From NCBI GenBank assembly GCA_028715175.1, contig JAQUSJ010000001.1, positions 148,356 through 212,355 of the forward strand: a stretch of DNA of 64,000 nucleotides. The letters are read 5' to 3'. Positions within the stretch are counted from its first letter, which is position 1, and every line of letters starts with the position of its first letter. The position numbers and the translations under genes were made by a program. This stretch comes from Candidatus Daviesbacteria bacterium. GTDB taxonomy: Bacteria > Patescibacteriota > Microgenomatia > Daviesbacterales > UBA10151. Below, piece by piece: positions 1-64,000 of the stretch. Under the pieces are notes generated by a model, which worked only from the letters and a program-made list of their open reading frames with translations, searched no databases and had not been told where the DNA came from.

Positions 1-1
1 C

Positions 2-211
2 AGAGGCGGAGAGGGAAGACGGCCTTTTGGAGACAGACCCAGAAGTGGCGGGTTTGATAGACCAAGGTTTGGCGGAGGTGAAAGACGTCCGTTTGGCGGA
101 GAAAGACGAAGCAGTGGATTTAACAGAAGCGGGTCAGGTCGTAGCTCTGGTGGGTTTGATCGTGGAGGCGGTGGCAGGGATAGAGGCGGCCGAGGCGGAT
201 TTAACCGTTAA
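2..211 (+). CDS. 3' end of an upstream gene, entering from the left edge; RGG/FGG-repeat GC-rich tail (RGGEGRRPFGDRPRSGGFDRPRFGGGERRPFGG...GGRGGFNR*), reminiscent of DEAD-box RNA helicase or RNA-binding protein C-termini
   Basis: Translation of frame 2 is read directly and is open from position 2 to TAA at 209-211. RGG/FGG repeats resemble helicase tails, but no catalytic domain is in the window. Confidence 0.35.
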   Translation, partial: RGGEGRRPFGDRPRSGGFDRPRFGGGERRPFGGERRSSGFNRSGSGRSSGGFDRGGGGRDRGGRGGFNR

Positions 212-251
212 CTGTTTCATTAACATTGCCATTACGTTGTAGAATAGAAGC

Positions 252-1289
252 ATGGAAAGTTCTGCCCGAACTATAATTGAAGAATTAAGAATCAAGATTA
301 CTCAAGCTAATCTTCCAAACGAAATCGAAGAAAAGCTGATTAATCTCTTGAAATTCAGCGGTCTGTCAATCGGTGGAGGAATGGAACTTGCAAGTTTGGT
401 TTCTTATATTGATTTTGTAATTTCACTGCCTTTTGGGAAATTATCACAGGATATTTTAGATATAAGCAGGACCAGGCAAATTCTGGACAAAAATCACTTT
501 GGTTTACAGTCTGTTAAAGATCGGGTTTTAGAATATCTTTCGGTTTTGATTTTACATAAAACTTCCGGACAAACAAATGATTTCCATGCTCCGATTTTAG
601 CTCTTATTGGTTTGGTTGGTACAGGCAAAACTTCCCTTGCATATTCCATTGCCGAAGCTTTGGGAAGACCCTTGATGAGGATTCCTTTTGGCGGTTTGGG
701 AGACCCGGCCAGCTTGCGCGGTACATCCAGGATCCGTCCGGATGCTGAACCAGGTCAAATTATGAAAGCTATAAGATCAGCCAAGGTTTCAAATCCTGTT
801 ATAGTTTTGGATGAGATAGACCGGGTGGCGGAGGAGTACAAAGTAGATATTATGGGGGTTTTAGTAGAACTTCTTGATCCGGCGCAAAATCAGGCTTTTT
901 TGGATCATTATTTGGATTTTCCATATGATTTATCACAAGTTTTATTTATTGCGACTGCCAATAATACCGGAAATATTGCCACAGCAGTATTGGATAGACT
1001 TGAACCAATTACGATGCCTGCTTATTCAGATGAGGAAAAACTAACCATCGGACGGAATTACCTTTTACCGAAAGCGATTAAAGAAGCGGGATTGGATGAA
1101 AGGTTGCTTTCCATTGATGAGGCGGTGTGGCCGCAAATACTTCGTCCTCTTGGTTTTGATTCCGGGATTCGGTCGTTGTCCCGTTCTTTGCAGGCAATCT
1201 GCCGGAAAGTTGCCAGGAAAAAAGTAGAAGGGGAAACCGGACCGTTTAGAATCTCTCAGGAAAATTTAGGGGAGTTTTTATCAGGATGA
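252..1289 (+). CDS. Lon-type AAA+ ATPase module only (no N-terminal substrate domain, no S16 peptidase domain)
   Basis: Walker A GLVGTGKTS, Walker B VIVLDEIDR, sensor-1 FIATANN, Arg finger VLDRLEP and sensor-2 GIRSLSR are collinear with the Lon A-domain. The ORF ends where the Lon protease linker would begin. The stop overlaps the RNase J start (ATGA). Confidence 0.7.
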   Translation: MESSARTIIEELRIKITQANLPNEIEEKLINLLKFSGLSIGGGMELASLVSYIDFVISLPFGKLSQDILDISRTRQILDKNHFGLQSVKDRVLEYLSVLILHKTSGQTNDFHAPILALIGLVGTGKTSLAYSIAEALGRPLMRIPFGGLGDPASLRGTSRIRPDAEPGQIMKAIRSAKVSNPVIVLDEIDRVAEEYKVDIMGVLVELLDPAQNQAFLDHYLDFPYDLSQVLFIATANNTGNIATAVLDRLEPITMPAYSDEEKLTIGRNYLLPKAIKEAGLDERLLSIDEAVWPQILRPLGFDSGIRSLSRSLQAICRKVARKKVEGETGPFRISQENLGEFLSG

Positions 1290-2980
1290 AATCATTTAAA
1301 CCAAATTTTTTACCACAGGTAAACAGCAATCAAGCGCTAAGGATAATTCCTCTTGGTGGCGTTGGCGATGTCACCAAAAATATGTATGTTTATGAGTATG
1401 GTGAAGATATTATTATTGTTGATTGCGGAGTGGGTTTTCCGGATGAAGCTATGCCGGGAGTTGATTTGGTTATTCCGGATATTTCATACCTTAGGGATAA
1501 GGTTAATAAAATTAAAGGAATAATTATTACCCACGGGCACGAGGATCATATAGGCAGTTTACCTTATATTTGGCCAGAACTTCAGGCGCCTATTTATACT
1601 CAAAGACTGACAGCCGGTTTTATCAGGGCAAAATTCACCGAACATAATTTGCCAAAAAACAAGATTATCGAAGTTAAAATTGATCAAAAACTGGATTTGG
1701 GAAATTTTAAGATTTCTTTTTATCAAGTATCTCATTCCATACCCGATTCTACAGGGATAGTTATACAAACACCTCAGGGTAAAATTATTCATCAGGCAGA
1801 TTTTAAGATAGACTGGACTCCTGTATCTGGTCAGGTGACAGATGTAGGGAAAATTGCAGAGCTTGGCAGCGAGGGGGTATTAATGCTTCTTATAGATTGT
1901 TTAAGGGTTGAAAAGCCTGGTTTTAACAAATCGGAAAAATCTATTGAAGATACATTTGAAAAAGCTTGCCTTGAAACGTCGGGTAAAGTACTTATTACTA
2001 TGACTTCATCGAACGTTTCAAGAATGCAGCAAGCAATTAATGTAGCAGAAAAATTAGGCAGAAAGGTTGCAGTGGTGGGACGTTCATTTGAAAACAACTT
2101 CCAGGTAGCCAGAGACTTAGGGTATTTATTGGTCCCGCCGGGGATTATAATTGCTCCGGATAGCATTTCCTCCTTCGCCGAAAGTAAAGTTTTGATCCTA
2201 ATTGCCGGAGCGCAAGGACAGTCAGATTCTTCGCTTGCGAGGGCAGCGAACGAGGAGCACAGGCAAGTCAAACTTAAAGAAGGAGACAGCGTGATATTTT
2301 CTGCAGACCCGATTCCGTCAACAGAATCTGCCCAGAATGCATTAATTGATTCGCTGTCAAGATTAGGTTTAAACGTTTATTATTCTGCTGTACTTTCCGA
2401 TCTTCATGTTTCAGGTCATGCAGCACTTGAGGAACTTAAGTTGATGGTTAATTTAATCAAGCCAAAATTTATGTTTCCTATTGGAGGAACTTTTAGGCAC
2501 ATGGAAGCTTTTTCCAAAATGGCGGAGGAGATGGGATATGATAAAAAACAAGTCTTGAATGTTGAAGACGGAGATATTTTAGAGATTAGGGGTGAAGGTG
2601 TTAAACTTGCCGGTAAAGTTGATATACAAAATGTGTATGTGGACGGATTGGGGATTGGTGATATAGGACATGTGGTGTTGCGGGACAGACAGAAGATGAG
2701 CGAAGAAGGAGTGGTTGTGGTAGTGGTATCTGTCGATCAACATACCGGTAAGTCGGTATCTGATGTGGATATTCTCTCAAGAGGATTTGTTTTTGGGGAA
2801 ACAGCCGAAGGCATTCTGAATGAGGCAAAGGTAGTAGTTAAGAATGCTTTGCAAAAACATACTCATAAAACCGCCGATTGGCGTTTTATCAGAAGAATTA
2901 TTGAAGATTCATTAGATAAATTCTTATATCAGACAACAGAAAGGAGACCATTGATTCTATCAGTAGTGGTGGAAGTTTAA
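1286..2980 (+). CDS. rnj: Ribonuclease J (metallo-beta-lactamase/beta-CASP)
   Basis: IIPLGGVGDVTKNMYVYEY, HGHEDHIG metal motif and beta-CASP region; 564 aa. Confidence 0.9.
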   Translation: MKSFKPNFLPQVNSNQALRIIPLGGVGDVTKNMYVYEYGEDIIIVDCGVGFPDEAMPGVDLVIPDISYLRDKVNKIKGIIITHGHEDHIGSLPYIWPELQAPIYTQRLTAGFIRAKFTEHNLPKNKIIEVKIDQKLDLGNFKISFYQVSHSIPDSTGIVIQTPQGKIIHQADFKIDWTPVSGQVTDVGKIAELGSEGVLMLLIDCLRVEKPGFNKSEKSIEDTFEKACLETSGKVLITMTSSNVSRMQQAINVAEKLGRKVAVVGRSFENNFQVARDLGYLLVPPGIIIAPDSISSFAESKVLILIAGAQGQSDSSLARAANEEHRQVKLKEGDSVIFSADPIPSTESAQNALIDSLSRLGLNVYYSAVLSDLHVSGHAALEELKLMVNLIKPKFMFPIGGTFRHMEAFSKMAEEMGYDKKQVLNVEDGDILEIRGEGVKLAGKVDIQNVYVDGLGIGDIGHVVLRDRQKMSEEGVVVVVVSVDQHTGKSVSDVDILSRGFVFGETAEGILNEAKVVVKNALQKHTHKTADWRFIRRIIEDSLDKFLYQTTERRPLILSVVVEV

Positions 2981-3016
2981 CCCATAGTTTTATGGTATAA
3001 TTATTACATTCTTTAT

Positions 3017-5116
3017 ATGGCAAGAAGAAGATCAATCTATAAATTACCCAAGTTTAGGTTAAAACAGAAAACTATAACTGCTGTTGGTACCCTAATAGCT
3101 TTCAGCTTGAGCGTTTTATCAATTGTGGCACTTTTTACCCATTCTCAAACACTAGTATTTTGGAGAGATTTTCTAAATGAGTATTTAGGTGTAGCAAAAA
3201 TTGCCTCCCCAATCATTTTTTTGCTTTCCGGTTTGGTTCTGACAAAAGCCAAATGGAAAATAGCACAGACTAATGTTCTTTTGGGATTTATTTTACTGGT
3301 TTTATCCAGTGTTTCATTTGTTGCGGCGCTAAATTCTGAAAAAGCGGGTTCGATCGGGCAAACTTTGTGGATACAGCTGTCTTCTTTTGTCACTCCGCTT
3401 GGGGCAGCCACTTTGTTTGTGTTAGTTTTCCTGATTGGTTTGGTTGTACTTTTTAATACTTCCCTGCAGCAAATTTTTGCCGTTTTTGTTTATATTTTTA
3501 ATATCTTGCAAAGACTGTTTAAAGCAATTTTTAACAATCAGCGGACATTTGAAGCAAAACATATTCCGATTAAAGTTTCCGGGGTTGACGAACGCCCCGT
3601 CACAAAACCGCTGGCAATGCAGCAAAAAGAGGCCGTTATTGCTGATGTATTGGTACAAAATGTGGCCGGGCAAAGTAAAATCTGGAAATATCCACCTTTA
3701 AATTTATTATCTGATAAAGTGGGATCGGCCGCTGAAAGAGGTAATGTTAAAGATAATGCTAATATTATCGAAAAAACGCTAGATTCATTTGGGATTCAGG
3801 CAAATGTGGCAGAAGTCAACGGCGGGCCGGCAGTAACACAATATGCGCTGCGGATTTCAGCAGGAACCAAAATTTCGAAGATTGCCAATTTACAGCATGA
3901 TATTGCGCTGTCTCTGGCTACGCCTACCGGTACTGTCAGAATTGAGGCGCCTATTCCCGGAAAATCCCTGGTTGGTATTGAGGTACCAAACCGCTCTCTT
4001 GAGATAGTCGGCTTGAAACAAATTTTAGCATCAGAAGAGATGCAGAAGCATAAATCAAGACTGGCTGTTGCACTGGGACGGGATACTTCTTCAAAGCCAA
4101 TGATTGTAGATATAGATAAGATGCCTCACGTTCTGATTGCCGGTACAACCGGTTCAGGTAAATCGGTGTTAATTAATGCAGTTATTGCTTCCTTGCTTTT
4201 CAGGAATTCACCGGACACCTTGAAGATGATTTTGATTGATCCAAAAAGGGTAGAACTGACAAACTACAATGGTATTCCTCATCTTCTAACACCGGTTATT
4301 ACGGAACCGGAAAAGATTTTATCTTCCTTGAAGTGGGCAATGGCCGAAATGGATAGACGCTATAAATTATTCCAGTCAGTCGGAGTGCGTAATATCACGG
4401 GTTATAATGAAATGTCCGGTTTTCAGGCCCTGCCGTATATTGTCATTATTGTTGACGAGTTGGCCGATCTTATGATGTTTGCGCCGGTTGAGATTGAGGA
4501 TGCAATTACCAGGATTGCCCAACTAGCTAGGGCAACAGGAATTCATCTGGTGGTGGCAACCCAGCGGCCTTCTGTTGACGTTATTACAGGTTTAATCAAA
4601 GCCAATATCCCCTGCCGGATTGCATTTAACGTATCTTCCATGATTGACTCCCGGGTTATTTTAGACGGACCCGGGGCGGAGAAATTGCTGGGACGGGGAG
4701 ATATGTTGTTTTTGCCTCCGGATGCTTCAAAACCGATTCGTATTCAAGGAGTGTTTGTTCAGGATAATGAGATCGAGAGTTTGATTAAATATCTTAAGAA
4801 TACCGGCATTGCGCCGGAATATACTACAGAGGTAACGGAGATGCCGCTGGGCAGGTGGGGCGGAAGAAATGGTAATGGAGGCGAAAAAGACCAGTTATTT
4901 GAGGAGGCAGTTAAAACTATTTGCCAATATGATCGGGCTTCGGCATCGCTGCTTCAAAGAAGGCTTAAGGTCGGTTATGCCAGAGCTGCCAGGATTTTAG
5001 ATGAGCTGGAGGCAGCAGGGATTGTTGGCCCGGGTGAAGGTTCAAAGCCCAGGGATGTGCTGGTCCGTAATGCTGAGGAATATTTTGCAGCTCAACAAAG
5101 TGCGAGCGGAAATTAA
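3017..5116 (+). CDS. ftsK: DNA translocase FtsK/SpoIIIE
   Basis: N-terminal TM helices, Walker A AGTTGSGKS, motor domain, C-terminal gamma winged helix (LLQRRLKVGYARAARILDELE). Confidence 0.9.
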   Translation: MARRRSIYKLPKFRLKQKTITAVGTLIAFSLSVLSIVALFTHSQTLVFWRDFLNEYLGVAKIASPIIFLLSGLVLTKAKWKIAQTNVLLGFILLVLSSVSFVAALNSEKAGSIGQTLWIQLSSFVTPLGAATLFVLVFLIGLVVLFNTSLQQIFAVFVYIFNILQRLFKAIFNNQRTFEAKHIPIKVSGVDERPVTKPLAMQQKEAVIADVLVQNVAGQSKIWKYPPLNLLSDKVGSAAERGNVKDNANIIEKTLDSFGIQANVAEVNGGPAVTQYALRISAGTKISKIANLQHDIALSLATPTGTVRIEAPIPGKSLVGIEVPNRSLEIVGLKQILASEEMQKHKSRLAVALGRDTSSKPMIVDIDKMPHVLIAGTTGSGKSVLINAVIASLLFRNSPDTLKMILIDPKRVELTNYNGIPHLLTPVITEPEKILSSLKWAMAEMDRRYKLFQSVGVRNITGYNEMSGFQALPYIVIIVDELADLMMFAPVEIEDAITRIAQLARATGIHLVVATQRPSVDVITGLIKANIPCRIAFNVSSMIDSRVILDGPGAEKLLGRGDMLFLPPDASKPIRIQGVFVQDNEIESLIKYLKNTGIAPEYTTEVTEMPLGRWGGRNGNGGEKDQLFEEAVKTICQYDRASASLLQRRLKVGYARAARILDELEAAGIVGPGEGSKPRDVLVRNAEEYFAAQQSASGN

Positions 5117-5288
5117 ATTCAGTATTTAAAAATCAATTTATTCACGATCGTGAACATTTTGAATCCTTAACCATTAACTTCCTTAACTATTAACTTTAGA
5201 ATACTGAGGTGTAACTACAATTTCACCCCCGAGGTGGAAGCATGGAAGCAGGAATAATGGCAGATTATGAATTTGGTACAATTGAGCA

Positions 5289-5876
5289 ATGAAATCTCAA
5301 AATCTAACCTTCAAAGAAACAGATCAGATTATAAAACTTTTAAAATCTGGCAAAGTTGGCGTGATGCCGACGGATACTATTTATGGAATTGTCGGGTTGG
5401 CGCTTAACCCAAAAACTGTTGAGGAAATTTATTCTTTGCGGAAGAGAACGACCGATAAGCCAATGATCATATTGATTTCCTCGATAGAAGATTTGAGAAA
5501 ATTTGATATAAAGATCACAAAAGCGCAAACTGATTTTTTAAAAAAGATTTGGCCCAATCCGGTCAGTGTGATTTTGCCATGCCTCCAAGATAAATTTTCT
5601 TATCTTCATAGAGATAAAAAGAGTTTGGCATTTAGGATACCAAAAAACGAAATACTACAGGGAATTTTAAAAAAAGTCGGTCCTTTAGTTGCACCTAGTA
5701 CAAACTTTGAAGATAGTAAACCAGCCGAAACTATTCATAAGGCAAAACAATATTTTGGGGATAAGGTATCTTTTTATGTAGACGGAGGAAAATTAAAGTC
5801 TAAACCTTCGACAATCGTTAGACTATACAAGGATGGCACGCGGATAGTTTTAAGAGAAGGTACTTACAGGGTATAA
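5289..5876 (+). CDS. tsaC: L-threonylcarbamoyladenylate synthase TsaC/YrdC family
   Basis: PTDTIYGIVG...KPMIILI YrdC/Sua5 signature. Confidence 0.8.
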   Translation: MKSQNLTFKETDQIIKLLKSGKVGVMPTDTIYGIVGLALNPKTVEEIYSLRKRTTDKPMIILISSIEDLRKFDIKITKAQTDFLKKIWPNPVSVILPCLQDKFSYLHRDKKSLAFRIPKNEILQGILKKVGPLVAPSTNFEDSKPAETIHKAKQYFGDKVSFYVDGGKLKSKPSTIVRLYKDGTRIVLREGTYRV

Positions 5877-5886
5877 TATCGGTTAC

Positions 5887-6525
5887 ATGAGAACTGCTGG
5901 ACAGATTTTAAAAGAAGAAAGAGAAAGAAAATTTTATACTCTGGACGAGATTGAGAAAGCTACAAAGATTAGAAAAGAACTGTTAGAGGCGTTAGAAGCA
6001 GGTCAGTATTCAAAACTTCCTCCGCAAACTTTTGTTCAGGGTTTTATTAAAAATTACGGTAAATTCCTGGGACTTAGTCAGGATAAATTATTGGCAATAT
6101 ATAGGAGAGAGTTTTCTGAATCGAAACATCCTCCCCGGATTTTGGATTCATTTAAAGAGCCTATTGAAAAGAAAAAATTTAAGCTTACACCGGCAAGAGC
6201 TTTGGGAAGCGTGGTTTTAGGTCTTATTATTATTTTTTTTGTCTATCTTTGGATCCAATATAGATTTTTGGTAGGAGGACCATTTTTGGAGGTAAGCCAA
6301 CCGGTTAACCAGTTTAATACAACTTCTCCGGCAGTGCAGGTTACGGGTAGAACGGATCCGGAGGCGAAAGTAAGCATTAACAATCAAGAAGTTGGGGTAG
6401 ATACCTCCGGAAGATTCTCGCAAGAGATTAAGCTGACTGATAATATAAGCAATATAGAAATTAGCGCTAAATCAAAAAGCGGCCAAGTCACAAAAATCGA
6501 AAGAACGGTTTTTTTGAAAAAATGA
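5887..6525 (+). CDS. RodZ-like HTH (XRE-type) membrane protein
   Basis: N-terminal HTH as in the RodZ family (TLDEIEKATKIRKELLEALEAG...FVQGFIKNY) followed by a TM helix. Confidence 0.55.
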   Translation: MRTAGQILKEERERKFYTLDEIEKATKIRKELLEALEAGQYSKLPPQTFVQGFIKNYGKFLGLSQDKLLAIYRREFSESKHPPRILDSFKEPIEKKKFKLTPARALGSVVLGLIIIFFVYLWIQYRFLVGGPFLEVSQPVNQFNTTSPAVQVTGRTDPEAKVSINNQEVGVDTSGRFSQEIKLTDNISNIEISAKSKSGQVTKIERTVFLKK

Positions 6526-6624
6526 CCCCGATTTATTGTGGGTTATCCTGAGCAATTAGCGACCGCGTGCCGCCATAGCTTTAGCGGTGGCGCAAGGATC
6601 TATTATTATGTTAAACTTAAGCTC

Positions 6625-6915
6625 ATGGATTATTTACAAATTGCTTTAATTTTTTTGATTTTGCTACTGTCCATTTTCCTGGCCATTACCGGTATTCAGG
6701 TATTTTTTATTTTACGGGATCTGAAGAAAGCTCTGGATAAATTTAATGCAATTTTGCAAACAGGTGAGGACTTGGCGGAAGATATTGAAAGGCCGATGGC
6801 AGCTGCCAGCAGTCTGGCAACTAGCACAGGAGCAGCGGTTGTTTCAGGTGCAGCTAAGGTGCTGGAAAAAATCATCAAACCCAAACCAAAAAGATTTTAC
6901 AAAAAGGTTCTTTAA
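6625..6915 (+). CDS. Small membrane protein, DUF948-like (start moved to the internal ATG at 6625)
   Basis: TM helix ALIFLILLLSIFLAITGIQVFFIL followed by a coiled/Ala-rich tail. The upstream part of the listed ORF lacks coding character. Confidence 0.4.
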   Translation: MDYLQIALIFLILLLSIFLAITGIQVFFILRDLKKALDKFNAILQTGEDLAEDIERPMAAASSLATSTGAAVVSGAAKVLEKIIKPKPKRFYKKVL

Positions 6916-6919
6916 TATT

Positions 6920-7141
6920 TTATATAAATTTTTCCAGCTCTTTTCTGGTCATGCCAGCCTGCTTAAGGATGCTAGTGAATGTACCAATAGCTATTTCTTT
7001 ATGATTTGGAACAATGACAGTAAAATGCTTATTTCCTTGTCTTTTAAAGAGTTTAATATGGCTTCCTCTTTGACTGATAACGCAAAATCCTGCCCTTTGC
7101 AAGGCTGAAAGTATGATGCGGGCAGAGTATAGCTTAGGCAT
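6920..7141 (-). CDS. hicA: Type II toxin HicA (mRNA interferase, YcfA-like)
   Basis: 73 aa. The motif GSHIKLFKRQGNKHFTVIVPNHKEIAIGTFTSILKQAGMT matches HicA family topology. Confidence 0.8.
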   Translation of the reverse strand: MPKLYSARIILSALQRAGFCVISQRGSHIKLFKRQGNKHFTVIVPNHKEIAIGTFTSILKQAGMTRKELEKFI

Positions 7142-7349
7142 TAATTTGGATGGATAAATCCTGAAGTCTTGGTTTACTTACTGGTGTTAGTTCAATATTA
7201 GATTGGTCTTCAAAGTATAATTCAAGAGCCTCTTTTAAATTGTCCAAAGCTTCTGTGTGGGTTTTGCCTTGACTAGTTACTTCTATCTCTAGAGCTTTGG
7301 CAACATACCATTTATCTTCTTTCCATACTACAGAATGAATTCTTTTCAT
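7134..7349 (-). CDS. hicB: Antitoxin HicB (UPF0150)
   Basis: Start moved to the internal Met (MKRIHSVVWKEDKWYVAKALEIEVTSQGKTHTEALDNLKEALELYFED). Overlaps hicA by 8 nt. Confidence 0.7.
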   Translation of the reverse strand: MKRIHSVVWKEDKWYVAKALEIEVTSQGKTHTEALDNLKEALELYFEDQSNIELTPVSKPRLQDLSIQINA

Positions 7350-7421
7350 AGGTGTATTATACCATTTACTTGATAGAGGTTTATGCTTCGTTTGGAGGAT
7401 AATAAGTGTTAAAATACCAAC

Positions 7422-9305
7422 ATGACATCTCAAGAATTAAGAGCAAAATTTTTAAAATTTTTTGAAAAGAATGATCACAAAATTATTCCTTCTGCCTCTT
7501 TGGTACCCTCGGAAGAAGAACAGCTTGAGGGTAAGGAAAAAGTTTTATTTACCAGCGCCGGAATGCAACCCTTGATCCCCTATCTTATAGGACAAAAAGA
7601 GCCTCCTAGTAAAAGATTGGCCAATGTCCAAAAGTGCTTAAGGACAGACGATATTGAAAAAGTGGGAGATGCAGTTCATCATACTTTTTTTGAGATGTTA
7701 GGTAATTGGTCCATAGGTGATTATTGGAAAGAAGAAGCAATCAGATTGTCTTTTGAATTTCTAACACAAGAATTAGGAATACCTATAGAAAAACTTGCTA
7801 TTTCTGTTTTCGCTGGTGATGAGGATGCGCCAAAAGACGAGGAGTCGGCTCAAATATGGAAGAGTTTAGGGATTTCTGAGAAAAGAATATTTTACTTTGG
7901 TAAAAATCATAATTGGTGGCCTACAGGTGAAAAATCAGGTCTGTGCGGTCCTGATACAGAAATGTTTTATTGGATAGGTGGTGGTAAACCAGAAGGTAAA
8001 CCTAATGAAGATTCACGATGGGTGGAAATTTGGAATGATGTTTTCATGCAGTTTAATAGAAAAGAAGACGGTACTTTAGAAGATTTGCCTCAAAAAAATG
8101 TGGATACAGGAATGGGTTTAGAAAGAATACTGGCTGTATTAAATGGAAAAGAAAGCGACTATGAAACAGATTTATTTTTACCAATTATAAAGGTAGCGGA
8201 AGAACAACTATTAATAAAATTTAAATATGGAGAGGACAAACGAGTAGATCGCGCTTTTAAAATAATAGCTGATCATATAAAGGCAGTAGTTTTTTTGATT
8301 AATGAAGATATAGAACCTAGCAATAAAGATCGAGGATATATCTTAAGAAGATTGATAAGGCGAACGCTGACGCAAAACCATTTATGGGGTGATATAAATT
8401 CTTCTATATCGTTGTTAGTCAATAGTGTCATTGAGATTTATAAGAATAAATATAGTGATCTTGCCAGGAATACTCAACACATAAAAGATGTTATCAAACA
8501 AGAAGAAATAGGTGCGAATAAAGCAGTGAATGCTGCAATGACTGTGTGGAGAAAGTGGGTTGAAGAAGAACATAGAGGAGGTTTTGGAAGTCAGCCATTT
8601 GGAACGGCGACTTTTGGTTCTGGTGGGTACCTTCCTCCTGTATCGGCAGAAAAGATGTTTGATCTTTATCAATCATATGGATTACATCCTGAAATCATGG
8701 AAGAAATTACTCAAGGACAATTTGATAGGACAGGTTTCGACAAGCTATTTTTTGAACATCAAAAAAGATCTAGAGCTGGATTAATACAAAAATTCGCTGG
8801 GGGATTAGCAGGACATTCAGAGACGGAGATCAAATATCACACTGCCACTCATCTTTTGCATCAGGCCTTGCGGGATGTTTTGGGGCCGGAGGTTTTTCAA
8901 AAAGGTTCCAATATCACAGCTGAAAGGCTCAGATTTGATTTTTCCTATCCAGAGAAATTAACAGATGAACAAATTAAAAAAGTTGAAGATTTAGTTAACC
9001 AAAAAATAGCAGAAGATTTGGAAGTTACATCAGAAGTAATGAGTAAAGAAGAAGCATTAAAATCCGGAGCTTTGGGATTTTTCAATGAGAAATACGGGGA
9101 CAAGGTTAAAGTTTACACAATAGGTAGCCCTTCGACCTTTCGGCCTCGCTCAGGGCTGGCAAGCTCAAAATCTCCCTTTTCAAGGGAGATTTGCGGTGGG
9201 CCGCATGTTGAGCGTACCGGAGTAATAGGAAAAATTCAGATAATAAAAGAAGAAGCAGTATCTTCCGGCATACGTCGAATTAGGGCGGAAATTGTGTTAA
9301 GATAA
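7422..9305 (+). CDS. alaS: Alanine--tRNA ligase, short form (catalytic, tRNA-binding and editing domains; no C-Ala domain)
   Basis: N-terminal class II AlaRS motifs. Editing-domain metal motifs HTATHLLHQAL and CGGPHV. 627 aa. Confidence 0.9.
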   Translation: MTSQELRAKFLKFFEKNDHKIIPSASLVPSEEEQLEGKEKVLFTSAGMQPLIPYLIGQKEPPSKRLANVQKCLRTDDIEKVGDAVHHTFFEMLGNWSIGDYWKEEAIRLSFEFLTQELGIPIEKLAISVFAGDEDAPKDEESAQIWKSLGISEKRIFYFGKNHNWWPTGEKSGLCGPDTEMFYWIGGGKPEGKPNEDSRWVEIWNDVFMQFNRKEDGTLEDLPQKNVDTGMGLERILAVLNGKESDYETDLFLPIIKVAEEQLLIKFKYGEDKRVDRAFKIIADHIKAVVFLINEDIEPSNKDRGYILRRLIRRTLTQNHLWGDINSSISLLVNSVIEIYKNKYSDLARNTQHIKDVIKQEEIGANKAVNAAMTVWRKWVEEEHRGGFGSQPFGTATFGSGGYLPPVSAEKMFDLYQSYGLHPEIMEEITQGQFDRTGFDKLFFEHQKRSRAGLIQKFAGGLAGHSETEIKYHTATHLLHQALRDVLGPEVFQKGSNITAERLRFDFSYPEKLTDEQIKKVEDLVNQKIAEDLEVTSEVMSKEEALKSGALGFFNEKYGDKVKVYTIGSPSTFRPRSGLASSKSPFSREICGGPHVERTGVIGKIQIIKEEAVSSGIRRIRAEIVLR

Positions 9306-9311
9306 TTTAAA

Positions 9312-11522
9312 ATGAGCTTTCTAAGTAACCTCGCTAATCTATTACCAATTGGTAAAAAAGAAGAAACGAAGGAATATTTTTTTGCGCTTAATATCGGAAC
9401 GGAAACTTTGACGGCCGCTCTTTGGGTTATTGAAGGTTTAAACTTAAAAATTTTAGAAACAGCTTCAGATAATTACTCTTCGAATGATGATATTGCGACT
9501 GTTACGGATAAACTTTTGGATGCTGTCTTAGGCTTAAAAGAGGTTGAACCCCAAAAAATTCTCTTTGGTGTACCAAATTCCTGGATTGCGGATGAAAATC
9601 TAAAAGACGAGTATTTAAAGATTCTTAAAAGTTTAGTGAAAGAATTGGAACTGGTTCCAATGGCATACGTCGCTACAAGTCATGCCTTAATTCATTTCTT
9701 GGAGAAACAAGAAGGTGTTCCGACAACTGCCATACTGGTTGGTTTTGAGAAGCAACATCTAACCGTAATTGTGGTTCGGGCAGGGAAACTTGATGGTGTA
9801 AGAGTTATAGCGAGAGGAGAAACTGCCGGTTCGGATATAGAAAAAGCGCTACTTGCATTCACGGATGTGGAGACCTTACCTTCTAAGATTTTAATTTATG
9901 GGGAGCAAACTGAAAATTTAAAAAGCCAACTATTGTCTTTTTCCTGGATGTCAAAACTTTCTTTCCTGCATCTTCCCAAAATAGATGTTTTGGGAGACGA
10001 TGCTCCGATTAAAAGTGTTTGTTTGGCCGGAGGATCGGAGATAAACAGTGATATTAAATTTACCGAGCAGCATATTCAGAAGTCCCCTGTCAAATCGACC
10101 TTGATTGATACCGGTGAGGAAGAGATCAAGAACAAGATTGAGGTGGATGATTCTGCTGCCCAAGAAAATTTCGGATTTGTTGTCGGGGATGTTTCGAATC
10201 AGAAAAAATCAGCCCCGATTGAATCTGGGTTAAAGAGTCAAGAGACCGGTGAGTCAGAAGAACTTGTGGTTTCGCAAGAGCATGCTTTAGAAGTTGAAGA
10301 TTTTGAGCAAGAAATGCCCGTAACAAGCGAATCTCCAAAAGAAATACATAAAGAAAAATTTAATCTCAAACGATTTATCCCAAAGCAAAATTTTACAACT
10401 ATGACTATAATTATCGGGGTAATTCTGGCACTGGTTTTGATTGGGGGCGCTTATGTTTTTCTACCAAAAGCAAACATGAAGATTTTTGTAGAACCGAAGA
10501 TTGTAGAACGGGATACCCAAGTTGTGGCTGATCCAAATCAAAAAACCGTTAACGAAGACGGGAAAATCATTCCGGGACAGATTATCGAGACGGAGGTATC
10601 CGGATCGGCAAAAGACAGTGCTTCCGGTAAAAGACAGATTGGCGATCCGGCAAAAGGGACGATTGTGCTTTACAATAAAACTTTAGATTCCATCTCTTTG
10701 AGTAAGGGAACACAAGTTAGTAAAGGGAGTATAAAATTTACACTGGATACCAGTGTAACAATTGCCTCATCGTCCGCCAGTGATACCGGAATTGCTTTTG
10801 GTAAAGTTAATACTACAGTTACAGCAGTAGCAGTCGGAGCTGACGGAAATATTTCATCAGGTGCGGATATAACGGTTGCGGGATATTCATCGGATAAATT
10901 AACGGCAAAATCAGAAGGTAATTTTTCCGGAGGAACCTCTAAGGATGTAACTGTTGTTTCAAGTGAGGATACTCAGCGACTTCTGGCCAAGTTATCTTCG
11001 GATTTAAGGCAACAAGCTCAACAGAAATTACAGGAGAAATATCCTAACAAGAAAATTCTGGAAGAAGCGCTGTCGGAACAAATTACCAGTAAAAGCTATA
11101 ACAAAAATGTTAATGATCAGGCAAGTGAATTTTCGCTAAATATGACCATTCGTTATAAAGGTACGGCGTTTGATGATAATGATCTTAAATCAATTGTTTC
11201 AAAGTTAGTAAATATGCAAGTGCCTGATGGTTTTAAGCTTGATATTTCGGCAACCGAAACCCAGGCAGATGTTTCTAAGCTGGAAAAGGACGGGAAGTTG
11301 ATATTTTTAGCAAGGTTTAAGGCAAAATTAATACCCAAGATCGATATGGATAAAATTAAAGATAAGATTAAATTTAAGAGTTACTCTGAAGCTACGAACA
11401 TTATTAAAGAAATGGAGAATGTTTTGGGTTCCGAAATTAATATAACTCCTGCTTTACCGAAAGCGATTCAACGACTGCCAATACTTTCAAAAAATATCAC
11501 GATTGAGGTGGGACTTAAATGA
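9312..11522 (+). CDS. Membrane protein with an N-terminal FtsA/PilM-like actin-fold domain, one TM helix and a large extracytoplasmic C-terminal domain
   Basis: FALNIGTETLTAALWVIEG actin-fold start. TM helix IIIGVILALVLIGGAYVFL at about aa 365. Ser/Thr/Gly-rich external region. Confidence 0.5.
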   Translation: MSFLSNLANLLPIGKKEETKEYFFALNIGTETLTAALWVIEGLNLKILETASDNYSSNDDIATVTDKLLDAVLGLKEVEPQKILFGVPNSWIADENLKDEYLKILKSLVKELELVPMAYVATSHALIHFLEKQEGVPTTAILVGFEKQHLTVIVVRAGKLDGVRVIARGETAGSDIEKALLAFTDVETLPSKILIYGEQTENLKSQLLSFSWMSKLSFLHLPKIDVLGDDAPIKSVCLAGGSEINSDIKFTEQHIQKSPVKSTLIDTGEEEIKNKIEVDDSAAQENFGFVVGDVSNQKKSAPIESGLKSQETGESEELVVSQEHALEVEDFEQEMPVTSESPKEIHKEKFNLKRFIPKQNFTTMTIIIGVILALVLIGGAYVFLPKANMKIFVEPKIVERDTQVVADPNQKTVNEDGKIIPGQIIETEVSGSAKDSASGKRQIGDPAKGTIVLYNKTLDSISLSKGTQVSKGSIKFTLDTSVTIASSSASDTGIAFGKVNTTVTAVAVGADGNISSGADITVAGYSSDKLTAKSEGNFSGGTSKDVTVVSSEDTQRLLAKLSSDLRQQAQQKLQEKYPNKKILEEALSEQITSKSYNKNVNDQASEFSLNMTIRYKGTAFDDNDLKSIVSKLVNMQVPDGFKLDISATETQADVSKLEKDGKLIFLARFKAKLIPKIDMDKIKDKIKFKSYSEATNIIKEMENVLGSEINITPALPKAIQRLPILSKNITIEVGLK

Positions 11523-12175
11523 TTGCTACCCTCCGCCGGTCCCAGGGGAAACTCATTTCAAGTCTATTTTTATCAGTCGGAATCTTTCTTTTGATACAAG
11601 TTATTGCACCACTTGTATCGTTTGAGGTATGGGCGATTGGACAGAAAATAAATAGCCGGACTTTGGTTAGTCCTGTTAAATCAAGCGAGCAAATTCCAGG
11701 TGTTTCAGTGCAAGATCGGAATAATTTTCCTGCTTTTATTTCTTCTTTGAAGAGGGAGACTCAACCCAATTATGATCGGTTTAGCTTGTCTATTCCAAAA
11801 TTAAAGATCGAAAGACAAGATGTTTTAGTTGATACGAATTATCTCTCGGAGAACCTGGCTCATCTGTCGGGATCTGCTTTGCCGGGCGAGAAAGGTAATG
11901 TATTTATTTCCGGCCATTCTGCACTAAGTCAATTTTCCGTTATAAAAAGTGTCCCTTTTTCAAAACTACCTGAATTAAAAAAGGGCGATCAAATTATTGT
12001 TGAAACTTCCGGGTCAGAGTTTATCTATGAAGTTTCCGATTTTAAAGTTGTTGATCCGACAGATTTATCCGTTGTAGAAGCACCGGAAACTCAAGGTAGA
12101 TACATTTCTTTGATGACTTGTGTACCACCAGGTTTAAACCTAAAGCGACTGGTTGTTTTAGGGAAAATGATATAA
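11519..12175 (+). CDS. Sortase family transpeptidase
   Basis: N-terminal TM anchor, catalytic His (FISGHSA), Cys (LMTCVPPG) and Arg (KRLVV). Confidence 0.75.
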   Translation: MIATLRRSQGKLISSLFLSVGIFLLIQVIAPLVSFEVWAIGQKINSRTLVSPVKSSEQIPGVSVQDRNNFPAFISSLKRETQPNYDRFSLSIPKLKIERQDVLVDTNYLSENLAHLSGSALPGEKGNVFISGHSALSQFSVIKSVPFSKLPELKKGDQIIVETSGSEFIYEVSDFKVVDPTDLSVVEAPETQGRYISLMTCVPPGLNLKRLVVLGKMI

Positions 12176-12285
12176 TGGAGTAGCTCGTTACGTACAAAAT
12201 ATGCTAACTTGCTGACTCGTCGATGCACAAAGCCAGCTTACTTGCGACTTCGCTGCTCCTTATAGATTTATAATCACTAGCAGAA

Positions 12286-12310
12286 AACCCCGCTTTCTTA
12301 AAGCGGGGAT
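12286..12310 (+). terminator. Rho-independent terminator-like hairpin (ccccgctttcttaaagcgggg) after the sortase gene
   Basis: Perfect 8-bp GC stem with a 5-nt loop; the downstream T tract is weak. Confidence 0.4.
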
Positions 12311-12430
12311 GAATGCTAAAGTGATTACAGTCTTCCGCGGAAAGTTCGGTGGAATAAGCAAGGTAGGGTTTTCTGCTGTTCTTGTAAACTTGAAAGGAGA
12401 AAACCGCGGATTTTCAGTCCGCGGAAGTTT

Positions 12431-12808
12431 ATGAAGTATCTTGGAATAGATTTTGGAATGAAAAGAATAGGATTGGCAATTTCAGAAGGCGAGCTTGCTT
12501 CTCCGTGGCAGATTTTAGAAGTTAAAGGTTTCTCCGAGACGATAGAAAAAATTTCACAAATTATTGAAAATGGACAATTTCAAAAAATAATTGTAGGATT
12601 ACCTGAGGGGAAAATGGGGCAAAACGTGAGAGGCTTTGTTAAGGCTTTAAACAAAATGGGGATTGAGATAGAAACTATGGATGAAACGTTATCCAGCAAA
12701 AAGGCGCTGCAGGCTATGATTGAGCAAGGTATTGGTGTAAAAAAGCGCCGAAACGAAGATGCTTTTTCAGCTGCAGAAATTTTGCAGGATTATTTGGATA
12801 ATCTATGA
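12431..12808 (+). CDS. ruvX: Putative pre-16S rRNA nuclease / Holliday junction resolvase-like YqgF
   Basis: LGIDFGMKRIGLAISEGELASPW RNase H-fold start; 125 aa. Confidence 0.8.
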   Translation: MKYLGIDFGMKRIGLAISEGELASPWQILEVKGFSETIEKISQIIENGQFQKIIVGLPEGKMGQNVRGFVKALNKMGIEIETMDETLSSKKALQAMIEQGIGVKKRRNEDAFSAAEILQDYLDNL

Positions 12809-13785
12809 GAAAAAAAACCAATAATATAACTTTTATAATCATAATAACTTTTATAATTGTTATAGTGATTTGTGGTTGGTGGAATAGCCAGCTTGTTCCG
12901 GTTTCTTCTGATAAATCTACTAAAGTTTTTGTTATAGCTAAAGGAGTTGGTGTATCGGATATTGCAAAAAAGTTAAAAGAAGAAAATTTGATTAAATCCG
13001 AACTGGTTTTTAAGATTTATATTAAACAAAACAACTTCACTAATAAACTTCAAGCAGGTTCATATAAACTCTCTCCTTCAATGTCTGTACAAGAATTGGT
13101 AAAAAATTTACAAATCGGCAGTGAAGATGTCTGGGTTACGTTAATAGAAGGTTGGCGGCTTGAGGAAATGGCAGATAAGCTAAATGAGCAGTTAAAGATT
13201 GATAAGAAGCAGTTTCTAAAGAGTGCAAAAGAGGGTTATATGTTTCCTGATACATATCTTTTTCCCAAAGAAGCAACAGTAGAGTATGTAACTGATACTT
13301 TGAGAAAAACTTTTGATACTCGTTTAAACTCGGAACTGCGGTCTAAAATCCGTTCTCAGGGATTAACAGAAGAGCAGGGAGTAATTTTGGCGTCAATAGT
13401 TGAAAGAGAAGCCAGATCTGATAAAGCAAGGATGGAAGTTGCCAGTATTTTACTAAAAAGATTTAAGATCGGTATGGGGTTAAATGCTGATGCAACTGTA
13501 CAATATGCTTTGGTTCCAAAGGGATCAGAAAACGCGCCGGCTGACGGATGGTGGAAAAGAAATTTAACTAAAGATGATCTGAAGATAGATTCTCCGTATA
13601 ATACTTATTTGCATTCTGGTTTACCTCCAACCCCAATTTGCAATCCCGGACTTGCATCTTTACAAGCCGTTGCCAATGTCGACCCTTCGACTCCTTATCT
13701 TTATTATTATCATGATTCAAAAGGGGTATCCCATTATGCTAAAACTTTGGAAGAACACAATCAAAACGTAGTCAATTATCCATAA
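12805..13785 (+). CDS. mltG: Endolytic murein transglycosylase MltG (YceG)
   Basis: N-terminal TM helix, YceG-like domain, LPPTPICNPG motif; conserved ruvX-mltG adjacency. Confidence 0.8.
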   Translation: MRKKTNNITFIIIITFIIVIVICGWWNSQLVPVSSDKSTKVFVIAKGVGVSDIAKKLKEENLIKSELVFKIYIKQNNFTNKLQAGSYKLSPSMSVQELVKNLQIGSEDVWVTLIEGWRLEEMADKLNEQLKIDKKQFLKSAKEGYMFPDTYLFPKEATVEYVTDTLRKTFDTRLNSELRSKIRSQGLTEEQGVILASIVEREARSDKARMEVASILLKRFKIGMGLNADATVQYALVPKGSENAPADGWWKRNLTKDDLKIDSPYNTYLHSGLPPTPICNPGLASLQAVANVDPSTPYLYYYHDSKGVSHYAKTLEEHNQNVVNYP

Positions 13786-13833
13786 ATACTTTTTCTTCAT
13801 GCTTTTGGCCGCAAAAGCGCGGGAAAACTCTTT

Positions 13834-14220
13834 TTGTTATACTCAGCAATACTTATGTATAAGTTTTGGGGGAAGATTAAAAAACATAATCAAAGAGGAA
13901 AAAAATTGGGGTTTCCAACAGCTAATATAAATCTTAAAAAAAATATTCCGGAAGGGATTTTCATTTCCAGAACTAAAATTAAAAATAAATTTTATCCTTC
14001 ACTTACCTTTATTGGAATAGCCAAAACTTTTAATGAAAAAAGATTCCACGCTGAAACCTATATTTTGGATTTTGATCAAGATATTTATGGCAAATGGATT
14101 TCTGTAAAACTTTTAAAAAAGATCAGGAATAATAAAAAATTTAATTCTACTAAAGAGCTAATTGTTCAAATAAAAAAAGATACACAAGAAGCTAAGAAAT
14201 ATTTTAGTGAAATTCTTTAA
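13834..14220 (+). CDS. Riboflavin kinase (RibF C-terminal-type monofunctional)
   Basis: GKKLGFPTANI..., YILDFDQDIYG riboflavin kinase motifs; start may be the Met 8 residues in. Confidence 0.65.
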   Translation: MLYSAILMYKFWGKIKKHNQRGKKLGFPTANINLKKNIPEGIFISRTKIKNKFYPSLTFIGIAKTFNEKRFHAETYILDFDQDIYGKWISVKLLKKIRNNKKFNSTKELIVQIKKDTQEAKKYFSEIL

Positions 14221-14849
14221 AGATCAGCCATTTGTTTCAGTTTTAAACCCGCTGGCGAATCTAAGATTGGTATAATTATTTCGAGATGAGAGTCTAGTAT
14301 TGTAGTGAATCCTATAGGTGAATAATGAAAATAGCTATTTACATTTTGAAATTTTTCATTAAAATTCGCCATATTCTTCTTCAGATTAACCTTAGAAGAT
14401 TTATCAATAATACCAGATACTGTTTCATGAGCCGTCATCAAACGGCTTCTAATATTTAGTAAAAACAGTTCCACGGTATTTCCATAATTAACAATATAAT
14501 TTGCTCTTTCAATATCAAAATAGAATCTATTAATACCATTTATTTGGTCAGAATCCAAATCTTTAATAAATAGATGAGAGTACTTATTCCAATTATTCTG
14601 AGGTAAAATAATTAGTTCTGGTATTTCGTTTGCCTTGTTCCGCGTTTTTAGAGCCTGTATGGCTGTCTCTGCATTTCTTATCTCATTTACTAGAAGAGCG
14701 GCGATCTGCCGTTTCTCTGCATCTTTTTGGCGTTTATAAAGAATTATTGCTCCTGCAACTGTGAATATAGTGGAAAGGCCTACAAAAAAATTAGAATCTA
14801 GGAAACTTTGCCAAATAGAAGAAATGTTTAATGCTGTCCAAAAAGTCAT
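14217..14849 (-). CDS. Hypothetical membrane-anchored protein (N-terminal TM, no recognisable domain)
   Basis: Long ORF on the opposite strand between + strand genes; TM helix FFVGLSTIFTVAGAIILY; no family assigned. Confidence 0.4.
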   Translation of the reverse strand: MTFWTALNISSIWQSFLDSNFFVGLSTIFTVAGAIILYKRQKDAEKRQIAALLVNEIRNAETAIQALKTRNKANEIPELIILPQNNWNKYSHLFIKDLDSDQINGINRFYFDIERANYIVNYGNTVELFLLNIRSRLMTAHETVSGIIDKSSKVNLKKNMANFNEKFQNVNSYFHYSPIGFTTILDSHLEIIIPILDSPAGLKLKQMADL

Positions 14850-15015
14850 ATTCTTGGGCAGCTGAAGATTATAGTAGCATAATTCAAATAACTGTCAATA
14901 GTACCAATAATTTCCCTCTTGACGATCAGTACCTTGAAACTCCCGAAGTTGCAGGTTATATTTTAAGCAATATTTAGCAAGATTAAGCAATATCTGGCAA
15001 TAAATAATTTGCCTC

Positions 15016-15044
15016 TTGACGAGTGGGTTTCCTTGTGTTAAATT
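15016..15044 (+). promoter_or_regulatory. Sigma70-like promoter upstream of rpoB (TTGACG-17-TAAATT)
   Basis: -35 TTGACG at 15016-15021, 17-nt spacer, -10 TAAATT at 15039-15044, about 100 nt upstream of the rpoB start. Confidence 0.4.
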
Positions 15045-15148
15045 GAGTTCAATTAAATAGAAAAAATGAAGGCGTACGGGTACGTATGCTTCTTTTTGTT
15101 GATTCTGCCCAATTACGATCAACAAGATCAAAAATAGGCCATCTACTA

Positions 15149-18100
15149 ATGTCATTAAACTTATCTAATACTAAAATTTACGAGCGTAAATATTTTAGCA
15201 AAGCACCTTCTATAGTACCTGAACTTAATTTAATCCAAATTCAGCTAGATTCATATCGTTGGTTTATGCAAACAGGAATCAGGGAGGTTCTTAAAGAGAT
15301 CTCCCCTGTTGAAGACTTCACAGGCAAAAATTGGACCCTGGAACTAGGGTCTTTTTATTTCGGTAAACCCAAATATGCTTCCGAAGAAGCTTCTCTAAAA
15401 GGTGTAACTTATGACGCGCCTCTTAAAATAGAGGCCATTTTAATTAATAAACAAACCGGCCAAAGATACAAACAAGAGGTTTTTTTGGGAGATGTCCCCC
15501 AAATGACAGAGAAGGGCACCTTTATCATTAATGGGGTAGAGAGAGTTATTATTAACCAATTGGTTCGTTCGCCGGGGGTATTTTTTCAAGCATCTGACGA
15601 CCCGATTACCGGAAAAAGATTATTCTCGGCAGAAATACGTCCATATCGGGGTTCATGGCTTGAATTTTCAATAACAAGGGGTGGAGTTTTGACTGCGAAA
15701 ATAGACAGAAGAAGGAAATTTGCCGCGACGACCCTGCTTCGTGCGTTGGGATTTTCCGATAATGAATCAATTATCGCACAATTTACCGATGTTGATACAG
15801 GGGAGGATAAATTCATTGATACAACACTTGCAAAAGATCCGACTACCAATACTGAAGAAGCTTTACTTGAGATTTTCCGAAAAATGCGCCCGGGTGATCC
15901 GGTTGTTTTGGATAATGCAAAAGCGCTTTTGGATGGGATGTTTTTTAATGCCAGACGTTACAACTTAATCAAAGTGGGCAGATACAAGATTAACAAAAGA
16001 TTAAATTTAAATTTACCAAATGTGCCGGAGAATTGGGTTTTAACCAAGGAAGATATAATTGCTACCTTAAAATATCTAATGAAATTAAATTATGGTGAGG
16101 GTAAATTGGATGATATTGATCACCTTGCCAACAGACGCGTCAGGTGTGCCGGAGAATTGGTCCAGCAAAATGCTTTTAGAATTGGAGTGCTCCGGCTTGA
16201 GCGGATTATAAAAGAAAGAATGAGTCTGACTGCTGCTGATCAGGAGGTTTCACCCGGTAGTTTAATTAATGCCAAACCGGTAATCGCCGCAATTAATGAA
16301 TTTTTCCGTTCTTCGCAACTTTCATCTATTCTGGATCAAGTGAATCCTTTATCAGAACTGGATCATTTGAGAAGACTTTCTGTTATGGGGTCAGGAGGCA
16401 TTACAAGAGATAGAGCTTCTTTTTCTGTCCGCGATATTAACCATTCCCAATACGGGAGGATTGATCCGATTAGATCTCCTGAAGGTCAAAATATTGGTTT
16501 GGTTACATATCTGGCGCTTTATGCTCGTATCAACGAATACGGATTTTTGGAAACTCCTTACAGAAAGGTAGTCATGCAGAAAGGTAAACCCAGGGTAACG
16601 AATGAGATTATCTACTTTACTGCAGACGATGAAGAAAATTATCATATTACCGAGGCGACGGTAAATTTAGATGAAAATGGTTATATCCTGGATGAACGGG
16701 TGCCAACCCGTTTCCAGGGGAGTTTTTATGAAGGGTTTGCCAAAGATATTTCATTCATTGATATTTCTCCGCAACAGATTTTCGGAACAAGCGCATCATT
16801 AATTCCATTTTTGGCAAATGATGATGCCAACAGAGCTTTGATGGGTACTCAAATGCAATGTCAGGCTGTTCCACTGCTTCGTCCATCAGCACCCATTGTT
16901 GGTACAGGCATGGAGAGGATCGTTGCTGACAATATGGGTAGAGTTATCAGAGCTCCCGAGGACGGCGTTATAAAATATGTAGACGGCAAAAAACTTATAT
17001 TAAAGACCAAAAAGCAAGAAATCAGCTTCGAAATCAAAAAATTTGTACACTCGCCTCAAGGCACTTGTTACTCTCAGCGGCCTGTTGTTAATGTCGGCAA
17101 TAAGGTTGCCAAAGGCGATCTTTTAATTGATGGAGCAGCGTGTGAGAATGGCGAACTTGCGCTGGGCCAGAATTTGTTAATCGCCTATATGAGTTTCGAA
17201 GGCTTAGGTTATGAAGACGCTATTGTCATTTCAGATCGATTGGTAAAAGAAGATACATTAACTTCAATTCATATTGAAGAATATGAAGTTGATGTTGTTG
17301 AGACCAAATTAGGACCGGAAGAGTTGACAAATGATATTCCAAATGTATCTGAAGAAGCGCTGGTAAACCTGGATGAAAAAGGAATTGTCAGGATCGGCGC
17401 AGAAGTAGGACCAAACGATATTATTATCGGTAAAGTTCAGCCTAAGGGCGAGACTGAACTTACTGCTGAAGAAAGATTACTGCGGGCTATTTTTGGGGAA
17501 AAAGCAAAAGAAGTCAGGGATACCAGTTTGCGGATTCCGCACGGAGAGCGAGGTACTGTTATTGGAGTACAAATTTTATCCCGGGATGAGGGCGACGAGT
17601 TGGATACAGGAACTCTGATGAGAATTAAAGTTAAAGTTGCCCAACTACGGAAAGTAACTGCCGGGGACAAATTGGCAGGCCGTCACGGAAATAAAGGAGT
17701 AATTTCAAAGATTGTTCCTGTTGCTGATATGCCCCATCTTGCAGATGGTACAGCCATAGATATTATTATTTCTCCCTTGTCGGTTTTGTCCCGTATGAAT
17801 CTTGGACAACTGTTGGAGACTCACTGGGGTTTTGCAGCGCAAAAATTAGGTCATAAAATAGCCGCACCTGTTTTTGAAAAAATTCCTGAAGAAAAATTAA
17901 TAGAAGCACTGCAAAAAGCCGGATACCCGACTGATGGTAAAGTACAGCTTTTTGATGGCAGGACAGGTGAACCTTTTGGTAACAAAATTGTGGTAGGTAG
18001 AAATTATATCCTTAAACTGATTCATATGGTTGAGGAAAAGATTCATGCTCGCTCTACAGGTCCGTACTCCTTAGTTACACAGCAGCCTTTGGGTGGAAAG

Positions 18101-18520
18101 GCTCAAATGGGGGGCCAGCGGTTGGGAGAGATGGAAGTTTGGGCTTTGGAAGCATATGGAGCGGCCAATATTCTGCAGGAAATGTTGACTATCAAATCTG
18201 ATGACGTTGTTGGAAGAGCTAAGGCTTTTGAAGCAATTGTTAAGGGAATTGATATACCGCAGGCTTTAATCCCTGAATCTTTCAAGGTATTGGTAAAAGA
18301 GCTCCAAGCTTTAGGTTTATCTGTTGAAACGCTTGGAGCAAAAATAGTCCAGGCGGAGGAGTTGGAAGAAAAACCGGAAGTAGTAGAGGAAGTAGCCGAG
18401 CTTCAGGAAGCGCTCGGAATGCAGCCAACTGCCACCCAGGGAGAACTTGAGGCAGAGGGAAGTCCTTTTGAAGTTGTAGATGCAGGTTCTGAAGTTGAAA
18501 AAGAAAAGGAGGAATCATAG
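15149..18520 (+). CDS. rpoB: DNA-directed RNA polymerase subunit beta
   Basis: Start moved to MSLNLSNTKIYERKYF (matches the RpoB N-terminus); full-length RpoB motifs throughout. Confidence 0.95.
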   Translation: MSLNLSNTKIYERKYFSKAPSIVPELNLIQIQLDSYRWFMQTGIREVLKEISPVEDFTGKNWTLELGSFYFGKPKYASEEASLKGVTYDAPLKIEAILINKQTGQRYKQEVFLGDVPQMTEKGTFIINGVERVIINQLVRSPGVFFQASDDPITGKRLFSAEIRPYRGSWLEFSITRGGVLTAKIDRRRKFAATTLLRALGFSDNESIIAQFTDVDTGEDKFIDTTLAKDPTTNTEEALLEIFRKMRPGDPVVLDNAKALLDGMFFNARRYNLIKVGRYKINKRLNLNLPNVPENWVLTKEDIIATLKYLMKLNYGEGKLDDIDHLANRRVRCAGELVQQNAFRIGVLRLERIIKERMSLTAADQEVSPGSLINAKPVIAAINEFFRSSQLSSILDQVNPLSELDHLRRLSVMGSGGITRDRASFSVRDINHSQYGRIDPIRSPEGQNIGLVTYLALYARINEYGFLETPYRKVVMQKGKPRVTNEIIYFTADDEENYHITEATVNLDENGYILDERVPTRFQGSFYEGFAKDISFIDISPQQIFGTSASLIPFLANDDANRALMGTQMQCQAVPLLRPSAPIVGTGMERIVADNMGRVIRAPEDGVIKYVDGKKLILKTKKQEISFEIKKFVHSPQGTCYSQRPVVNVGNKVAKGDLLIDGAACENGELALGQNLLIAYMSFEGLGYEDAIVISDRLVKEDTLTSIHIEEYEVDVVETKLGPEELTNDIPNVSEEALVNLDEKGIVRIGAEVGPNDIIIGKVQPKGETELTAEERLLRAIFGEKAKEVRDTSLRIPHGERGTVIGVQILSRDEGDELDTGTLMRIKVKVAQLRKVTAGDKLAGRHGNKGVISKIVPVADMPHLADGTAIDIIISPLSVLSRMNLGQLLETHWGFAAQKLGHKIAAPVFEKIPEEKLIEALQKAGYPTDGKVQLFDGRTGEPFGNKIVVGRNYILKLIHMVEEKIHARSTGPYSLVTQQPLGGKAQMGGQRLGEMEVWALEAYGAANILQEMLTIKSDDVVGRAKAFEAIVKGIDIPQALIPESFKVLVKELQALGLSVETLGAKIVQAEELEEKPEVVEEVAELQEALGMQPTATQGELEAEGSPFEVVDAGSEVEKEKEES

Positions 18521-18597
18521 CTATCAGTCTTCAGCTATCAGCTATCAGACAAAAACAAAAAGTCTGACGACTGACAGCGAAGCGATACTGAAAGCTG

Positions 18598-21500
18598 ATG
18601 ACTATTATGAATGATTTACTAGATTTTGAAAGCTTAAGGTTAACAGTTGCTTCTCCTGAACAAATCCGCAGCTGGTCTTTTGGCGAGGTCACAAAACCTG
18701 AGACCATTAATTATAGAACCTTAAAAGCAGAGAAAGATGGTTTGTTTTCCGAGAATATATTTGGTCCGACCAAAGATTATGAATGTTACTGCGGTAAGTA
18801 CAAAAGAATTAGGTTTAGAGGCGTAATTTGTGATAAATGCGGAGTTGAGGTAACACAGAGCAAAGTAAGACGGGAAAGAATGGGTCATATCAATCTTGCC
18901 TCGCCTGTTGCCCATTCCTGGTTTGTTAAAGGAGCGCCCTCAAAATTGTCGCTAATTTTGGATATTTCGCCTAAAAATTTGGAAGCAGTTATATATTTCG
19001 CCTCTTATTTAGTAATAAATATTGATCCTGTTGGTAAAGCAGCAGCATTGGAGAAATTAGATAAGGATTTGCTGGCAAAGATTGCCGAAGCAGAAGAAAA
19101 ATTGGAAGCTAGCATTAAAGATGCTGAAAGCTCTTTGAAAAAAGCCGTTGCCGATCTAAAGAAAAAGTTAGAGAAAGAAAAATTTGAACTAGAAGCAGAG
19201 GAACTGGAGTTGAAAAGCCGCGCAGAGATTCAAAAATTAAGAGATAATTTGGTAGTAGAAACCGGACAGCTGGAAGGAATCTTCAAGGCAGTATCTGATT
19301 TGGTGAAAAGTGTTGCCTCCTTAAAACTACTATCGGAGGAAGAATATTTTAAACTTTCCGAATATGGGGTCTCGAATTTTGTTGAGGTCGGAATGGGAGC
19401 AGAAGCATTTTTGGAAGTTTTGGAAAAATTAGATTTAGATAAAACTTCTTCGCATCTGCGCGAAGAAGTTAGAAAATCTACCGGACAAAAACATATAAAG
19501 GCTACTAAAAGACTTCGCATAATTGAAGGCATGCGATCATCCGGTATTTCCCCTGCATGGTTGATTATGAGAGTACTGCCGGTTTTACCTCCGGATCTCC
19601 GTCCCATGGTACAACTTCCCGGCGGGAGATTCGCAACGTCCGATTTAAACGACTTGTATAGAAGAGTTATAAATAGAAATAATCGATTAAACAGGTTGAT
19701 TAATCTTGGCGCTCCGGAAATAATCTTGCGGAATGAAAAAAGAATGCTTCAGGAAGCTGTGGACAGTCTGATTGATGCGACATCCCGTACTTCAAGACGG
19801 GGAGGTCCTGCTACCACTCATGTGCTCCGTTCACTTTCAGACATGTTGCGGGGCAAACAGGGAAGATTTAGACAGAATTTACTCGGTAAAAGAGTTGATT
19901 ATTCAGGAAGATCGGTTATTGTTGTTGGGCCAAAACTTAAGCTAGATCAAGTCGGTTTACCAAAAGAGATGGCTTTAGAGATGTTTAAACCTTTTGTTTT
20001 GCGTGAGATGATAGCCCGCGGTTTAGCTTCTAATGTTAAGGGTGCAAAAAATGTTTTAGAACTTAGACCTAGTGAGGTTTGGGATATTTTGGAGGAAATT
20101 ATCACCGGACACCCTATTTTAATCAACAGAGCCCCCACTTTACACAGATTAGGTATACAAGCTTTTTACCCGGTATTGGTAGATGGTAATGCAATTGCTA
20201 TTCACCCTTGCATCTGCGCAGGATTTAATGCTGATTTTGATGGTGACCAAATGGCAGTTCATGTACCTTTGTCATCTAAAGCTCAAGAGGAAGCTCGGAG
20301 ATTAATGATGGCTAAGGAGAATATTTTCGGTCCGGCTAATGCTCAGCCAATCACGGTTCCGAATCGGGAAATGGCTTTAGGGTGTTACTATTTAACTTTT
20401 ATCGATGAGTCTGAAAGTTCGAAAGATTTACAATTTTTTGCACTTGCGGAAGATGCCGTCAGGGCTTTTACTTTGGGAAAGATCGGTGTCCAACAAAAGA
20501 TTCAGATAAGAGTAAACAACGAAATCATTGAGACATCGGTTGGGAGGATTTTATTTAACCAGGTATTGCCTCCTCAAATGAGATTCCTGAACTCTGTTAT
20601 CAAAGGATTTACGATCCGTGACATTATCCTCAAAGCTATGGAAATTTTAGGTAAAGATGAAACAACTAAGCTGATTGATAATATCAAAGATATTGGTTTT
20701 TGGGGAGTGACAATTGCAGGTATTTCAATATCAATATTTGATGCAAAGATTGTTCCTGACAAGAATAAATATTTAGAGAGGGCAATCAAAGAGATTGAAA
20801 CAATCGAAGCGAATACTGCTAAAGGTTTAATTACCCCGCAAGAAAAATCACAGCTTTCTCAAATGGTTTGGATCAAAACAACAGAAGAATTGGCCAATGC
20901 TACATGGGAACATTTGGGTTTTAAAAACCCTATCAGAATGATGGTTGAGGCAGGAGCCAGAGGATCCAGAGATCAGGCAAAACAATTGTCCGCCATGCGT
21001 GGTCTCTCAACCGATCCAACCGGTAAAATTGTTGAATTACCTACCAAATCAAACTACAGGCAAGGCTTATCGGTATTTGAATACTTTACATCAGCTCGGG
21101 GAGCAAGAAAAGGTGTGGCAGATAAAGCACTAAAAACTGCAGATGCAGGATACTTAACCAGGAGACTAGTGGATGTTGCTCACGATGTCATTATCAGGAT
21201 GGAAGATTGCGGAACATCCAGTGCGCTTGAATATGATCTAACCAAAAATAGCTTCAATATAGCAAGAGAGAAATTGCTTGGTAGATTAATCTCGGAAAAT
21301 GTTTTGGAACCGAAAACCAGAAAAGTAATTATCAAAAAAGGTACAATATTGACTGAAGATATAATTTCAAAAATACTGAAAGCAGGAGTTGTAAAAGTAT
21401 CGGCCCGGTCTCCCTTAACTTGCGAGGCCCGTGTCGGAATTTGTAGCGCTTGTTATGGATTTGATTTAACTACCAGAGAGTTGGTTAAAATTGGTACTCC

Positions 21501-22302
21501 TGTTGGTGTGGTGGCAGCTCAGGCAATCGGTGAGCCCGGAACACAGCTAACAATGCGTACTTTTCACACCGGAGGAATTGTCGGTTTGGATATTACTCAA
21601 GGTTTGCCAAGAGTTGAAGAGTTGTTTGAAGCTAGAACTCCAAAAGTTGTGGCGCCAATTTCCGAGATTGCCGGAAAAGTTTTCGTTGTTGAAGCAGAGG
21701 ATGCAGGTATAAGAGTTAGAGTGAGAACTACCCAAAAACCACACGAAGAAAGAGAATACATAATTCCTGCAACAGCCACACTTTTAGTGGAAGAGGGACA
21801 ACTGATTGATGCCGGTACAACTCTTGCCTCGGGTCATGCAGATGTAAAAGAAACTTTGCGGATTCAAGGGTTGCGGGTTGCGCAGCGCTATATTGCTGAT
21901 CAGGTCCGATCGGTTTATGAATCTCAAGGGGTGCCTATTAATGAAAAGCATTTCGAAGTTATTGTGCGGAAAATGTCAGATAAAGTTAGAGTTGAAACCC
22001 AGGGTGATACCAATCTTTTGCCCGGTGAAATTATTGATAAACTTCGTTTTGAAGAAGAGAATAAGCGTGTTTTGGCCGGCGGCGGCGAACCGGCAACGGC
22101 AGAAGTTGTGATTTTAGGAATTACCAGAGCATCTTTACAAACGGAAAGCTTCTTGTCTGCTGCTTCTTTCCAGGAAACTACTTCAATACTTTCAGATGCA
22201 GCCATCTCTGGTAAAGAAGACAAGTTGGTAGGTCTAAAGGAAAATGTTATAATTGGCAGGCTCATTCCTACAAGTATAGAGAGAGCAAGGATAGAAAGTT
22301 AA
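18598..22302 (+). CDS. rpoC: DNA-directed RNA polymerase subunit beta'
   Basis: Zn-binding [23 protein letters not shown] and the NADFDGD catalytic motif. Confidence 0.95.
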
Positions 22303-22304
22303 AA

Positions 22305-22775
22305 ATGCCAACTATTAATCAATTAGTTAGAAAAGGTAGAAAAAAGATCGTTAAAAAGATTAAAGCTACGGCTTTAAGACGTAGTTTTAATGCCAAAGAC
22401 AGGAGATATACCCAAGATTTCAGCCCGCAAAAACGGGGAGTTGTTACTTTGGTTAAAACTATGACTCCAAAAAAACCAAACTCAGCACTCAGAAAAGTGG
22501 CCAGAGTAAGACTTTCCAACAGAACTGAGGTGACGGCATATATTCAAGGTGAAGGTCACTCGTTAGCAGAACACGGAATTGTGCTAGTCCGGGGCGGCAG
22601 GGTGAAGGATTTGCCGGGAGTGAAATACCATTTAGTCAGAGGTAAGTTCGATCTGGTAGGAGTAGTAGGTAGAAAACAAGGTAGATCAAGATACGGTACA
22701 AAAAGCGGAGGAGGCGGACCGGTGCCCAGAGCGGCTGCGCCTCCGCCAGCTGGCGGACCAACTCCAGCAGTATGA
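22305..22775 (+). CDS. rpsL: 30S ribosomal protein S12 with an unusual GC-rich 24-aa C-terminal extension
   Basis: [11 protein letters not shown]...KYHLVRG S12 core; tail [23 protein letters not shown]. Confidence 0.9.
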
Positions 22776-22792
22776 AAGAAAGGAATTAAAAC

Positions 22793-23269
22793 GTGAGAAG
22801 CGGAAAAGCTGAAAAGAAAATACTCCCACCGGATCCTATTTACGGGTCAAGGCTTGTGGCCCGATTTATTAATAAATTGATGATCAGCGGTAAAAGAACC
22901 GTTGCAGAAAAATTAGTTTATGAAGCTTTGGAGACAATAAGAGAACAAGTTAAGCAGGAACCGCTTTCTGTTTTTGAGAAAGCTATTTCTAATATTGCTC
23001 CAAAGATGGAGGTTCGACCCCGGCGAGTCGGTGGAGCTTCATACCAGGTGCCGGTTGAAGTCAGAGGCGACAGGAAAGAAGCTTTGGCAATCAGGTGGAT
23101 TTTAACCGGAGCAAGATCCAGGTCTAATAAAGAGTTTCATTCTTTCGATAAAAAATTAGCGGCAGAACTTATTGACGCTGCAAATAATACCGGTGCGGCA
23201 ATTAAAAAGAAAGATGATGTCCAAAAAGCCGCTGCAGCCAATCGTGCATTCAGTCACTTCCGTTGGTAA
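22793..23269 (+). CDS. rpsG: 30S ribosomal protein S7
   Basis: S7 family sequence; 158 aa. Confidence 0.9.
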   Translation: MRSGKAEKKILPPDPIYGSRLVARFINKLMISGKRTVAEKLVYEALETIREQVKQEPLSVFEKAISNIAPKMEVRPRRVGGASYQVPVEVRGDRKEALAIRWILTGARSRSNKEFHSFDKKLAAELIDAANNTGAAIKKKDDVQKAAAANRAFSHFRW

Positions 23270-23293
23270 ATACTCATTGAAAGGTAAAGATAT

Positions 23294-23518
23294 ATGAATA
23301 AAAAAATAAGAGAACAAAAAATTAAAATGTGGAAAGATAATTTAGCTAAGTTGGAAGAAGAGTTAAGGGTGATTGCGGAGAAAAAAGGAGTTGCTGCTCA
23401 AGAAGGCGATCTGTCGGAAAACGCTGCTTATACTATAGCTGTTGAGGATGCGGAAACAACTAGAGTTAGAATTGAAGAAGTGAAAAAGTTAATTAGAGAT
23501 TTGGAAAAAGAAGGTTAA
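23294..23518 (+). CDS. GreA N-terminal coiled-coil domain-only protein (mini-Gre factor)
   Basis: [50 protein letters not shown] aligns with the GreA NTD including the acidic tip D-x-x-E. No C-terminal FKBP-like domain, since fusA starts 2 nt later. Confidence 0.6.
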
Positions 23519-23519
23519 T

Positions 23520-25658
23520 ATGACATTAACAAAGACAAAACGGGATTTTCCGCTGGACAGGATTAGAAACATTGGAATTATTGCCCATATTGATGCAGGA
23601 AAAACTACTACAACCGAGCGAATCCTCTTTTATACAGGAAAAACTTACAAAATAGGCAATATTGACGAGGGTACAACTGTTACAGACTGGATGGAGCAGG
23701 AAAGAGAGCGGGGAATCACTATTGTTTCTGCAGCCATCACAGCTTTTTGGACTGTTAAAAAAGGTCAATTTGAAGGTGAAGAAATGAGAATTAATTTGAT
23801 TGATACACCGGGTCACGTTGATTTTACAGCCGAAGTTGAGCGGAGTTTGCGGGTTTTAGACGGGGCAGTAATTGTTTTGGATTCCTCATCCGGCGTGCAA
23901 TCACAGACAGAGACTGTTTGGAGACAGGCTAATAAATATAATGTGCCTTTAATTGCCTTTTCCAACAAGATGGATGTGGTGGGAGCGGATTTTCAGGCCA
24001 CTATTCAATCTGCCAGGGATAGGCTAGGTGCAAATGCTATTGCTTACAATCTGCCAATAGGCAAAGAGAACGATTTTAAAGGAGTGGTAGATCTTTTGAG
24101 CGAGAAAGCAATTATTTGGGAAGGGGATGAAACCGGCGCAAAGTTTCATGAAATAGATATACCCGCTGATATGGCTGAAGTTGTCAAGGCGGCTCGCGAG
24201 AAGTTGGTTGAGGAAATTGCAGGTACCGACGATATTTTGATGGGGAAGTATCTGGAAGGGAAAGAAATTACAGTGCAAGAGTTAAAACAAGCCTTAAGGA
24301 AAGCAGTAATTGCCAATAAAATCGTACCCGTTATGGCGGGGTCATCTCTTCGCAATAAAGGGGTTCAGTCAATGCTTGATGCTGTTGTAGAATATCTTCC
24401 CTCTCCGCAAGACATAGCTACAGTTTCAGGTTACAATCCAAAAACAGGTGATCCTGAAGAAAGAAAAGCAGACTCGACTGCTCTCCTGGCGGCGTTGGCT
24501 TTTAAAATTCAAGTTGATCCGCATGTAGGAAAATTGACTTATATCAGAGTATATTCCGGAACCTTGAAAAGCGGTTCTTATGTGTACAACGCCACCAAAC
24601 AAATTAGAGAAAGAGTAGGTAGGTTGCTTCTCATGCATGCCAATGACAGGGAGGAAATCGATGAAGCTTTCGCCGGAGAAATTGTGGCAGCGGTAGGTTT
24701 GAAAGATACTGTCACTGGTAATACCCTTTGCGATGAGAATACTCCAATTATTTTAGAGTCTATCTCTTTTCCTGATCCGGTTATTTCTTTGGCAATAGAA
24801 CCAAAAACAAAATCAGATCAGGAAAAGCTAGGTTATGCTTTGCAAAGACTTTCCGAAGAAGATCCGACTTTCCGGGTCAAGTCTGATCCCGAAACCGGCC
24901 AGACTATTATTGCAGGTATGGGTGAATTGCAGCTTGAAATTTTGGTTGACCGGATGAAAAGGGAGTTTAAGCTGGAGGCTAATGTGGGTCAGCCGCAAGT
25001 TGCATACAAGGAAACTATTACTCAGATAGCAAAGGGTGAGGGGAAGTATATCAGACAAACCGGAGGTCGTGGTCAATATGGCCATTGTTTGCTTAGAATT
25101 GAGCCTCTGCCGCGGGGAACCGGCAGGGAATTTGTCTCAGAAATTGTCGGTGGCGCTATCCCGCGGGAGTTTATTCCCCCAATTGAAAAAGGAGTTATTG
25201 AAAAAGAAGATACCGGTATTTTGGCTGGATTCCCTGTGACTGATATTAAAGTAGCTGTTTATGACGGGTCTTTTCATGATGTTGACTCCTCGGAAGTTGC
25301 TTTTAAGATTGCAGCTTCACTGGGGCTTTCTGAGGCAGCCAAAAAAGCTGACATGATTCTCCTTGAGCCGATTATGAAGGTGGAAGTTACTACTCCTGAG
25401 GAGTTTTTGGGGGAGATTATTGGTGATTTGTCTTCTAAAAGAGCGCAAATTCTTTCTTCCGAAACCCGGGGAAATGCCAGGGTGGTGATAGCTTTGGTTC
25501 CTTTGGCAGAAATGCACGGTTATGCTACAGCTATCCGCTCCATGTCTCAGGGTAGAGCTACTTATTACATGGAGGCAGATCATTATGAAACAGTACCGCA
25601 AAACATCACCCAAAAAATCATTGAATCCTCAGGCTTTACAGGTAGAGTGGAACACTAG
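23520..25658 (+). CDS. fusA: Elongation factor G
   Basis: [17 protein letters not shown]1 motif, DTPGHVDF; 712 aa. Confidence 0.95.
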
Positions 25659-25659
25659 A

Positions 25660-26667
25660 ATGAGAAGGCTCAATATTGCTATTTTGCCTGCAGGAGTTTG
25701 GGGGACTGCTTTGGTAGTTCCTGTTTCAGATAATGGGCACAGAGTAACGCTCTATTTTAGACAAAATGCAGACGCAAAAAAGTTTAATGAAGTAAAACGG
25801 AATTTAAAAAGACTACCGGAGATCCGGTTTAATGGACAGGTTAGTGCGACTTCTAATTTAAAGAAGGCAATTTCAGGGGCAAATATATTGGTTTTAGCTT
25901 GTGACGTTTACCATGTCAGAAATTTCTTTAAGCAAATCAAACCTTTTGTTAAAGAAAATATGATTATTCTTTGTAGCGCCAAAGGAATTGAGAAAAAGAC
26001 GAATCTTTGTATGTCGGAAGTGCTCAGTGAAGTTTATTCTAACAATAATGCTAATTTAGCAGTTATGTCCGGCCCAAATTTCGCAGTTGAGGTAGCCAAA
26101 AGATTACCAACAATGACTGTAATTGCTTCAAAAAAGAAAACTGTCGGTAATCTTTTGCAAAAAGCTTTCAGTACGGAAAACTTTAAGGTTTATACCCAAG
26201 ATGATGTTTTGGGGGTGGAACTGGGAGGGGCGTTAAAAAATGTTATAGCAATCGGAGTGGGTATTGGGGAAGGACTACGGATGGGTGAGAACTGTAGGGC
26301 GGCTCTCATCACTAGAGGGATTGCAGAGATGATTAAACTAGGAACAGTATTAGGTGCTAATAAGTTGACTTTTGCCGGTTTATCCGGTATGGGGGATTTA
26401 ATATTGACTTGTACTTCTGCCCAAAGCAGAAATTATAAAGCAGGATTTAAAATAGGTAGGGGAATGAATCCGAAAGATCTGCTTACATCGGGTGAAACTA
26501 TTGAAGGATTGCGAACAGTTAAGGTTGCTGTTGGAATAGCGAAGAAAAAAAATATTGAAATTCCCATAATGGAGATGGTTTATAAAATAGTTTATCAGGG
26601 TTTAAAACCCAAGATAGGATTCAGGGAACTTATGAAGTTTGAACTAAGTAGCGAGAACGGAGATTAA
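25660..26667 (+). CDS. gpsA: Glycerol-3-phosphate dehydrogenase [NAD(P)+]
   Basis: Start moved to the ATG at 25660, just after the fusA stop. NAD-binding N-terminus and GpsA C-terminal domain (GLSGMGDLILTCTS). Confidence 0.85.
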   Translation: MRRLNIAILPAGVWGTALVVPVSDNGHRVTLYFRQNADAKKFNEVKRNLKRLPEIRFNGQVSATSNLKKAISGANILVLACDVYHVRNFFKQIKPFVKENMIILCSAKGIEKKTNLCMSEVLSEVYSNNNANLAVMSGPNFAVEVAKRLPTMTVIASKKKTVGNLLQKAFSTENFKVYTQDDVLGVELGGALKNVIAIGVGIGEGLRMGENCRAALITRGIAEMIKLGTVLGANKLTFAGLSGMGDLILTCTSAQSRNYKAGFKIGRGMNPKDLLTSGETIEGLRTVKVAVGIAKKKNIEIPIMEMVYKIVYQGLKPKIGFRELMKFELSSENGD

Positions 26668-26790
26668 ATTAGGTATTGTAATTTAGATAAATTTATTGTA
26701 TATTTCTTAATACCAGCTTAAGGAGCTGGTATTTAATTGTTATATTTGATTCTAGACAAGTCAGAATGGTAATGATAAAATAATAAGATT

Positions 26791-27975
26791 ATGGCTGAAC
26801 AGAAAAAATTTGATAGAAGCAAACCGCATGTAAATGTTGGAACCATGGGTCATGTTGACCATGGTAAAACAACTTTAACTGCTGCAATCACCAAAGTCTT
26901 GGCCGGCAAAGGTATGGCTGAAGAGCGCAGTGTTGATCAAATTGATAACGCTCCGGAAGAAAAAGCCCGTGGCATTACCATTAATATTTCTCACCAAGAG
27001 TATGAAACCGAAAAAAGGCATTATGCCCACATTGATATGCCAGGGCATGCAGATTACATCAAAAACATGATTACCGGCGCCGCCCAAACAGATGGCGCCA
27101 TTTTGGTAGTTTCTGCACCGGATGGCCCAATGCCTCAAACCAGAGAACATCTTCTATTGGCTCGCCAGGTAGGAGTTCCGGCAATTGTAGTTTATTTAAA
27201 TAAGGTAGATATGGTAGACGATCCTGAACTTTTGGATTTGGTAGAAGAAGAAGTTCGTGATCTTTTGAAGAAATATGAATATGATCCGCAGTCTCCTATA
27301 ATCCGCGGCAGCGCCAAAAAGGCTTTGGAAGGTGATGCTGAGGCAGTAAAATCTATTGAAGATTTAATGACTAAAGTTGACGAGTGGATTCCGACTCCTG
27401 TCAGGGATACGGATAAGCCGTTCCTGATGGCGGTTGAGGATGTTTTCTCAATTAAAGGCAGAGGTACGGTAGTAACCGGAAGAATTGAAAGAGGCAAGGT
27501 TAAAGTTAATGAAGAAATCGAAATCGTTGGCATCAAGCCCACAAAGAAAAGCGTTGTCACAGGAATTGAGATGTTCCATAAAATGCTGGATGAAGGTCAA
27601 GCGGGCGACAATGCCGGAATTCTGCTTCGAGGTATTGAAAAAGACGATGTTGAAAGAGGTCAAGTTTTGGCCAAACCAGGCTCAATTACCCCGCATTCCG
27701 AATTCCAGGCTGAAGTTTATATTTTGAGCAAAGAAGAAGGCGGAAGACACACTCCTTTTTTCAAAGGCTACAGACCGCAATTCTATATTAGAACTACAGA
27801 TGTGACCGGTGAAGTTACTTTACCGGAAGGAGTAGAAATGGCGATGCCAGGTGATACAGTCAATGTTACCGGTAAACTTATTACACCTGTTGCTATGGAA
27901 GAAGGTCTTCGTTTTGCTGTCAGAGAAGGCGGAAAAACGGTCGGAGCCGGGGTTATTACCAAAATAATCGCTTAA
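26791..27975 (+). CDS. tuf: Elongation factor Tu
   Basis: [39 protein letters not shown]; 394 aa. Confidence 0.95.
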
Positions 27976-27983
27976 GCTTATTT

Positions 27984-28039
27984 GTCATTCTGAACGTAGT
28001 GAAGAATCTAATTGGATTTTTCGTTTTACTCAGGATGAC
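27984..28039. repeat. Dual-hairpin palindromic repeat element (GTCATTC...hairpin...GAATC / GATT...hairpin...GATGAC), copy 1
   Basis: Two about 25-nt units in inverted orientation (gtcattctgaacgtagtgaagaatc / gatttttcgttttactcaggatgac). A near-identical element is at 50127-50182 and a related one at 31218-31288. Confidence 0.6.
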
Positions 28040-28088
28040 AATTTAGTATAATGCACATTGAAAGGGAAATCCCTAAAGGGATTATAAT

Positions 28089-28397
28089 ATGCCAAGAGGA
28101 CGAATCAGAGTAAAACTGAAGAGTTACGATCATCGGGTATTAGATAATACCTGTGAATCCCTTTTGGATACAGCCCTTAGAACCGGTGCCAAAATAGTCG
28201 GGCCAATCCTCCTTCCTACAAAAACTGAGCGCATTACGGTTTTAACTTCCCCCCATACAGACAAAGACTCAAGAGAAGCTTTTGAAATAAAAACCCACAA
28301 AAGAATGATTGATATTGTGGAACCTACCCAAAAAACCATTGATTCTCTCATGCATCTTGAAATCCCAGCCGGGGTTGATATTGAAGTAAAGATGTAG
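28089..28397 (+). CDS. rpsJ: 30S ribosomal protein S10
   Basis: IRVKLKSYDHRVLD...S10 family; 102 aa. Confidence 0.9.
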   Translation: MPRGRIRVKLKSYDHRVLDNTCESLLDTALRTGAKIVGPILLPTKTERITVLTSPHTDKDSREAFEIKTHKRMIDIVEPTQKTIDSLMHLEIPAGVDIEVKM

Positions 28398-28398
28398 C

Positions 28399-28992
28399 AT
28401 GTCTAAATTTAAGGTTTTAGGATTTATTAATTGCCTTTTAGCAATTTTGCCTATTGTCGTTCGGTATCCTCTTAATTTAGTTTTCTTATTTTCATTAGGA
28501 CTAAATATTTATTTAGGATATAAATTACTTTGGGAACACTATGATCTAACAAAATTTAAACAATATTCAACTCTGACTTTCTTAACTGTTTTTTGGCTCA
28601 TTTGGGGTTTGATCGGATATATTTTTGCGTCAGGGTTTGTTTACCCAATAATCTCTCTTGTGCCAATTACTGGAATTTTTATCTTTATTAGGAAACTTTC
28701 GGTTAAACTGGCTTTACTTGTTTCCTTTGCTACATTTTTAATTGTTGTCCAAACGATAGCTTGGAGATTTGAAGAAGATTATTGCTGGAAGAAAGGGTAT
28801 GAAATGGCTGTAGGTAAACTAGGAACGATGGTTGTTCCTGGCCAAGAAGCTAAAAATTTATTCGGCAGTGATATTGATATTTCTGCATCTGGTTCTGCTG
28901 AAGTTGGTACAGCCGCATATTACCATTTTAAGTGTCATCAGGATTTTGATTTGGGTAGAGTACTGAGAGAAAAATATATCCCAAAGAAGTAA
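28399..28992 (+). CDS. Hypothetical polytopic membrane protein inserted between rpsJ and rplC
   Basis: Starts 2 nt after the rpsJ stop (coupled); 4-5 predicted TM helices; no family recognised. Confidence 0.5.
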   Translation: MSKFKVLGFINCLLAILPIVVRYPLNLVFLFSLGLNIYLGYKLLWEHYDLTKFKQYSTLTFLTVFWLIWGLIGYIFASGFVYPIISLVPITGIFIFIRKLSVKLALLVSFATFLIVVQTIAWRFEEDYCWKKGYEMAVGKLGTMVVPGQEAKNLFGSDIDISASGSAEVGTAAYYHFKCHQDFDLGRVLREKYIPKK

Positions 28993-29162
28993 ATATAAAT
29001 TCACCTCTCTTGCATTTAGCCTCGAGTTTGTGTTAGAATTTCCTTACATGATTAGGTCAGGTTAAATAATTTAACCTAAACTACGTTCATGTAAACTGAA
29101 CGTAGTAAAATTTCAGTAGATCGCGCGTCCTGAAACGATACGGCGAATCTAGCGAGATACTG

Positions 29163-29197
29163 AGTGAGCTTCGCCTAGGCGAACTCACTCTTTTTAG
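29163..29197 (+). terminator. Attenuator/terminator-like hairpin plus T tract 10 nt upstream of the rplC start
   Basis: gagtgagcttcgcc-tag-ggcgaactcactc (13-bp stem with one bulge) followed by ttttt. No room for a promoter before rplC, so it is probably a regulated read-through attenuator. Confidence 0.45.
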
Positions 29198-29207
29198 TGC
29201 AAAAATT

Positions 29208-29999
29208 ATGATAAGTACACTTTTAGGTATAAAAAAGGAAATGACGAGTGTTTATGATTCCCGCGGAAGAAGGGTGGGAGCTACCGTTGTACAAATTTCA
29301 CCTAATTTGGTGACTCAAATAAAAACTACCGATGGTAAAGATGGTTACAGCGCAGTCCAGCTAGGTTATGGAACCAAAAAATCAGTCAAAAAACCTCAGC
29401 TTGGACACGGGAAAAAAGCTGGAATTGAAACTCCGATTAGATGGTTTAGGGAAGTTAAAATCAAGGAAGAAAATCCCTCGACTACGCTCGGGACTATAGA
29501 GCCTGGAACAGAAATTAAACTGGACCAGGTTTTTTCAATAGGAGATGCAGTAAAAGCGACAGGTATTTCTAAAGGTAAAGGTTTTCAAGGTGGAGTGAGG
29601 CGTCACGGCTTTCATGGCGGACCAAAGACTCACGGTCAATCAGATAGGTTGCGAGCTCCGGGCGCAATTGGTTCAGGTACTACCCCGGGAAGAGTTTATA
29701 AGGGCAAAAAGATGGCAGGTCATATGGGTAGTAGCGGAGCAAGTACCAAGAATTTAGAAGTCGTAGGGTTAAATAAAAATGATAATTTATTGATTATTAA
29801 AGGCGCAATTCCGGGGCCGGTGAATAATTTAGTTTTAATTACAAAATTAGGAAGAGTAAAAGGTTACACTCCGCCACCGGAAGAAAAACCATCGGAAGAA
29901 GAATTAAGCGAAGAGAAGCAAGAATCAAGCAAAGAAACAGAAGAGCCAAAGACTGAAGAAGCAAAGGTGGAACAAAAAGGAGAAGAAAATGCCAGTTAA
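29208..29999 (+). CDS. rplC: 50S ribosomal protein L3 with an acidic C-terminal extension
   Basis: L3 core (GKGFQGGVRRHGF...). About 45-aa Glu/Lys/Ser-rich tail. Confidence 0.9.
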   Translation: MISTLLGIKKEMTSVYDSRGRRVGATVVQISPNLVTQIKTTDGKDGYSAVQLGYGTKKSVKKPQLGHGKKAGIETPIRWFREVKIKEENPSTTLGTIEPGTEIKLDQVFSIGDAVKATGISKGKGFQGGVRRHGFHGGPKTHGQSDRLRAPGAIGSGTTPGRVYKGKKMAGHMGSSGASTKNLEVVGLNKNDNLLIIKGAIPGPVNNLVLITKLGRVKGYTPPPEEKPSEEELSEEKQESSKETEEPKTEEAKVEQKGEENAS

Positions 30000-30780
30000 A
30001 AAAGTGATAAGTAAGAAGAGAAAAGTAACAAGTGACAAGAAACAAGTGACAAGAAAAAAAGCTGGAAGTGCTTCTCTATCTGTTCCAGTTTATTCTCTAG
30101 CTGGTAGAGTTGCTGGAACTTTGTCATTACCAAAGGAAATTTTTGGGGTTAAAGTTAATAAAACATTGCTGTCACAAGCAGCTAGAGTTTATTTAACAAA
30201 CAAGAAGACCTTATTAGGTTCTACCAAGACCCGGGGTGAGATTGAGGGTTCAACTGCCAAGATTTATAGGCAAAAAGGCACCGGCAGGGCTAGACACGGC
30301 GCTATCCGCGCGCCGATATTTGTCGGGGGCGGTATTACTTTTGGTCCCAAGTCCCGCAAGGTACGGCTGGATTTACCAAAGAAGATGAAAAAAGCAGCTT
30401 TATTGTCTGCTCTTTCAGCTAAGGCGGCTGATAAGAATGTAATAGGGTTAGCTGGAGTTGAAAAAGCATCAGGTAAGACAAAAGAGTTATCTAAAGTTTT
30501 AAATAAAATTACTGGAGAAAATAAAGGCATGAAAAGTGTTTTGATTGTGACTGAGGGAAAAGCAGATAATATGATTAGAGCGGTCAGGAATATTCCAGGG
30601 GTTAGTATTTTGTCTACAAATTTGATTAATGCTTACGAAGTTTTAAGACACGACTTATTAATTTTGAACAAAGAAGCGGTCAATGTCATTCTGGGGAGTA
30701 AAACGACACCAGAATCTGGTAAGAAAGATTCTGGACGCGCTCTGCTTGCCAGAATGACAAAGAAAGGGAAGAAAAAATGA
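29989..30780 (+). CDS. rplD: 50S ribosomal protein L4 with basic N- and C-terminal extensions
   Basis: L4 core (KGTGRARHGAIRAPIFVGGG); 263 aa. Confidence 0.85.
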   Translation: MPVKKVISKKRKVTSDKKQVTRKKAGSASLSVPVYSLAGRVAGTLSLPKEIFGVKVNKTLLSQAARVYLTNKKTLLGSTKTRGEIEGSTAKIYRQKGTGRARHGAIRAPIFVGGGITFGPKSRKVRLDLPKKMKKAALLSALSAKAADKNVIGLAGVEKASGKTKELSKVLNKITGENKGMKSVLIVTEGKADNMIRAVRNIPGVSILSTNLINAYEVLRHDLLILNKEAVNVILGSKTTPESGKKDSGRALLARMTKKGKKK

Positions 30781-31205
30781 TCATTTTAAAACGGCCAATT
30801 ATTTCTGAAAAATCAATGAAACTTGCCCAAAATGGTTTGTATACTTTTGAGGTTGACAGAGAGGCAACAAAGCCTTTAATTGCCAAAAAAATTTCCGAGA
30901 AATTTAATGTTAACTTTTTAAAAGTTAGAGTAATAAATATTAAAGGAAAGATGAAATCACAAAGAAAAGTTAGAAAAGTTTATCAAACCGGGGGATACAA
31001 AAAAGCTATAGTCCAGGTTAAAAAAGGAGATAAAATTGCTGTCTTTGAAACTCCTAAAGAAGAGGCTACAGTCACAACAGCTGAGGGCGAACCGATCAAA
31101 TTAAAAGAGAAAAAGGATATTTTAGGAAGGACCAAAGTAAAAGTAGAAAAAACCGCGGTTGGGGCAGCGCCTACAACGCAGAGAAAGGTAATAACAGGAA
31201 AGTGA
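30777..31205 (+). CDS. rplW: 50S ribosomal protein L23 with a C-terminal extension
   Basis: L23 core in the first about 95 aa; the tail is Lys/Glu/Thr-rich. Confidence 0.85.
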   Translation: MIILKRPIISEKSMKLAQNGLYTFEVDREATKPLIAKKISEKFNVNFLKVRVINIKGKMKSQRKVRKVYQTGGYKKAIVQVKKGDKIAVFETPKEEATVTTAEGEPIKLKEKKDILGRTKVKVEKTAVGAAPTTQRKVITGK

Positions 31206-31217
31206 CGAATGCAGTGA

Positions 31218-31288
31218 GTCATCCCTGCGAAGGCAGGGATTCACTTAACAGCATCAATTAATTGGATTCCCGCATCCGCGGGAATGAC
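31218..31288. repeat. Dual-hairpin palindromic repeat element, copy 2 (gtcatccctgcgaaggcagggattc ... ggattcccgcatccgcgggaatgac)
   Basis: Same architecture and GTCAT/ATGAC termini as 27984-28039. The spacer carries the shared aattaattgg motif. It creates the spurious MDSRIRGNDK N-terminus on the rplB ORF. Confidence 0.6.
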
Positions 31289-31303
31289 AAGAATGAGAAG
31301 ATT

Positions 31304-32056
31304 ATGGAAACAATAAAAAGCACAAAAAGATTAAAGGTTTTGTTAAAGAAACACTCAGGCCGCTCTGGTGGAGTGTTGACTGTCCGTGGTCAAGGCGGAA
31401 GACATAAGAGGTATTACAGGGGGATTGATTTTAGAAGGGATAAATTTGGAGTTTCGGGTGAAGTGATGGATATTGAATATGATCCGAATAGAAATGTAAA
31501 AATTGCCTTAATCAAATATACGGATGGAGAATACAGGTACATTTTGGCCCCAAAAGGGTTATCTGCGGGTGACAAAGTGATAGCCGGTGACAAAAGTGAA
31601 ATAAAAATTGGTAATGCGATGAAGTTACAAAATATAACGATCGGGACACTGATACATAATGTTGAACTTACTCCTGGTAAAGGCGGACAATTAGGTCGGA
31701 GTGCTGGAATGGCGTTACAACTTCTTGCCAAAGAAGGCGGTTTCGCTAATTTGAAGATGCCCTCAGGTGAGGTTAGGATGATCTCTCTGCAATCAATGGC
31801 TACGATTGGCACATTAGGCAACGAGGAAGTGAGACAGCGGGTATTGGGCAAAGCCGGCAGATCCCGCCATATGGGTATCAAACCAACTGTTCGCGGTGTG
31901 GCTCAAGATCCTGATTCTCACCCGCACGGCGGGGGAGAAGGAAGATCAGGAATTGGGCGAAAAAGCCCGATGACAAAATATGGCAAGATTGCTGTCGGTA
32001 AAACCAGAAATAGAAGAAAGCAAAGCAATAGATATATTTTGAAAAGGAGAAAATAA
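31304..32056 (+). CDS. rplB: 50S ribosomal protein L2
   Basis: Start moved to [12 protein letters not shown]2 motifs (GRNxxGxIT-like, HPHGGGEG). Confidence 0.9.
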
Positions 32057-32057
32057 T

Positions 32058-32342
32058 ATGGGTAGATCAGTTAAAAAAGGTCCGTTCATCGACGAGAAGC
32101 TGATGAAAAAAGTAATGATGCAAAAGCAGGGTGTAAAGAAAGATCCGATTAAAACCTGGGCCAGAAGATCACAGATTCCGCCGGAATTTGTCGGGCATAC
32201 TTTTTTAGTCCACCAAGGGAAAAATTTTGTGACTGTATATGTGTCTGAATCAATGGTGGGACACAGGTTAGGTGAATTTGCGCCAACACGAGTATTTAGA
32301 GGTCATGGAAAGGTAACAGAAAAGAGTACGTCAAAGACTTAA
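32058..32342 (+). CDS. rpsS: 30S ribosomal protein S19
   Basis: GRSVKKGPF...[10 protein letters not shown]19 motifs. Confidence 0.9.
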
Positions 32343-32356
32343 AAAAGGTCAAAAAT

Positions 32357-32698
32357 ATGGAAATACAAACAATACAAAAATTCTTACACACCAGTCCCAG
32401 GAAACTTCGTCTGGTTTCGGATATGGTTCGTAAAATGGAACCGTCTAAAGCTTTGGATGTTTTGGGGATTGTTCCCAAAGCAGCTGCTAAAGATTTGGAA
32501 AAAGCTCTGAGAGTAGTTTTAGCGAATGCAAAACAGCAAGGCCTGGATGCATCAAAACTAACTTTCAAAAAAATTGAAATAAACGAGAGTATGAAAATGC
32601 GTCGATTCAGAGCTGGTACGAAAGGGAGAGTTAAACCGTATAAGAAGAGAATGAGCCATATAAAAATCGTCTTGTCAGATGAGAAAGGAGAAAAGTAG
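32357..32698 (+). CDS. rplV: 50S ribosomal protein L22
   Basis: L22 family; 113 aa. Confidence 0.85.
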   Translation: MEIQTIQKFLHTSPRKLRLVSDMVRKMEPSKALDVLGIVPKAAAKDLEKALRVVLANAKQQGLDASKLTFKKIEINESMKMRRFRAGTKGRVKPYKKRMSHIKIVLSDEKGEK

Positions 32699-32700
32699 TC

Positions 32701-33342
32701 GTGGGTCAGAAAATACATCCAGTCGGTTTTAGGATGGGTATTGGAGCAGCTTGGAAGTCGCGTTGGTTTGCTCATGGGGCAAAATACCAACAGTATATTG
32801 CGGAGGATTTGAAGATCCGCGAACTTTTGATGAAGAAATTGCGTCCGGCAGGTATTAGTTCGGTTGAGATTGAGAGAGCTGTTAACAAATTAAAAATAAT
32901 AATCTATGTTTCCCGTCCCGGGGTTTTGATTGGACGGGGAGGCAGCGGCTTAAACGATCTGAAGAAATTTTTAATGGCCGAGTTAAAAATTAAGAGCGAC
33001 AATAGTTTAGAGGTTGCGCCGATGGAGTTAAAATCGGCAGACTTATCATCTTATCTTGTTGCCCAATCTGTAGCTGAACAGCTTGTCAGAAGACTGTCTG
33101 CGCAACGAGTGATGAATCAAGTAATTGATAGAGTAATGAGGGCCGGCGCCAAGGGTGTAAGGATTGTTTTATCCGGCAGAATAGGTGGCGCAGAAATTGC
33201 AAGACGCGAATGGAAGGCTGCAGGAACTATGCCTTTGCACACTCTTAGGGCAGACATAGATTTTGTTACATACCCGGCTTTAACAAAGTCAGGATATGTG
33301 GGAGTGAAAGTTTGGATTAACAAAGGGGAGGTAGAAATTTAA
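32701..33342 (+). CDS. rpsC: 30S ribosomal protein S3 (GTG start)
   Basis: [13 protein letters not shown]...KH and S3-C domains. Confidence 0.9.
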
Positions 33343-33343
33343 C

Positions 33344-33757
33344 ATGTCGCTATTGCAACCAAAGAGAATGAAGCATAGAAAAACCTTTAAAGGTAAAAGA
33401 GGCGGGATAGCTACGCGCGGTAATCGTTTATCGTTTGGGTCTTTCGGGTTAAAGGCTATGGAGGCAGGTTTTATCTCTGCAAGACAACTCGAAGCAGCCA
33501 GACGGGCGATGACTCATTTTACGCAAAGAGGCGGACGTATTTGGATCAGGGTTTTTCCTGATAAGCCGGTTACCAAACACCCGGCAGAGAGTAGAATGGG
33601 TTCTGGTAAGGGTGATGTTGAAGGATATGTGGCTGTTGTGAAACCGGGAAGCTTAATTTTTGAAATGGGGGCTGTTGCAAAAGGGATAGCGGAAGAGGCT
33701 TTAAGATTAGCTGCCCATAAGTTGCCGATTGATACAAAATTTGTGGAAAAGACTTAA
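33344..33757 (+). CDS. rplP: 50S ribosomal protein L16
   Basis: [15 protein letters not shown]... L16 signature. Confidence 0.9.
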
Positions 33758-33759
33758 CT

Positions 33760-34044
33760 ATGAAGAAAAACGATTTTTTGCAGATAAAAGGATTAGATGT
33801 AAGAGAGCTGAAGGTTAAAGCGAGGACTCTAAAGGAAGAAATTGCAAATTTAACTTTGGATAAAAATATGAAAAAGTTGAAAGATCTAAAAATGGTTTCG
33901 AAAAAGAAAAAAGAGCTGGCTCAAATTTTGACAATTATTAAACAGAAAGAACTCTTAATACAACTAGAATCAATAAGTCATCAGACTGAAAAGATAATTG
34001 AGAAAGAAGAAAAACTTAAAGAAAGAAAGGAAAAAAATAAATGA
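33760..34044 (+). CDS. rpmC: 50S ribosomal protein L29 with a C-terminal Lys/Glu-rich extension
   Basis: L29 core, about 65 aa, plus the tail ...ISHQTEKIIEKEEKLKERKEKNK. Confidence 0.8.
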   Translation: MKKNDFLQIKGLDVRELKVKARTLKEEIANLTLDKNMKKLKDLKMVSKKKKELAQILTIIKQKELLIQLESISHQTEKIIEKEEKLKERKEKNK

Positions 34045-34433
34045 TTGGAAGGGTTGTTTCAACAAAAATGCAAAAAACGGTGACTGTCTTAATAGAAAGA
34101 GTGGCCAAGCACCCTTTGTATCAAAAAACTTTTATTCAAAGTAAAAGATATTTGGTTGATGATCCTGTTGGTGTAAAGATGGGGGATGTGGTAGAGATCG
34201 TTAAAGTCAAACCGATTTCTAAGAACAAGCATTGGAGGATAGTCAAAGTAGTAGGGAAGAATTTGGAAGAAATTACAGAAAGTGCATTAAAGGCAGCAGC
34301 AGAAAAAATAATTGCGGAAGCGATGCCGGAGGGAAAGACTGAAGAGTCGTCAGTCATCAGTCATCAGACTGAAGAAGAAACAAACAAAAGACAAGAAAAA
34401 CTTAAAGAAAGAAAGGAAAAGTCTGAAAGCTGA
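34041..34433 (+). CDS. rpsQ: 30S ribosomal protein S17 with a C-terminal extension homologous to the L29 tail
   Basis: S17 core (GRVVSTKMQKTVTV...) plus the tail ...SVISHQTEEETNKRQEKLKERKEKSES. Confidence 0.85.
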   Translation: MIGRVVSTKMQKTVTVLIERVAKHPLYQKTFIQSKRYLVDDPVGVKMGDVVEIVKVKPISKNKHWRIVKVVGKNLEEITESALKAAAEKIIAEAMPEGKTEESSVISHQTEEETNKRQEKLKERKEKSES

Positions 34434-34458
34434 TAGCTGAAGACTGAGAGCTAATTTT

Positions 34459-34827
34459 ATGGTTCAACACAGGACCAGGTTAACAGTTGCAGATAATAGC
34501 GGGGCAAAAGCAGTCCAAGTAATTCAACCCTTGGGCGGTTCAGGCAAGAGAAAAGCTTCTTTGGGACAATTGGTAGTGGCAGTTGTTAAAGGGGCAGATC
34601 CGAATGGGCAAGTAAAAAACCACGAGATAGTTAAAGTTGTGATTGTCAGGACGAAAAAAGAGGTCAGACGTGATGACGGTTCATATATAAAATTTGATGA
34701 TAATGCGGGAGTGATTGTAGATAACGATGGAAACTTAAGAGCTACCCGTATATTTGGTCCGGTTGCAAGAGAAGTCAGAGATGCCGGGTACGCAAAAATT
34801 ATTTCTCTGGCGCAGGAGGTTTGGTAA
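34459..34827 (+). CDS. rplN: 50S ribosomal protein L14
   Basis: [18 protein letters not shown]14 signature. Confidence 0.9.
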
Positions 34828-34830
34828 ATT

Positions 34831-35151
34831 ATGAAAATACAAAAAGGCGATAAAGTCAAAATAATGTTGGGTAAAGATAGAGGCAAGGAAGGTAAAGTAG
34901 AGTTTGTTTTAGTTAAGAGGAAAAAAGTATTTGTTGGGGGAGTAAATCTTTACAAAAGACATGTTAAAAAACATGGCAACCTGGAGGGAGGCATCATTGA
35001 TCTTCCTAAACCAATGGATATTTCCAATGTAGCTTTAATTTGTCCCAATTGCAATAAGACGACCAAAATCGGAATAAAGAAACTGGAAAGTGGCAAAACT
35101 AGAATTTGCCGTAAGTGCAAAAAGGAGATTAATACAAATGCAAAGGATTAA
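34831..35151 (+). CDS. rplX: 50S ribosomal protein L24 with Cys4 zinc-ribbon-like C-terminal hairpin
   Basis: KOW motif GDKVKIMLGKDRGKEG. CPNC...CRKC replaces the usual C-terminal beta-hairpin residues. Confidence 0.85.
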   Translation: MKIQKGDKVKIMLGKDRGKEGKVEFVLVKRKKVFVGGVNLYKRHVKKHGNLEGGIIDLPKPMDISNVALICPNCNKTTKIGIKKLESGKTRICRKCKKEINTNAKD

Positions 35152-35695
35152 AGAAAAATATATCAACGAATTGCGACAAAAATTACAACAGGAATTAGGC
35201 CTGAAAAATAAATTGGCGGTTCCCGCTGTAGAAAAAATCGTCATCAGCATTGGTTTGGGTGAGGCGAAAGATAATGCCGGAGTATTGGATAAAGTAAAAG
35301 TTTACTTTGCAGCATTGGCTGGTCAAAAACCTGTTGTGACTTTAGCTAAAAAATCTATTGCATCTTTTAAAGTCAGTAAGGGACAACCGATTGGGATGAT
35401 GGTGACGCTGCGGGGTGATAAAATGTATGCTTTTCTGGATAAATTAATCAATATAGTCTTACCTAAGGTTAGGGATTTTAAGGGGATATCGCAAAACTCT
35501 TTTGATAGTCATGGAAATTTAAATATCGGCCTGAAAGAACAGACTATCTTTCCCGAAGTTGATTATAAGAGCGTAGATAAAATACGCGGTTTGGCGATAA
35601 CCATTACCACAACTGCAAAAAAGAGGGGTGGTTTCACCGCTAAAGAGGAAGGAAAGAAATTGCTTGACGGGTTAGGTATGCCTTTCAGGAGTTAA
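35138..35695 (+). CDS. rplE: 50S ribosomal protein L5
   Basis: Start moved to MQRIKEKYINELRQKL (L5 N-terminus); overlaps the rplX end by 14 nt. Confidence 0.85.
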   Translation: MQRIKEKYINELRQKLQQELGLKNKLAVPAVEKIVISIGLGEAKDNAGVLDKVKVYFAALAGQKPVVTLAKKSIASFKVSKGQPIGMMVTLRGDKMYAFLDKLINIVLPKVRDFKGISQNSFDSHGNLNIGLKEQTIFPEVDYKSVDKIRGLAITITTTAKKRGGFTAKEEGKKLLDGLGMPFRS

Positions 35696-35698
35696 TAT

Positions 35699-35878
35699 AT
35701 GGCTAAAGTATCGAATATCGTTAAAAAGAAATTTAAATACGATGTGCAGAAAAAGAATCGTTGTATGCGGTGCGGCAGGGCCCGGGCTTATCTTAGAAAA
35801 TTTGGACTTTGCAGACTTTGTTTTAGAGAATTAGCACACCAGGGACTATTGCCAGGAGTTAAAAAAGCATCATGGTAG
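35699..35878 (+). CDS. rpsZ: 30S ribosomal protein S14 type Z (zinc-binding, 59 aa); not in the supplied ORF track
   Basis: Translation [59 protein letters not shown] with a CxxC...CxxC motif. Confidence 0.85.
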
Positions 35879-36000
35879 GAAAATTAGAATTATGAATTTA
35901 GAATTAAGAATCTTGAATAACAAAATAAAGATACGTGATGGACGATTCGGAAACGTGAGTTCATCAAAAGGAGGAGGACGGTAGAATCGTCCAAAAAGAC

Positions 36001-36375
36001 ATGGATCCAGTTGCAGATGCGTTAATAAGAATAAAGAATGGTTATCAGGTTGGCAAATTGAAAGTTGCAATTAGATTCTCAAAGTTAATTTTAAAACTTG
36101 CTAAATTACTTGAGAAAGAAGGCTATCTGTTGGGGGTTGAACAAAAGGGTCAAGAAATAATAGTCACCTTGAAATATAATTCAAGAGCTCCGGTTTTAAC
36201 CGATATCCAAAGAGTTTCAAAGCCTGCTCTTAGGGTATACAAAGGAGTTAAAGACTTGCCGGTAGTCTTAAACGGATTAGGTATTGCGATTATTTCGACA
36301 CCTAAAGGTTTAATGACTGACAGGCAAGCGCGCAAACTTAAAGTAGGAGGGGAAGTGTTAGCGCTAGTTTGGTAA
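36001..36375 (+). CDS. rpsH: 30S ribosomal protein S8
   Basis: DPVADALIRIKNG S8 signature. Confidence 0.9.
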   Translation: MDPVADALIRIKNGYQVGKLKVAIRFSKLILKLAKLLEKEGYLLGVEQKGQEIIVTLKYNSRAPVLTDIQRVSKPALRVYKGVKDLPVVLNGLGIAIISTPKGLMTDRQARKLKVGGEVLALVW

Positions 36376-36381
36376 AAAAAT

Positions 36382-36942
36382 ATGAGTAGAATCGGGAATG
36401 CACCTATTACAATACCTGTCGGAGTTGCTGTTGAAAAAAGCGGCAGGATAGTTAGTGTCAGCGGGCCAAAAGGAGTATTAAAAATGGAGCTGGACCCAAC
36501 TGTTTCTTTAGAGATGGAAGGATCAACTGTGATTATCAAGAGAAAAAATGATCAAAAAAAAGTTAAAGCATTGCATGGGTTAACAAGGAGTCTAATTGCC
36601 AACATGGTAACCGGAGTGAGTAATTTATGGAGTAAAAGTTTAGAATTAGTTGGTGTTGGGTTTAGGGCACAGATTACCGGAGATAAATTAGTAATCAATA
36701 TTGGTTTTTCTCATCCGGTAGAAATTGTCGCTCCGGAGGGGATTACTTTTGAAGTAACAGATAATACAAAAATTAAAGTTAGCGGCGTGGATAAGCAGTT
36801 AGTTGGACAAGTAGCTGCTAATTTAAAAAAGATCAGGCCCCCTGATGTATACAAAGGTAAAGGGATTAGGTATGAAGGTGAATATATCAGAAAGAAAGTA
36901 GGGAAGAGTGCAAAGGTAGGAGTTGCAGTTGGAGGGAAATAA
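36382..36942 (+). CDS. rplF: 50S ribosomal protein L6
   Basis: SRIGNAPITIP...L6 repeats. Confidence 0.9.
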   Translation: MSRIGNAPITIPVGVAVEKSGRIVSVSGPKGVLKMELDPTVSLEMEGSTVIIKRKNDQKKVKALHGLTRSLIANMVTGVSNLWSKSLELVGVGFRAQITGDKLVINIGFSHPVEIVAPEGITFEVTDNTKIKVSGVDKQLVGQVAANLKKIRPPDVYKGKGIRYEGEYIRKKVGKSAKVGVAVGGK

Positions 36943-36945
36943 TTC

Positions 36946-37281
36946 ATGAAAAAAGAAATTAGGGTAATGAAGCATTTAAAAATAAGACAACGGATTTATG
37001 GGACTCAAGAGCGTCCGCGGTTGTCTGTATTCAGATCAAGCCAACATATTTTTGCCCAATTGATTGACGATAAGGCAGGTAAAACTTATGCTCAAGCAAG
37101 TGATTTGAAAATGACCAAAGAACCAAAGAATAAAAAGGCCTATGAGGTAGGTAGACAACTGGCAGCTAAAGCATTAAAACTTAAAATTAAAAAAGCGGTA
37201 TTTGATAGAGGCGGTTTTTTATATAGTGGCAGGGTAGAAAGTTTGGCAAAAGGCGCCAGAGAAGGAGGTTTAGAATTTTAA
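36946..37281 (+). CDS. rplR: 50S ribosomal protein L18
   Basis: [21 protein letters not shown]18 signature. Confidence 0.9.
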
Positions 37282-37733
37282 TGAATCCGGAAAATATTCA
37301 ACCAGAATTTTTTGAAAGAGTAGTTCAGGTGAACAGGGTATCTAAAAAAACCAAAGGAGGAGATAAGAGATCTTTATCTGTTTTGGTTGTTGTCGGTGAT
37401 AAAAAAGGAAGAGTTGGAGTGGGTTTGGGTAAGGCTGCTGAAGTGCAAGCCGCAGTAAGAAAAGCAACATCTTATGCAAAAAAACATCTGATTACAGTGC
37501 CTTTGAAAGGTAGAACTATACCACACACAATTTTAGTAAAAAATGGCGCAGCAAAAGTACTGCTTAAACCAGCTCCGATAGGTACAGGTGTTATAGCCGG
37601 AGGCGCAGTCAGAGTGGTAGTGGAGGCAGCAGGTATTCATGATATTGTATCTAAGATTTTGGGTACCAAAAATCAGGCTTCAAATGTTTATGCTACATTG
37701 GAGGCACTGGGGAAATTAAAAAAGATAATATGA
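37281..37733 (+). CDS. rpsE: 30S ribosomal protein S5
   Basis: [40 protein letters not shown]5 signature. Confidence 0.9.
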
Positions 37734-38188
37734 AATTACACGAACTTATAAAAATTGCAACCAGATCCAAGAAAAGACTTGGTCGCGGTTTGGGTTCCGG
37801 AAAAGGGAAAACCGGCGGACGAGGTACAAAGGGTCAAAAAGCAAGAGGTAAAATGCCTTTAAGTTTTACCGGCAGTCTTGCGCTCTATAAAAAACTCCCC
37901 CTTAAAAAGGGAAAAGGTAATCTCAAACCGGCAACTAAAAAAATATTACTCGACATTGCTAAATTAGATATTTTTAAAGATAAAACTATTGTTGATCTGG
38001 AAAAGCTTATAGAGATGAGCATTATTTCAGAAAAGCAAGCGAAAAGAGGGGTAAAAATTTTAAATAAGACAAGCTTGTCGCTTCGCGATAAAAGTAAGTT
38101 AAACAGGGTTTTAACCGTTAAGCTTCCCGTATCAGCTTCCGCCCGGAAAGAAATTGAAAAATTAGGCGGGAAGGTTGAATATGACTAA
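37730..38188 (+). CDS. rplO: 50S ribosomal protein L15 (no rpmD/L30 gene between rpsE and rplO)
   Basis: [25 protein letters not shown]15 signature. Confidence 0.9.
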
Positions 38189-39473
38189 TATTCTATCTCC
38201 GGTCATTAATGCTTTTAAAATTGCAGAACTACGAAGAAAAATCTTTATAACGATAGTTTTAGTCATAATTTTTAGAATTTCTGCTCATATTCCTGTTTCT
38301 GGTGTAGATCTTGCAGGTTTACAAGCTTTATTTGCTTCCAATCAATTTTTGGGACTTCTGGATATTTTCTCTGGCGGAACTTTGGCTAATTTTTCAATAA
38401 TTTCATTAGGACTTAATCCCTATATTAATGCTTCTATTATATTTCAACTTTTAACAATGATTAGTCCAAAGCTAGAAGCGCTGTCTAAAGAAGGCGAAAT
38501 GGGCAGACAAATAATTAATCAATACACAAGATATCTGACTGTACCGCTCGCTATATTACAAGCAATTGGTATGTTTGTTCTACTCAAAAATCAGGGGATA
38601 ATTGCTCAAATTAATCCAATGCAGGTGGCAGCAATTATTATCGGTATGACTGCCGGAACAATTTTTCTGATGTGGTTAGGAGAGCTGATTACGGAATATG
38701 GTATTGGCAACGGAATATCACTTTTAATCTTTGCAGGGATTGTTTCAAGAGTCCCTATTACGTTAACACAGACAGCTTTTGTTGCAGATCAGACACAAAT
38801 AATGAATATTCTAATATTCGCTGTTCTGGGAATTTTGGTAGTTGCGGGTGTAGTTTTTGTGAATGAAGGAAGAAGACAAATTACAGTTCAGTACGCCAGG
38901 AGATTTATTGGCGGGAAAGGTCCGGAAACAGGCGCCCAGACTTATTTACCGCTTCGTGTTAACCAAGCCGGAGTAATCCCAATTATTTTTGCGGTTTCAT
39001 TGGTTCTGGTTCCATCATTTGCGGGGTCGTATTTGGCCGGTCTTTCTCAACCCCAATTATCTTCAATCGGCAGATTTTTAGCAGTAAATTTTAATCCCGG
39101 AAGCCTGATTTATAATCTGGTTTATTTTATTCTGGTTGTTGGTTTTACTTTTTTCTACACTGCGGTAATTTTTAATCCCGTAAAAGTCGCTGATGAAATC
39201 AAAAAATACGGGGGATTTATTCCGGGGATACGACCGGGTACTCAAACTGCCGCTTTCCTAAACTATATTATGGTTAGAATTACCCTCGCAGGAGCTTTTT
39301 TTCTGGGCGCGATTGCGATTTTACCTTCTATTGCTTCGCAAATAACCGGCATTCAGACTTTACTCTTAGGCGGGACAGGACTTCTTATCGTCGTATCGGT
39401 TATTTTGGATACGGCCAAACAATTTGAGTCTAAGTTAATTGAAAGAAGCTATGAGGTGTTTGCCAAAAGATGA
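38175..39473 (+). CDS. secY: Protein translocase subunit SecY
   Basis: 10-TM SecY with conserved FAGIVSRVP and [12 protein letters not shown]. Confidence 0.95.
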
Positions 39474-39994
39474 AAATACTTTTGATTGGACCGCAAGGTT
39501 CCGGTAAATCAACTCAAGCTGATTTACTGGCTAAAGATTTAAATCTTCCAAAAATATCTACAGGCGATATTTTTAGGGAACTTAGCTTACAGGATTCAGA
39601 AGAAGGAAGGAAGATAAAAGGAATCTTAAATTCAGGTGAGTTGATAGACGATTTGGAAACAGCAAAAATTGTAGAACAAAGATTAAACAAGGACGATTGC
39701 AGAAAGGGATTTATTTTAGACGGATATCCAAGAAACAGAAAGCAGCAGCAAATTTTTGATCCAAAAGTTGATAAAGTATTTGACCTGGAAGTTCCTGATC
39801 ATGAAGTTGTTAAAAGGCTTTTGGCAAGAGGCAGAGAAGACGATACTATGGAGACAATCAAGAAACGTTTGAGCTTATATCATGAACAGACTATGCCTTT
39901 GTTGGATTACTACAAAAATCAAGGGATTCTAATAGAAATTGATGGTATGGGGGATATTGAAGATATCTACCGCAGGATAAAGGATAGGTTATAA
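39470..39994 (+). CDS. adk: Adenylate kinase (short type)
   Basis: P-loop [17 protein letters not shown]. Confidence 0.9.
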
Positions 39995-39995
39995 A

Positions 39996-40766
39996 ATGAG
40001 GGCAAGGAATTCCTATGAACAGAAACTGATGAGACAATCTGGTTTGATTGCCTCAAAAGCACTGAAAGCTGCCTTGGGAAAAGTTAAACTGGGTGCGACA
40101 GGGTTTGAAGTTGATAAAATTGTAGAAAAAGAGATTTATGCGCAGGGCGGGGATTTATCATATAAGACTGTACCTGGGTACAAATATGCTACTTGTATTA
40201 CGGTAAATGAGGGAGTAGTCCATGGTATACCTACGGACAGAAAATTTGTTGACGGGGATCTGGTCAGTATAGATTTGGCAGTAATGTATAAAGGTTGGCA
40301 TACTGATTGCGCTTGGAGTGTTTTGGTAAGCGGACAGGAAACAGAGAACAAGGAACAGTTGGAAAAGACAAAATTCTTGAAAATCGGGGAAGCAGCTCTT
40401 TGGGACGGAATAGTACAGGCGGTTGATGGCAATAGAGTGGGAGATATATCTGCTGCTATTCAAGCCAGAATTGAGGGAGCAGGATACAGCGTTGTAAGAA
40501 GTTTGGTAGGGCATGGCGTGGGCAGGTCTTTGCATGAAGATCCGAAAATACCAGGGTTCGGAGCAAAAGGCAAGGGAGTAGGCTTAGAAAGCGGTATGAC
40601 TCTCGCAATTGAAGTAATTTTTACCTCCGGATCTCCGGAGCTGGTCTTAGGCAGTGACAGATGGACTTATTATACGGCAGATAGATCATGGGGCGGACTT
40701 TTTGAGATGACGGTGATTGTAGGAAAAGGAAAAGCGGAGGTTTTGACGGATTGGCGGAAAGTTTAA
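39996..40766 (+). CDS. map: Methionine aminopeptidase type I
   Basis: Metal ligands in conserved D...D...H...E...E context (HGIPTDRKF..., LVGHGVGRSLHEDP). Confidence 0.9.
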   Translation: MRARNSYEQKLMRQSGLIASKALKAALGKVKLGATGFEVDKIVEKEIYAQGGDLSYKTVPGYKYATCITVNEGVVHGIPTDRKFVDGDLVSIDLAVMYKGWHTDCAWSVLVSGQETENKEQLEKTKFLKIGEAALWDGIVQAVDGNRVGDISAAIQARIEGAGYSVVRSLVGHGVGRSLHEDPKIPGFGAKGKGVGLESGMTLAIEVIFTSGSPELVLGSDRWTYYTADRSWGGLFEMTVIVGKGKAEVLTDWRKV

Positions 40767-40858
40767 TGGTCAGCAGTTTTAGGTTGTAAAATGAAGCTAA
40801 ATCTGATAAAATAAGGACCTGCCTCCCGCCTTTGGCGGGACGTAGTTAGTTTTAAATT

Positions 40859-41101
40859 ATGTCAAAAGATGTGATCGAAGTGGAGGGTAAAGTTAAAGAG
40901 GTTTTGCCCAATACTTTATTTAGAGTTGAAATTGATAAAAGCGCTGATGTGTCAGAACTCTTAGGAAGAGTGATCTTGTGTCATATCTCAGGCAAGATGA
41001 GAATGCACTATATCAGACTTCTGGAAGGGGACAGGGTAAAAATTGAGATGAGTCCGAAATATGATTTGGATAAAGGAAGGATTACATTTAGATTGAAATG
41101 A
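40859..41101 (+). CDS. infA: Translation initiation factor IF-1
   Basis: S1-like OB fold [24 protein letters not shown]...; 80 aa. Confidence 0.85.
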
Positions 41102-41214
41102 AAGTATTAGCTAGTATTAAAACCAGGTGTAAATTTTGTAAAATAGTCAAGCGCGAGGGCATGTTATATGTTATCTGTCCCCGTGACCCAAGACACAAAC
41201 AAAGACAAGGATAA
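41098..41214 (+). CDS. rpmJ: 50S ribosomal protein L36 (38 aa); not in the supplied ORF track
   Basis: Translation [38 protein letters not shown]; its ATG overlaps the infA stop. Confidence 0.85.
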
Positions 41215-41216
41215 AT

Positions 41217-41642
41217 ATGGCTAGAATTGCAGGAGTAGATTTACCGGAGAATAAAAGAATTGATATCGGACTTACCTATATTTTTGGTATAGGGCGGTCT
41301 AATGTGGTTAAAGTGATTAAAGATGCAGGGATAGAGGAGAATAAAAGGATTAAAGATTTAACAGAAGAGGAGATCAATAAATTACAAAAAAGCGTTGAGC
41401 AATTTAAAATGGAAGGAGATCTTAGACAGGAGATTGAACAGAATATTAAAAGACTGGAAGAGATAGGAAGTTATAGAGGTTTAAGACACAGGAAAGGTTT
41501 GCCGGCAAGAGGGCAAAGAACAAGGAGTAATGCCAGAACTAAACGAGGTAAGAGAAAGACTGTAGGAACTGTCAGAAAAGAAGCAGTTGCCGCGACAGGC
41601 GGACCAGTCGCCGGTAAGGTTGAAGGAGGAAAAGGTGGCTAA
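41217..41642 (+). CDS. rpsM: 30S ribosomal protein S13
   Basis: [26 protein letters not shown]13 signature. Confidence 0.9.
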
Positions 41643-42030
41643 AAAGAGAATACAGATTAAGAAACAAAAAGTAACGGAGAAAAAAGTTAGCAGCGGTAGA
41701 GTATATGTTACAGCGACTTTTAATAATACCATGATTACTTTAACTGATACTTCCGGCAATACGCTAGCTTGGGGAACTTCGGGTAGTGCCGGTTTTAAAG
41801 GCGCAAGAAGGGCAACTCCATATGCGGCAATTTCAGCTATGGAAAAGGTCGCCCAAAAAGCAAAGGAGTTTGGGATGAGCTCGGTTGAGGTATATATAAA
41901 AGGCCCGGGGTCTGGCAGGGATGCCACAATTAAGGCGCTGCGAGGTGCCGGGATTAATATCACTATGATTGCTGATGTGACGCCTATTCCGCATAATGGT
42001 CCAAGACCCAAAAAAAGGAGAAGAGTGTAA
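41635..42030 (+). CDS. rpsK: 30S ribosomal protein S11 (GTG start)
   Basis: GTG at 41635 preceded by ggagg; VAKKR...[12 protein letters not shown]11 signature. Confidence 0.85.
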
Positions 42031-42632
42031 TGGCAAGATATACTGGGCCTAAAAGGAGATTATCAAGACGGGAAGGTATTGCTTTGTTTGCAAAAGACGC
42101 TAAGCATCTTGAGAAAAAAGGCGCCATACCGCCGGGGCAACATGGAGTAGGTCGGAGAAGGCGGATATCGGAATACGGATTGCAGCTTAGAGAGAAACAA
42201 AAAGCTAAACGTATTTATGGAATTTTGGAGAGACAATTCAAGAAATATTTCAATGAAGCCAGTAAAGTTAAGGGCGCAACAGGTTTAGTTTTACTCCAAA
42301 CTTTAGAAACCAGATTAGATAATGTGGTATACAGATTAGGTTTTACCAAAAGCAGGGCCGGAGCCAGACAATTGGTTAGTCATGGCCATATTACGGTAGA
42401 TGGTAAAAAAGTGACAATTCCTTCCTTCCGGGTTCACAAAGAGCAGACTATTGCAATATCTGACAATTTGAGAGATAATACACAGATTAAAACTAGTTTA
42501 GAAGAGACGTCGACCTTGCCGGAATGGCTTGAACGAAAAGCCACCATTGGCAAGGTTTTAAGAATCCCTGATCGAGATGAAATGGAACAGGTGATTAATG
42601 AACAATTTATCGTCGAATACTATTCTAGATAA
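42030..42632 (+). CDS. rpsD: 30S ribosomal protein S4
   Basis: [17 protein letters not shown]4 N-terminus plus S4 RNA-binding domain. Confidence 0.9.
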   Translation: MARYTGPKRRLSRREGIALFAKDAKHLEKKGAIPPGQHGVGRRRRISEYGLQLREKQKAKRIYGILERQFKKYFNEASKVKGATGLVLLQTLETRLDNVVYRLGFTKSRAGARQLVSHGHITVDGKKVTIPSFRVHKEQTIAISDNLRDNTQIKTSLEETSTLPEWLERKATIGKVLRIPDRDEMEQVINEQFIVEYYSR

Positions 42633-42638
42633 CGTAAA

Positions 42639-43544
42639 ATGTTTAAAGTTAAAACAGAAAAAGAGTTGGAAAATTTTGCGAGTATAGCAATCGAACCGCT
42701 TGAAGCGGGTTTTGGTCATACATTAGGAAATAGTTTAAGACGGGTATTACTAACAGCTTTACCTGGCGCATCTGTAACTTCAGTTAAGATTGACGGTGTA
42801 TCCCACAGGTTTTCAACAATAGATGGAGTGCTGGAAGACGTAATTGAGATTATTTTAAATATCAAAAAAATTCGTTTAAACATACATTCCGATAAGCCGG
42901 TCAGGTTAGCGCTTAAAGCATCAGGCAAAAAAGAAGTTAAGGCTAAAGATTTGGAAATAGAAGGCGATGCAGAAATTATAAACCCGGATCAATATATTGC
43001 AACTTTAACTGATGCCAAATCCAAACTGAATATTGAAATGACGGCAGAGCAAGGTAAGGGTTACTTAACTTCGGAAGAGGGAAAAACTGACGAGCTCGGC
43101 GTTATTTCCGTTGACGCATTATTTAGTCCTGTCGTAACAGTTAATTACAGCGTTGAACCAACCAGGGTAGGCCGCAGGACAGATTTTGATAAGTTAATTA
43201 TAGATGTTACTACAGACGGAACCATTACTCCTCTTGATGCTCTTAACTCCGCTGCCAGGATTTTGGCTGATACATTTCATGCAATTTTTGAACCTAGTGT
43301 TGAGGAAGAGATAGAAGAGATTGGTCCCAAAATTTCGGAAGAAACTTTGAAATTGACCATTGAAGAGCTTGATTTACCGGTAAGGATTACTAATGCGCTG
43401 AAAGCGATAGAGATTAATACGATTGAAGATTTGATAAGTATCCCGCGCCCTCAACTGTTAAAGGCAAAGAATTTGGGAACCAAATCCATTCATTTAATAT
43501 CAGAGAAGCTAGTTGAGAGGGGGTTGTCTTTGTGTGAGGCATAG
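42639..43544 (+). CDS. rpoA: DNA-directed RNA polymerase subunit alpha
   Basis: NTD IEPLEAGFGHTLGNSLRRVLL; CTD HhH LEELDLPVRITNALKAIEINTIEDL. Confidence 0.9.
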   Translation: MFKVKTEKELENFASIAIEPLEAGFGHTLGNSLRRVLLTALPGASVTSVKIDGVSHRFSTIDGVLEDVIEIILNIKKIRLNIHSDKPVRLALKASGKKEVKAKDLEIEGDAEIINPDQYIATLTDAKSKLNIEMTAEQGKGYLTSEEGKTDELGVISVDALFSPVVTVNYSVEPTRVGRRTDFDKLIIDVTTDGTITPLDALNSAARILADTFHAIFEPSVEEEIEEIGPKISEETLKLTIEELDLPVRITNALKAIEINTIEDLISIPRPQLLKAKNLGTKSIHLISEKLVERGLSLCEA

Positions 43545-44034
43545 AGTTTATGGTAAACACCTCGGAAGAAACAAAGACGAGCGCAAGAACCTTTTCAAAG
43601 GGCTGGTGCGGTTACTTTTAATCCACGGGACTATTCAAACTTCTGAGACTAAAGCTAAAGCAATAAAGGGTTTGGTTGACAGAATAATTAATTTGGCCAA
43701 AGATAAGAGAGAGACCCGGCTTAAATCTTTTTTAGTTGATAAAAACCTGAGGGAGCGGTTAATTAAAGATATTATCCCGCGTTTAAGTGTTGCCAGAACA
43801 TCTGGTTATACTTCGATAGTGAGAATGGGAACAAGACTGGGTGATCAAACTACAATGGTTAAGATGAGTTTGATTGGGGTAGAGGAATTGAAGCCTTTAG
43901 AGAAAGAATCAAGCAGCAAGAATCAGGAATTAAGCAAAAAGCCTGAAAAACCGAAGAAAAAAACTATAACTACTCCAAGAAAATCTATTAAAGTAAAGAC
44001 TGTGAAAACTAAAAAAGGAGCAAAAAAAGCTTAA
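43534..44034 (+). CDS. rplQ: 50S ribosomal protein L17 (GTG start)
   Basis: VRHRVYGKHLGRNKDERKNLF matches the L17 N-terminus; the listed ORF begins at an upstream TTG inside rpoA. Confidence 0.8.
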   Translation: MRHRVYGKHLGRNKDERKNLFKGLVRLLLIHGTIQTSETKAKAIKGLVDRIINLAKDKRETRLKSFLVDKNLRERLIKDIIPRLSVARTSGYTSIVRMGTRLGDQTTMVKMSLIGVEELKPLEKESSSKNQELSKKPEKPKKKTITTPRKSIKVKTVKTKKGAKKA

Positions 44035-44062
44035 TCCATAATTCTAATAGCTTAATTCTAAT

Positions 44063-44455
44063 ATGGGTACTAATAAATTATCAGCAAAAGATATAAAAAG
44101 AGAGACACATACTATTGATGCATCCGGAAAAATTTTGGGCAGACTTGCGACAGAAGTGGCAACTATTCTGATGGGCAAAAATAAAAATAAATTTGTACCG
44201 TACTTAGATTTAGGAGACTTTATTGTAGTGACTAATGCAAGCAAAGTTAAGGTTACAGGGAAAAAGATGAAGGATAAGAAATATGTACGACATTCAGGAT
44301 ATCCGGGCGGACTAAAAGTTGAAACTTTTGATAAGTTGATAAACCGTAAGCCGGAATATATTATTGAACACGCAGTAAAAGGTATGCTTCCGCATAATAG
44401 GTTAGGCAGGCAAATGATCAAAAAAATGAAAGTTTTTGCAGGAGAAGTGAAATAA
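44063..44455 (+). CDS. rplM: 50S ribosomal protein L13
   Basis: [17 protein letters not shown]13 signature. Confidence 0.9.
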
Positions 44456-44457
44456 TT

Positions 44458-44847
44458 ATGGAAAATACCTCTACAATTGGACGACGCAAAGAAGCAAATG
44501 CCAGAGTAAGATTAAGTTCTGGAAATGGTCAAATTGTAGTTAACGGGAAACCTATTGCACAGTATTTTGCAGGTCCGATTTTACAAAAAATTTACATGAA
44601 ACCATTGGAAATTACTCAAACTTCCAAAAAATTTACAATTTCGGTAAAAGTTGTTGGCGGAGGACAGGTTTCACAGCTTAAAGCAGTTATTCACGGTATC
44701 GCCAGAGCCATTGCTAAGCAAACACCGGCTTTACGGACAATTCTTAAAAAGGAAGGCTTTCTCACCAGGGATGCAAGAGTAAAAGAACGAAGAAAATATG
44801 GTTTGGCTCAAAAAGCGCGGGCAAAGAAACAGTCACCAAAACGGTAA
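44458..44847 (+). CDS. rpsI: 30S ribosomal protein S9
   Basis: GRRKEANARVRL...KYGLAQKARAKKQSPKR S9 signature. Confidence 0.9.
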   Translation: MENTSTIGRRKEANARVRLSSGNGQIVVNGKPIAQYFAGPILQKIYMKPLEITQTSKKFTISVKVVGGGQVSQLKAVIHGIARAIAKQTPALRTILKKEGFLTRDARVKERRKYGLAQKARAKKQSPKR

Positions 44848-44873
44848 GTTTGGTAGAATACGTTAAGGATTAA

Positions 44874-46283
44874 ATGGACAAATCGATTCCTCCGGAAAAT
44901 ATTTTTAAAAGCTATGATATCAGGGGTATTTATCCTACAGAAATTAATGAACAATTTGCAGTCCCTATCACACGGGCAATTTATAAACTCTTGTTAAATC
45001 AGCTAGAAAGTAAAGGCCCTTTAACAGTTGCTGTTGGACGCGATATGCGACTTTCATCACCAACAATTTTTGAGGCAGTCTCAAAAACTTTGGTGAAACT
45101 GGGAGCAAAAGTTATCGATCTAGGTATAGTTTCTACCCCGACTTTTTATTTTGCAGTTTTTAAAAATAAATATGATGGGGGTTTACAGATTACAGCCTCT
45201 CATAACCCTAAAGAATATAACGGTATAAAAATTGTGAGAATTTCTCCAACCGGTTTGGTTAAAATCGGCAAAAATACCGGTATGGATGATATTAAGAATA
45301 TGAGCATAGACGGGGTGGATATTCCTAATGTAAGCGGGGGAATCCTTTTTAAAAAAGAAGGGGTTTTAGAAGAAGAAGTAGAGAATGCCTTAAGTATTGC
45401 AGGAAATCCACAAATTAATGAGTTTAAGATTGTAGCAGATGCGGCTAACGCTCTGGGGGCGCTTTATATCGAGGAGCTATTTAACCGTATTCCTGGAAAA
45501 TTAATAAGGATGAACTTTGAGTTGGATGGAACTTTCCCGGCACATCAAGCAGATCCTTTACAAAAAGAAACTTTGGTTGATTTACAGAAAAAAGTGGTGG
45601 AGACGGGCGCTGATTTGGGGCTTGCACCGGATGGCGATGGGGACAGGTTATTTTTTATTGATGAAAAAGGAAAAATCGTTCCGCCTTCAATAATTACTGC
45701 AATTGTTGCCAGGGAGCTTTTGAAAAAGCATAAAGGAGCAACTGTTTTGGCAGATATTAGATACATAATGACTCCTAAAAAAATTGTTGAAGAATTGGGT
45801 GGAACTTTTGTGATTACAAAAGTAGGCCATGCATTCATAACAGAAAAGTTACACGAAACAGGGGGAGTTTTTGCCGGCGAATCCTCGGCCCATTATTTTT
45901 TCAAAGAAACAGGTAACGCTGAATCGCAACTCCCAATGATTTTAACTATTTTGAAAGTAATGACTGAAGAAGGTAAAAAACTTTCTGAGATTGTTAATGG
46001 TTTAAAAAGGAGCCACGAATCAGGCGAGTTCAATTTCCGGGTTAAAAATGCAAAAGAAGTAATGACAGCAGTTAAAAAAGAATTCCCGGAAGGTGAAATT
46101 TCGGAGCTGGACGGAGTATCGATCTCTTTTGCTGATTGGAGGTTGTCGCTTAGAAGTTCAAATACCGAACCACTACTTCGGCTTAATATAGAAGTTGATA
46201 TTAATGGTAATGTTGAAGAGAAAAAAGAAAAAGTAATTAAGCTGATAAAAAAACATGGGATTTTTGAGGACTTGTCAAAGTAG
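44874..46283 (+). CDS. Phosphomannomutase/phosphoglucomutase (alpha-D-phosphohexomutase family)
   Basis: Active-site TASHNPKEYNGIKI, metal loop DGDGDRLFFIDEKG, IFKSYDIRG N-terminus. Confidence 0.8.
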   Translation: MDKSIPPENIFKSYDIRGIYPTEINEQFAVPITRAIYKLLLNQLESKGPLTVAVGRDMRLSSPTIFEAVSKTLVKLGAKVIDLGIVSTPTFYFAVFKNKYDGGLQITASHNPKEYNGIKIVRISPTGLVKIGKNTGMDDIKNMSIDGVDIPNVSGGILFKKEGVLEEEVENALSIAGNPQINEFKIVADAANALGALYIEELFNRIPGKLIRMNFELDGTFPAHQADPLQKETLVDLQKKVVETGADLGLAPDGDGDRLFFIDEKGKIVPPSIITAIVARELLKKHKGATVLADIRYIMTPKKIVEELGGTFVITKVGHAFITEKLHETGGVFAGESSAHYFFKETGNAESQLPMILTILKVMTEEGKKLSEIVNGLKRSHESGEFNFRVKNAKEVMTAVKKEFPEGEISELDGVSISFADWRLSLRSSNTEPLLRLNIEVDINGNVEEKKEKVIKLIKKHGIFEDLSK

Positions 46284-46308
46284 ATAGTTTATGGTTTACT
46301 AGTAAATA

Positions 46309-46448
46309 CATCAAGAGTCTACGTTCATGTAAGCTGAACGTGGCGGCAACCGGAAAGTAATCGGTGCCAATCCCGATGTAATATCGGGAGATGTGGTCTT
46401 AAGTTTTAGGACAAACTTTATCTAGACCTCTCTTGATGAGAGGTTTTT
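46309..46448 (+). promoter_or_regulatory. Candidate SAM-I-like riboswitch with terminator expression platform in the metK leader (atypical: no P2 arm)
   Basis: P1 CAUCAAGAG...AGAUG; GGCAACC at 46345-46351; GGUGCCAAU at 46363-46371; P4 hairpin cccgauguaauaucggg. Terminator ccucucuugaugagagg plus UUUUU ends 2 nt before the metK ATG and is complementary to the P1 5' strand. Confidence 0.4.
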
Positions 46449-46450
46449 AA

Positions 46451-47566
46451 ATGGTAAAAAATAATGGGGTAACAACTTTTACATCTGAGTCGGTTTGCGC
46501 CGGTCATCCGGATAAAATTTGCGACCAAATCTCCGATGCAATTTTGGATGCTGTTTTAACTCAGGATAGATTCGGTCATGTAGCTTGCGAAACACTAGTC
46601 GGATTTAACAGAGTAGTAATTTCCGGCGAAATTACAGCTAACGCTAAAGTAAATTATGAAAGTATTGCCAGAGAACAAATCAAGAGACTTGGTTATAAAG
46701 ATCCTAAATTGAATTTTTCCGATAAATCGCATATAGAAAACTATCTGCATGAACAATCGCAAGAAATTGCAATAGGGGTTGATGGTAAGGGCGCAGGCGA
46801 TCAAGGTATGATGTTCGGATTTGCTTGTAATGAAACTCCACAGCTAATGCCTCTTCCTATAACTCTTGCTCATGGTTTAACGAGACGAATGGATTATGTC
46901 AGAGAAGAAGGCTTAGTTGACTACCTTAGGCCGGATGGCAAAAGTCAGGTAACTGTGGAATATAGGAATGGCAGACCATTGAAAGTTTTGCAAGTAATTA
47001 TTGCCGTGCCACATAAAGAATCAGTTCTTTTAAGTCAAGTTAAAAAAGATATTTATAATGCAGTTGTCGTACCTGTCTTGGACCAGTTTGGCTTTAAATT
47101 AAATATCAAAGATTTGATTGTCAACGGAACAGGTGTCTGGCATAATGGTGGACCAGCTGCTGATTGTGGAGTAACCGGAAGGAAAATAGTTGTTGATGGA
47201 TACGGAGGTTATGCCAGAGTTGGAGGTGGAGCTTTTTCCGGAAAGGACCCGACAAAAGTTGATAGGTCAGGAGCATATGCTGCCAGGTTTTTGGCCAAAA
47301 ATATAGTTGCCAATAAATTGGCTGATAAAGCGGAGGTAAGACTAGCATATTTTATTGGAGCAAAAAAACCTTCTATGCAGGATGTAGAAACTTTTGGTAC
47401 TAACAAAAAGTCTCACAAGGTAATACTTTCTTTTATGAATAGTATTTTAGATACATCAGTTTCCGGAATCTTGAAAGCTCTGGATTTACAAAGACCAATT
47501 TATCTGCCAACAGCAGCTTATGGTCACTTCGGCAGGGAAGAGTTCCCCTGGGAAAAAGTTGTTTAG
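46451..47566 (+). CDS. metK: S-adenosylmethionine synthetase
   Basis: TSESVCAGHPDKICDQISDAILDA, GAGDQGMMFGFA, GGAFSGKDPTKVDRSGAYAARF. Confidence 0.9.
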   Translation: MVKNNGVTTFTSESVCAGHPDKICDQISDAILDAVLTQDRFGHVACETLVGFNRVVISGEITANAKVNYESIAREQIKRLGYKDPKLNFSDKSHIENYLHEQSQEIAIGVDGKGAGDQGMMFGFACNETPQLMPLPITLAHGLTRRMDYVREEGLVDYLRPDGKSQVTVEYRNGRPLKVLQVIIAVPHKESVLLSQVKKDIYNAVVVPVLDQFGFKLNIKDLIVNGTGVWHNGGPAADCGVTGRKIVVDGYGGYARVGGGAFSGKDPTKVDRSGAYAARFLAKNIVANKLADKAEVRLAYFIGAKKPSMQDVETFGTNKKSHKVILSFMNSILDTSVSGILKALDLQRPIYLPTAAYGHFGREEFPWEKVV

Positions 47567-47829
47567 TTTACTGTAAATTGCGAGAAGTTTTTCAATTTGC
47601 CCTCAGTTATAATAACTTTTTTTACTTCGGCCAGCGAAGGACCAATGTGACACCATTTGACAAATTCATCTAAGTTTTCCTTTTCCCCTTCTACCTCAAT
47701 TAAAACCGATCCATCAGGTTGATTTCTGGCAAACCCACTTAAACCCAACTGATCAACTTTTTCTTTGGCAGTGGCTCTAAAAAATATTCCCTGGACTAAA
47801 CCAAAAACTGAAATGTTGTAATGCTTCAT
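47563..47829 (-). CDS. acyP: Acylphosphatase
   Basis: VFGLVQGIFFRA...GFARNQPDGSVLIEVEG acylphosphatase signatures; 88 aa. Confidence 0.8.
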   Translation of the reverse strand: MKHYNISVFGLVQGIFFRATAKEKVDQLGLSGFARNQPDGSVLIEVEGEKENLDEFVKWCHIGPSLAEVKKVIITEGKLKNFSQFTVN

Positions 47830-47838
47830 GCTGTAAAG

Positions 47839-48027
47839 TTAGCCTTTTTTAGGCATGACAATTGCAGCGAGGATATATACAATAAGCCCGGGGACAAATC
47901 CGGTAAAGACAAAAACCAAAATGAAAATTAACCTTAAAAGTACTGGATCAATATTTAGATATTCTCCCAGTCCTCCGAATACTCCCAGCCAGACTTTATT
48001 TTTACTAGATCTGTATAATTTTTTCAT
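47839..48027 (-). CDS. PspC-domain small membrane protein
   Basis: WLGVFGGLGEYLNIDPVLLRLIFIL PspC N-terminal domain plus a TM helix. Confidence 0.65.
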   Translation of the reverse strand: MKKLYRSSKNKVWLGVFGGLGEYLNIDPVLLRLIFILVFVFTGFVPGLIVYILAAIVMPKKG

Positions 48028-48052
48028 ATAACCTAAATTATACCATTTAAGG

Positions 48053-48838
48053 TTAGGAAAATTCTAAAATCATCGGTAAATGGTCGGAAACTTCTACTTC
48101 AGGCGCTTCAAAGCTTTTTACGTTTACATCGGGTGAAACAAAAATATAATCTGCAAATTTTTGAAAATCCGGCCTTTTAAAGAAAGGGCTTAAGCTGCTT
48201 CTGGTTTTTTCTATATTAAATTCTTTTATTAAATTTCTCATATTCTTTTCCAGCATCCTGATACTTTCGGTTTGAGGTAAAAGATTCAAATCTCCAGTTA
48301 AGATCTTTGCTCCTGATTTACTTTTTAAGAAATTATTAATTTTCATGGATTGTTCAAGTCTTTGTTTGGTGTCTAATTTAGAGCCAGGGAAAGAAGTACC
48401 ATGAATATTACAAATAATGTAAGATTTGTTATCGATAATTAAATTAATGCATTGTAAAGCAACAGGTAAATTAGAAAAATCTGTCTTTAAGATTTTTTCA
48501 GATCCATCTCCGCTAATTGGCAGTTCTTCAAAGGAGTGAACATTAATATCTTTGCGAATAAAGGTTGCCTCGCCTACAGTTAAGTCAAAATCCACAGGAT
48601 TTGGATTAGAGTCATAACCACTAAATTCCGGAGTATAGAATACTTGAAAATCAGGTAAGATTTGTTTTAATTCCTCCAGCAAATTAGCCCTAATGCTGTG
48701 AAATTGTTTTACAGAAGTTGTGGTGCTGTAAATTTCCTGAAAGCAAAATATATCGCTGTCCCGGGAATAGTTTTTAATAAAGGTGACTAGGGGTTGATAA
48801 ATTTTTCCGCCCCAGGTATTTAAAGAAATTAGTTTCAT
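48053..48838 (-). CDS. Endonuclease/exonuclease/phosphatase (EEP) family protein
   Basis: Start moved to MKLISLNTWGG (downstream of the tRNA). LNTWGG...FCFQE EEP N-terminal motifs; a C-terminal SDH motif. Confidence 0.65.
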   Translation of the reverse strand: MKLISLNTWGGKIYQPLVTFIKNYSRDSDIFCFQEIYSTTTSVKQFHSIRANLLEELKQILPDFQVFYTPEFSGYDSNPNPVDFDLTVGEATFIRKDINVHSFEELPISGDGSEKILKTDFSNLPVALQCINLIIDNKSYIICNIHGTSFPGSKLDTKQRLEQSMKINNFLKSKSGAKILTGDLNLLPQTESIRMLEKNMRNLIKEFNIEKTRSSLSPFFKRPDFQKFADYIFVSPDVNVKSFEAPEVEVSDHLPMILEFS

Positions 48839-48844
48839 AAGACT

Positions 48845-48915
48845 ATAGATATTGTCGGGGAGGGGAGAATCGAACTCCCGATGCCGCACCCCCAGCGCGG
48901 CGTGTTGCCACTATA
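48845..48915 (-). tRNA. tRNA-Pro (anticodon GGG), no encoded CCA
   Basis: Reverse complement folds as a cloverleaf. Acceptor CGGGGAG/CUCCCCG, anticodon stem CCGCG/UGCGG with loop CUGGGGG (U33, GGG, G37), T arm GGGAG-UUCGAUU-CUCCC, discriminator A. Confidence 0.75.
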
Positions 48916-49059
48916 CTACTCCCCGCCTTCGCCAAGGCTTCGGCGGGCAAGCCCGTTTTTTGCCTTAGACTTATGGTATTTTATCAGGTTAAAGGCCAAT
49001 ACTCTATATAATCATTTTGGGGGATTGATATTTGGGAAATATTTGGTAATCTTGAACAT

Positions 49060-50121
49060 ATGGTACATAACGACGATGCTAAGAAAGCCGCGATTTCAGC
49101 TGCAATGGCTCAAATTCAAAAACAATACGGCACAGGTTCCATTATGCGCTTGGGTGAGCGGGTTGAAAAATTCGCCACCGAGGTTATCTCAACAGGCTCT
49201 CTTGCTTTGGATTTAGCACTGGGTGTTGGCGGTTTGCCGAAGGGGAGAATTATAGAGGTCTATGGTCCTGAAGCAGGCGGAAAGACGACGGTTACCCTGC
49301 ATGTGATTGCTGAGGCTCAGAAAAAAGGCGGAGTGGCGGCATTTGTTGACGCTGAACATGCTTTGGATCCCCAAAGGGCGCAGAAGATCGGAGTTAATTT
49401 AGACGATCTTTTAATTTCTCAACCGGATACCGGCGAGCAAGCTTTGGAGATTGCCGAAAGCTTAATCCGCTCCGGCGGAATAGATGTTTTAGTGATAGAT
49501 TCTGTGGCAGCATTAGTACCTAGATCAGAATTGGAAGGAGAAATGGGAGATTCTTCTATGGGTGTGCAAGCCCGTTTAATGTCGCAAGCCCTTCGAAAAT
49601 TAACCGGAGCTGTTTCTAACACCAACACAATCGTTATTTTTACCAATCAATTAAGACAAAAAATTGGAGTGATGTTTGGTAATCCGGAAACTACTACGGG
49701 AGGATTGGCCTTAAAATTTTATGCCTCTATCCGTCTGGATATCAGAAGGATTGAAAATATAAAAGATGGAGATGTGGTTGTGGGTTCAAGACATCGGGTT
49801 AAAGTTGTCAAAAATAAGGTTGCTCCCCCATTTCGGATTGCAGAATTTGATATGGATGAGAATGGAATATCTCATGAAGGTGAACTTTTGGATGTAGGGG
49901 TAGAACTGGGAATTTTAACAAAGTCCGGCGCATTTATAAAATGGGGTGAAAAGCTACTGGGTCAAGGAAGACCCGCATCGATAATTTTCCTGAAAGAAAA
50001 CAAAAAAGAAGCGCAAAATTTGGAAAAAGAAATAAGAGAGGCCTGGGGTAAACAAAAAGAAGGCAAGGAAAAAATTGTAGTAGGACAGGAAGAAGAGAGC
50101 ATGATAGTAGAAACCGGTTAG
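49060..50121 (+). CDS. recA: Recombinase RecA
   Basis: GPEAGGKTT Walker A, L1/L2 loops, 353 aa. Confidence 0.95.
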
Positions 50122-50126
50122 CAAAT

Positions 50127-50182
50127 GTCATTCTGAACGAAGTGAAGAATCTAATTAGATCTTTCGTTTTACTCAGGATGAC
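50127..50182. repeat. Dual-hairpin palindromic repeat element, copy 3 (near-identical to 27984-28039)
   Basis: gtcattctgaacgaagtgaagaatc ... gatctttcgttttactcaggatgac. It abuts the recX start codon and accounts for the spurious MKNLIRSFVLLRMTI extension. Confidence 0.6.
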
Positions 50183-50186
50183 AATT

Positions 50187-50849
50187 ATGAAAATAACTCA
50201 AGTAGAACCTCAAAAGAAGAATCCGCATAGATTTAACATATTCATAGATGGAGAGTTTGCTTTTGGGGCAGACGAAGATTTGGTGGTTAACAGAAGATTG
50301 GTGGTTGGAAAAGAACTGACCACATCCGATGTGGAAAAGCTGCTATTTGAGGCAGAGGTGGGAAAACTAATGGAGCGGATGTATAGATGGTTTAGTTTGA
50401 GGCAACATTCAGAAAAAGAAGTCAGAGATTATTTTAAAATTAAGAATCAACAATCAAAAATCAAGGGTAAGGAGCAAATAAGTCAGTTAACAATGGATGC
50501 TTTGGTGGAAACTTTGAAGAAAAAAGGCATGATAAATGATCTGGAATTTGCCAAAGCCTGGGTGGAGGCAAGAAGAAAAAGTAAGAATTTAGGAATAAGA
50601 GCTTTAAGAATGGAACTTTATAAAAAGGGAATTGATAAGGAAATTATTGAGGAGGTATTGAGTGAGCCCTTCGACTTCGCTCAGGGCGAGGAAGAATTAG
50701 CAAAGCAAGCTCTTGAAAAGAAAATGAGAGTTTGGAAAAACTTAGACCATTTGGAATTTAACAAAAAGGCCTATGAATTTTTAGCAAGAAAAGGTTTTGA
50801 GTATGAGATAATTAAAGAGACAATTGAAAACTTGGCGGGAAAAGAGTAA
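50187..50849 (+). CDS. recX: Regulatory protein RecX
   Basis: Start moved to MKITQ after the repeat. Three-helix repeat RecX-like sequence (HRFNIFIDGEFAFG...); recA-recX synteny. Confidence 0.75.
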   Translation: MKITQVEPQKKNPHRFNIFIDGEFAFGADEDLVVNRRLVVGKELTTSDVEKLLFEAEVGKLMERMYRWFSLRQHSEKEVRDYFKIKNQQSKIKGKEQISQLTMDALVETLKKKGMINDLEFAKAWVEARRKSKNLGIRALRMELYKKGIDKEIIEEVLSEPFDFAQGEEELAKQALEKKMRVWKNLDHLEFNKKAYEFLARKGFEYEIIKETIENLAGKE

Positions 50850-50964
50850 AATATATTTGGAGAATCAGATAGAGTGAGTTTATGATGATGAAAATAATTC
50901 TCGACAATTTAATACTCCCTCTAAACTTCATTTAACGAAGTCTTTTTCTGATCCTCCAAAAAAT

Positions 50965-52290
50965 ATGCAAAGAACATTTGGACCGATTAAATCTAGTGAT
51001 GGCAGTGATTTCATCAAGCAAGAAGCAGAACTAGCCAAGCGTGAGGGTATTTTAGAGGAAAGAGAGCGGCAAATTGCTGAAAAGCAAAAGCTGATTGACG
51101 AGAAACTTGAGCAGTTGGAAAAAATCAGGAAAGAATTGGTTTCCAAACTGGAAAAAGTTTCTTCTGTGTCCAAAGATGAAGCCCAAAAAATACTGCTAGA
51201 AAATTTAGACCAAGAATTAGCCAGTGAGATTTCCAAAAAAATAAAAGAAGCAGAAGAAGAAATTAAGCTGCGCTCCGATGAAAAAGCTAAAGAGGTTTTA
51301 GCCGATGCCATGTTACATGGAGTAACAGACTATATATCCGAATTTACAACTTCTAAAGTGAAACTTCCTGATGAGGAAATGAAAGGGAGAATTATTGGTA
51401 AAGAAGGCAGGAACGTTAGGACGTTTGAACAAGTTACCGGTGTTGATGTGGTAATGGATGATGAGATACCGGATACATTAATTTTGTCATCCTTTGATCC
51501 GGTTCGCCGTGAAATTGCCAGAGTTTCACTTGAACGCTTAATGGAAGACGGGAGAATCCAACCGCAGCGAATTGAGGAAATTGTTGAGAAAACGAAAGAA
51601 GATGTTAATAAACTAATGCGTCAGGCAGGGGAAAAACTTTGTGCAGACTGCGGAGTTTATAATTTGCAGGTTGAGTTGGTAGATCTGGTTGGAAGATTCA
51701 AATTCCGGTATTCCTACGGACAAAATTTGATTCAACACACCCAAGAGGAAACACAAATCGGTATTGCACTGGCAAAAATGATCGGGGCTGACGTGAATGT
51801 CGTTCGACTCGGATGTTTGTTACACGACATCGGTAAAGTGGTGATTGAAGGAGATGAGGGGACCCATGTCGATAAAGGTGTACAACTGGCAAAGAAATTT
51901 GGATTACCGGAAAAAGTCGTGAGTTGTATAGCCGAACATCATGAAGATAAACCATTCTCATCGGTCGAATCCACAATAGTTTATATTGCTGATGCTATTT
52001 CTGGAGCTAGACCGGGCGCAAGACATGAGAATGTCGAGGATTACATTAAGAGAATGGATGATATAGAACAAATTGCACTGTCTTTTGAAGGCGTAGAGAA
52101 AGCATTTGCCATACAGGCCGGCAGGGAAGTTCGAGTTATTGTTACACCGGAGAGAATTTCTGACGACGAATTGCCAAAACTGGTTCATGATATAGCAGAG
52201 AGAATCTCCAAAGAAGTGATGGTTCCCGGGGCGGTAAAGATAACAGCAATCAGGGAAACCCGTTATGCTGAAAGTACAATGACTCTATAA
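50965..52290 (+). CDS. rny: Ribonuclease Y (KH + HD domains), no N-terminal TM helix in this ORF
   Basis: KH motif IIGKEGRNVRTFEQVTGV; HD domain LLHDIGK...HH; coiled-coil N-terminus. Confidence 0.85.
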   Translation: MQRTFGPIKSSDGSDFIKQEAELAKREGILEERERQIAEKQKLIDEKLEQLEKIRKELVSKLEKVSSVSKDEAQKILLENLDQELASEISKKIKEAEEEIKLRSDEKAKEVLADAMLHGVTDYISEFTTSKVKLPDEEMKGRIIGKEGRNVRTFEQVTGVDVVMDDEIPDTLILSSFDPVRREIARVSLERLMEDGRIQPQRIEEIVEKTKEDVNKLMRQAGEKLCADCGVYNLQVELVDLVGRFKFRYSYGQNLIQHTQEETQIGIALAKMIGADVNVVRLGCLLHDIGKVVIEGDEGTHVDKGVQLAKKFGLPEKVVSCIAEHHEDKPFSSVESTIVYIADAISGARPGARHENVEDYIKRMDDIEQIALSFEGVEKAFAIQAGREVRVIVTPERISDDELPKLVHDIAERISKEVMVPGAVKITAIRETRYAESTMTL

Positions 52291-52343
52291 AGATCGTTTT
52301 GGGGCTTGATAAAAGGCAAAACATCTGGTAATTTATCAGTTGT

Positions 52344-52616
52344 ATGACTAAGAACGAGCTTATTGAAAAAGTTGCCAAGAAAGCAAATCTTACAAAAAGA
52401 GCTTCTGCCGATGCAGTCAACAGCACTTTTAATTTAATCAGAGACGGTCTAGTCCGGGGTGAAAAGGTAGTTATAACCGGTTTCGGGACATTTCTAATAA
52501 GATCCCGGGCTGCGAGACGTGGCAGGAATCCACAAACAGGTGAAACTATTCAGATTCCTAATAAAAAGACCCCGGGATTCACTGCAGGTAAAACCCTAAA
52601 AAGACTTATTAAATAA
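52344..52616 (+). CDS. hup: DNA-binding protein HU
   Basis: MTKNELIEKVAKK...GFGTF...RNPQTGE HU/IHF signature. Confidence 0.9.
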   Translation: MTKNELIEKVAKKANLTKRASADAVNSTFNLIRDGLVRGEKVVITGFGTFLIRSRAARRGRNPQTGETIQIPNKKTPGFTAGKTLKRLIK

Positions 52617-52633
52617 CTCGGTTATCATTTTCT

Positions 52634-53545
52634 ATGACTAGAGTTTTAAATTCCTTTAAAGTCCGAGCAGGTAATAAAACCTTTGATTATCGTTCAGGAA
52701 AGAAATTAAATCTTAATCAGGTAAAGCTATTTTTTCAAAAAAATTATCAGGTAAAAAAACTGTGGAATGGAAACAGGCATGTTTTGGGAATTTTAACCAA
52801 GAGCGATGTAGGCTATTTCCTGAAATTGTCAACTAGCGAAGGAATTAGTGCCGTTACAAAAAATGAATATAAATGGAATGATTATTTCTGTAAATATACA
52901 GAAGTGAGTAATTACTTTGTCCCCAAAAATCATGATAGAGGTTATTATCAAAAGAAATATTTTTATTTAATCACAGATTATTTTGACGGTAAATTAATTT
53001 GTGAAATCAATGGGGATGTTAATAATCTGGTTACACATATTGATGATATTATTTTACTTTCCGAGTTAATACAAAAAATGCCCGTAGTTGAAAGTGATTA
53101 CAGAATGCGATTTATCAACAAAGTAAATAGCTGGTTTAACGATATTCCAAGTAGTATTTGCAAGAGGTATAAAATTAAAACTCTTTTGGATATTGCTGAA
53201 AAGGGAGTAGATGGATTATCCAGCAAGCCTAGACATGGGGATTTTACGCCCTGGCATATTATTAAGTTGTCTGATCATAGGCTTGGACTGATTGATGGAG
53301 AGCATTTTTTACCGGACGGTGTTGAAAGTTATGATATTTGCTATTTTATACAGAGAGTTTTTAGCGTTTTGAAAAATCCTGATATTGCCAGAAAGATTTA
53401 TGCCGAACTTATAAAAAAAGGATATAGCAAAGATAAATTAAAAGTTGTTTTGGCTGCCAGGGCAATTGGAGGATTTTTGGATGAGTCATTAAAAGATAAA
53501 CCAAATTATACATTTGCCAATAATTTTAAAAATTGGGTAATTTAG
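52634..53545 (+). CDS. Phosphotransferase (APH/choline-kinase-like) family protein
   Basis: Brenner-type catalytic motif HGDFTPWHII and GLIDGEH (IDWE-like) motif; protein kinase-like fold inferred. Confidence 0.5.
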   Translation: MTRVLNSFKVRAGNKTFDYRSGKKLNLNQVKLFFQKNYQVKKLWNGNRHVLGILTKSDVGYFLKLSTSEGISAVTKNEYKWNDYFCKYTEVSNYFVPKNHDRGYYQKKYFYLITDYFDGKLICEINGDVNNLVTHIDDIILLSELIQKMPVVESDYRMRFINKVNSWFNDIPSSICKRYKIKTLLDIAEKGVDGLSSKPRHGDFTPWHIIKLSDHRLGLIDGEHFLPDGVESYDICYFIQRVFSVLKNPDIARKIYAELIKKGYSKDKLKVVLAARAIGGFLDESLKDKPNYTFANNFKNWVI

Positions 53546-53550
53546 CTTAA

Positions 53551-54780
53551 TTAGAAGGGATTTTTTGAAAGGTTAGTCATGAAGAATAGTTTAACAAGGT
53601 CTCTTGGGACGGGCAGTCCTGTCAGGAAAGGGAAAATTAAAATAAAGCTAAGTATTATTAAAAATAGAAGTAAGATAACTAACTTCCATCCTTTTTCATC
53701 ATTAAGCAGTGTATTCAGTTGGTGTCCTAAGGCAAGAGATAAAAAAGGTACGGAAGGGCTGAAGTGGTATAAAAACATAATTCTGGGAGAGGTCGCCCAA
53801 GGTAACCAAAAAGCAAGAAACCCTAAAAGAACTATCATTAAATGTATGGATCTTTTTTTAACTGCTTCCCAAGTGGTTGCTAAAATAGCAATACTTCCCG
53901 TCCAGAAAACCAAAGGATTTCCTGAAGCAAAGATATTGGCGATGGAGTTTTTTTGATAATCCACAAAATACCAGACAGGATATAAATTTAGCGGCCACGA
54001 CCACCAGAGTGAAGAATAAGGATGAGTAGCTTCCAGGTGAGTTTGGTACCACCAGATTTGGTTGTGTAGCTCAATAAAATCATTCCAGTTGTAACCCATT
54101 AAAAAATAATGGGTATAACTTAAAAAATAGACAGCTGGAGGAATTAAGAAGAAATAGATTAGTTTTTTATACTGGCGATGATATAACATAATTGGAAAAA
54201 ACATTAATACTAAAAAGATTCCGGGCCATTTAGTAGCCATGGCTACTCCCATAAAAAGAGCTGCAATAATATATCTTTTTTGGACGAAGAAAATAATACT
54301 TGCTAAAATAAAGGCTACCAAATAGACATCGTTCATGCCGATCCTGGATTGAACAAAAACCAGCCCATCAAGAGAGAAAATTAGAGTAGATAAAAGAGCT
54401 GTTGTTTCATTTTTAAATAAGATTAACGCAAGTTTGTATACCAAAAATACCGATAAGATTCCCAGTAAGGCTCCCGGCAGTCTGTAAGCCCAAGCATCAG
54501 TGGTACGAAAGATAAACATTGATGCGGTCATTATTTCTTTCTCAACAGGAGGATGCAACCACTCAAAAGCGACTCCAGGAGGAGATTTGCCCCAAGGATT
54601 CCAGGCATCCCTATTTCCTTTTAAGTATTCTTTTGCGGTATATGCATGGTAAACTTCGTCAAATACATATTTGTTTGGATAATCTAGCCGGTATAAACGC
54701 AAAAATGCCGTTACTACTAGAATAATAATTAAAATATTTTTCGGTTTTAAAATTTTTTTAAGCATGAGATTTTTTATCAT
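53551..54780 (-). CDS. GT-C membrane glycosyltransferase, PMT/ArnT-like (GT39/GT83 family)
   Basis: Polytopic. First-loop motif YVFDEVYHAYTA (PMT/ArnT DE motif region). Confidence 0.65.
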   Translation of the reverse strand: MIKNLMLKKILKPKNILIIILVVTAFLRLYRLDYPNKYVFDEVYHAYTAKEYLKGNRDAWNPWGKSPPGVAFEWLHPPVEKEIMTASMFIFRTTDAWAYRLPGALLGILSVFLVYKLALILFKNETTALLSTLIFSLDGLVFVQSRIGMNDVYLVAFILASIIFFVQKRYIIAALFMGVAMATKWPGIFLVLMFFPIMLYHRQYKKLIYFFLIPPAVYFLSYTHYFLMGYNWNDFIELHNQIWWYQTHLEATHPYSSLWWSWPLNLYPVWYFVDYQKNSIANIFASGNPLVFWTGSIAILATTWEAVKKRSIHLMIVLLGFLAFWLPWATSPRIMFLYHFSPSVPFLSLALGHQLNTLLNDEKGWKLVILLLFLIILSFILIFPFLTGLPVPRDLVKLFFMTNLSKNPF

Positions 54781-56032
54781 TACTAAACTTGTAGTATACC
54801 AAGATTAATATCCCAAAACCGAGTAAATTAAGTACAGTAAACAAGTTGTAGTATTTGTTTAATAGTTGGTATATAGAAAATGAGGAAAATTCAGAATTTG
54901 GATATACATAATTATAAAAATAATAGACATACCAGAGGTTAATAAAATGAACTAAGGACAAAATTAGATAAATAATCTTCAATTTCATTGAATTAATTAA
55001 AAATGCTGTAATTAATAAAAATGGAAAAAAAGGAAATAGATAACGCTGATGGATTCTGGTAAGAAATAGAAAAAATGCAAAACTAGCTAAAGTTATAGCA
55101 AAATATACTATATAATTATTTTTGTATCCTTTTTTGAAAACTAAAGGAAAGAGTATAAGGATTAAAGATATTAAATAAATAATCATTCCCCAGCTTTGAT
55201 ATGTAAAACTTAAGAATTTAGTTGAGTCAGGAATCCACCATCCGACAAAAGACCAAAAATTATATGAAAACATTGAGGTGTAAGGGTAAGTACTCGTGCT
55301 TTTTTGAAATAGATGGAAAAGTCCAAAAATTGGGTCTTTTAAGAAAAACGGAAAAGAAAAAATAATCAAAAAAATGGGGATTAATAATAAACTAAGGCAT
55401 TTTGGATATTTGAAATTGGCTATAAAATTAATAAGTATTACCGGAAAAATTGCCAAGCCTTGAGGTTTAACTAATATCGATAGAGCTGTGGTAGTGCTAA
55501 AGCGGTATGTCTTTTTAAGTTCTAATAGACAATATACTAAGTAGACTAGAAAAAACGCCAAAATTCCATCTACTTGTCCCCAGACGGAAGAATTAAAAGC
55601 TAAAGCCGGATTGGCAAGATAGAAAGTTGCCGAAAGTAAACCTAAGTTTTTTTTGTAACTCGAAACAATTTTGTAAATATAATAAGCAGTTGCGATATCA
55701 AAGAGATTGGTGAAAAGTTTTAAATAAACCTCAAAACCAAAACCGAATACAGATAAATGTGGAAATAAAAATTTAAACGATGCACCTAAAAACCACAGCA
55801 TGTATAAGTATCCAGGAAAATAATCTGAAAAATAGTTAGGAGCATAAAAATGGATGGGAGTGACTTCAACTAATCTGGCGCTCCAAGCTTGCCAATCAGT
55901 CATATCGATTTTAAAAGAAGGTAGAAAAATTAAGGCTAATCTCAATAATATGGCTATAAAGAGAATAGATATATTTCTTTTATTTCTTTTCAAAATGCCC
56001 ACCTTCCTTGAGTATAGAGATATGTCAAGCAA
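54758..56032 (-). CDS. Polytopic membrane protein, probable GT-C glycosyltransferase
   Basis: About 11 TM helices, aromatic-rich loops; overlaps its neighbours by 23 and 43 nt, so probably operonic. Confidence 0.45.
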   Translation of the reverse strand: MLDISLYSRKVGILKRNKRNISILFIAILLRLALIFLPSFKIDMTDWQAWSARLVEVTPIHFYAPNYFSDYFPGYLYMLWFLGASFKFLFPHLSVFGFGFEVYLKLFTNLFDIATAYYIYKIVSSYKKNLGLLSATFYLANPALAFNSSVWGQVDGILAFFLVYLVYCLLELKKTYRFSTTTALSILVKPQGLAIFPVILINFIANFKYPKCLSLLLIPIFLIIFSFPFFLKDPIFGLFHLFQKSTSTYPYTSMFSYNFWSFVGWWIPDSTKFLSFTYQSWGMIIYLISLILILFPLVFKKGYKNNYIVYFAITLASFAFFLFLTRIHQRYLFPFFPFLLITAFLINSMKLKIIYLILSLVHFINLWYVYYFYNYVYPNSEFSSFSIYQLLNKYYNLFTVLNLLGFGILILVYYKFSNDKKSHA

Positions 56033-57054
56033 AAAAGTAGTGTAATAAAAATGGTACTAATCAAAGTCAAGACAATTTTGTTCTTAATTAAAGCTAACGT
56101 AATAAAGAAGGGGAAGAGAATTAGGGTATATCTGGGAGTGCTCATGATAAAACTAGTTGAGGTAAACAACAATAAGTTAAGAAGCATATATATTCCGTAA
56201 GACTTTCTAACACAGATATACACCAAGATGGTGGCAATAACTAAAAGAAAGATAGTAATTAGTTCCGCTAAAAACAAGTAGTAATAATCACCGGTTTGAT
56301 TTTGAAAGAAATTAATTAAATTTTGGATACTTATCCATGGCCAGGTAAGGTGTTTGTACCAATGAGACGACAAGACTTTAGAAAAATAAAAAGGGTTTTT
56401 AAAAGTTAGATAATTTATTAACAGATAAATGAAAAAACCCACAGGGATTAATATGAAAGCAATTAAATTTTTACCAACTGATTTTGTTTCTGTTAAAAGG
56501 ATCGGTAAAAGTAGAACTCCATTGATTCTTGTCATGCTGGCGAGAGCTCCAGCAAGACCAGATTGGATGATTTTTCCTTTCCTGAAAAAATATACTGTTG
56601 CTAAAGAAGTGGTTAAGAAAAGAGATTCCGTATAGGCAGATTGTAAAAAAAATGCAGTAGGAAAAATATTTAAAAACCAAACAGACAATAAGGCAACTCG
56701 TTTATTGAAATCAAGTAGAACCAGTTCATACAATAATATTGAGGCGAAAATCGAGAATATCCATGAAATAATGATGGCGCTTAAATTATAATTACCGATA
56801 AGGACGTTAAACGCCTTAATCAGTATAGGATAGAATGGATAAAAAACTATGAAAAGAGCTGGTTCTCCGATTGTTTGGTAGCCATGTTTTGCTATTTCAA
56901 TATAATGAGGGCCATCCCATCTAATCCAAGGATCAAATAAATTAATTAGGTGGGGGGTAAAAAAGAGAGGGATGCTAAATAATAGCAGCCTAACTAGAAT
57001 AGTTATAATAATAACTTCTTTCCATCTAATTAGCGCTTTGGTATTATTTCCCAT
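55990..57054 (-). CDS. GT-C mannosyltransferase-like membrane protein (PIG-V/GT76-like)
   Basis: WDGPHYIEIAKHGY motif in the first external loop, typical of PIG-V-like mannosyltransferases; polytopic. Confidence 0.5.
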   Translation of the reverse strand: MGNNTKALIRWKEVIIITILVRLLLFSIPLFFTPHLINLFDPWIRWDGPHYIEIAKHGYQTIGEPALFIVFYPFYPILIKAFNVLIGNYNLSAIIISWIFSIFASILLYELVLLDFNKRVALLSVWFLNIFPTAFFLQSAYTESLFLTTSLATVYFFRKGKIIQSGLAGALASMTRINGVLLLPILLTETKSVGKNLIAFILIPVGFFIYLLINYLTFKNPFYFSKVLSSHWYKHLTWPWISIQNLINFFQNQTGDYYYLFLAELITIFLLVIATILVYICVRKSYGIYMLLNLLLFTSTSFIMSTPRYTLILFPFFITLALIKNKIVLTLISTIFITLLFCLTYLYTQGRWAF

Positions 57055-57080
57055 AAACTCATTATATGGTTTTGAAGAAG

Positions 57081-58040
<960 letters not shown>

Positions 58041-58047
58041 CCTATTA

Positions 58048-59016
58048 ATGCCACAAAAAATAGATATTTCTCATCGGACGGTTATATTTACAACCATTTT
58101 CATTTTAGCCCTTTGGATTACTTATTTAATCCGTGATCTTTTAATAATTTTATTTGTTGCGCTTATTTTTGTATCAGCGCTTTCTCCTTTGGTAAAAATT
58201 TTTGTTAAATTAAGATTACCAAAAGTTTTAAGTATCGCTATAACCTACATTGTTATAGTAGCTGCTATAGTAGGTTTGATTATCAGTATCGTGCCTCCTT
58301 TGATTGAACAAAGCACGAAATTAGTAATAACTGCCCCGGGGTTATTAGCACAGTTTTTTAACATTACAAATTTAGATAAATCTGTTTTTTCGTCAGAACT
58401 AACCTCTCTTTCGAAAAATCTATTTTCGATTACCCTCTCGGTTTTTGATAATTTATTAACAATAATTTTTTTATTAGTTATAACCTTCTATATGCTGCTG
58501 GAACAAGATAGTCTTGAAAATCGGTTTTCGTCTTTATTTAAAGGTAAAGAAGAAAGGATAAGAAGATCGATTGTAAAAATTGAAGAAAAATTAGGAGCTT
58601 GGTTGCGGGGACAATTAATTTTAAGTTTGATTATAGGTGTTTTGTCTTATATTGGCTTAACTATTCTGAATATTCCTTACGCTCTACCTCTTGCTATGGT
58701 GGCCGGGATTATGGAGGTAGTACCTGTTATTGGTCCAATAGTGTCAGCACTGCCTGCCATTTTTCTTGCACTAACAATCACTCCGGTTTTAAGTGTGGGA
58801 GTTGCAGTAATGTTTCTATTAATTCAACAACTGGAAAATCATCTGATTGTGCCACAGGTAATGAAGAGAGCAGTTGGTCTAAATCCTTTGGTAGTAATTT
58901 TAGCAATTGCTATCGGAGGCAGACTACTTGGAATTGCGGGTGCGCTGCTGGCGGTACCAATGGCGGTAGTGGTGCAAATAATCGCGGCAGAGATACTTGA
59001 AGGTGAGAAAATTTAG
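58048..59016 (+). CDS. AI-2E family transporter (PerM/UPF0118)
   Basis: 8-TM topology; conserved C-terminal ...LLGIAGALLAVPM... region. Confidence 0.75.
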   Translation: MPQKIDISHRTVIFTTIFILALWITYLIRDLLIILFVALIFVSALSPLVKIFVKLRLPKVLSIAITYIVIVAAIVGLIISIVPPLIEQSTKLVITAPGLLAQFFNITNLDKSVFSSELTSLSKNLFSITLSVFDNLLTIIFLLVITFYMLLEQDSLENRFSSLFKGKEERIRRSIVKIEEKLGAWLRGQLILSLIIGVLSYIGLTILNIPYALPLAMVAGIMEVVPVIGPIVSALPAIFLALTITPVLSVGVAVMFLLIQQLENHLIVPQVMKRAVGLNPLVVILAIAIGGRLLGIAGALLAVPMAVVVQIIAAEILEGEKI

Positions 59017-59029
59017 TTGTATAATATAC

Positions 59030-59286
59030 ACGCCTAGGAAGAAGGATGATCGGTCGCCTTAGGCGACAGGAAAGTCCAGACAGCATAAAGCAGGGTGGTC
59101 CGATGTAAATCGGACACGGGTAACCGCTAGTTAGAGCAACAGTGACGAACCGAGGTCATGCTCGGGTGAAACGTGGCAATCCTCCCCGCTGCAATCCTAG
59201 AACCGACAGAGTTGCTTGCTCAATTGTTGAAATCAGGAGCATTAGATAAATGATCGTCTAAAAACAGAATCTGGCTTACTAGCTTC
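59030..59286 (+). ncRNA. rnpB: RNase P RNA (compact bacterial type)
   Basis: P1 gccuaggaag / cuuccuaggc (59032-59041 / 59273-59282). P4 strands GGAAAGUCCAGAC and ACAGAAUCUGGCUUA match the universal P4 consensus. AGCAGGGUGG and extended -10 tgTATAAT lie just upstream. Confidence 0.7.
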
Positions 59287-59329
59287 CTAGGCATTTTTCT
59301 TCTATTTTTCTCATTGTATACTTATATAA

Positions 59330-60889
59330 ATGCTTGCAAAAATAATCTCTGCTACGAATATTGGATTGGATGCAAATTTAGTCATTTGCGAAGTAGATAT
59401 TTCTCAACAAGGATTGCCTAGTTTTACGATAGTAGGACTTGGCGATAGGGCGGTAGAAGAGAGTAAAGAAAGGGTGCGAGCAGCATTTAGAAATTCTGGT
59501 GCAGATTTTCCTCTTCATAGAATTACTGTCAATTTAGCTCCGGCTGACATGCCAAAAGAAGGACCTGCTTATGATTTGCCTATTGCTTTAGGATTGCTTT
59601 TGGCATCAGGCCAAATAGCTAACACGGAAAAATTTGATTTTGCCAAAACTTTAATCGTAGGAGAACTGTCATTAGATGGAAATTTACGAAAAATCAACGG
59701 GGTGCTCCCTTTGGCAATACTAGCAAAAGAGCAAGGGATTAAACATATTGTTGTGCCGGAGAGGAATGGCCCGGAGGCAGCAATTATCGAAGATTTGAAA
59801 GTATTAGCCCCCAATTCGCTGCAACAGCTGATGAGGTTTTTACTGGGACAAGAAGATTTGAGGATCGTCCGAAAACCTGCTTTAAATCCGGAAGTAAATT
59901 TAACTTATGAATATGATTTTTTAGATATAAAAGGACAAGAGCAGGCAAAGAGGGCTTTGGAAATTGCTGCAGCAGGAGGACACAACGTTTTATTGAAAGG
60001 ACCTCCCGGAGCAGGAAAAACTATGCTGGCCCGCAGTTTTCCATCGATCTTGCCGCCGTTAACTTTTGATGAAGCAATAGAAGTAACAAAAATTTATTCT
60101 GTAGCAGGGCTTTTAAATACAAATAATTCGCTTATAACTATTCGGCCTTTTCGCTGTCCTCATCATAGCGCATCATATGTTGGATTGCTTGGAGGAGGCA
60201 ACATGATACGTCCAGGTGAAATCTCGCTTTCACACAGAGGTGTTTTGTTTCTGGATGAAGTGGCAGAATTTCCCCGTCAGAGTTTGGAAAGTTTACGGCA
60301 ACCTTTAGAAGATCATTGTATTACAATTTCCAGAGCATCAGGATCTATAAAACTTCCCGCACAATTTATTTTATTTGCTGCCCAAAATCCCTGTCCTTGC
60401 GGTTTTTTAGGTGATAAAAAAAGAGTTTGTGCATGTATGCCCGGGCAAATCGCTAAGTATAAACGTAGAATTTCCGGACCTTTCTTAGATAGAATTGATA
60501 TTTATCTGGAAGTACCTGCGGTTGAAGTTGAGAAATTATCATCGGATTTAAAGGTTGAAAGTTCCAGGGTAATTAGAAACAGGGTCGAAGCGGCAAGAAA
60601 GATTCAACAGGAAAGATTCCAACCAAAGGTTGGCCGTTCTCTGGACGGTAAAGTTAAGATTCTTACTAATTCGGAAATGAATAATAATGATATTAAAGCA
60701 TATTGTGTTTTAACCCGGGAAGGTTTGGAACTATTGAAAATGGCTATCTCTTCGCTTAATCTATCTGCCCGTGGTTATCATAGGGTTCTTAAACTCGGAA
60801 GGACAATTGCAGATTTGGCAGGGGTAGAAAATATTCAAGCTGAACACATAGCTGAAGCTTTGCAATACCGTTCAAGGGATGATCTTTAA
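59330..60889 (+). CDS. comM: YifB/ComM family Mg-chelatase-like AAA+ ATPase
   Basis: N-terminal Lon-like/ChlI domains, Walker A GPPGAGKT, C-terminal helical domain; 519 aa. Confidence 0.85.
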   Translation: MLAKIISATNIGLDANLVICEVDISQQGLPSFTIVGLGDRAVEESKERVRAAFRNSGADFPLHRITVNLAPADMPKEGPAYDLPIALGLLLASGQIANTEKFDFAKTLIVGELSLDGNLRKINGVLPLAILAKEQGIKHIVVPERNGPEAAIIEDLKVLAPNSLQQLMRFLLGQEDLRIVRKPALNPEVNLTYEYDFLDIKGQEQAKRALEIAAAGGHNVLLKGPPGAGKTMLARSFPSILPPLTFDEAIEVTKIYSVAGLLNTNNSLITIRPFRCPHHSASYVGLLGGGNMIRPGEISLSHRGVLFLDEVAEFPRQSLESLRQPLEDHCITISRASGSIKLPAQFILFAAQNPCPCGFLGDKKRVCACMPGQIAKYKRRISGPFLDRIDIYLEVPAVEVEKLSSDLKVESSRVIRNRVEAARKIQQERFQPKVGRSLDGKVKILTNSEMNNNDIKAYCVLTREGLELLKMAISSLNLSARGYHRVLKLGRTIADLAGVENIQAEHIAEALQYRSRDDL

Positions 60890-60894
60890 TCACA

Positions 60895-60967
60895 AAAAAT
60901 CCCACTTGTCCAGTTACACCGGATTTTGCGGGATTTTTCGAAATGGTGAACGTTCACCGATTTTTTA
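60895..60967. terminator. Convergent-gene terminator region: two hairpins (aaaatccc...gggatttt and ggtgaacgttcacc plus T tract)
   Basis: Lies between comM (+) and the small zinc-ribbon gene (-). T/A tracts flank the hairpins on both strands. Confidence 0.45.
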
Positions 60968-61102
60968 GCCGCCGATTCGAAACATTGAGGTACCACAGAC
61001 CGGGCAAGTACCTTTCGAGGCCTTTTTACCATTTTTCATGGTTACTTCTTGTACATTTTCTGCGTCCCTTTTTGTTCGGCATTTGACACAATACATTTGC
61101 AT
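60965..61102 (-). CDS. 45-aa zinc-ribbon protein (CxxC...CxxC), DUF5679-like; not in the supplied ORF track
   Basis: Translation MQMYCVKCRTKRDAENVQEVTMKNGKKASKGTCPVCGTSMFRIGG; purine-rich RBS ggggggtga 9 nt upstream. Confidence 0.55.
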   Translation of the reverse strand: MQMYCVKCRTKRDAENVQEVTMKNGKKASKGTCPVCGTSMFRIGG

Positions 61103-61121
61103 GAGTTTAGTTCACCCCCCT

Positions 61122-61436
61122 TCAAAAAAAATTTAAAGTAAGAACATTATTTTTTACAAGCAAAAATAAAATAACCTCTGCGCCTATTGTGCAGGATGCG
61201 AATAGTAGAATTTTGAGTAAATCCTGGTGCAGATAGGTAAGGTCGGTAGATGAGTTGGTAGTTGGTCCGCCAACTGGCGGATGGTAGTTGGTAGTATGGG
61301 TAGTTTTTTGTATTTCTTCTTCCCTTACTACATAATGCTTGCTACTTGCTACCAATTCACGACCATAAACTTGTCTGCGAAGTAATTGTAAGCGTTTTTC
61401 AAGATCTGATTGTTTCTTGCTTTGTTGAATAGTCAT
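61122..61436 (-). CDS. Doubtful ORF: possible small protein with N-terminal coiled coil and C-terminal hydrophobic segment
   Basis: The ORF exists, but its middle part is encoded by a GC-rich palindromic/direct-repeat region and there is no SD. Confidence 0.2.
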   Translation of the reverse strand: MTIQQSKKQSDLEKRLQLLRRQVYGRELVASSKHYVVREEEIQKTTHTTNYHPPVGGPTTNSSTDLTYLHQDLLKILLFASCTIGAEVILFLLVKNNVLTLNFF

Positions 61437-61564
61437 GACTTTGAATTCTTACGCGTGAATTGAGCCTAGCACGATACGATGAGCCTGTCAAGCACCAACT
61501 GAATCTAAAACTACAGGTCATTTTTATATTTATACAGAATGTGACTTAAAAGTAACTTTGTTAA

Positions 61565-61594
61565 TTGACAAAATTTGTTAAGGTAAGGTATATT
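61565..61594 (+). promoter_or_regulatory. Sigma70-like promoter (TTGACA-18-TATATT) for the 61608 gene
   Basis: TTGACA at 61565-61570, TATATT at 61589-61594; very short leader. Confidence 0.4.
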
Positions 61595-61607
61595 TAAAGA
61601 GTAACTT

Positions 61608-62075
61608 ATGTATTCGGATTGGGTTGTTCCCGCAGCTGCGGGCGTTTTGTTGTTTTGGCTTGGAACTTTAAGTTTTTTAATCTGGAGACAGAATAAGTTT
61701 ATAACATCACTTTTTCCAAAATCAGGAGAAAGGGATATCAGGAAAAAATTTGAAGAGATCGTAAAAACGGTTGAGGGGTTTAAGAATGAATTATCTGATT
61801 TGGATGATAGGATTGAAGCAATAAGGCTTAAGGGGTTGCAACACGTACAAAGAGTGGAACTTTTACGCTTCAACCCTTATGACGAAACAGGAGGGAATAT
61901 AAGTTTTACGGCTTGTTTTTTGGATGATAAAGGATCGGGGATTGTGATAACAAGTTTACATGCGAGAAACGGAACCAGAGTATTTGGTAAAGAGATAGCT
62001 TCAGGAAAAAGCCTTAAATATGAGTTATCAAAAGAAGAAGAAGCGGTGATTAAAAAAGCAATGGAGAAGCAATGA
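61608..62075 (+). CDS. Hypothetical membrane-anchored protein
   Basis: TM helix VVPAAAGVLLFWLGTLSFLIW followed by a charged coiled region and a small globular domain. Confidence 0.5.
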   Translation: MYSDWVVPAAAGVLLFWLGTLSFLIWRQNKFITSLFPKSGERDIRKKFEEIVKTVEGFKNELSDLDDRIEAIRLKGLQHVQRVELLRFNPYDETGGNISFTACFLDDKGSGIVITSLHARNGTRVFGKEIASGKSLKYELSKEEEAVIKKAMEKQ

Positions 62076-63256
62076 AAAATATTCTAAACATATTCAATAG
62101 TTTAACAAATTTACAAAAAATTTTAAGTTTGATTATTTTGGGAGTTATAATATACGGCGGTTCGGCAAGCATTTCTTATTCTTTGTTTAGAGCAATTTCC
62201 CGTCCGGTTGTTCCCGGCAAACAGGCTGCAGCTCCTACACTTCCTTCTCCCGCATCTGCCTTTATTGAAGATCCGAATGAGCCTAAAACCGAAAGTTGTC
62301 CGCTAAACGGTAGGAAACACACCAAAAAAGCCAAAGATTTCTGGGACAAAAGGCGGCCTCTTGCCGTGATGGTTGAAAATCATACAGAAGCAAGACCTCA
62401 ATCAGGGCTATCTTCTGCTGATGTGGTGTATGAGGCAGTTGCCGAAGGCGGAATCACCAGGTTTATGGCGTTATATTATTGCAATCTCTCGGATATTCAA
62501 GTCGGACCTGTCAGGTCGGCAAGGACTTATTACCTGGATTGGTTAAGTGAATATGACGCGCTATATGCGCATGTCGGAGGAGCTAATACTCCTGGTCCGG
62601 CTGATGCGCTCGGGCAGATTATTAAGTTTGGAACTAAAGATTTAAACCAATTTAGTATAGGGTTCCCTGTTTTTTGGAGAGATTATCAAAGACTGGGTCA
62701 TTCGGTTGCGACAGAACACACAATGTATTCTACAACGGCTAAGCTTTGGGAAGTAGGCGCAAAAAGAGGCTGGACCGCTACCGATTCGGCAGGAGTGAGA
62801 TGGGACAAGAATTTTGTTCCCTGGAAATTTAAGGATGACAAAGGCGGAGGTGGAGCGACAAATATAAAGGTTAATTTTTGGGAATCCCAGCCAGGATATG
62901 ATGTTAACTGGATTTATGATGCAGCCACCAATTCTTACAAGAGGAAGAATGGCGGGTCTGATCATATGGATTTGGACAATAATATGCAGCTCTCTGCAAA
63001 AAATATCGTTGTCCAGTTTGAGAGAGAATCAAACGCTAATGATGGCTATCCCGGGAATGTTCATCTGCTGTATGGAACTGTTGGCAGCGGTAAAGCATTA
63101 GTCTTTCAGGATGGAAATGCAATAGAAGGTAAATGGATTAAAGCAAATCGTCTGGCCAGAACGAAATATATTGATCAAAGCGGTAAAGAGATACAATTTA
63201 ATGGAGGTCAAATTTGGATTCAAACTGTCCCGGAGGGATCAAAGGTAAGTTACTAA
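62072..63256 (+). CDS. DUF3048 (YerB-like) domain protein, membrane-anchored
   Basis: N-terminal TM helix; RPLAVMVENHTEARPQSGLSSADVVYEAVAEGGITRF matches the DUF3048 core. Confidence 0.6.
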   Translation: MKNILNIFNSLTNLQKILSLIILGVIIYGGSASISYSLFRAISRPVVPGKQAAAPTLPSPASAFIEDPNEPKTESCPLNGRKHTKKAKDFWDKRRPLAVMVENHTEARPQSGLSSADVVYEAVAEGGITRFMALYYCNLSDIQVGPVRSARTYYLDWLSEYDALYAHVGGANTPGPADALGQIIKFGTKDLNQFSIGFPVFWRDYQRLGHSVATEHTMYSTTAKLWEVGAKRGWTATDSAGVRWDKNFVPWKFKDDKGGGGATNIKVNFWESQPGYDVNWIYDAATNSYKRKNGGSDHMDLDNNMQLSAKNIVVQFERESNANDGYPGNVHLLYGTVGSGKALVFQDGNAIEGKWIKANRLARTKYIDQSGKEIQFNGGQIWIQTVPEGSKVSY

Positions 63257-63301
63257 CCAATCCGCCAGCCGGCGGACTTTCTGCCCGGAAAGGAGGTTAA
63301 A

Positions 63302-63892
63302 ATGCTTGAGGAGTTATTTGTCTCAAGAGTCCGGGTAAAAATACTGCAACTTTTTTTATCTTCGTCTCAAGATTCGCTTTTTCATGTTCGTGAAATAGTC
63401 CGAAGAGTTTCAGAGGAAATTAACGCTGTCCGCAGGGAGCTTGCCAGGATGGAAAAATATGATATGGTTTCATCGGAATGGCGGGCAAACAGAAGGCTAT
63501 ATCGATTTAGAAGGGATTTTATCTATTATAAAGAACTTTTAGCATTGGTTGCTAAGACAACAGGGTTAGGTGGAAATTTGATAAAAAACAAACACAGTCT
63601 TGGAAAGATAAAATTCGCTTTCATATCAACAAAATTTTTGAAAGGTAATTTGGCTGCGACAGAAGACGTTAATGTTTTAATTGTTGGAAACGTTGTGTTG
63701 CCGGAACTGCAAGCTATTATCGCTGACGAACAAGCAAAAAGAGAAACAGAAATAAACTATTCCTTTATGGATGAAGCAGAATTTAGGTTTAGAGTAAAAA
63801 GACGGGATCCGTTTATTTTAAGAGTACTGGTTCAACCTAAAGTTATGTTGATCGGGGACGAGGATGAGTTATTGGAAGGGATTATTATTTGA
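63302..63892 (+). CDS. Winged-helix (ArsR/MarR-like) domain protein with a C-terminal uncharacterised domain
   Basis: N-terminal wHTH-like segment RVKILQLFLSS...HVREIVRRV; no firm family assignment. Confidence 0.4.
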   Translation: MLEELFVSRVRVKILQLFLSSSQDSLFHVREIVRRVSEEINAVRRELARMEKYDMVSSEWRANRRLYRFRRDFIYYKELLALVAKTTGLGGNLIKNKHSLGKIKFAFISTKFLKGNLAATEDVNVLIVGNVVLPELQAIIADEQAKRETEINYSFMDEAEFRFRVKRRDPFILRVLVQPKVMLIGDEDELLEGIII

Positions 63893-63894
63893 GC

Positions 63895-64000
63895 ATGAGG
63901 TCAAGATATTTGCTTTGGATTATTGTCATTCTCCTTTTCTTTGCTGTTTTGATAGATCTTCCGGTTTCACCGACGATTAAAATACTAAATAAAAATTTGA
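63895..64000 (+). CDS. 5' end of a membrane protein gene (signal/TM start MRSRYLLWIIVILLFFAVLIDLP); truncated by the window edge
   Basis: ATG at 63895 followed by a hydrophobic helix; the gene continues beyond the window. Confidence 0.4.
   Translation, partial: MRSRYLLWIIVILLFFAVLIDLPVSPTIKILNKNL

Follow-up and report, generated by a model that had tools for sequence, protein, structure and literature searches.

A standalone LonA-type AAA+ ATPase module encoded beside RNase J, apparently a member of an undescribed family in Patescibacteria

Among single-chain AAA+ proteases Lon is the textbook case, and to our knowledge its ATPase has been studied by itself only as a laboratory fragment. Yeast mitochondrial ClpX works without ClpP as a non-degradative AAA+ motor; ClpX and ClpP, however, are always distinct polypeptides, whereas in Lon motor and protease normally share one chain. 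Among AAA-protease lineages that gave up one activity and were repurposed, the FtsHi proteins, which belong to the chloroplast import motor and are proteolytically inactive homologues of FtsH, have kept a dead protease domain, and LonC combines a degenerate ATPase with a retained protease. ATP-dependent remodellers are also found in degradosomes, including RNase J-RhpA of Helicobacter pylori and RNase E-RhlB-PNPase of E. coli; the NTPases known from such complexes are helicases of the DEAD-box type (RecA-fold SF2), and we know of no AAA+ or Lon-type degradosome subunit.

We analyzed a gene, here called lon', near the start of a 64-kb stretch of Daviesbacteria DNA (the window). Its product is homologous to the AAA+ module of the LonA proteases of E. 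coli, Y. pestis and Meiothermus taiwanensis (MEROPS S16; 36–44% identity), with which it shares the three-helix bundle, the Lon-specific lid, Walker A and B, sensor-1, the arginine finger and sensor-2, and from which it differs in having neither the LON N-terminal domain nor the S16 Ser-Lys peptidase. Like ClpX, it would represent a protease-associated AAA+ motor kept alone for non-degradative remodelling, though unlike ClpX it required a truncation of the gene, because Lon is normally a single-chain fusion. Unlike in FtsHi and LonC, the protease domain is gone altogether while the ATPase motifs have been preserved. As in the degradosomes, an NTPase is encoded with PNPase and/or RNase J, the likeness here being one of gene order alone. 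The genes and junctions at the locus are as follows.

2 to 209, plus strand: 3' end of pnp (polynucleotide phosphorylase), last 69 codons, cut by the window start.
210 to 251, no strand: spacer of 42 nt between pnp and lon', with no terminator-like or promoter-like site reported.
252 to 1289, plus strand: lon', ATG start, 345 aa, standalone LonA-type AAA+ module.
1286 to 1289, plus strand: ATGA overlap of the rnj start (ATG, 1286–1288) and the lon' stop (TGA, 1287–1289), read from the sequence.
1286 to 2980, plus strand: rnj, RNase J, 564 aa; matches TIGR00649 at 559 bits (cutoff 400).
3017 to 5116, plus strand: ftsK, 699 aa, with FtsK_alpha, FtsK_SpoIIIE and FtsK_gamma in Pfam.

An initial annotation had read the lon' product as a standalone Lon-type AAA+ module lacking N-domain and peptidase, and profile and structural comparisons agree with that assignment. 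Pfam identifies AAA (E 5e-17) and Lon_lid (E 2e-9; residues 277–329) in the protein and finds neither Lon_C (PF05362, the S16 Ser-Lys peptidase) nor a LON N-domain. The match to TIGR00763 (endopeptidase La) is limited to model positions 251–567 of 795 and reaches 312.7 bits, about half of the 608.05-bit cutoff for full-length LonA, and PRK10787 gives 232 bits, with its cutoff at 891. Residues 9–343 align to LonA structures in the PDB (E 1e-65 to 1e-72), the counterpart in E. coli Lon being residues 252–579. The protein begins at approximately Lon residue 246–251, without the LON N-terminal domain and the long coiled-coil helix, and its C-terminus lies 2–3 residues past the lid domain. Because the alignment to the LonA structures stops there, the C-terminus falls at the start of the peptidase linker, as had been claimed from the open reading frame, and the family alignment contains no conserved C-terminal docking motif after the lid.

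The AlphaFold model of the lon' product (pLDDT 91.4) is composed of a three-helix bundle, an alpha/beta ATPase domain and a Lon lid, and its best PDB structural matches in Foldseek are LonA AAA+ modules (TM 0.81–0.91); the combination of three-helix bundle and Lon lid that marks a Lon-type AAA+ module is seen in Pfam, in the PDB matches and in Foldseek. Its boundaries are nearly identical to those of PDB 6n2i, an engineered E. coli LonA AAA+ fragment (344-residue construct), with residues 10–343 aligning to residues 12–339 of the 6n2i chain (TM 0.88 query-normalised, 0.89 target-normalised). The lon' product is the natural counterpart of this laboratory truncation, which was cut from the full protease and carries canonical pore loops, whereas lon' encodes a free-standing product that evolved under selection. 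The closest PDB and HMM matches are all LonA, and the features of LonB and LonC are absent: there is no peptidase, the alignment with LonA shows no inserted segment such as the membrane anchor that LonB has in its AAA+ domain, and the ATPase motifs have not degenerated as in LonC. PADLOC defence-system models gave only weak generic P-loop matches to the protein (IetA and TRIP13; E ~1e-4, 18–20 bits). The parts of the protein that bear on nucleotide hydrolysis and on the central channel map to the window as follows.

252 to 566, plus strand: N-terminal helical region, residues 1–105, equivalent to the LonA NTD three-helix bundle and aligning to Lon residues ~246–350.
609 to 632, plus strand: Walker A GLVGTGKT, residues 120–127.
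720 to 755, plus strand: remodelled pore loop 1, GTSRIRPDAEPG, residues 157–168.
798 to 815, plus strand: Walker B VIVLDE, residues 183–188.
822 to 860, plus strand: remodelled pore loop 2 region, RVAEEYKVDIMGV, residues 191–203.
960 to 962, plus strand: sensor-1 Asn (N237).
996 to 998, plus strand: arginine finger (R249).
1170 to 1172, plus strand: sensor-2 Arg (R307), in the lid domain.

The motifs were compared between 207 standalone family members and 72 full-length LonA sequences. Every ATPase signature of the Lon A-domain that had been noted in the window's protein is present and invariant in 207/207 members, including G120, G123, G125, K126 and T127 of Walker A, D187 and E188 of Walker B, N237, R249 and R307, so that the HCLR-clade set (Walker A/B, sensor-1, trans arginine finger, sensor-2) is complete throughout; the start of Walker A reads GL[QVA]G in the standalone family and GPPG in LonA. 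As an arginine finger R249 works in trans, which points to an ATPase that forms oligomers, and the conservation of these motifs predicts a catalytically competent oligomeric AAA+ enzyme.

The comparison with LonA shows the predicted channel-lining loops to have been rebuilt in the standalone family. Pore loop 1 of LonA reads GHRRTY[VI]GA[ML]PG, with the tyrosine in 71/72 sequences, and in Y. pestis Lon the Y398/I399 pair and R395/R396 serve substrate translocation (PMC7239648). In the lon' loop the Tyr/Ile pincer and one of the two tandem flanking arginines are lost: R162 and P163 occupy the positions of the pair in the window's protein, and position 162 in the family is variously S (49), F (23), N (22), Y (19), H (16), L (15) and others (n=207). 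Acidic residues are newly conserved at D/E164 (176/207) and E166 (202/207), turning the G-A-M-P-G of LonA into a D-A-E-P-G motif. Pore loop 2 changes from [FYW]-R-G-D-P-[AS] in LonA to x-[RL]-x-D-[IV]-M, with loss of the glycine (68/72 LonA) and the proline (70/72 LonA), and hence of R-G-D-P. In ~40% of members one of the two positions at the centre of the pore loop is still aromatic (Y161 in 44/207; F/Y162 in 42/207), which suggests that polypeptide threading may survive in part of the family. In the N-terminal region, for which the AlphaFold model places helices at residues 2–18, 23–39, 43–58, 71–81 and 86–105, Y52 is invariant in the family alignment and F55 replaces the tryptophan of the Y294/W297 pair, which in Y. 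pestis Lon touches pore loop 1 (PMC7239648).

More than 200 orthologues of 340–440 aa share the end point of the lon' product. They occur in Daviesbacteria and other Microgenomatia (Levy-, Shapiro-, Woese-, Ames-, Gottesman- and Roizmanbacteria), in WWE3 and in Dojkabacteria, with one further member bearing a Nomurabacteria source label. The truncated architecture was found in 80/80 species-level genomes sampled, all independent assemblies; the stop lies 0–3 codons past the end of homology in 79/80 loci and 9 codons past it in one, and 79 species have uninterrupted lon' ORFs of 340–438 aa. An apparently disrupted copy in locus L080 proved to be a scaffold gap of 11 N. In an unbootstrapped neighbour-joining tree, for which LonA was sampled as best search matches only, 70 standalone sequences group as a single clade, split from 72 full-length LonA by a branch of 0.28. 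The dN/dS of lon' is 0.087, compared with 0.057 for rnj and 0.091 for ftsK, and this value indicates that lon' is under purifying selection. Searches of open-access full texts found no description of a protease-less Lon ATPase, in Patescibacteria or elsewhere, and the window's gene is apparently an intact, strongly conserved member of an undescribed family across ultra-small Patescibacteria. In current annotation, members of the family carry the label "AAA family ATPase" or the incorrect one "ATP-dependent Lon protease".

Searches for the missing domains were made around lon' in the window and in relatives. No S16 peptidase remnant was found near lon' in any frame by tblastn with two Lon peptidase domains, consistent with the claim that no frameshifted peptidase remnant or in-frame S16 domain lies downstream, and tblastn with two Lon N-domains found none in the 64-kb window or in 88 loci. 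In the flanks of lon', covered to ±6 kb in 80 genomes and to ±8–10 kb in 5 further loci, neither an S16 peptidase nor a LON N-domain was matched. The sole Lon_C-like match in the window, at 59375–59878, is the ChlI N-domain of ComM/YifB, encoded by a ComM gene at 59330–60889, and not a partner peptidase. A peptidase-sized ORF of ~208 aa that at least 22 loci carry between lon' and rnj encodes a family-4 uracil-DNA glycosylase (UDG; PF03167, E 8e-34) and not a Lon peptidase.

The genomic surroundings of lon' are housekeeping in character. The upstream gene ends in a basic, RGG/FGG-rich tail (frame 2), which finishes with GGFDRGGGGRDRGGRGGFNR and a TAA stop at 207–209. The tail had been noticed before and tentatively ascribed to a DEAD-box helicase; the tail itself stands, and the ascription does not, as the same tail ends a 787-aa PNPase (two RNase_PH domains, KH and S1) directly upstream of lon' in L001 and L003. 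A basic disordered PNPase tail is present in almost all genomes of the family sampled. Downstream, the RNase J is intact and begins at once, as had been claimed, with Lactamase_B, RNase_J_b_CASP, RMMBL and RNase_J_C in Pfam. Among loci with enough flank, rnj lies downstream of lon' on the same strand in 56/66, and pnp lies upstream in 47/67, the linkage being kept across lineages with proteins only 47–55% identical, and also in Dojkabacteria-level relatives. Counts of promoter-like and terminator-like sites across 1–5400 are no higher than in shuffled sequence and so do not bear on operon structure.

The initial annotation had also proposed translational coupling of lon' to RNase J. The ATGA overlap is real in the window, yet it is not a general feature, as a 4-nt overlap occurs in only 2/63 other species (L006, ATGA; L008, GTGA) and genes are inserted between lon' and rnj in 29/63, most often the family-4 UDG. 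The order rpsO-pnp-lon'-(udg)-rnj-ftsK is probably ancestral, and the overlap appears to be recent, having arisen in a Daviesbacteria sub-lineage after loss of the intervening udg. The synteny of lon' and rnj across relatives, which had been put forward as a check, is found as linkage, but the unrelated control pair rnj-ftsK is adjacent in 42/53 loci and equally conserved, so that synteny cannot carry the functional claim attached to it; position between two RNA-degrading enzymes does not by itself show joint function. In nine species lon' adjoins groES-groEL instead, and no pnp or rnj gene lies within 6 kb of it. No CIRCE/HrcA operator (≤4 mismatches) was found between groES and lon', or upstream of lon' in the window.

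Taken from protein and gene comparisons, the reading that we consider probable is that lon' belongs to a functional, vertically inherited Patescibacteria family that derives from LonA by a single ancient loss of the N-domain and the S16 peptidase and that would act as a protease-independent remodeller. Motif conservation predicts that the lon' product would assemble as a Lon-like hexamer and hydrolyse ATP. It would act without proteolysis, in binding and remodelling or as a chaperone-type ATPase, and would not be a processive threader that feeds a degradation chamber. Candidate substrates are basic disordered proteins, for example the Arg/Gly-rich PNPase tail, for which the only pointers are the acidity of the loops and the genes nearby. 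The groES-groEL neighbourhood in nine species fits a role in protein folding.

That lon' is instead a decaying pseudogene, or that its peptidase is masked by a frameshift introduced in assembly, had already been doubted, and is refuted to the point of having practically no probability: apart from its short length relative to the 780–800 aa of LonA nothing speaks for it, and the same architecture recurs in the independent assemblies of 80 species with invariant catalytic residues and the low dN/dS, next to an intact RNase J and with no peptidase-like sequence in any frame. A split Lon, in which this ATPase reassembles in trans with an S16 peptidase from another locus, and possibly with a LON N-domain protein likewise encoded apart, would account for a product that ends exactly at a domain boundary and for its fully conserved ATPase machinery. 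We know of no precedent for such a trans-assembled Lon, and we judge it very unlikely, as the flanks searched and the whole window contain neither domain and the lid is followed by no conserved docking motif; nor would a chamber-feeding motor be expected to lose the translocating Tyr/Ile pincer (role of the pair, PMC7239648). A DNA-directed ATPase, reusing Lon-like DNA binding in replication, repair or segregation, is highly improbable. The UDG directly downstream in many lineages and ftsK in the same block would suit it, and 6n2i was named "DNA-binding ATP-dependent protease La" by its depositors; some LonA proteins do bind DNA. The caveat on synteny applies here as well, however, the channel loops are more acidic than in LonA, and Pfam and profile scans find no nucleic-acid-binding domain in the lon' product.

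The remaining alternative is that the protein is a dedicated subunit of an RNA-degradation complex, co-expressed with PNPase and RNase J, which would dock, for example by its acidic channel loops on the Arg/Gly-rich PNPase tail, and remodel nucleases or RNP substrates, a role that DEAD-box helicases fill elsewhere. Consistent with this are the long-preserved linkage to pnp and rnj, the short gap to pnp (42 nt) and 4-nt overlap with rnj in the window, with no terminator-like site between the three genes, the near-universal basic PNPase tail alongside the acidic residues gained in the channel loops, and the report that CPR genomes preserve three ribonuclease genes, rnj and pnp along with rnc (PMC12641178). 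Weighing against it, unrelated genes are equally conserved in the block, both rnj-ftsK and the UDG between lon' and rnj, the groES-groEL loci have neither nuclease gene nearby, the overlap is rare, and the acidic loops speak against direct RNA threading. We regard this alternative as unlikely, and as distinctly unlikely its more specific form, in which lon' would be the ATP-driven subunit of a minimal PNPase/RNase J decay machine whose acidified, non-aromatic channel grips the PNPase tail or basic RNA-binding proteins. The persistent place between PNPase and RNase J could nevertheless reflect a specific role in RNA decay, and a dedicated role of this kind is possible; the RNA/protein-remodelling module of the initial annotation is best taken as a hypothesis. 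A protease-independent hexameric remodelling ATPase is, from the motifs and loops described above, the most likely function of the lon' product.

The family represents a Lon ATPase that has been kept alone for a very long time in a large bacterial radiation, with its hydrolysis machinery conserved and its substrate-gripping loops rewritten, and it offers a natural experiment in what a Lon motor does when it is not degrading. Its members are small (~340 aa), well-predicted targets for the study of protease-independent Lon functions, including chaperone activity, assembly and binding of basic disordered tails. If they are counted as Lon, these reduced genomes are credited with more proteolytic capacity than they have. 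RNase J, RNase III and PNPase are the only ribonucleases reported to be preserved in such organisms (PMC12641178), and a link of lon' to RNA decay, if true, would change the picture of RNA turnover in them; if the degradosome reading held, a bacterial degradosome would for the first time be seen to use an AAA+ remodeller in place of a DEAD-box one.

The product of lon′ has Lon-type ATPase architecture, and the initial annotation was correct in describing it as a standalone AAA+ module that has neither N-domain nor peptidase. The features concerned are as follows.

2-209, frame 2: RGG/FGG tail of the upstream gene, terminating at TAA
252-1289, + strand: lon′ ORF, 345 aa, starting at the first ATG past a stop
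Residues 117-252 of the lon′ product: AAA domain (Pfam)
Residues 277-329 of the lon′ product: Lon-specific lid (Pfam)
ATG at 1286-1288, overlapping the lon′ TGA at 1287-1289: rnj, complete RNase J of 564 aa (TIGR00649, 559 bits)

Pfam detects neither the Lon_C peptidase nor the LON N-domain in the product, and TIGR00763 (NCBIfam endopeptidase La) covers it at model positions 251-567 of 795 only, scoring 312.7 bits, under the cutoff of 608. The best solved-structure matches are all LonA (E 1e-65 to 1e-72), and the alignment pairs residues 9-343 with E. coli Lon 252-579. From the limits of these matches, the product therefore begins at the three-helix bundle preceding the ATPase and ends 2-3 residues past the lid, where the peptidase linker would start, as had been claimed. 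The AlphaFold model is confident (pLDDT 91.4, pTM 0.87; input alignment of 78 sequences) and superposes on LonA AAA+ modules with TM 0.81-0.91; the engineered E. coli AAA+ fragment 6n2i has almost the same extent (TM 0.88/0.89).

Homologues 74-96% identical to the lon′ product are all 336-365 aa long, and their names point to Candidatus Daviesbacteria (Patescibacteria/CPR) as the source of the window. A scan using one genome per species gave 80 loci in Daviesbacteria, Levy-, Shapiro-, Woese-, Ames-, Gottesman- and Roizmanbacteria and WWE3, and a search seeded with a member at 38% identity added Dojkabacteria and further Patescibacteria. The ORF is 340-438 aa long at all 80 loci; at 79 of these the stop comes 0-3 codons after homology ends, and at the remaining one it comes 9 codons after. 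The single apparently broken copy reflects a run of N and no real disruption. In a neighbour-joining tree without bootstrap, with LonA sampled as best search matches only, the 70 standalone sequences group together as a single clade, and a branch of 0.28 divides them from the 72 full-length LonA. Compared with a 96%-identical relative, lon′ has a dN/dS of 0.087, close to the values for rnj (0.057) and ftsK (0.091). The shared truncation, single clade and low dN/dS uphold the view that lon′ is neither a decayed gene nor an artefact.

Disordered Q/P-rich N-termini are added in some members, as in the search matches P0141, P0136, P0142 and P0154, where Gln/Pro-rich low-complexity extensions of 100-320 residues precede the three-helix bundle. 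In the representative search, summed scores were highest for giants of about 900-3865 aa (P0121-P0135 and P0146), whose 2-6 separate stretches of Lon-like AAA+ sequence are apparently Lon-type ATPase modules in tandem. Four further matches (P0168, P0195, P0237 and P0250; 575-667 aa) align to the query at roughly residues 242-620 and stop shortly past the AAA+ module; these may be N-domain Lon without peptidase, or contig-end fragments. Many contigs among loci L007-L079 have typical Patescibacteria gene order and carry the title "uncultured Gammaproteobacteria" or "Pseudomonadales"; that of L069, with the same kind of order, carries "Candidatus Methanoperedens". As taxon labels these seem to be placeholders or mistakes.

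The ATPase signatures attributed to the ORF are all present and are invariant across 207 family members: Walker A (G/G/G/K/T), Walker B (D-E), the sensor-1 Asn, the Arg finger and the sensor-2 Arg. Conservation of the trans-acting Arg finger implies that the family probably acts as an oligomeric, active ATPase. The alignments show the channel-lining loops to be rebuilt. Pore loop 1 of LonA reads G-H-R-R-T-Y-[VI]-G-A-[ML]-P-G, with Tyr in 71 of 72 sequences, and that of the family G-x-[SP]-[RK]-x-x-[P/L/V]-[DE]-[AS]-E-P-G, with S, F, N, Y, H, L or others at the Tyr position and new conserved acidic residues at positions 164 (176/207) and 166 (202/207); the R-G-D-P motif of pore loop 2 is lost. 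In Y. pestis Lon, a Y398/I399 pincer grips the substrate and R395/R396 buttress the loop (PMC7239648). The three-helix bundle contacts pore loop 1 through a Tyr/Trp pair, of which the Tyr is kept (Y52) and the Trp is kept in most members, being F55 in the lon′ product of the window. Invariant ATPase residues together with remodelled loops show that the motor is kept and that the way the channel meets its substrate is changed. The shift from a basic aromatic to an acidic pore loop argues against RNA threading and would be compatible with binding of basic polypeptides.

The upstream gene had been taken for a possible DEAD-box helicase, wrongly: in the closest relatives (orthologues 96% and 81% identical) the gene with this tail encodes a 787-788-aa polynucleotide phosphorylase with two RNase_PH domains, KH and S1, and rpsO lies upstream of pnp. 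Nearly every related genome examined has a basic, Arg/Gly-rich tail on its PNPase. The tail is long, disordered and C-terminal, with RGG/FGG repeats in Daviesbacteria; basic tails measure 20-100 aa in nearly all 53 related PNPases (loci L003-L088), and a short motif within the tail, HPL[AS]QQFRRER, is common to several lineages. Elsewhere in the window, a class A RNase P RNA (59034-59294; 111 bits) directly precedes a gene for a 519-aa ComM/YifB-type protein (59330-60889) with a ChlI Lon_C-like N-domain, a Mg_chelatase AAA+ domain and a C-terminal domain. Apart from this N-domain, which is no S16 protease, nothing in the window resembles a Lon peptidase.

Of the 66 loci among the 80 species that have 2 kb of flank or more, 56 carry rnj downstream of lon′ on the same strand; pnp lies upstream at 47 of 67. 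The proposed lon′-rnj synteny thus stands as a neighbourhood; as direct coupling it is restricted, since other genes part the two at 29 of 63 loci and the 4-nt overlap recurs beyond the window only at L006 and L008, with gaps of 83-113 nt in other Daviesbacteria. The deep relatives' order is dnaJ-nusA-infB-x-rpsO-pnp-lon′-udg-(..)-rnj-ftsK. Among the intervening genes is a family-4 uracil-DNA glycosylase (22 of 29 loci); this udg stands between the two genes in 22 species or more (within L019-L088; e.g. L077, 7035-7661) and also in relatives at the Dojkabacteria level. Since the 64-kb window has no copy anywhere, the gene appears to have been lost or relocated in Daviesbacteria, which brought lon′ and rnj side by side.

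The pnp-lon′-rnj neighbourhood is a block of housekeeping genes conserved from ancient times, and its order permits, short of demonstrating, a functional link between lon′ and RNA decay. A dedicated role for lon′ together with PNPase and RNase J would be the more striking possibility and is a minority reading. The functionally unrelated pair rnj-ftsK (42/53) is no less conserved than lon′-rnj, and rpsO-pnp adjacency holds at 43 of 43 loci. Nine species have a second arrangement, with lon′ divergent from groES-groEL (about 3700-7600 in L040, L042, L045, L050, L060, L062, L071, L083 and L084), where neither pnp nor rnj lies within 6 kb of lon′; a convergent PF04308 RNase H-like gene follows lon′ in four of the nine, and no CIRCE operator was detected in the shared groES/lon′ spacer. 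The missing peptidase could also be read as a split Lon, with lon′ as the ATPase and the peptidase encoded elsewhere in the genome, which we consider improbable. Searches with Lon peptidase and N-domain queries (tblastn) gave no match near lon′ in any frame, in agreement, together with the intact rnj, with the earlier statement that no frameshifted remnant exists, and no member of the family adds a peptidase domain.

None of the families curated in NCBIfam or Pfam covers lon′, and its relatives are entered in databases as "AAA family ATPase" or, which is misleading, as "ATP-dependent Lon protease". Full-text searches of open-access papers gave no description of a protease-less Lon ATPase family, and the family is apparently new to description. 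Lon′ is a bona fide member of this widespread family, whose AAA+ ATPases derive from LonA, have neither protease nor N-domain, and show remodelled channel loops; the best-supported mechanism would be remodelling or chaperone activity of a hexameric ATPase that works without proteolysis.

Follow-up and report, generated by a model that had tools for sequence, protein, structure and literature searches.

Introduction

Several kinds of short, hairpin-forming repeat are known to settle in or between genes. The SDRs of Nostoc and other cyanobacteria are reportedly 21-27 nt long, nested and often placed within tandem heptameric repeats; they are said to share a hairpin that is backed by compensatory changes, and they have reportedly been described within cyanobacteria. 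To our knowledge, no transposase is known for them. The mobile GC clusters of fungal mitochondria (yeast and others) are short GC-rich palindromes that enter coding and rRNA genes of an AT-rich genome non-destructively; they differ from the repeat described here in being organellar, in their unrelated sequence and in usually measuring 30-50 nt. MITEs are larger, at 70-300 bp, and have terminal inverted repeats of 15-30 bp and a target-site duplication.

Among bacterial REPs, the CGTC/TGTC group has an unpaired CGTC, TGTC or CCTC tag at one end, a stem of 8-9 bp that starts with AT, a loop of 4-5 nt and a tail approximating CCA, and occurs mostly as head-to-head dimers (PMC3733652). Examples of CGTC-1 and CGTC-3 given in the supplement of that paper encode the peptides VIPAKAGI and VMAGLDPAIH. 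RPEs, found in Rickettsia only, are palindromic repeats that lie in frame inside unrelated housekeeping genes and are compatible with protein function; they measure ~100-150 bp (RPE-1) or are REP dimers encoding 20-30 residues (PMC10969869, PMC3733652), and two of them, RPE-4 and RPE-6, have been assigned to the (C/T)GTC-tagged REPs (Di Nocera et al. 2013, PMC3733652). REPINs are hairpin-forming REP doublets that are thought to travel as single-stranded DNA and are mobilised by RAYTs; each family is restricted to a lineage and linked to a single RAYT gene in the genome (Bertels & Rainey 2011, PMC3116915).

Here we analyse a stretch of 64 kb (the window) from a 743-kb contig of Candidatus Daviesbacteria, a member of the CPR; copy counts for this genome cover the window only. 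Along its whole length the window has a positive GC skew. A preliminary description of this DNA had reported a GC-rich hairpin module shared by alaS and recX and likened it to RPEs. We conclude, at a probability of roughly 0.7, that the alaS/recX sequence is one copy of a dispersed, very small repeat of REP/SDR-like type that protein loops tolerate.

Results

Definition of the repeat unit

The sequence shared by the two genes, AGCCCTTCGAC...TCGCTCAGGGC, takes the form AGCCCTTCGAC-CTTTCGGCC-TCGCTCAGGGC at 9126-9156 in alaS and AGCCCTTCGAC-T-TCGCTCAGGGC at 50665-50687 in recX. The copies agree at 22 of 23 nt, with 8 extra nt in alaS, and the 23-mer, allowing up to 3 mismatches, had no match across 100 dinucleotide-preserving shuffles, which upholds the reported shared repeat. 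Within the window both half-sites are complete at these two places only.

The unit measures ~20-24 nt and consists of a box A, (C)CCTTCGAC, a short variable centre and a box B, GCTCAGGG(C), with sharp borders: conservation of the flanks ends ~5 nt beyond its 20-mer. Read on the opposite strand, where the module core is GAGCGAAGTCGA, it has a constant core, GAGCG-N-AG-Y(C)GA, enclosed by a short stem whose sequence varies and whose two sides co-vary (CCCT/AGGG, GGGCT/AGCCC, GTTTC/GAAAC, GTGCT/AGCAC, ATTCT/AGAAT and ATTCC/GGAAT). The form found in alaS and recX is (A)GCCCT...AGGGC(T), with no (C/T)GTC tag. A ccctcgactacgctcggga tract is also present at 29475-29495, inside an ORF (29208-29999) that, judging only by its sequence motifs, would encode ribosomal protein L3.

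Nested insertion in alaS

The alaS gene (7422-9305, forward strand) translates into an alanine--tRNA ligase of 627 residues without a C-Ala domain; the product matches P0001, 'alanine--tRNA ligase [Candidatus Daviesbacteria bacterium]', at 100% identity and contains Pfam tRNA-synt_2c and tRNA_SAD. An in-frame tract of 48 nt (16 codons) at 9129-9176 on the same strand is missing in a syntenic orthologue (L124/P0009), which reads GGG GAT|TTT TCA at this place. The tract encodes residues 570-585 (PSTFRPRSGLASSKSP) of the editing domain, between the strand KVKVYTI and the directly following FSREICGGPHV, and its site is a beta-hairpin turn just ahead of the zinc-binding CxxxH motif. The claim of about 16 extra in-frame residues before FSREICGGPHV was therefore correct, and alignment with orthologues, one of which has the same gene order and no tract, confirms that the tract is a lineage-specific insertion.

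The tract had been read as one module with an internal expansion of 8-9 nt; instead it comprises two modules, one nested within the other. At this site two close relatives, L121 (GCA_028712705.1) and L123, have just one module of 24 nt (CCCTTCGACAAGCTCAGGG...). In the window, the 5' half of an outer, older module, CCCTTCGA (9128-9135), aligns with CCCTTCGA of L121, L122 and L123; an inner, younger 24-nt module, CCTTTCGGCCTCGCTCAGGGCTGG (9136-9159), is centred in the outer one and faces a 24-nt gap in L121; and the partly decayed 3' half of the outer module, CAAGCTCAaaaTCTCCC (9160-9176), aligns with CAGGCTCAGGGTCTCCC of L121 and CAAGCTCAGGGCCTCCT of L123 (all on the forward strand). The window and L121 are thus one exact 24-nt module apart within flanks that are 92% identical at the nucleotide level, and the comparison indicates that the inner module was acquired after the split from this relative. 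The same A1(A2 B2)B1 layout recurs in L209 and L210 and at other loci.

Overall, syntenic alaS orthologues carry 0, 24, 33 or 48 nt at one codon boundary. Discrete gains at the site amount to 24 nt in L210, 21 nt in L209 and 24 nt in L123 relative to L124, and the distant CPR sequences L211, L209 and L210 have the same module DNA at the same place, nested in two of the three. P0009, the protein with no insert, shows 80% identity in the C-terminal domain and falls inside the insert-bearing clade in a neighbour-joining tree of that domain (154 columns, without support values). Because the gene is mosaic, the whole-protein tree is unusable for counting gains, and a single old insertion spread by recombination, rather than repeated insertion events, could account for the constant frame (PST..SG) in which scattered clades read the module at this site.

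In the AlphaFold model the insert is a low-confidence coil (pLDDT 49 for residues 571-580 and below 50 for 577-582, in a model with a mean of 87), and it is thus predicted to form a disordered loop. A PDB sequence search with AlaRS returned archaeal AlaRS matches only, in which the local architecture at the insert is different.

Hairpins at alaS and the possibility of function

The preliminary description had also noted a 10-bp hairpin downstream, formed partly from native codons. The hairpin, AAATCTCCCTT-TTC-AAGGGAGATTT (9168-9192, forward strand), is real and its right arm is native, being the codons for S-R-E-I, while its left arm is the end of the insert; it has 11 bp rather than 10, with 9168-9178 paired to 9182-9192. 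A shorter version occurs in L121, and the hairpin is missing in L122, L123 and L124. A 77-nt stretch of alaS has a DNA fold z of -3.5, and 101 nt folded as RNA have a z of -2.5. By nearest-neighbour energies, the hairpin of a single module is weak (~ -3 kcal/mol, z -0.8 to -1.4), and the recX copy alone forms no significantly stable hairpin (z ~ -0.15); tandem G.A pairs and a GAA triloop may make one strand (GCCCTGAGCGAAGTCGAAGGGC or its complement) unusually stable.

Folding better than shuffles at both levels is what would be expected if the inserts were retained for function, either as a longer editing loop that tunes tRNA(Ala) or Ser/Gly-tRNA editing, or as a pair of mRNA hairpins (9126-9157 and 9168-9192) that slow ribosomes before the zinc-binding motif. 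This turn of AlaRS does hold insertions of 5-25 residues in most CPR lineages, and many of the Daviesbacteria-like AlaRS listed have a well-conserved 18-residue PxYxLDPxAKDQRDRGGY in it. However, the module-derived inserts vary in length and sequence among close relatives, one of which has none; the second hairpin is absent from L122 and L123; the loop is modelled as disordered; and the same DNA is found in unrelated proteins in three reading frames. Retention for function is accordingly a highly improbable account of these inserts.

A module copy in the recX linker

The second host gene, recX (50187-50851, forward strand; 220 aa), has a product that matches P0121, a member of the RecX family, at 100% identity and contains Pfam RecX_N/HTH1-3. 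Its module copy, AGCCCTTCGACTTCGCTCAGGGC (50665-50687, forward strand), lies in the linker that precedes the final HTH repeat of RecX and is read as (E)PFDFAQG. The insertion proposed for this gene did not survive alignment of RecX orthologues: the linker is hypervariable and nearly constant in length, consisting in most orthologues of four tandem heptanucleotides (4 x 7 nt), and the module adds a net length of one codon (+3 nt). This small change favours replacement or gene conversion over simple insertion. The module is found at the same place in L127, L134, L138 and L160 and in another frame and offset of the linker in L125, L126, L140 and L153, while L128, L139, L141 and others have a heptamer tract instead.

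Exchange of a tract for one of almost equal length is also what a mechanism with no dedicated enzyme would yield, with the copies being short templated patches that arise when replication switches template, or gene conversion acts, between GC-rich quasi-palindromes, and hence a by-product of replication and repair rather than a transposon. The tandem heptamers and short repeats in the recX linker and in many other module flanks point to slippage-prone DNA, and the left arm of the 9168-9192 hairpin is an inverted copy of native codons, as quasi-palindrome correction would give. Template switching alone, however, leaves unexplained the discrete 24-nt gains and the strand bias reported below, as well as an identical 20-mer with sharp borders and unrelated flanks across phyla, and we consider it unlikely as the whole explanation.

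Related palindromes between genes and in rplD

Three GTCAT palindromes in the window, each beginning TGTC-ATTCTG..., were compared with the module. One of them (50126-50186; repeat family D1, palindrome I5; DNA fold z = -3.3) is a head-to-head dimer that fills the recA-recX spacer, with the module core in its arms; no GTCAT palindrome is present at the recA-recX junction of L125-L128. It is 95% identical to an intergenic palindrome at 27983-28043 (z = -4.6), which lies between an ORF ending at 27975 and another at 28089, probably tuf and rpsJ. The third (I6; 30684-30759, forward strand; DNA fold z = -6.1) has a different interior and encodes the C-terminal tail of ribosomal protein L4 (VILGSKTTPESGKKDSGRALLARMT...). 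Such VILG...ARMT tails are found in 8 among the 120 L4 matches listed, most of the others ending in ...EKLSKPxxKEQK.

The GTCAT arms ATTCTGAAC/GTGAAGAAT form a 9-bp stem only with two G.A mismatches, and their tail is CTA, not CCA. In reverse complement, the module reads CTGAGCGAAGT-C-GAAG and the GTCAT palindrome CTGAACGAAGT-GAAG, and a degenerate core search gave 7 matches against 1.3 expected, in agreement with the resemblance first described. On this sequence evidence, the GTCAT palindromes that lie between genes here consist of units related to the module. A supposed degenerate copy at ~12250 matches over a 10-nt run only, within a spacer of 255 nt that a relative has in nearly identical form, and was rejected as a module copy.

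Distribution across phyla and host genes

Comparison with other genomes places the module in a large family, which extends to phage or prophage contigs. The exact 20-mer occurs, with unrelated flanks, in at least 120 genome stretches, cultured isolates included, from Acidobacteriota, sphingomonads, Bacteroidota, Chloroflexota, Cyanobacteria, Nitrospirales, CPR and other groups; it is also present in 44 viral contigs, and a ...GACAAGCTCAGGG variant in at least 120. In-frame copies confirmed by Pfam lie in ComM, ATP-dependent DNA ligase, LeuRS, HflX, PQQ dehydrogenase, an MFS transporter and an M20 peptidase, and further ones at the RecA C-terminus and at three more RecX sites. The early view that such insertions are not expected here is contradicted by this spread over many phyla and by the in-frame copies in other CPR genes. 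Presence or absence of a copy is also seen directly in a Saccharibacteria leuS scaffold, where two alleles differ by an exact 24-mer, CCCTTCGACTTCGCTCAGGGTAAA.

It might still be argued that there is no element, and that ancestral residues, chance nucleotide similarity or an assembly artefact produced the pattern. The window does hold two copies only, and the AlaRS module, in scattered clades, is always read in one frame (PST..SG). Against this stand the absence of matches in shuffles, the orthologue without the tract, the occurrence of the module at the same AlaRS site in assemblies from several independent projects and the wide distribution of the 20-mer, all of which make the absence of an element scarcely credible.

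Across the window and 259 kb of CPR loci, every module match is on the gene strand, a bias of 25:0. Near the 20-mer (within 120 nt), short tandem repeats are more frequent than at control positions (22/114 compared with 50/570, p = 0.002, by a crude detector). Nested clusters of the AABB type occur in L249, L268 and L274, and tandem ABAB clusters are at least as common. The alaS and leuS junctions showed no target-site duplication. Neither of the two empty sites tested has a significant hairpin fold (z = -0.2 and -1.2), and targeting of hairpin loops can for this reason be argued from the nested copies only; hairpin loops as primary insertion targets were unsupported at these two available sites.

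Discussion

A probable dispersed repeat tolerated in protein loops

If the alaS/recX sequence is a copy of a very small dispersed repeat, copies would land inside genes of Daviesbacteria and other CPR bacteria and persist at loops, linkers or termini that permit them, provided that they add a multiple of three nucleotides. At alaS, a first 24-nt copy would have entered the beta-hairpin turn of the editing domain and a second 24-nt copy later its middle; at recX, the copy would have taken up the hypervariable linker between repeats. We infer that the copies are neutral or near-neutral passengers that form flexible loops rich in Pro, Ser, Thr and Gly and serve no protein function of their own. 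Their spread probably takes place in single-stranded, strand-specific form, and candidate movers would be an HUH/RAYT-like enzyme that works in trans or a switching of template between copies during replication.

A more far-reaching reading, which we think possible but unlikely, is that of a pan-bacterial mobile DNA unit of ~21-24 nt, whose core is recognised by a putative trans-acting machinery shared or exchanged across phyla, possibly phage-borne, and which is copied strand-specifically into single-stranded DNA. Such a machinery would target module copies themselves, short tandem repeats and essential genes of minimal-genome CPR bacteria. If true, DNA mobility would extend below the size range of known transposable elements and would be a steady source of new protein loops.

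Comparison with known repeat systems

By analogy, the closest precedents of the module are cyanobacterial SDRs, intragenic REPs and Rickettsia RPEs. Units of 24, 24, 24 and 21 nt with sharp borders, copies within copies (alaS of the window, L209, L210), positions amid tandem heptamers (the recX linker and several cross-phylum flanks) a hairpin with compensatory changes and the lack of a known transposase are all traits that SDRs are said to have as well, a likeness drawn from their description rather than from the SDR1-8 sequences. The module differs from SDRs in that its identical 20-mer spans many phyla, including CPR, and in its prominent in-frame residence in essential genes. MITEs are unlike it in both size and structure, the module unit being 20-24 nt long and its junctions in alaS and leuS showing no duplication.

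The GTCAT palindromes resemble tagged REPs in their TGTC tag and AT-starting stem; they are also head-to-head dimers, but with mismatches in the 9-bp stem and a CTA tail. The alaS/recX module has no tag, its stem does not start with AT and it has the core alone in common with the GTCAT arms. Its host genes include recX, recA, comM and DNA ligase, a likeness to intragenic REPs (cf. PMC3733652); none of the module peptides searched for is among the examples in the supplement of that paper. The analogy with RPEs drawn in the preliminary description is apt, given the placement of RPE-4 and RPE-6 with the tagged REPs and the same head on the GTCAT elements, and lies in the in-frame insertions in functional genes (alaS, recX and the rplD tail); the module differs from RPEs in its unit of 20-24 nt (7-8 residues), its CPR host and its occurrence in many phyla. 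As in REPINs, the three GTCAT elements are hairpin doublets, and the strand bias of the module fits movement as single-stranded DNA; the alaS and recX modules, in contrast, are singlets and not inverted doublets. The first interpretation of the locus is, overall, partly supported.

Implications and related observations

The module is probably a further example of an already known kind of very small repeat, probably selfish, and not a new gene function. Essential conserved genes of reduced CPR genomes (aminoacyl-tRNA synthetases, RecX, RecA, L4) accept tiny GC-rich repeats in frame, and for this reason part of the 'CPR-specific insertions' may be repeat-derived rather than adaptive. An exact 20-mer that crosses phylum boundaries is unusual for REP-like elements, and its spread opens the movement of very small units to comparative and population data. 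The recurrent module peptides PSTSLRA, PFDFAQG, LRLRSGQ and ALSEVEG can mislead homology searches, gene calling and marker-gene alignment.

Full-text literature searches with the nucleotide and peptide strings of the module returned unrelated primers and peptides only, and a search for CPR together with palindromic in-frame insertions found nothing specific. An origin of the module in rRNA, tRNA, tmRNA, RNase P RNA or the hammerhead core was rejected on the basis of sequence motifs only. Neither the module nor the GTCAT elements nor the 12176-12430 spacer matched an Rfam family, at gathering or at permissive thresholds. At a Flavobacterium locus, the 20-mer is enclosed by two Flavo-1 RNA matches, which measure 93-94 nt for a model of 76 positions; these long matches are consistent with an insert in a Flavo-1 loop.

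One module resides in frame in alaS and recX

The alaS tract at 9126-9156 reads AGCCCTTCGAC-CTTTCGGCC-TCGCTCAGGGC, while the recX tract at 50665-50687 reads AGCCCTTCGAC-T-TCGCTCAGGGC. Both tracts keep the reading frame, these are the only two places in the window where both half-sites are complete, and shuffled windows gave zero matches to the 23-mer, even at 3 mismatches. The sharing of a module by the two genes, as proposed in the preliminary description, is thus confirmed, and the interpretation placed on it is partly supported overall, although its "8-9-nt expansion" in alaS and its simple insertion in recX need correction. Two hairpins form when the alaS stretch is folded (DNA z = -3.5, RNA z = -2.5), the first an AGCCCT/AGGGCT stem enclosing the module. 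The second, an 11-bp pairing of 9168-9178 with 9182-9192 whose right arm consists of the native S-R-E-I codons, agrees with the earlier claim of a hairpin 3' of the module formed partly from native codons. Folded alone, the recX copy showed no significant hairpin stability.

Evidence for a nested insertion in alaS

The gene order FtsK-Sua5-HTH-x-alaS-large ORF-sortase-ruvX is common to four orthologous loci. At the alaS site following GGN GAY, locus L124 has no insert (GGG GAT directly followed by TTT TCA), L123 carries CCT TCG ACA AGC TCA GGG CCT CCT, L121 carries CCT TCG ACA GGC TCA GGG TCT CCC, L122 has a 33-nt version and the window has 48 nt. This alignment of orthologues, with inserts of 24, 33 or 48 nt beside an insert-free locus, upholds the view that the insertion is lineage-specific. 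The window and L121 share 92% DNA identity over 4401-8191 and 8799-12308, and in their alignment the window's copy equals that of L121 with an exact 24-nt block, CCTTTCGGCCTCGCTCAGGGCTGG (9136-9159), added. Because this block is itself a module variant, flanked by CCCTTCGA and CAAGCTCA from the older module, the supposed expansion is a younger module nested inside an older one. The alaS tract is thus a real, recent, nested insertion.

The same AlaRS site holds module DNA in more distant CPR bacteria, as a simple copy in L211 (TCT TCG GCA GGC TCA GGA CAA GCT) and as nested copies of +21 and +24 nt in L209 and L210, with the inner module in other frames (LRQAQGK, ARSADAQDK). The insert-free homologue P0009 nests within an insert-bearing clade in a C-terminal-domain tree, and insert-free sisters of module-bearing proteins occur elsewhere (P0075/P0080, P0112/P0093, P0064/P0068). 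This scattered distribution therefore reflects either repeated gains or repeated precise losses; since the tree is weak and the gene mosaic, it gives no count of such events. In an AlphaFold model of AlaRS (mean pLDDT 87), residues 568-586 form a coil between strands 561-567 and 587-590, with pLDDT of 49 at residues 571-580 and below 50 at 577-582. The model suggests that a beta-hairpin turn directly before the zinc-binding Cys-x3-His motif of the tRNA_SAD domain has grown into a surface loop.

Other features of this region were also observed. The block at 8192-8798 (codons ~257-459) is unalignable between the window and L121 with both flanks 92% identical (protein identity 30% at residues 300-450 vs 97% at residues 1-150), and is closer to P0002/P0003, which implies intragenic recombination in the mosaic alaS. 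Many of the listed Daviesbacteria-like AlaRS proteins (P0002, P0003, P0005 and others) have a well-conserved 18-residue insert, PxYxLDPxAKDQRDRGGY, which does not appear to derive from the module; because it sits at the same turn, this turn is a general insertion hot spot. The 255-nt spacer at 12176-12430, between the sortase-like gene and ruvX, contains GC-rich hairpins. L121 has ~130 nt of it in nearly identical form, and it is absent in L123, where ruvX starts within a few bases. The spacer has no match in Rfam and may be either an inserted element or an RNA not yet recognised.

The module occupies a hypervariable recX linker

Among 120 RecX homologues, the segment from ...EIIEEV to SEEELAKQALEKK varies freely in sequence at a length of about 9-10 residues. 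DNA from 39 loci shows that in most Daviesbacteria the inter-repeat linker (50650-50690 in the window; loci L128-L192) is a run of some four heptanucleotides in tandem (30 nt, in frame), with a unit that changes from lineage to lineage (GTCGTCA, GTCATCA, AGGGTAC, ATGGACA, AGAGTCN); a microsatellite within a conserved gene has thus evolved in concert. The linker contains GAGCCCTTCGACTTCGCTCAGGG, read as PFDFAQG, in the window and in a further lineage (L127, L134, L138, L160); in L125 it contains GTCCTTCGACTTCGCTCAGGACAAG at an offset of 11 nt, where the reading is LRLRSGQ, and L126, L140 and L153 have the L125 version with a 9-nt central expansion. The difference in frame and offset suggests that the module arrived independently at least twice. 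Since the window's linker is a net one codon longer than the commonest state, the simple insertion first supposed gives way to occupation or replacement of the linker. Further in-frame copies were found at two other RecX positions (L161, L207) and at the RecA C-terminus of the L127 lineage.

Intergenic GTCAT palindromes share the module core

Three GTCAT palindromes fold strongly, two of them intergenic (27983-28043 and 50126-50186) and one terminal, in the rplD ORF (30684-30759). The arms of the first two contain CTGAACG(A/T)AGTGAAG, which is the module in reverse complement with a 1-nt gap, as the preliminary description had suggested. The third has the same GTCATTCTG ends and a different interior. 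The rplD ORF (ribosomal protein L4) continues through this element, acquiring a 31-residue C-terminal tail, and its stop overlaps the next gene's start (ATGA; region 30684-30780). The VILG...ARMT tail occurs in 8 of 120 listed L4 homologues, most others ending in ...EKLSKPxxKEQK; the L4 proteins of several other Daviesbacteria thus have this element-encoded tail, which in P0246 has a longer, expanded interior. One L4 tail (P0301) contains a RVESQES-type tract akin to the recX heptamer linker.

A very large module family spans many phyla

Species-representative genomes from many phyla contain the exact 20-mer CCCTTCGACTTCGCTCAGGG, in at least 120 stretches; among the matches listed are cultured Sphingomonas, Sphingobium, Flavobacterium and Cysteiniphilum. 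The 20-mer is also present in 44 viral contigs, and a variant, CCCTTCGACAAGCTCAGGG, in at least 120. Flanking sequences are unrelated, with conservation stopping at the 5' edge and about 5 nt past the 3' edge (commonly CAGGC). The 20-mer faces an inverted partner in sphingomonads, lies inside GTCAT...ATGAC elements in several genomes and between inverted flanks in some Acidobacteriota. In a Flavobacterium MAG (L014), two Flavo-1 RNA (RF01705) hits, at 13-106 and 2799-2891, each enclose the exact 20-mer and span 93-94 nt vs the 76-position model, consistent with a module inserted in a loop. On the opposite strand, a constant core, GAGCG-N-AG-Y(C)GA, lies between stems that differ in sequence yet stay complementary (CCCT/AGGG, GGGCT/AGCCC, GTTTC/GAAAC, GTGCT/AGCAC, ATTCT/AGAAT, ATTCC/GGAAT). 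This co-variation, qualitative because the set was ascertained on one variant, indicates selection for a hairpin whose centre stays constant.

Pfam-confirmed genes containing the 20-mer encode ComM/Mg-chelatase and LeuRS (Saccharibacteria), ATP-dependent DNA ligase (Curtissbacteria), HflX (Nitrospirales, reverse orientation), PQQ dehydrogenase, an MFS transporter and an M20 peptidase. In the Saccharibacteria locus L075 (CAYPMM010000002.1, about 870-990, reverse strand), a 10-N scaffold gap at the leuS 5' end has a diverged allele on each side, and the two differ by exactly CCCTTCGACTTCGCTCAGGGTAAA, a 24-nt module present in one and absent from the other; this LeuRS also holds DPSTGSGRG and PFDKLRA. 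In-frame residence of the module is common. The sequence of the 20-mer itself leaves all but one of its six reading frames open.

Strand bias and relation to known repeats

The window and 259 kb of CPR loci together hold 25 module matches, which represent an estimated 7-8 or more independent sites and all lie on the gene strand. Stop codons fail to account for this, as only one of the three reverse frames is closed. Because genes in the window run along the GC skew, replication (through a single-stranded lagging-strand template) and transcription are both candidates, and either may produce the bias. Gains are discrete (21-24 nt), copies are nested inside copies, and associated short tandem repeats are modestly enriched. 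Such gains probably arise by strand-specific copying of the unit, acting on single-stranded DNA. Hairpin loops are unsupported as its primary targets: the two empty sites fold without significance, and copies lie in tandem as often as they are nested. A serious alternative to such copying, especially in recX, is replication template switching or gene conversion. That a yet undiscovered mechanism mobilises ~24-nt units across phyla is possible but rather unlikely.

Cyanobacterial small dispersed repeats (SDRs), reportedly described by Elhai et al. in 2008 as "very small mobile repeated elements", are said to be 21-27 nt long, nested in themselves and embedded in tandem heptamers, with hairpins backed by compensatory change. 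The module matches this anatomy in size, self-nesting, heptamers and hairpin. Intragenic REPs are found in known genes, many of them for replication or repair (Di Nocera et al. 2013, PMC3733652), and the CGTC/TGTC-tagged REP class takes in Rickettsia RPE-4 and RPE-6 (PMC3733652). The window's GTCAT palindromes have the same TGTC-AT head and head-to-head dimer form, but their stem, loop and tail fit only loosely, and the alaS/recX module has no tag. RPEs sensu stricto are much longer and restricted to Rickettsia (PMC10969869). Because of this size and host range, and the missing tag, we class the module neither as an RPE nor as a tagged REP, and file it among known very small dispersed palindromic repeats able to reside in frame in genes. 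It is probably a tolerated selfish repeat, unusual in its host, the essential genes of a CPR bacterium, and in its very small unit, its nesting and a 20-mer exactly conserved across phyla.

Other features of the window

The alaS product has 100% identity to an alanine--tRNA ligase from a MAG of Candidatus Daviesbacteria (Microgenomates, CPR). G+C content is about 31-42%, GC skew is positive over the whole window, and nearly all long ORFs are on the + strand. The only Rfam matches in the window are RNase P RNA, at 59034-59294, and a single minus-strand tRNA, at 48855-48925. A GC-rich hairpin, CCCGCCTTCGCCAAGGCTTCGGCGGGCAAGCCC, adjoins this tRNA gene at 48926-48956 and resembles the module family (CTTCG twice, GGGCAAGC). 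Within ORF 57066-58040, an in-frame GC-rich hairpin at 57639-57675 (ACCTCGGA...TCCGAGGT around CCCTTCGGG) is a possible further insertion. Finally, ccctcgactacgctcgggact (PSTTLGT) at 29475-29495, in ORF 29208-29999 (putative ribosomal protein L3, judging by sequence motifs), looks similar to a degraded module copy read in the frame used in alaS.

Follow-up and report, generated by a model that had tools for sequence, protein, structure and literature searches.

X736, a membrane protein of 736 residues from Candidatus Daviesbacteria (ultra-small bacteria of the Microgenomates, CPR), is a member of a large, uncharacterised family of single-pass membrane proteins of the Microgenomates. It very probably consists of a cytoplasmic actin-like domain, an acidic linker, one transmembrane (TM) helix and an outer domain that resembles Baseplate_J. 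Its gene overlaps that of a sortase, and together they suggest a cell-surface assembly module that has yet to be described. The whole stretch of DNA analysed, 64 kb in length, is referred to as the window.

The preliminary description of this DNA had recorded a 736-aa protein and a sortase whose genes overlap by 4 nt, and both reading frames and the overlap were confirmed (Table 1). The sequence at ~11519 is GAGGTGGGACTTAAATGATTG, in which the ATG of the sortase (11519–11521) and the TGA of X736 (11520–11522) share the tetranucleotide ATGA. This overlap and a Shine-Dalgarno-like box inside the X736 gene predict translational coupling of the two genes. X736 is 100% identical to the NCBI entry 'hypothetical protein PHE48_00905 [Candidatus Daviesbacteria bacterium]' found in the homologue search. 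Synteny across 80 loci shows that alaS, ruvX and mltG form a conserved housekeeping block enclosing the pair, and Pfam scans and synteny place FtsK and a RodZ-like HTH_25 membrane protein in the same conserved neighbourhood. As described earlier, the pair is not adjacent to ftsZ: no FtsZ or FtsA was found among its neighbours or the other large ORFs scanned in the window, which included those outside the rpoBC/ribosomal-protein block.

Table 1. Features of the X736-sortase locus (positions within the window; residues are those of the respective protein)
Feature	Position	Strand	Basis or remarks
alaS	7422..9305	+	Pfam match; directly upstream of X736, gap of 6 nt
X736 gene (736-aa bitopic membrane protein)	9312..11522	+	ORF call, ATG start
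ASKHA-fold domain, residues ~21-245 (~225 aa)	9372..10046	+	two beta-beta-beta-alpha-beta-alpha lobes; predicted cytoplasmic
GFVVGDV motif, residues 288-294	10173..10193	+	nearly invariant, inside the variable acidic linker
TM helix, residues 364-384	10401..10463	+	sole hydrophobic segment of X736
Extracytoplasmic domain, residues 386-736 (351 aa)	10467..11519	+	beta-rich module, long helix, alpha/beta subdomains; confident predicted fold
Baseplate_J-like core, residues ~441-546	10632..10949	+	GDxAKG ... IGxxxNL ... FSGGTS
Shine-Dalgarno-like box of the sortase, GAGGTGGG	11505..11512	+	within the 3' end of X736, 6 nt before the ATG
Sortase gene (218 aa)	11519..12175	+	ORF call, ATG start
Sortase membrane anchor, residues ~12-36			hydrophobic segment
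Sortase catalytic domain, residues 90-217
Sortase His133	11915-11917	+	catalytic triad
Sortase Cys201	12119-12121	+	catalytic triad
Sortase Arg210	12146-12148	+	catalytic triad
ruvX	12431-12808		Pfam match; downstream of sortase
mltG	12805-13785		Pfam match; downstream of sortase

The X736 family stands well above chance, because 473 database proteins match the query and the best 120 of these do so at 60–100% identity across ~100% of its length. Counted in clusters at 50% identity, the family comprises 7,277 representatives at E≤1e-3 and 1,728 at E≤1e-30. The top 150 of these relatives are nearly all 700–820 aa long and span both domains, and the full-length architecture is kept over very many lineages. 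X736 is apparently single-copy, and among the matches that bear a taxon name the family appears to be confined to CPR. Gottesmanbacteria was the only further phylum named by the cluster look-up, and a second homologue search, run with a diverse profile, yielded Daviesbacteria proteins once more and did not widen the taxonomic range. Searches of X736 against Pfam and NCBIfam gave no family above cutoff, and phmmer against PDB sequences gave no match. Literature searches found no published description of the family, and the paper on the CPR 'Pam' pilus does not mention a sortase-linked, actin-fold or baseplate-like component.

The N-terminal domain has the two RNase-H-like lobes, each β-β-β-α-β-α-β, that characterise the ASKHA superfamily, so that the proposed actin/HSP70 fold was recovered, and PilM structures are among its significant fold matches. 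The earlier statement that the protein begins like FtsA or PilM (residues 24–42 are FALNIGTETLTAALWVIEG) holds at the level of the fold, but not of the sequence family: neither the N-domain of X736 nor 33 diverse N-domains gave any Pfam match, including to FtsA/SHS2_FTSA, PilM_2 and T2SSL. Across 76 diverse members, the AGGxE adenosine loop is the sole nucleotide-site motif retained. The DxGGG phosphate-2 motif is absent from all of them (X736 has ILVGFEK there), and the phosphate-1 acidic position is occupied by E in 27, N in 19, L in 10 and Q in 7 (N in X736). Judged by the alignment, the phosphate-binding motifs of the actin-like domain are degenerate. In searches of the PDB with the N-domain profile, FtsA was the only ASKHA protein with a sequence-level signal, albeit a weak one (E 0.055 and 0.092); matches to gp41 coiled coils were discarded as spurious. 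Aligned with E. coli FtsA by hhalign, the domain was in register at the phosphate-1 strand and scored P 0.0029, with a probability of 10.7% across 73 columns.

The acidic linker (residues ~246–363) varies in length and sequence among relatives. Within it lies a motif, GFVxGDI in the family as a whole, whose G and F are each kept in 74 of the 76 diverse members and whose D is kept in 67. The single TM helix that had been placed near residue 365 was located there as the sole hydrophobic span, MTIIIGVILALVLIGGAYVFL (~residues 364–384; hydropathy scan window 358–376). Lysine and arginine are richer on the N-terminal side of this helix and there is no N-terminal signal peptide; an N-in/C-out topology is inferred.

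Beyond the membrane, the preliminary description had seen a Ser/Thr/Gly-rich domain of ~370 aa. An external domain is indeed present, although it spans 351 aa, and its composition had been mildly overstated (S+T+G content of 25%, compared with 19% in the N-terminal part). It is predicted to be a compact fold rather than low complexity, and is among the best-conserved parts of X736, with 60–97% identity across Daviesbacteria and long invariant stretches. Its core fold is shared with solved baseplate wedge proteins, on which ~130–140 residues superpose. Pfam Baseplate_J (PF04865) aligns with residues 441–542 at E 0.004 and 16.9 bits, below the cutoff of 21.1, and the family profile matches diffocin TRI-2 at E 0.0014 (profile positions 446–546). 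One homologue (P0170) matches phrog_6, a baseplate wedge, at 1e-8. For several close homologues PF04865 is a precomputed assignment and 'baseplate J/gp47 family protein' the NCBI name; in others the PF04865 match is 'weak' or 'faint'. In fold and core sequence, the outer domain is closest to the baseplate wedge (Baseplate_J) proteins of phages, tailocins and eCIS. X736 itself was ruled out as a sortase substrate, its C-terminus being a β-strand of the fold without a hydrophobic tail.

The downstream protein is a sortase with a His-Cys-Arg triad, as had been described. It exceeds the cutoffs of Pfam PF04203 (1.3e-22, 80.3 bits against 26.6) and TIGR01076 (69.7 bits against 39.35), its triad coincides with the active-site residues in an alignment to solved class C sortases, and the same three residues show no variation among 62 sortases associated with the X736 family. 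All NCBIfam sortase class models scored below cutoff (71 for class C and 64.8 for class E, each against 160, and 55–59 for class D against 140–165). The sortase family is reported to be near ubiquitous in Microgenomates (PMC6744442). LPXTG-type substrates had been suggested as something to look for nearby. A search of C-termini by regex and hydropathy found no protein with an LPXTG-like motif, hydrophobic segment and basic tail among the ORFs of the window or of 80 related loci, and the PEGA/SH3 protein that adjoins the sortase in L089, the locus of a distant relative, has no sorting signal.

The pairing of the two genes recurs among relatives. A sortase lies ≤150 nt downstream of the X736 homologue in 55 of 74 Daviesbacteria-type loci, and the 4-nt ATGA overlap is found in 35 of the 74; this set was collected with a narrower family alignment, the diverse one being too divergent, and consists almost exclusively of Daviesbacteria loci. 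Among eight distant relatives (~30% identity), the sortase is the next gene in six and lies one gene off, past DsbB, in one. One of these six is L089, where the pair is still adjacent though alaS, ruvX and mltG are not nearby. Given the topology proposed above, the Baseplate_J-like domain and the sortase domain would be on the same, outer side of the membrane. X736 is likely to be functionally coupled to the sortase.

The favoured reading, given a little less than even odds, is that X736 is a bitopic scaffold that spans the envelope and works with the housekeeping sortase; a non-catalytic scaffold role is by itself somewhat more likely than not. X736 would then be a non-enzymatic scaffold across the envelope, whose pseudo-actin domain may serve for docking or self-association in the cytoplasm, in the manner of GspL, PilM or FtsA, and whose GFVxGDI motif may be a docking peptide. 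The Baseplate_J-like domain could oligomerise into a platform on the membrane's outer face; to our knowledge, no other role is known for this domain in baseplates. Such a platform might position or partner the co-translated housekeeping sortase, which would attach surface proteins or filaments to the wall, although a specific role of X736 in surface anchoring is doubtful. More speculatively, and with low probability, X736 and the sortase could be the membrane base of an unrecognised, Microgenomates-wide surface machine: a cellular, non-phage Baseplate_J domain that assembles on the outer face as a ring or platform, domesticated from a contractile-tail baseplate module for envelope or filament assembly, and controlled or positioned from the cytoplasm via the dead actin-fold domain and GFVxGDI.

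Alternatively, X736 could be a component of the divisome or elongasome, that is, an FtsA-like, membrane-tethered actin-fold protein whose outer domain contacts peptidoglycan or its synthases, with the adjacent sortase merely reflecting anchoring at the septum or growth zone. The FtsA signals are in keeping with this, as are FtsK, the RodZ-like protein and MltG in the conserved neighbourhood, and the strong conservation of the outer domain suits a cellular partner that is itself conserved, not a host receptor that varies. However, the FtsA signals are not significant, X736 lacks the SHS2/1C subdomain, the C-terminal amphipathic helix and adjacency to ftsZ or ftsQ, and alaS-ruvX-mltG is a widespread gene order and therefore not specific evidence. 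Moreover, the gene that remains next to X736 when the neighbourhood changes is the sortase, as in L089. A divisome or elongasome role is unlikely.

The same conservation bears on the idea that X736 serves an episymbiotic lifestyle as a host-contact receptor or transducer, whose outer domain binds a host surface structure, as phage baseplates do via fibres, and passes a signal to the pseudo-actin domain. A baseplate-derived outer module, a bitopic protein with a conserved cytoplasmic docking motif and an apparent restriction to CPR among taxon-named matches would all fit host contact. We nevertheless consider it quite improbable: host-range determinants are not conserved to the degree seen in this outer domain, Baseplate_J is a structural wedge protein rather than a receptor-binding protein, and the X736 gene sits within a housekeeping operon.

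GspL lacks a canonical ATP site and its actin-fold domain is a docking scaffold. X736 has the same topology (such an actin-fold domain, one TM helix and an outer domain), and the preliminary description had proposed a PilM-PilN-like fusion, which as a GspL-like assembly-platform protein would serve a type IV pilus or a type II secretion-like machine. The PilM fold matches agree with this, and CPR commonly have type IV pili (PMC6744442). The proposal is disfavoured by the outer domain, which is Baseplate_J-like and not a ferredoxin-like domain of the PilN/PilO/GspL/GspM type, by the lack of PilM_2 or T2SSL membership, and by gene content: no pilus or secretion ATPase or platform genes (PilB/C/N/O, GspE/F/M) were found in the scanned ORFs of the window or in the conserved neighbourhood. 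A PilM-PilN fusion is thus very unlikely.

Finally, a remnant prophage, tailocin or contractile-injection-system baseplate gene without a cellular role, as the NCBI name of some homologues and the resemblance in fold and profile to wedge proteins might imply, is effectively refuted by gene context and architecture: tail, sheath, tube and wedge genes are absent nearby, 80 loci have X736 between alaS and ruvX, a tblastn search of 50,697 phage records with the outer domain gave no match, baseplate proteins have neither a TM helix nor a cytoplasmic ASKHA domain, and the full-length architecture persists across lineages.

A large part of the diversity of bacteria belongs to the CPR/Patescibacteria, in which the majority of conserved envelope proteins lack a known function. 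The X736 family is highly conserved, encoded in a core operon and tied to a sortase reported as near ubiquitous in Microgenomates. If the sortase-linked scaffold is correct, CPR sortases would gain their first proposed accessory factor, X736 would be a case of a phage-baseplate domain recruited into a cellular membrane protein, and the actin fold would have a new, non-catalytic use in a membrane scaffold beyond pilus, secretion and division systems. The database label 'baseplate J/gp47 family protein' is corrected as well, since its implication of a prophage gene is wrong.

Among known systems, X736 shares with FtsA the ASKHA fold, membrane association and a first β-hairpin that is weakly similar in register (ALNIGTE in X736, LEIGTAK in E. 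coli). Its N-domain, however, has ~225 aa compared with ~420 aa, too short to include the 1C (SHS2) and 2B subdomains, its phosphate motifs are degenerate, and a TM helix and the 351-aa outer domain take the place of the amphipathic helix. Its neighbours in 80 loci are alaS, the sortase, ruvX and mltG rather than ftsZ or ftsQ. From GspL and PilM-PilN it differs in the size and type of the outer domain (351 aa and Baseplate_J-like, in place of a small ferredoxin-like domain), in having no sequence-family match and in having a sortase as its partner gene. Unlike the Baseplate_J wedge proteins P2 gpJ, Mu gp47, T4 gp6, diffocin TRI-2/CD1371 and Pvc11/Afp11, X736 is cellular, encoded in a housekeeping operon, membrane-anchored and fused to a cytoplasmic domain, and lacks neighbouring wedge, hub, sheath or tube genes as partners. 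The Daviesbacteria sortase resembles the housekeeping and pilus sortases of Gram-positive bacteria (classes A, C and E) in fold family, N-terminal anchor, His-Cys-Arg residues and TxxTC-type motif (LMTCVPPG). It differs from them in falling below every NCBIfam class cutoff (class C being the best), in lacking a C-terminal TM helix and adjacent pilin or LPXTG substrate genes, and in its constant pairing with an ASKHA/Baseplate_J membrane protein.

Both members of the gene pair, encoding the 736-residue bitopic membrane protein X736 and a 218-residue sortase, lie where the preliminary description had placed them (see table), and their genes do overlap by 4 nt, with start and stop codons shared as ATGA. 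A GAGGTGGG box is located 6 nt upstream of the sortase ATG, and the X736 gene starts 6 nt after the end of alaS. X736 carries the motif FALNIGTETLTAALWVIEG at residues 24–42 and a single hydrophobic helix at residues about 364–384, followed by 351 residues whose reported enrichment in Ser/Thr/Gly is mild (25%), a small excess over the 19% in the rest of the protein. The N-terminal half is assigned to the cytoplasm and the C-terminal half to the outside: the helix has a basic flank on its N-terminal side, X736 has no signal peptide, and all known ASKHA domains are cytoplasmic.

X736 matches, with 100% identity, a ‘hypothetical protein’ from a Candidatus Daviesbacteria MAG (CPR, Microgenomates), and its best 120 database matches share 60–100% identity along the full length. 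When 1.84 billion cluster representatives were searched with a family profile, 7,277 proteins were recovered at E≤1e-3, of which 1,728 reached E≤1e-30; nearly all of the best 150 matches are 700–820 aa long and span both halves of the profile, and this fixed full-length architecture across many members indicates a large family and rules out a chance fusion. One distant representative comes from Gottesmanbacteria, and unlabelled metagenomic sequences suggest a spread beyond Daviesbacteria and Gottesmanbacteria. Literature searches found no paper describing the family. A Daviesbacteria-type operon is also present, at 55–69% protein identity, in loci L002, L005, L006, L008 and many others from TPA metagenome-assembled genomes titled ‘uncultured Gammaproteobacteria bacterium’, titles that look taxonomically wrong.

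The N-terminal domain (residues ~21–245) has no Pfam or NCBIfam match, either in X736 or in 33 diverse homologues. The AlphaFold2 model of residues 1–255, of moderate confidence (pLDDT 64.7), contains a β-β-β-α-β-α-β pattern twice, and Foldseek matches it to Ppx/GppA (5e-8), CoaX, PilM (1.7e-6) and FtsA (6e-6). Model and matches support a predicted actin-like fold, so that the FtsA/PilM-like start described earlier holds at the level of the fold; membership of either family is not supported. FtsA is the sole sequence-level hint (E 0.055–0.09 for PDB FtsA; hhalign P 0.0029 and 10.7% probability against E. coli FtsA, with the first hairpin in register), and the PilM homologue HofM gave no sequence-level signal. 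Across 76 diverse family members, the residue at the phosphate-1 acidic position varies (E27/N19/L10/Q7), the phosphate-2 DxGGG motif was not found, and the AGGxE loop is the only nucleotide motif retained; the domain is probably non-catalytic. It is followed by an acidic linker of variable length (residues ~246–363), in which the motif G-F-V-x-G/D-D-I/V hardly varies: of 76 sequences, 74 keep the G, 74 the F and 67 the D. This motif may act as a short docking peptide.

The 218-residue protein is a bona fide sortase family member (Pfam Sortase 1.3e-22; TIGR01076 above cutoff) of unassigned class, since every class-specific NCBIfam model falls below cutoff; its best matches among solved structures are class C sortases. 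The proposed His-Cys-Arg triad was borne out by alignment of His133, Cys201 and Arg210 with the catalytic residues of solved class C enzymes, and is retained without exception in the 62 sortases associated with the X736 family. The membrane anchor is at the N-terminus, with none at the C-terminus. No protein combining an LPXTG-like motif, hydrophobic segment and basic tail was found in the 64-kb window, and the same search of ORFs in related loci gave no candidate substrate. X736 itself was rejected as a canonical sortase substrate because it lacks a C-terminal hydrophobic tail.

As a whole the window is a core housekeeping stretch, with genes for a Lon-like AAA protein, RNase J, FtsK, TsaC, a RodZ-like HTH_25 membrane protein, a small TM protein, AlaS, X736, the sortase, RuvX, MltG, riboflavin kinase, RpoB, translation factors, RecA and RNase Y. 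In searches covering the local neighbourhoods of X736 loci, the order FtsK-TsaC-RodZ-like-small TM-AlaS-X736-sortase-RuvX-MltG was found again in 80 related genome loci. Where downstream sequence was sufficient (74 loci), a sortase lies ≤150 nt downstream of the X736 homologue in 55, overlapping it by 4 nt in 35 of these, and 0.3–2.2 kb downstream in five; none was seen downstream in 14, eight of which have RuvX directly after the homologue. Of eight relatives of ~30% identity, six have the sortase as the next gene and a seventh has it one gene further on, past a DsbB; none was found near the eighth (L090). In locus L089 the upstream genes are unrelated and alaS is absent, and the pair is still adjacent, the strongest single argument that what is conserved as a unit is the pair and not the entire block.

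Coordinates of features, in the window unless another locus is named
Feature	Position	Strand	Details
RodZ-like protein	5887-6525		two genes upstream; HTH_25, TM helix, Glucodextran_B/Ig-like outer domain
Small TM protein	6538-6915		beside RodZ-like protein
HicA toxin, HicB-like antitoxin	6920-7433	-	HicA 73 aa, Pfam 5.7e-17; HicB-like 99 aa, DUF7387/UPF0150, upstream of HicA
X736	9312-11522	+	736 aa
Sortase	11519-12175	+	218 aa
Sortase-ruvX spacer	12176-12430		255 nt; G+C-rich hairpins about 12288-12308, 12404-12424
ORF	52634-53545		303 aa; weak PapG_N (adhesin carbohydrate-binding) match, E 8e-4, below cutoff
Three polytopic membrane proteins in a row	53551-57054	-	two match protein-O-mannosyltransferase/PMT-type glycosyltransferase families
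RNase P RNA match, bacterial class A	59034-59294		111 bits, just over gathering score 100
Variable neighbours, L081	5221-5649		envelope-related
Variable neighbours, L089	3833-4666		envelope-related
Variable neighbours, L090	5587-7460		envelope-related

The RodZ-like and small TM genes keep their position in nearly all related loci. The HicA/HicB-like pair sits between the small TM gene and alaS on the opposite strand; in related loci alaS is usually close behind the small TM gene. The sortase-ruvX spacer has no Rfam family match, and its hairpins resemble intrinsic terminators when read on the minus strand, where no gene precedes them; a similar gap is present in the 94%-identical L074, and ruvX abuts the sortase in most relatives. 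Sortase-ruvX-mltG is replaced downstream of the X736 homologue in L044, L049, L052 and L056. By sequence appearance, a large multi-TM, glycosyltransferase-like protein is present there in L044, L049 and L056 (absent in L052), and a putative secreted SGNH-type esterase lies downstream in L049, L052 and L056. Variable neighbours in distant relatives include a DsbB-like protein between X736 homologue and sortase, and a PEGA+SH3_3 protein with an MraY-type transferase past the sortase; PrgI/TraC-like conjugation genes occur near an X736 copy without a sortase. Elsewhere in the window, the two PMT-type matches point to a possible surface-glycosylation locus, the 303-residue ORF has no family assignment other than PapG_N, and the RNase P RNA match covers all 367 positions of the model within just 261 nt, which suggests a strongly reduced RNA.

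Alongside the established features of the system (its architecture, two folds, degenerate nucleotide motifs, linker motif, intact sortase and conserved pairing), a role may be proposed by analogy. GspL, PilM and FtsA are cytoplasmic docking scaffolds, so the N-terminal domain may likewise serve as a docking scaffold in the cytoplasm; gp6, gpJ and gp47 have a purely structural role as wedge proteins that oligomerise, and on that basis the Baseplate_J-like outer domain (residues 386–736) could serve as an oligomerising platform. Together these would make X736 a non-enzymatic trans-envelope scaffold, whose outer platform might cooperate with the co-translated sortase at the external membrane surface of a monoderm-like CPR cell.

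It is unlikely that X736 is instead a division or elongation factor, and a function as a host-contact transducer is more doubtful still. A pilus assembly platform, the PilM-PilN-like module envisaged in the preliminary description, is improbable: GspL and PilM-PilN are closest to X736 in topology, but tests specific to these families placed it outside them. A prophage remnant can be virtually dismissed, as this reading fails specific tests. The outer domain is a divergent relative of Baseplate_J in a non-phage setting. As a putative scaffold, X736 would belong with the actin-fold bitopic scaffolds, a known kind.

Follow-up and report, generated by a model that had tools for sequence, protein, structure and literature searches.

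A 16-nt GC-rich palindrome that is probably a mobile hairpin repeat in Candidatus Daviesbacteria and other Microgenomates

The palindrome TCCGCC-AGCT-GGCGGA is probably a 16-nt non-autonomous GC-rich hairpin repeat that is mobile now, or was recently, in Candidatus Daviesbacteria and other Microgenomates (CPR). It is nearest to the small dispersed repeats (SDRs) of cyanobacteria, to REPs and to the Rickettsia palindromic elements (RPEs), but is smaller than these and apparently undescribed in CPR. The analysis covered a 64,000-nt stretch of Daviesbacteria DNA (the window) and loci from relatives and other contigs, designated by L numbers. The features of the window that bear on this finding are as follows.

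13,533–13,548, plus strand: decayed fourth copy, CGCGCCGGCTGACGGA, matching at 12 of 16 positions, in yceG/mltG, where it encodes N-A-P-A-D-G.
22,701–22,775, plus strand: C-terminal tail of S12, Ala/Pro/Gly-rich, the last ~24 residues, 68% GC.
22,742–22,757, plus strand: copy 1, TCCGCCAGCTGGCGGA, a perfect palindrome of 16 nt that is read in frame as part of the S12 tail.
60,945–60,958, minus strand: unoccupied hairpin hotspot, GGTG-AACG-TTCACC, just downstream of a DUF5679 gene.
61,122–61,436, minus strand: host gene of copy 2, encoding a conserved 104-aa protein.
61,249–61,292, minus strand: tandem heptamer (ACCAACT)n, the background that received copy 2.
61,266–61,281, minus strand: copy 2, the near-copy TCCGCCAACTGGCGGA, in mRNA sense TCCGCCAGTTGGCGGA, in frame.
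63,261–63,276, plus strand: copy 3, TCCGCCAGCCGGCGGA, intergenic.

To define the inserted unit, we used five filled/empty orthologous comparisons, comprising copies 2 and 3 of the window and three sites in relatives. A permissive alignment of whole regions, made to count indels, yielded many spurious ones in non-homologous stretches, and the clean cases alone were used. Copy 3 is filled as CTAACCAA + 16-mer + CTTTCTG, where the empty sites read AA (L004) or AAA (L005). At copy 2, the window and L236 have CTACCA + 16-mer + CCAACTACC, as compared to CTACCA + ACTA + CCAACTACC in L235. In yceG, L154 has GAGGAAAA + 16-mer + TGGTGG, whereas L001 and L162 have GAGC and GAGT, respectively, an empty allele that reads K-S; some eight further relatives also lack the four residues. 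An SDR/FabG-like protein of Gottesmanbacteria exists in a 253-aa empty form (N-[KT]-W-G) and a 257-aa filled form (N-N-P-P-A-G-G-G), compared at the DNA level in L234 and L034. Finally, the hairpin downstream of the DUF5679 gene is empty in the window and in L007 (GGTG-AACG-TTCACC), but filled in L012 (GGTG + TCCGCCAGCTGGCG-A + TTCACC) and L011 (TCCGC-AGTTGGCGGA).

Together, these alignments show that the inserted unit is the 16-nt palindrome itself. In the typical event, 16 nt enter and 4 nt leave, for a net gain of 12 nt; at copy 3, 2–3 nt are replaced instead. No target-site duplication was seen at the filled sites compared. The net gain of 12 nt, observed in yceG, the SDR/FabG-like gene and the membrane-protein gene, leaves reading frames intact. 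At coding sites, the loss of 4 nt may in part be a survivorship effect, as only in-frame events persist.

The sites of landing comprise spacers, the loop of an existing hairpin, tandem heptamers, an older copy of the element itself and protein-coding genes. The older copy is in L233, in which the central GCTG was replaced to give TCCGCCA[TCCGCCAGCCGGCGGA]GCGGA, read as SASRR. Surviving coding copies are in frame, translated as the flexible peptides PPAGG (frame 1) or SAS(W/R)R (frame 2), and lie in loops, linkers or tails. The copies decay through point mutations and 1-nt deletions. Orthologous sites in yceG form the series NPPAGG, NPPEGG and NAPADG, with the decayed window copy occupying the position where L154 has a perfect one, and those in the SDR/FabG-like gene include PPTGG, PPVGG, PPIGG, PQTGG and PPAHG. 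Turnover is rapid: none of the three window copies is present in the closest relative, although its DNA is ~92–97% identical to the window in most blocks (85% around yceG). At another site, this relative seems to have a decayed copy in frame 2.

The gene that hosts copy 1, rpsL (22,305–22,775), encodes a protein of 156 aa. The GC content of its end (22,701–22,775) is 0.68, as compared to 0.414 in the rest of rpsL and 0.386 in the window. An earlier note on this DNA had located the GC-rich end of rpsL, the palindrome at 22,742–22,757, an inverted repeat, GGAGGCG (22,710–22,716) / CGCCTCC (22,738–22,744), and the near-copy at 61,266–61,281, and all of these were found where it had placed them. 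Copy 1 is translated as ccT CCG CCA GCT GGC GGA, or P-P-P-A-G-G. The note had considered the S12 tail unusual and had proposed an inserted element. However, a Gly/Pro/Ala tail was present in 120/120 of the nearest S12 homologues and in other Microgenomates, and throughout the lineage its proximal part is conserved (TKxGGGGPxPR) while its distal part is hypervariable. The tail is a normal feature of S12 in Candidatus Daviesbacteria, and the proposal of an insertion holds for the 16-nt palindrome, which has orthologous empty sites, but not for the 24-aa tail as a whole, which fails by the condition for refutation that the note itself had set.

By contrast with the tail, the palindrome is sporadic, occurring in two of 121 S12 tails when the window is counted with its homologues. 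PP[AVTI]GG was found in only 1/120 homologous tails, and copy 1 is missing from rpsL of the closest relative and from 119/120 homologous tails. An exact-protein search with the S12 of the window returned no match. We infer that the rpsL copy is an insertion into a disordered, hypervariable tail that was already rich in Ala, Pro and Gly, and that this tail is a tolerant landing pad in which GC-rich palindromes, from three families or more, build up. Among the S12 tails compared at the DNA level, no empty allele of the rpsL copy was found. In L157, the tail contains the left half, GCTCCGCCAGC, followed by ordinary sequence without the right half; at that place the palindrome is complete in L003 and in the window. 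Because the L157 tail already holds the left half, the rpsL copy could be native, and rpsL even the birthplace of the sequence.

Copy 2 was also placed differently by the earlier note, which had assigned it to a gene-poor region: it is inside the conserved 104-aa gene on the minus strand. The encoded protein has an N-terminal helix, a variable linker and a C-terminal transmembrane segment, and in Daviesbacteria its gene is always upstream of a DUF5679 zinc-ribbon gene. An exact-protein search with the window's 104-aa protein gave no match. Copy 2 reads CAT CCG CCA GTT GGC GGA, or H-P-P-V-G-G, in the hypervariable linker of this small membrane protein. On the minus strand it equals copy 1 over 25 nt and shares its reading frame, and the six residues common to the two copies have identical codons (P about 5e-4). 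The direct repeats reported to flank copy 2 are indeed present, as GGTAGTTGGT at 61,257–61,266 and 61,283–61,292; they are a piece of the pre-existing (ACCAACT)n tandem heptamer rather than a target duplication. Copy 3 begins 5 nt past the stop codon of a DUF3048 gene (62,072–63,256) and ends 26 nt before the next ATG (63,302). The outer stem downstream of the DUF5679 gene encloses the 16-nt palindrome in L011 and L012, and a TCCCCGAT...ATCGGGG palindrome in other relatives.

The earlier note had allowed for recurrence by chance. Besides the two copies that it named, the window has a third at 63,261–63,276 and a decayed fourth at 13,533–13,548. The recurrence greatly exceeds chance, with three matches of ≤1 mismatch in the window as compared to 0.06 expected with ≤3 mismatches. 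For a wider background, we used 1.38 Mb of low-GC, mostly CPR DNA, consisting of the loci listed in S12-based searches of genome and metagenome contigs and mostly not from Daviesbacteria. Among these listed loci, the palindrome had 10 matches with ≤2 errors, whereas 60 composition-matched control palindromes had a mean of 0.45 in the same 1.38 Mb. Outside the window, CCGCC-N4-GGCGG occurred at four sites among the loci listed, three of which are the exact 16-mer on unrelated contigs. In an unbiased census of recurrent GC-rich hairpin stems, TCCGCC ranked top. In other Microgenomates, the 16-mer was found in yceG, the SDR/FabG-like gene, a fusA leader and the hairpin after the DUF5679 gene, and the identical 16-mer is shared by Daviesbacteria, Gottesmanbacteria and another Patescibacteria MAG. 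Copy 3 and the copies in L031, L011 and L012 are non-coding.

Copy density was 3–4 per 64 kb in the window, whereas the remaining CPR DNA that was sampled had ~1 copy in several hundred kb; it is thus too low to support the high-copy behaviour typical of REPs and SDRs. An assembly or library artefact is an unlikely source of the 16-mer, because it is present in assemblies of independent origin (NCBI, ENA, JGI and Logan) and preserves reading frames. A single word resembling an uptake signal was rejected as an explanation, the half-site TCCGCC not being enriched (45 observed, 34 expected). In a 17-mer scan of viral contigs, all 56 matches were single and nearly all were in GC-rich phage DNA, as expected by chance. 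The palindrome CCCGCAGCTGCGGG at 61,629–61,642 was set aside as ordinary conserved coding sequence of a transmembrane segment, outside the family.

The phenomenon is general, as other small palindrome families act like the 16-mer. A 25-nt hairpin has two copies in the window, one of which is a clean insertion. Members of the CCTGCC...GGCAGG and CCCGAT...ATCGGG families were found in S12 tails and also elsewhere, at sites unrelated to these. Hairpins of the form TCCCGCC-N3-GGCGGGA were also observed, one at the edge of a short locus (L011:2131) and another in the map-infA spacer (40,824–40,840); the former may be part of a structured RNA beside comM.

Four other explanations of the palindrome were weighed. 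That it is a recurrent mutational product with no mobile element, born by fold-back or template switching in the S12 tail or by microhomology-mediated repair that copies a conserved template, is improbable in our judgement. Such an origin is consistent with the native ...GCT CCG CCA GC... of the S12 tail, which supplies the left arm and is seen as GCTCCGCCAGC in L157 at the place of the complete palindrome of L003 and the window. DNA encoding Pro, Ala and Gly is moreover intrinsically self-complementary: when synonymous codons were resampled for the tail peptide, 1.9% of the resamplings had an 8-bp stem; some targets share microhomology with the palindrome, as in the empty yceG allele (AGCTGGTGGA as compared to AGCTGGCGGA); and in the window RecA is present while transposase and target duplication are both absent. 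However, fold-back uses local sequence and cannot produce the same 16-mer amid unrelated flanks, and a conserved 16-mer template was seen in no locus. As ectopic copying is operationally equivalent to copy-and-paste mobility, this explanation differs from a mobile repeat mainly in origin and enzyme, not in outcome. We consider it a little harder still to accept that the 16-mer is the site of a conserved dimeric DNA-binding protein, such as a parS-like centromere, a nucleoid-protein site or an operator, that is kept by selection and arises anew from whatever mutation makes it. The palindrome is perfect over 16 bp, its 6-bp arms being invariant and its 4-bp centre variable (AGCT, AGTT, AGCC, GGCT). 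This is how an operator with two half-sites is laid out, and parS is equally long; several copies are near the ribosomal-protein/RNA-polymerase cluster. The gene that starts 26 nt past copy 3, which has no Pfam match, may encode a putative DNA-binding protein. The presence of the same 16-mer in Daviesbacteria, Gottesmanbacteria and another Patescibacteria MAG, across distant Microgenomates, is unusual for a selfish repeat and could reflect a conserved protein that recognizes it. Nevertheless, all three window copies are missing in a ~92–97% identical relative, orthologous copies decay freely and lone half-sites are not enriched. The 16-mer is unlike canonical parS, most copies are in coding loops of unrelated genes, which makes little sense for an operator, and the insertion of an exact 16-mer would still need a mechanism of copying.

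A role of the hairpin as RNA, whether as a terminator, an mRNA stabilizer or processing site, or an S7 translational operator at rpsL-rpsG, is very unlikely. The palindrome can form a stable 6-bp GC stem with a tetraloop, at about −10.8 to −10.9 kcal/mol as mRNA-sense RNA and −5.9 to −6.7 kcal/mol as DNA. All asymmetric window copies have the loop AGYY in mRNA sense; in L236, by contrast, the loop is GGCT, in the opposite orientation. Copy 3 and the copies of L011/L012 and L031 are at gene ends or in a leader, and that of L031 is followed by a second GGCGGA and a T-run, resembling an attenuator. The arms remain complementary in L152 after two substitutions (CCACC/GGTGG), and L003 retains a G-T pair. 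On the other hand, no window copy is followed by a T-run, none was terminator-like in a scan, there was no match to an Rfam family, and copies in mid-gene (yceG, SDR/FabG-like and membrane-protein genes) have no obvious RNA role. At the rpsL-rpsG junction, where the earlier note had suggested a regulator or str-operon site and RNA folding as a check, the fold was not significantly more stable than shuffles (z = −1.9). In relatives, the rpsL stop codon overlaps the rpsG start codon (ATGA), leaving no intercistronic operator. Given also its rarity in S12 tails and its absence from the closest relative, the 16-nt palindrome does not appear to be a regulatory site of the S12-S7 junction. The last explanation, that the palindromes are a coincidental by-product of encoding Pro-Pro-Ala-Gly-Gly with preferred codons, has next to no likelihood. 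PPAGG is fairly often palindromic because CCN and GGN are reverse complements, but several copies are non-coding, codon choice is shared (P about 5e-4), the 16-mer is far above the control palindromes, and the PPAGG segments are indels with respect to orthologues. Judged on these sequence comparisons, coincidence is effectively refuted.

If the palindrome is a mobile repeat, we infer that it persists by copy-and-paste rather than by selection on each copy, with no evident benefit to the host. The exchange of 16 nt for 4 nt could speculatively reflect a 4-bp staggered break at the target with loss of the overhangs. A palindromic duplex annealed to itself might next be captured in the break, or the repair of the break might switch template onto another copy. 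No mobilizing gene (HUH/RAYT, transposase, recombinase or RT) was found among the ORFs of the 64-kb window, and the ten non-obvious window ORFs examined for such an enzyme were all housekeeping. A parent IS or MITE with TCCGCCAG... ends was sought and rejected, as only chance 7-mer pairs and no longer parent element were found.

A mobile element of this kind would mean that mobile DNA, active now or until recently, persists in the streamlined CPR genomes, poor in mobile elements, in the form of a bare 16-nt hairpin. Essential genes (rpsL, mltG/yceG and the FabG-like reductase) would be repeatedly edited through four-residue loops, and hypervariable low-complexity protein tails and linkers would be accounted for. 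The copies would provide a countable marker of strain-level turnover in Microgenomates, and the mutational signature, in which 16 nt take the place of 4 nt with no duplication, would constrain the insertion mechanism. Annotators would also have reason not to take every GC-rich palindrome at a gene end in these genomes for a terminator or an operator. We also advance, tentatively and as somewhat doubtful, a broader proposal: that TCCGCCAGCTGGCGGA is the founder of a class of ~16–25-nt mobile CPR palindromes, the smallest mobile DNA units described. Host machinery, rather than a transposase of their own, would spread them by way of breaks with a 4-bp stagger, at which the target loses or duplicates 4 nt. 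By landing in frame they would continually supply proteins with new loops, linkers and tails, and the Ala/Pro/Gly-rich S12 tail of Microgenomates would consist largely of translated, decayed palindromes.

Several known systems share part of these features. Like parS, the 16-mer is a 16-bp perfect palindrome, present in few copies, sometimes coding and conserved across lineages. It is unrelated to the parS consensus TGTTNCACGTGAAACA, however, is not conserved between close relatives, decays and arises by insertion; no canonical TGTTNCACGTGAAACA occurs in the window with ≤2 mismatches. It has the hairpin of an intrinsic terminator, but the T-run is absent after every window copy. In E. coli, the S7 translational operator occupies the rpsL-rpsG intercistronic region. 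Copy 1 shares this junction but is strain-specific and lies in translated sequence, and the overlapping ATGA of relatives, the presence in 2/121 tails, the lack of an Rfam match and the z of −1.9 are unlike an autoregulatory ribosomal-protein operator.

Among mobile elements, MITEs differ in having an internal segment (>50 bp) between terminal inverted repeats and a target duplication; the 16-mer has no internal segment and no duplication. In yeast mitochondria, whose genome is AT-rich, GC clusters are likewise mobile, GC-rich and palindromic, and are occasionally in frame in a coding gene (var1). They differ from the 16-mer in being organellar, 30–60 bp long and associated with target dinucleotide duplications. 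RPEs, of about 100–150 bp, insert in coding genes, including essential ones, and are tolerated because the frame is kept and the added peptides lie at the surface or in loops. The QMITEs of Coxiella are other elements inserted in frame (PMC5896051). The 16-mer likewise occurs in frame in protein-coding genes; unlike RPEs and MITEs (about 100–150 bp or longer), it is 16 nt long and adds only four amino acids.

REPs and REPINs, which RAYT (HUH Y1) transposases mobilize, are imperfect palindromes of 20–40 nt that bear a conserved tag, GTAG or CGTC, at one end. They are found outside genes, usually in many copies, and a RAYT gene lies nearby (PMC3116915, PMC3733652). The 16-mer is similarly a short, GC-rich, dispersed, non-autonomous hairpin without target duplication. 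Unlike REPs, it has no tag (its flanking bases being C, A, A, G, T ...) and a low copy number, and most copies are intragenic, in rpsL, yceG, the SDR/FabG-like gene and the membrane-protein gene; no RAYT (IS200-like Y1 HUH) was found among the ORFs of the 64-kb window.

The mobility of the small dispersed repeats SDR4-6 of Nostocaceae was reportedly deduced from filled and empty orthologous sites by Elhai et al. in 2008. That study (Genome Res 18:1484) is cited in PMC3116915 and PMC5861425. SDRs of the Nostocaceae are abundant, 21–27 nt long and grouped in families SDR1-8, and have been reported only there. The 16-mer falls outside this length range and these families: it is a perfect GC-rich palindrome, sparse, found in CPR/Microgenomates, inserted as 16 nt for 4 nt and often translated in frame. 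Like the Nostocaceae SDRs, it is a very small hairpin repeat with no coding capacity of its own, has no obvious transposase or classical target duplication, is associated with tandem heptamers, is nested (in L233 and in the loop of another hairpin) and has filled and empty orthologous sites, here in five comparisons.

The last ~24 codons of rpsL, encoding the C-terminal tail of S12, have a GC content of 68%; the remainder of the gene has 41% and the window as a whole 39%. The earlier note described a perfect 16-nt palindrome and a 7-bp inverted repeat in this tail, and a near-copy of the palindrome in a distant region; all three are present. A pattern search of the window yielded a third copy, TCCGCCAGCCGGCGGA, where 0.06 matches are expected in shuffled sequence even with three mismatches allowed. 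The features are as follows:

22305..22775, rpsL
22710-22716 / 22738-22744, 7-bp inverted repeat in the rpsL tail
22742-22757, copy 1, perfect palindrome TCCGCCAGCTGGCGGA, in the rpsL tail
22793..23269, rpsG
61266-61281, copy 2, inside a 104-aa minus-strand ORF
63261-63276, copy 3, intergenic, 5 nt past a stop codon
13533-13548, decayed fourth copy in yceG, matching at 12/16 positions
60945-60958, minus strand, DUF5679 hairpin, a hotspot of nested palindromes with orthologous sites in relatives' loci L004-L013

The note further read the GC-rich module in the S12 tail as either an inserted element or a regulatory/RNA-structure site. Judged as it proposed, by the tails of orthologues, the whole tail is not a recent insert: S12 is 147-178 aa long and tailed in all of the best 120 homologues, and such tails also occur in other Microgenomates. 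According to a preprint, S12 is one of the enlarged ribosomal proteins in CPR bacteria. The window belongs to a Candidatus Daviesbacteria genome (CPR, Microgenomates), and the nearest S12 proteins all carry that name. Among the best 120, the proximal part of the tail is conserved (TKxGGGGPxPR) and the distal part, with 33% Ala, 18% Pro and 16% Gly, is hypervariable. The tail is ordinary for the lineage; the palindrome within it is not. The motif PP[AVTI]GG was found in only 1/120 tails, that of protein P0054 (locus L003; S12 88% identical), where the DNA reads CTCCGCCAGCTGGTGGACCAGCTCC.

At the rpsL-rpsG junction of relatives, the stop codon of rpsL and the ATG of rpsG overlap (GTATGAGAAG). 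The window carries ~21 extra nt there (22772-22795; AAGAAAGGAATTAAAACGTGA); owing to these, 17 nt separate the two genes, among them a Shine-Dalgarno-like AAAGGA, and rpsG begins with GTG. The N-terminus of S7 differs as well, with RSGKAEKK in the window versus RSKKAPKK in relatives.

Copy 2, when read on the minus strand, shares a 25-nt match with copy 1. In the same frame, the two read CCT CCG CCA GCT GGC GGA CCA ACT and CAT CCG CCA GTT GGC GGA CCA ACT, respectively. The 104-aa ORF is a real gene, as it has 94 homologues and a counterpart at the same place in every relative. Each counterpart (96-124 aa) has the same conserved N- and C-termini and is followed directly by an identical DUF5679 zinc-ribbon gene. 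The 104-aa protein has a 100% identical match in an NCBI Daviesbacteria MAG and is on record in the protein collection; the 156-aa S12 of the window genome (22305-22775) has no exact record there and no 100% match among those listed. The deposited annotation may call rpsL differently.

With up to two errors, the palindrome matched 10 times in 1.38 Mb of low-GC, mostly CPR DNA. By contrast, 60 control palindromes of equal half-composition averaged 0.45 matches in the same DNA, with a maximum of 5. Outside the window, three of four CCGCC-N4-GGCGG sites contained the exact 16-mer, on unrelated contigs. In an unbiased census, TCCGCC was the top recurrent GC-rich hairpin stem; the half-site on its own was not enriched.

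Orthologous sites with and without the 16-mer (filled and empty) allowed five comparisons. Copy 3 lies in CTAACCAA / TCCGCCAGCCGGCGGA / CTTTCTG, and the empty sites read ...CCAA / AA / CTTCTG in L004 and ...AGAA / AAA / CTTTCTG in L005. For copy 2, the filled form, ...CTACCA / TCCGCC(AGTT or GGCT)GGCGGA / CCAACTACC..., occurs in the window and in L236, and the empty form, ...CTACCA / ACTA / CCAACTACC..., in L235; the encoded proteins are 104 versus 100 aa long. At the empty site, the heptamer (ACCAACT)n is repeated in tandem, which explains the GGTAGTTGGT direct repeats that the earlier note had reported around copy 2: they pre-exist the 16-mer and are not a target duplication. In yceG, the filled site reads GAGGAAAA / TCCGCCAGCTGGCGGA / TGGTGG in L154, and GAGC (L001) or GAGT (L162) takes its place in empty sites; approximately eight further relatives lack the four encoded residues. 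An SDR/FabG-like gene of Gottesmanbacteria has a 253-aa form (N-[KT]-W-G-R-I-I-N) in 65 of 88 parsable homologues and a 257-aa form (N-N-P-P-A-G-G-G-R-I-I-N) in ~21; at the DNA level, L234 is empty and L034 filled.

The fifth comparison concerns a site whose inner palindrome differs between strains. The hairpin just after the DUF5679 stop retains its outer stem, GGTG...TCACC, in 11 strains. Inside this stem, the window and L007 have a minimal AACG; six strains carry a TCCCCGAT...ATCGGGG palindrome instead, and L011 and L012 hold TCCGCC..GGCGGA, the palindrome of copies 1-3, with a 1-nt deletion in each. At locus L233, a second copy lies within an older one, TCCGCCA(TCCGCCAGCCGGCGGA)GCGGA, where it has displaced the central GCTG; in the second frame, it encodes S-A-S-R-R. 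Four of the sites, and the nested one as well, each exchanged 4 nt for 16 and so grew by 12 nt; at copy 3, 2-3 nt were displaced. No target duplication was seen at any of the filled/empty sites or in the nested case. These comparisons show the 16-mer to be the inserted unit, with a net gain of 12 nt, no duplication, nesting, in-frame read-through and decay. It also occurs in several Microgenomates lineages.

No empty allele of the rpsL copy was found among the relatives compared. The rpsL of GCA_028712705.1, the closest relative, matches the window exactly as far as ...GCGGCTGC; from there to the end of the gene, the two differ. The S12 tail of L157 contains the left half of the palindrome alone, GCTCCGCCAGC (GCT CCG CCA GCA GCA...), where L003 reads GCT CCG CCA GCT GGT GGA CCA; the two differ by 9 nt, not 12. 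This half-site could be the remnant of a palindrome whose right arm was partly deleted, or a hint that fold-back copying gave rise to the palindrome within the S12 tail. We infer that the rpsL copy is an insertion like the others.

Orthologous copies decay, through NPPAGG, NPPEGG and NAPADG in yceG and through PPTGG, PPVGG, PPIGG, PQTGG and PPAHG in the SDR gene. All three window copies are absent from GCA_028712705.1, the DNA of which is ~92-97% identical in most aligned blocks and 85% identical around yceG and in parts of the ribosomal-protein cluster. Its CCA-adding enzyme gene has a seemingly decayed frame-2 copy (S-A-S-R-L; 3-aa indel versus L005). Such a course, in which copies are gained, escape purifying selection at the DNA level and are then lost, is easier to reconcile with a selfish or neutral repeat than with a functional site. 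The yceG region (12494-14205) is 85% identical to the closest relative versus 96-97% for the neighbouring rpoB/rpoC, and its allele resembles that of L152, which suggests recombination between Daviesbacteria strains.

A binding site for a protein, such as a parS-like site or operator, would fit the palindromic geometry and cross-lineage identity of the 16-mer. However, the copies are not conserved between close relatives, decay and sit within coding loops, and no canonical parS site occurs in the window, making this reading improbable. A role of the hairpin in RNA is consistent with its stability and with the gene-end position of some copies. Nevertheless, no T-run follows any window copy, there is no Rfam family, the rpsL-rpsG junction fold is unexceptional, and the codons of these genes overlap in relatives; we consider such a role very unlikely. 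Taken alone, copy 1 could be a coding by-product, as an 8-bp stem arose in 1.9% of the sequences obtained by synonymous resampling of its tail peptide. Pure coding coincidence is nonetheless effectively excluded, as copies 1 and 2 use identical codons at six shared residues (P about 5e-4) and several copies are non-coding.

Other palindromes behave similarly. Two copies of a 25-nt hairpin, CTACGTTCA-TGTAAAC-TGAACGTAG, lie in the window:

29081-29105, first copy, in the spacer 28992-29208
46319-46343, second copy, with 2 differences, between pgm and metK

Versus the closest relative, the first copy is a clean 29-nt insertion, TTTAACC / TAAA+25 nt / TAAAATTTC, with a possible 4-nt TAAA duplication. 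CCTGCC-NGTCC-GGCAGG, encoding PA[R/S]PAGG, is inserted at two different positions in the S12 tails of L230, L231 and L232, and the related CCTGCCTGCC / GGCAGGCAGG occurs in comM (L009:1554; SLPAGRQG) and in tuf-rpsJ spacers (L030:17000, L217:14874). CCCGATTCAATCGGG occurs in the S12 tail of L150, and TCCCCGAT...ATCGGGG as inserts in the DUF5679 hairpin. As both extra families of relatives' tails recur at unrelated sites, the S12 tail is a recurrent landing pad, or source, for GC-rich palindromes.

Several further elements were observed. At L031:14819-14860, an exact 16-mer lies in the fusA leader, 22 nt upstream of fusA, followed by TTCGGGCGGATTTTTTT; its left arm could pair with the adjacent GGCGGA or with a second GGCGGA plus T-run, an attenuator-like arrangement. 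Two GC-rich 8-bp-stem hairpins, ATCCCTGC-GAAG-GCAGGGAT and TTCCCGC-ATCC-GCGGGAA, occupy 31204-31290, in a spacer (ORFs 30777..31205 and 31262..32056) not alignable with the closest relative. The rpoB-rpoC spacer (18514-18606) is ~77 nt longer than in that relative, with CTATCAG repeats and GTCTGACGACTGACAG. CTGACGAC is the most over-represented 8-mer of the window. The map-infA spacer has a TCCCGCC-TTT-GGCGGGA hairpin (40824-40840), with similar TCCCGCC-N3-GGCGGGA hairpins in L011 and L152. A near-consensus sigma-70-type promoter (TTGACA-18-TATATT; 61565-61594) immediately precedes the DUF4446 gene, whose first codons contain a 14-nt palindrome, CCCGCAGCTGCGGG, and a T-rich run (61629-61642); despite its terminator-like score, this stretch is conserved and codes for part of a transmembrane segment (VPAAAGV). 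An AT-rich IMG/VR viral contig (35% GC; L108:11077-11094) holds a single 18-nt perfect palindrome, GTCCGCCAGCTGGCGGAC, that would read C-P-P-A-G-G-Q in a 77-aa ORF.

The 16-mer forms a stable DNA hairpin (−5.9 to −6.7 kcal/mol) and probably moves by copy-and-paste. Speculatively, a 4-bp staggered break would arise at the target and lose its overhangs; a self-annealed palindromic duplex might then be captured, or a template switch to another copy might occur. The window encodes RecA/RecX and no transposase, HUH, recombinase or RT genes; a search for a longer parent element found none.

The searchable literature contained no mention of the 16-mer or of a comparable phenomenon in Patescibacteria. 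Together with its likenesses to known classes, this places the 16-mer, as seen in 64 kb of this genome and in scattered loci of relatives, among very small mobile palindromic repeats, as an apparently new one. Among described classes, the small dispersed repeats of Nostocaceae come closest; Elhai et al. in 2008 reportedly found them to be 21-27 nt long, mobile, nested and associated with heptamer repeats. Unlike the 16-mer, REP/REPINs carry a tag, lie outside genes in many copies and have an associated RAYT gene. Rickettsia RPEs and Coxiella MITEs resemble it in inserting in frame, at roughly ten times its length.
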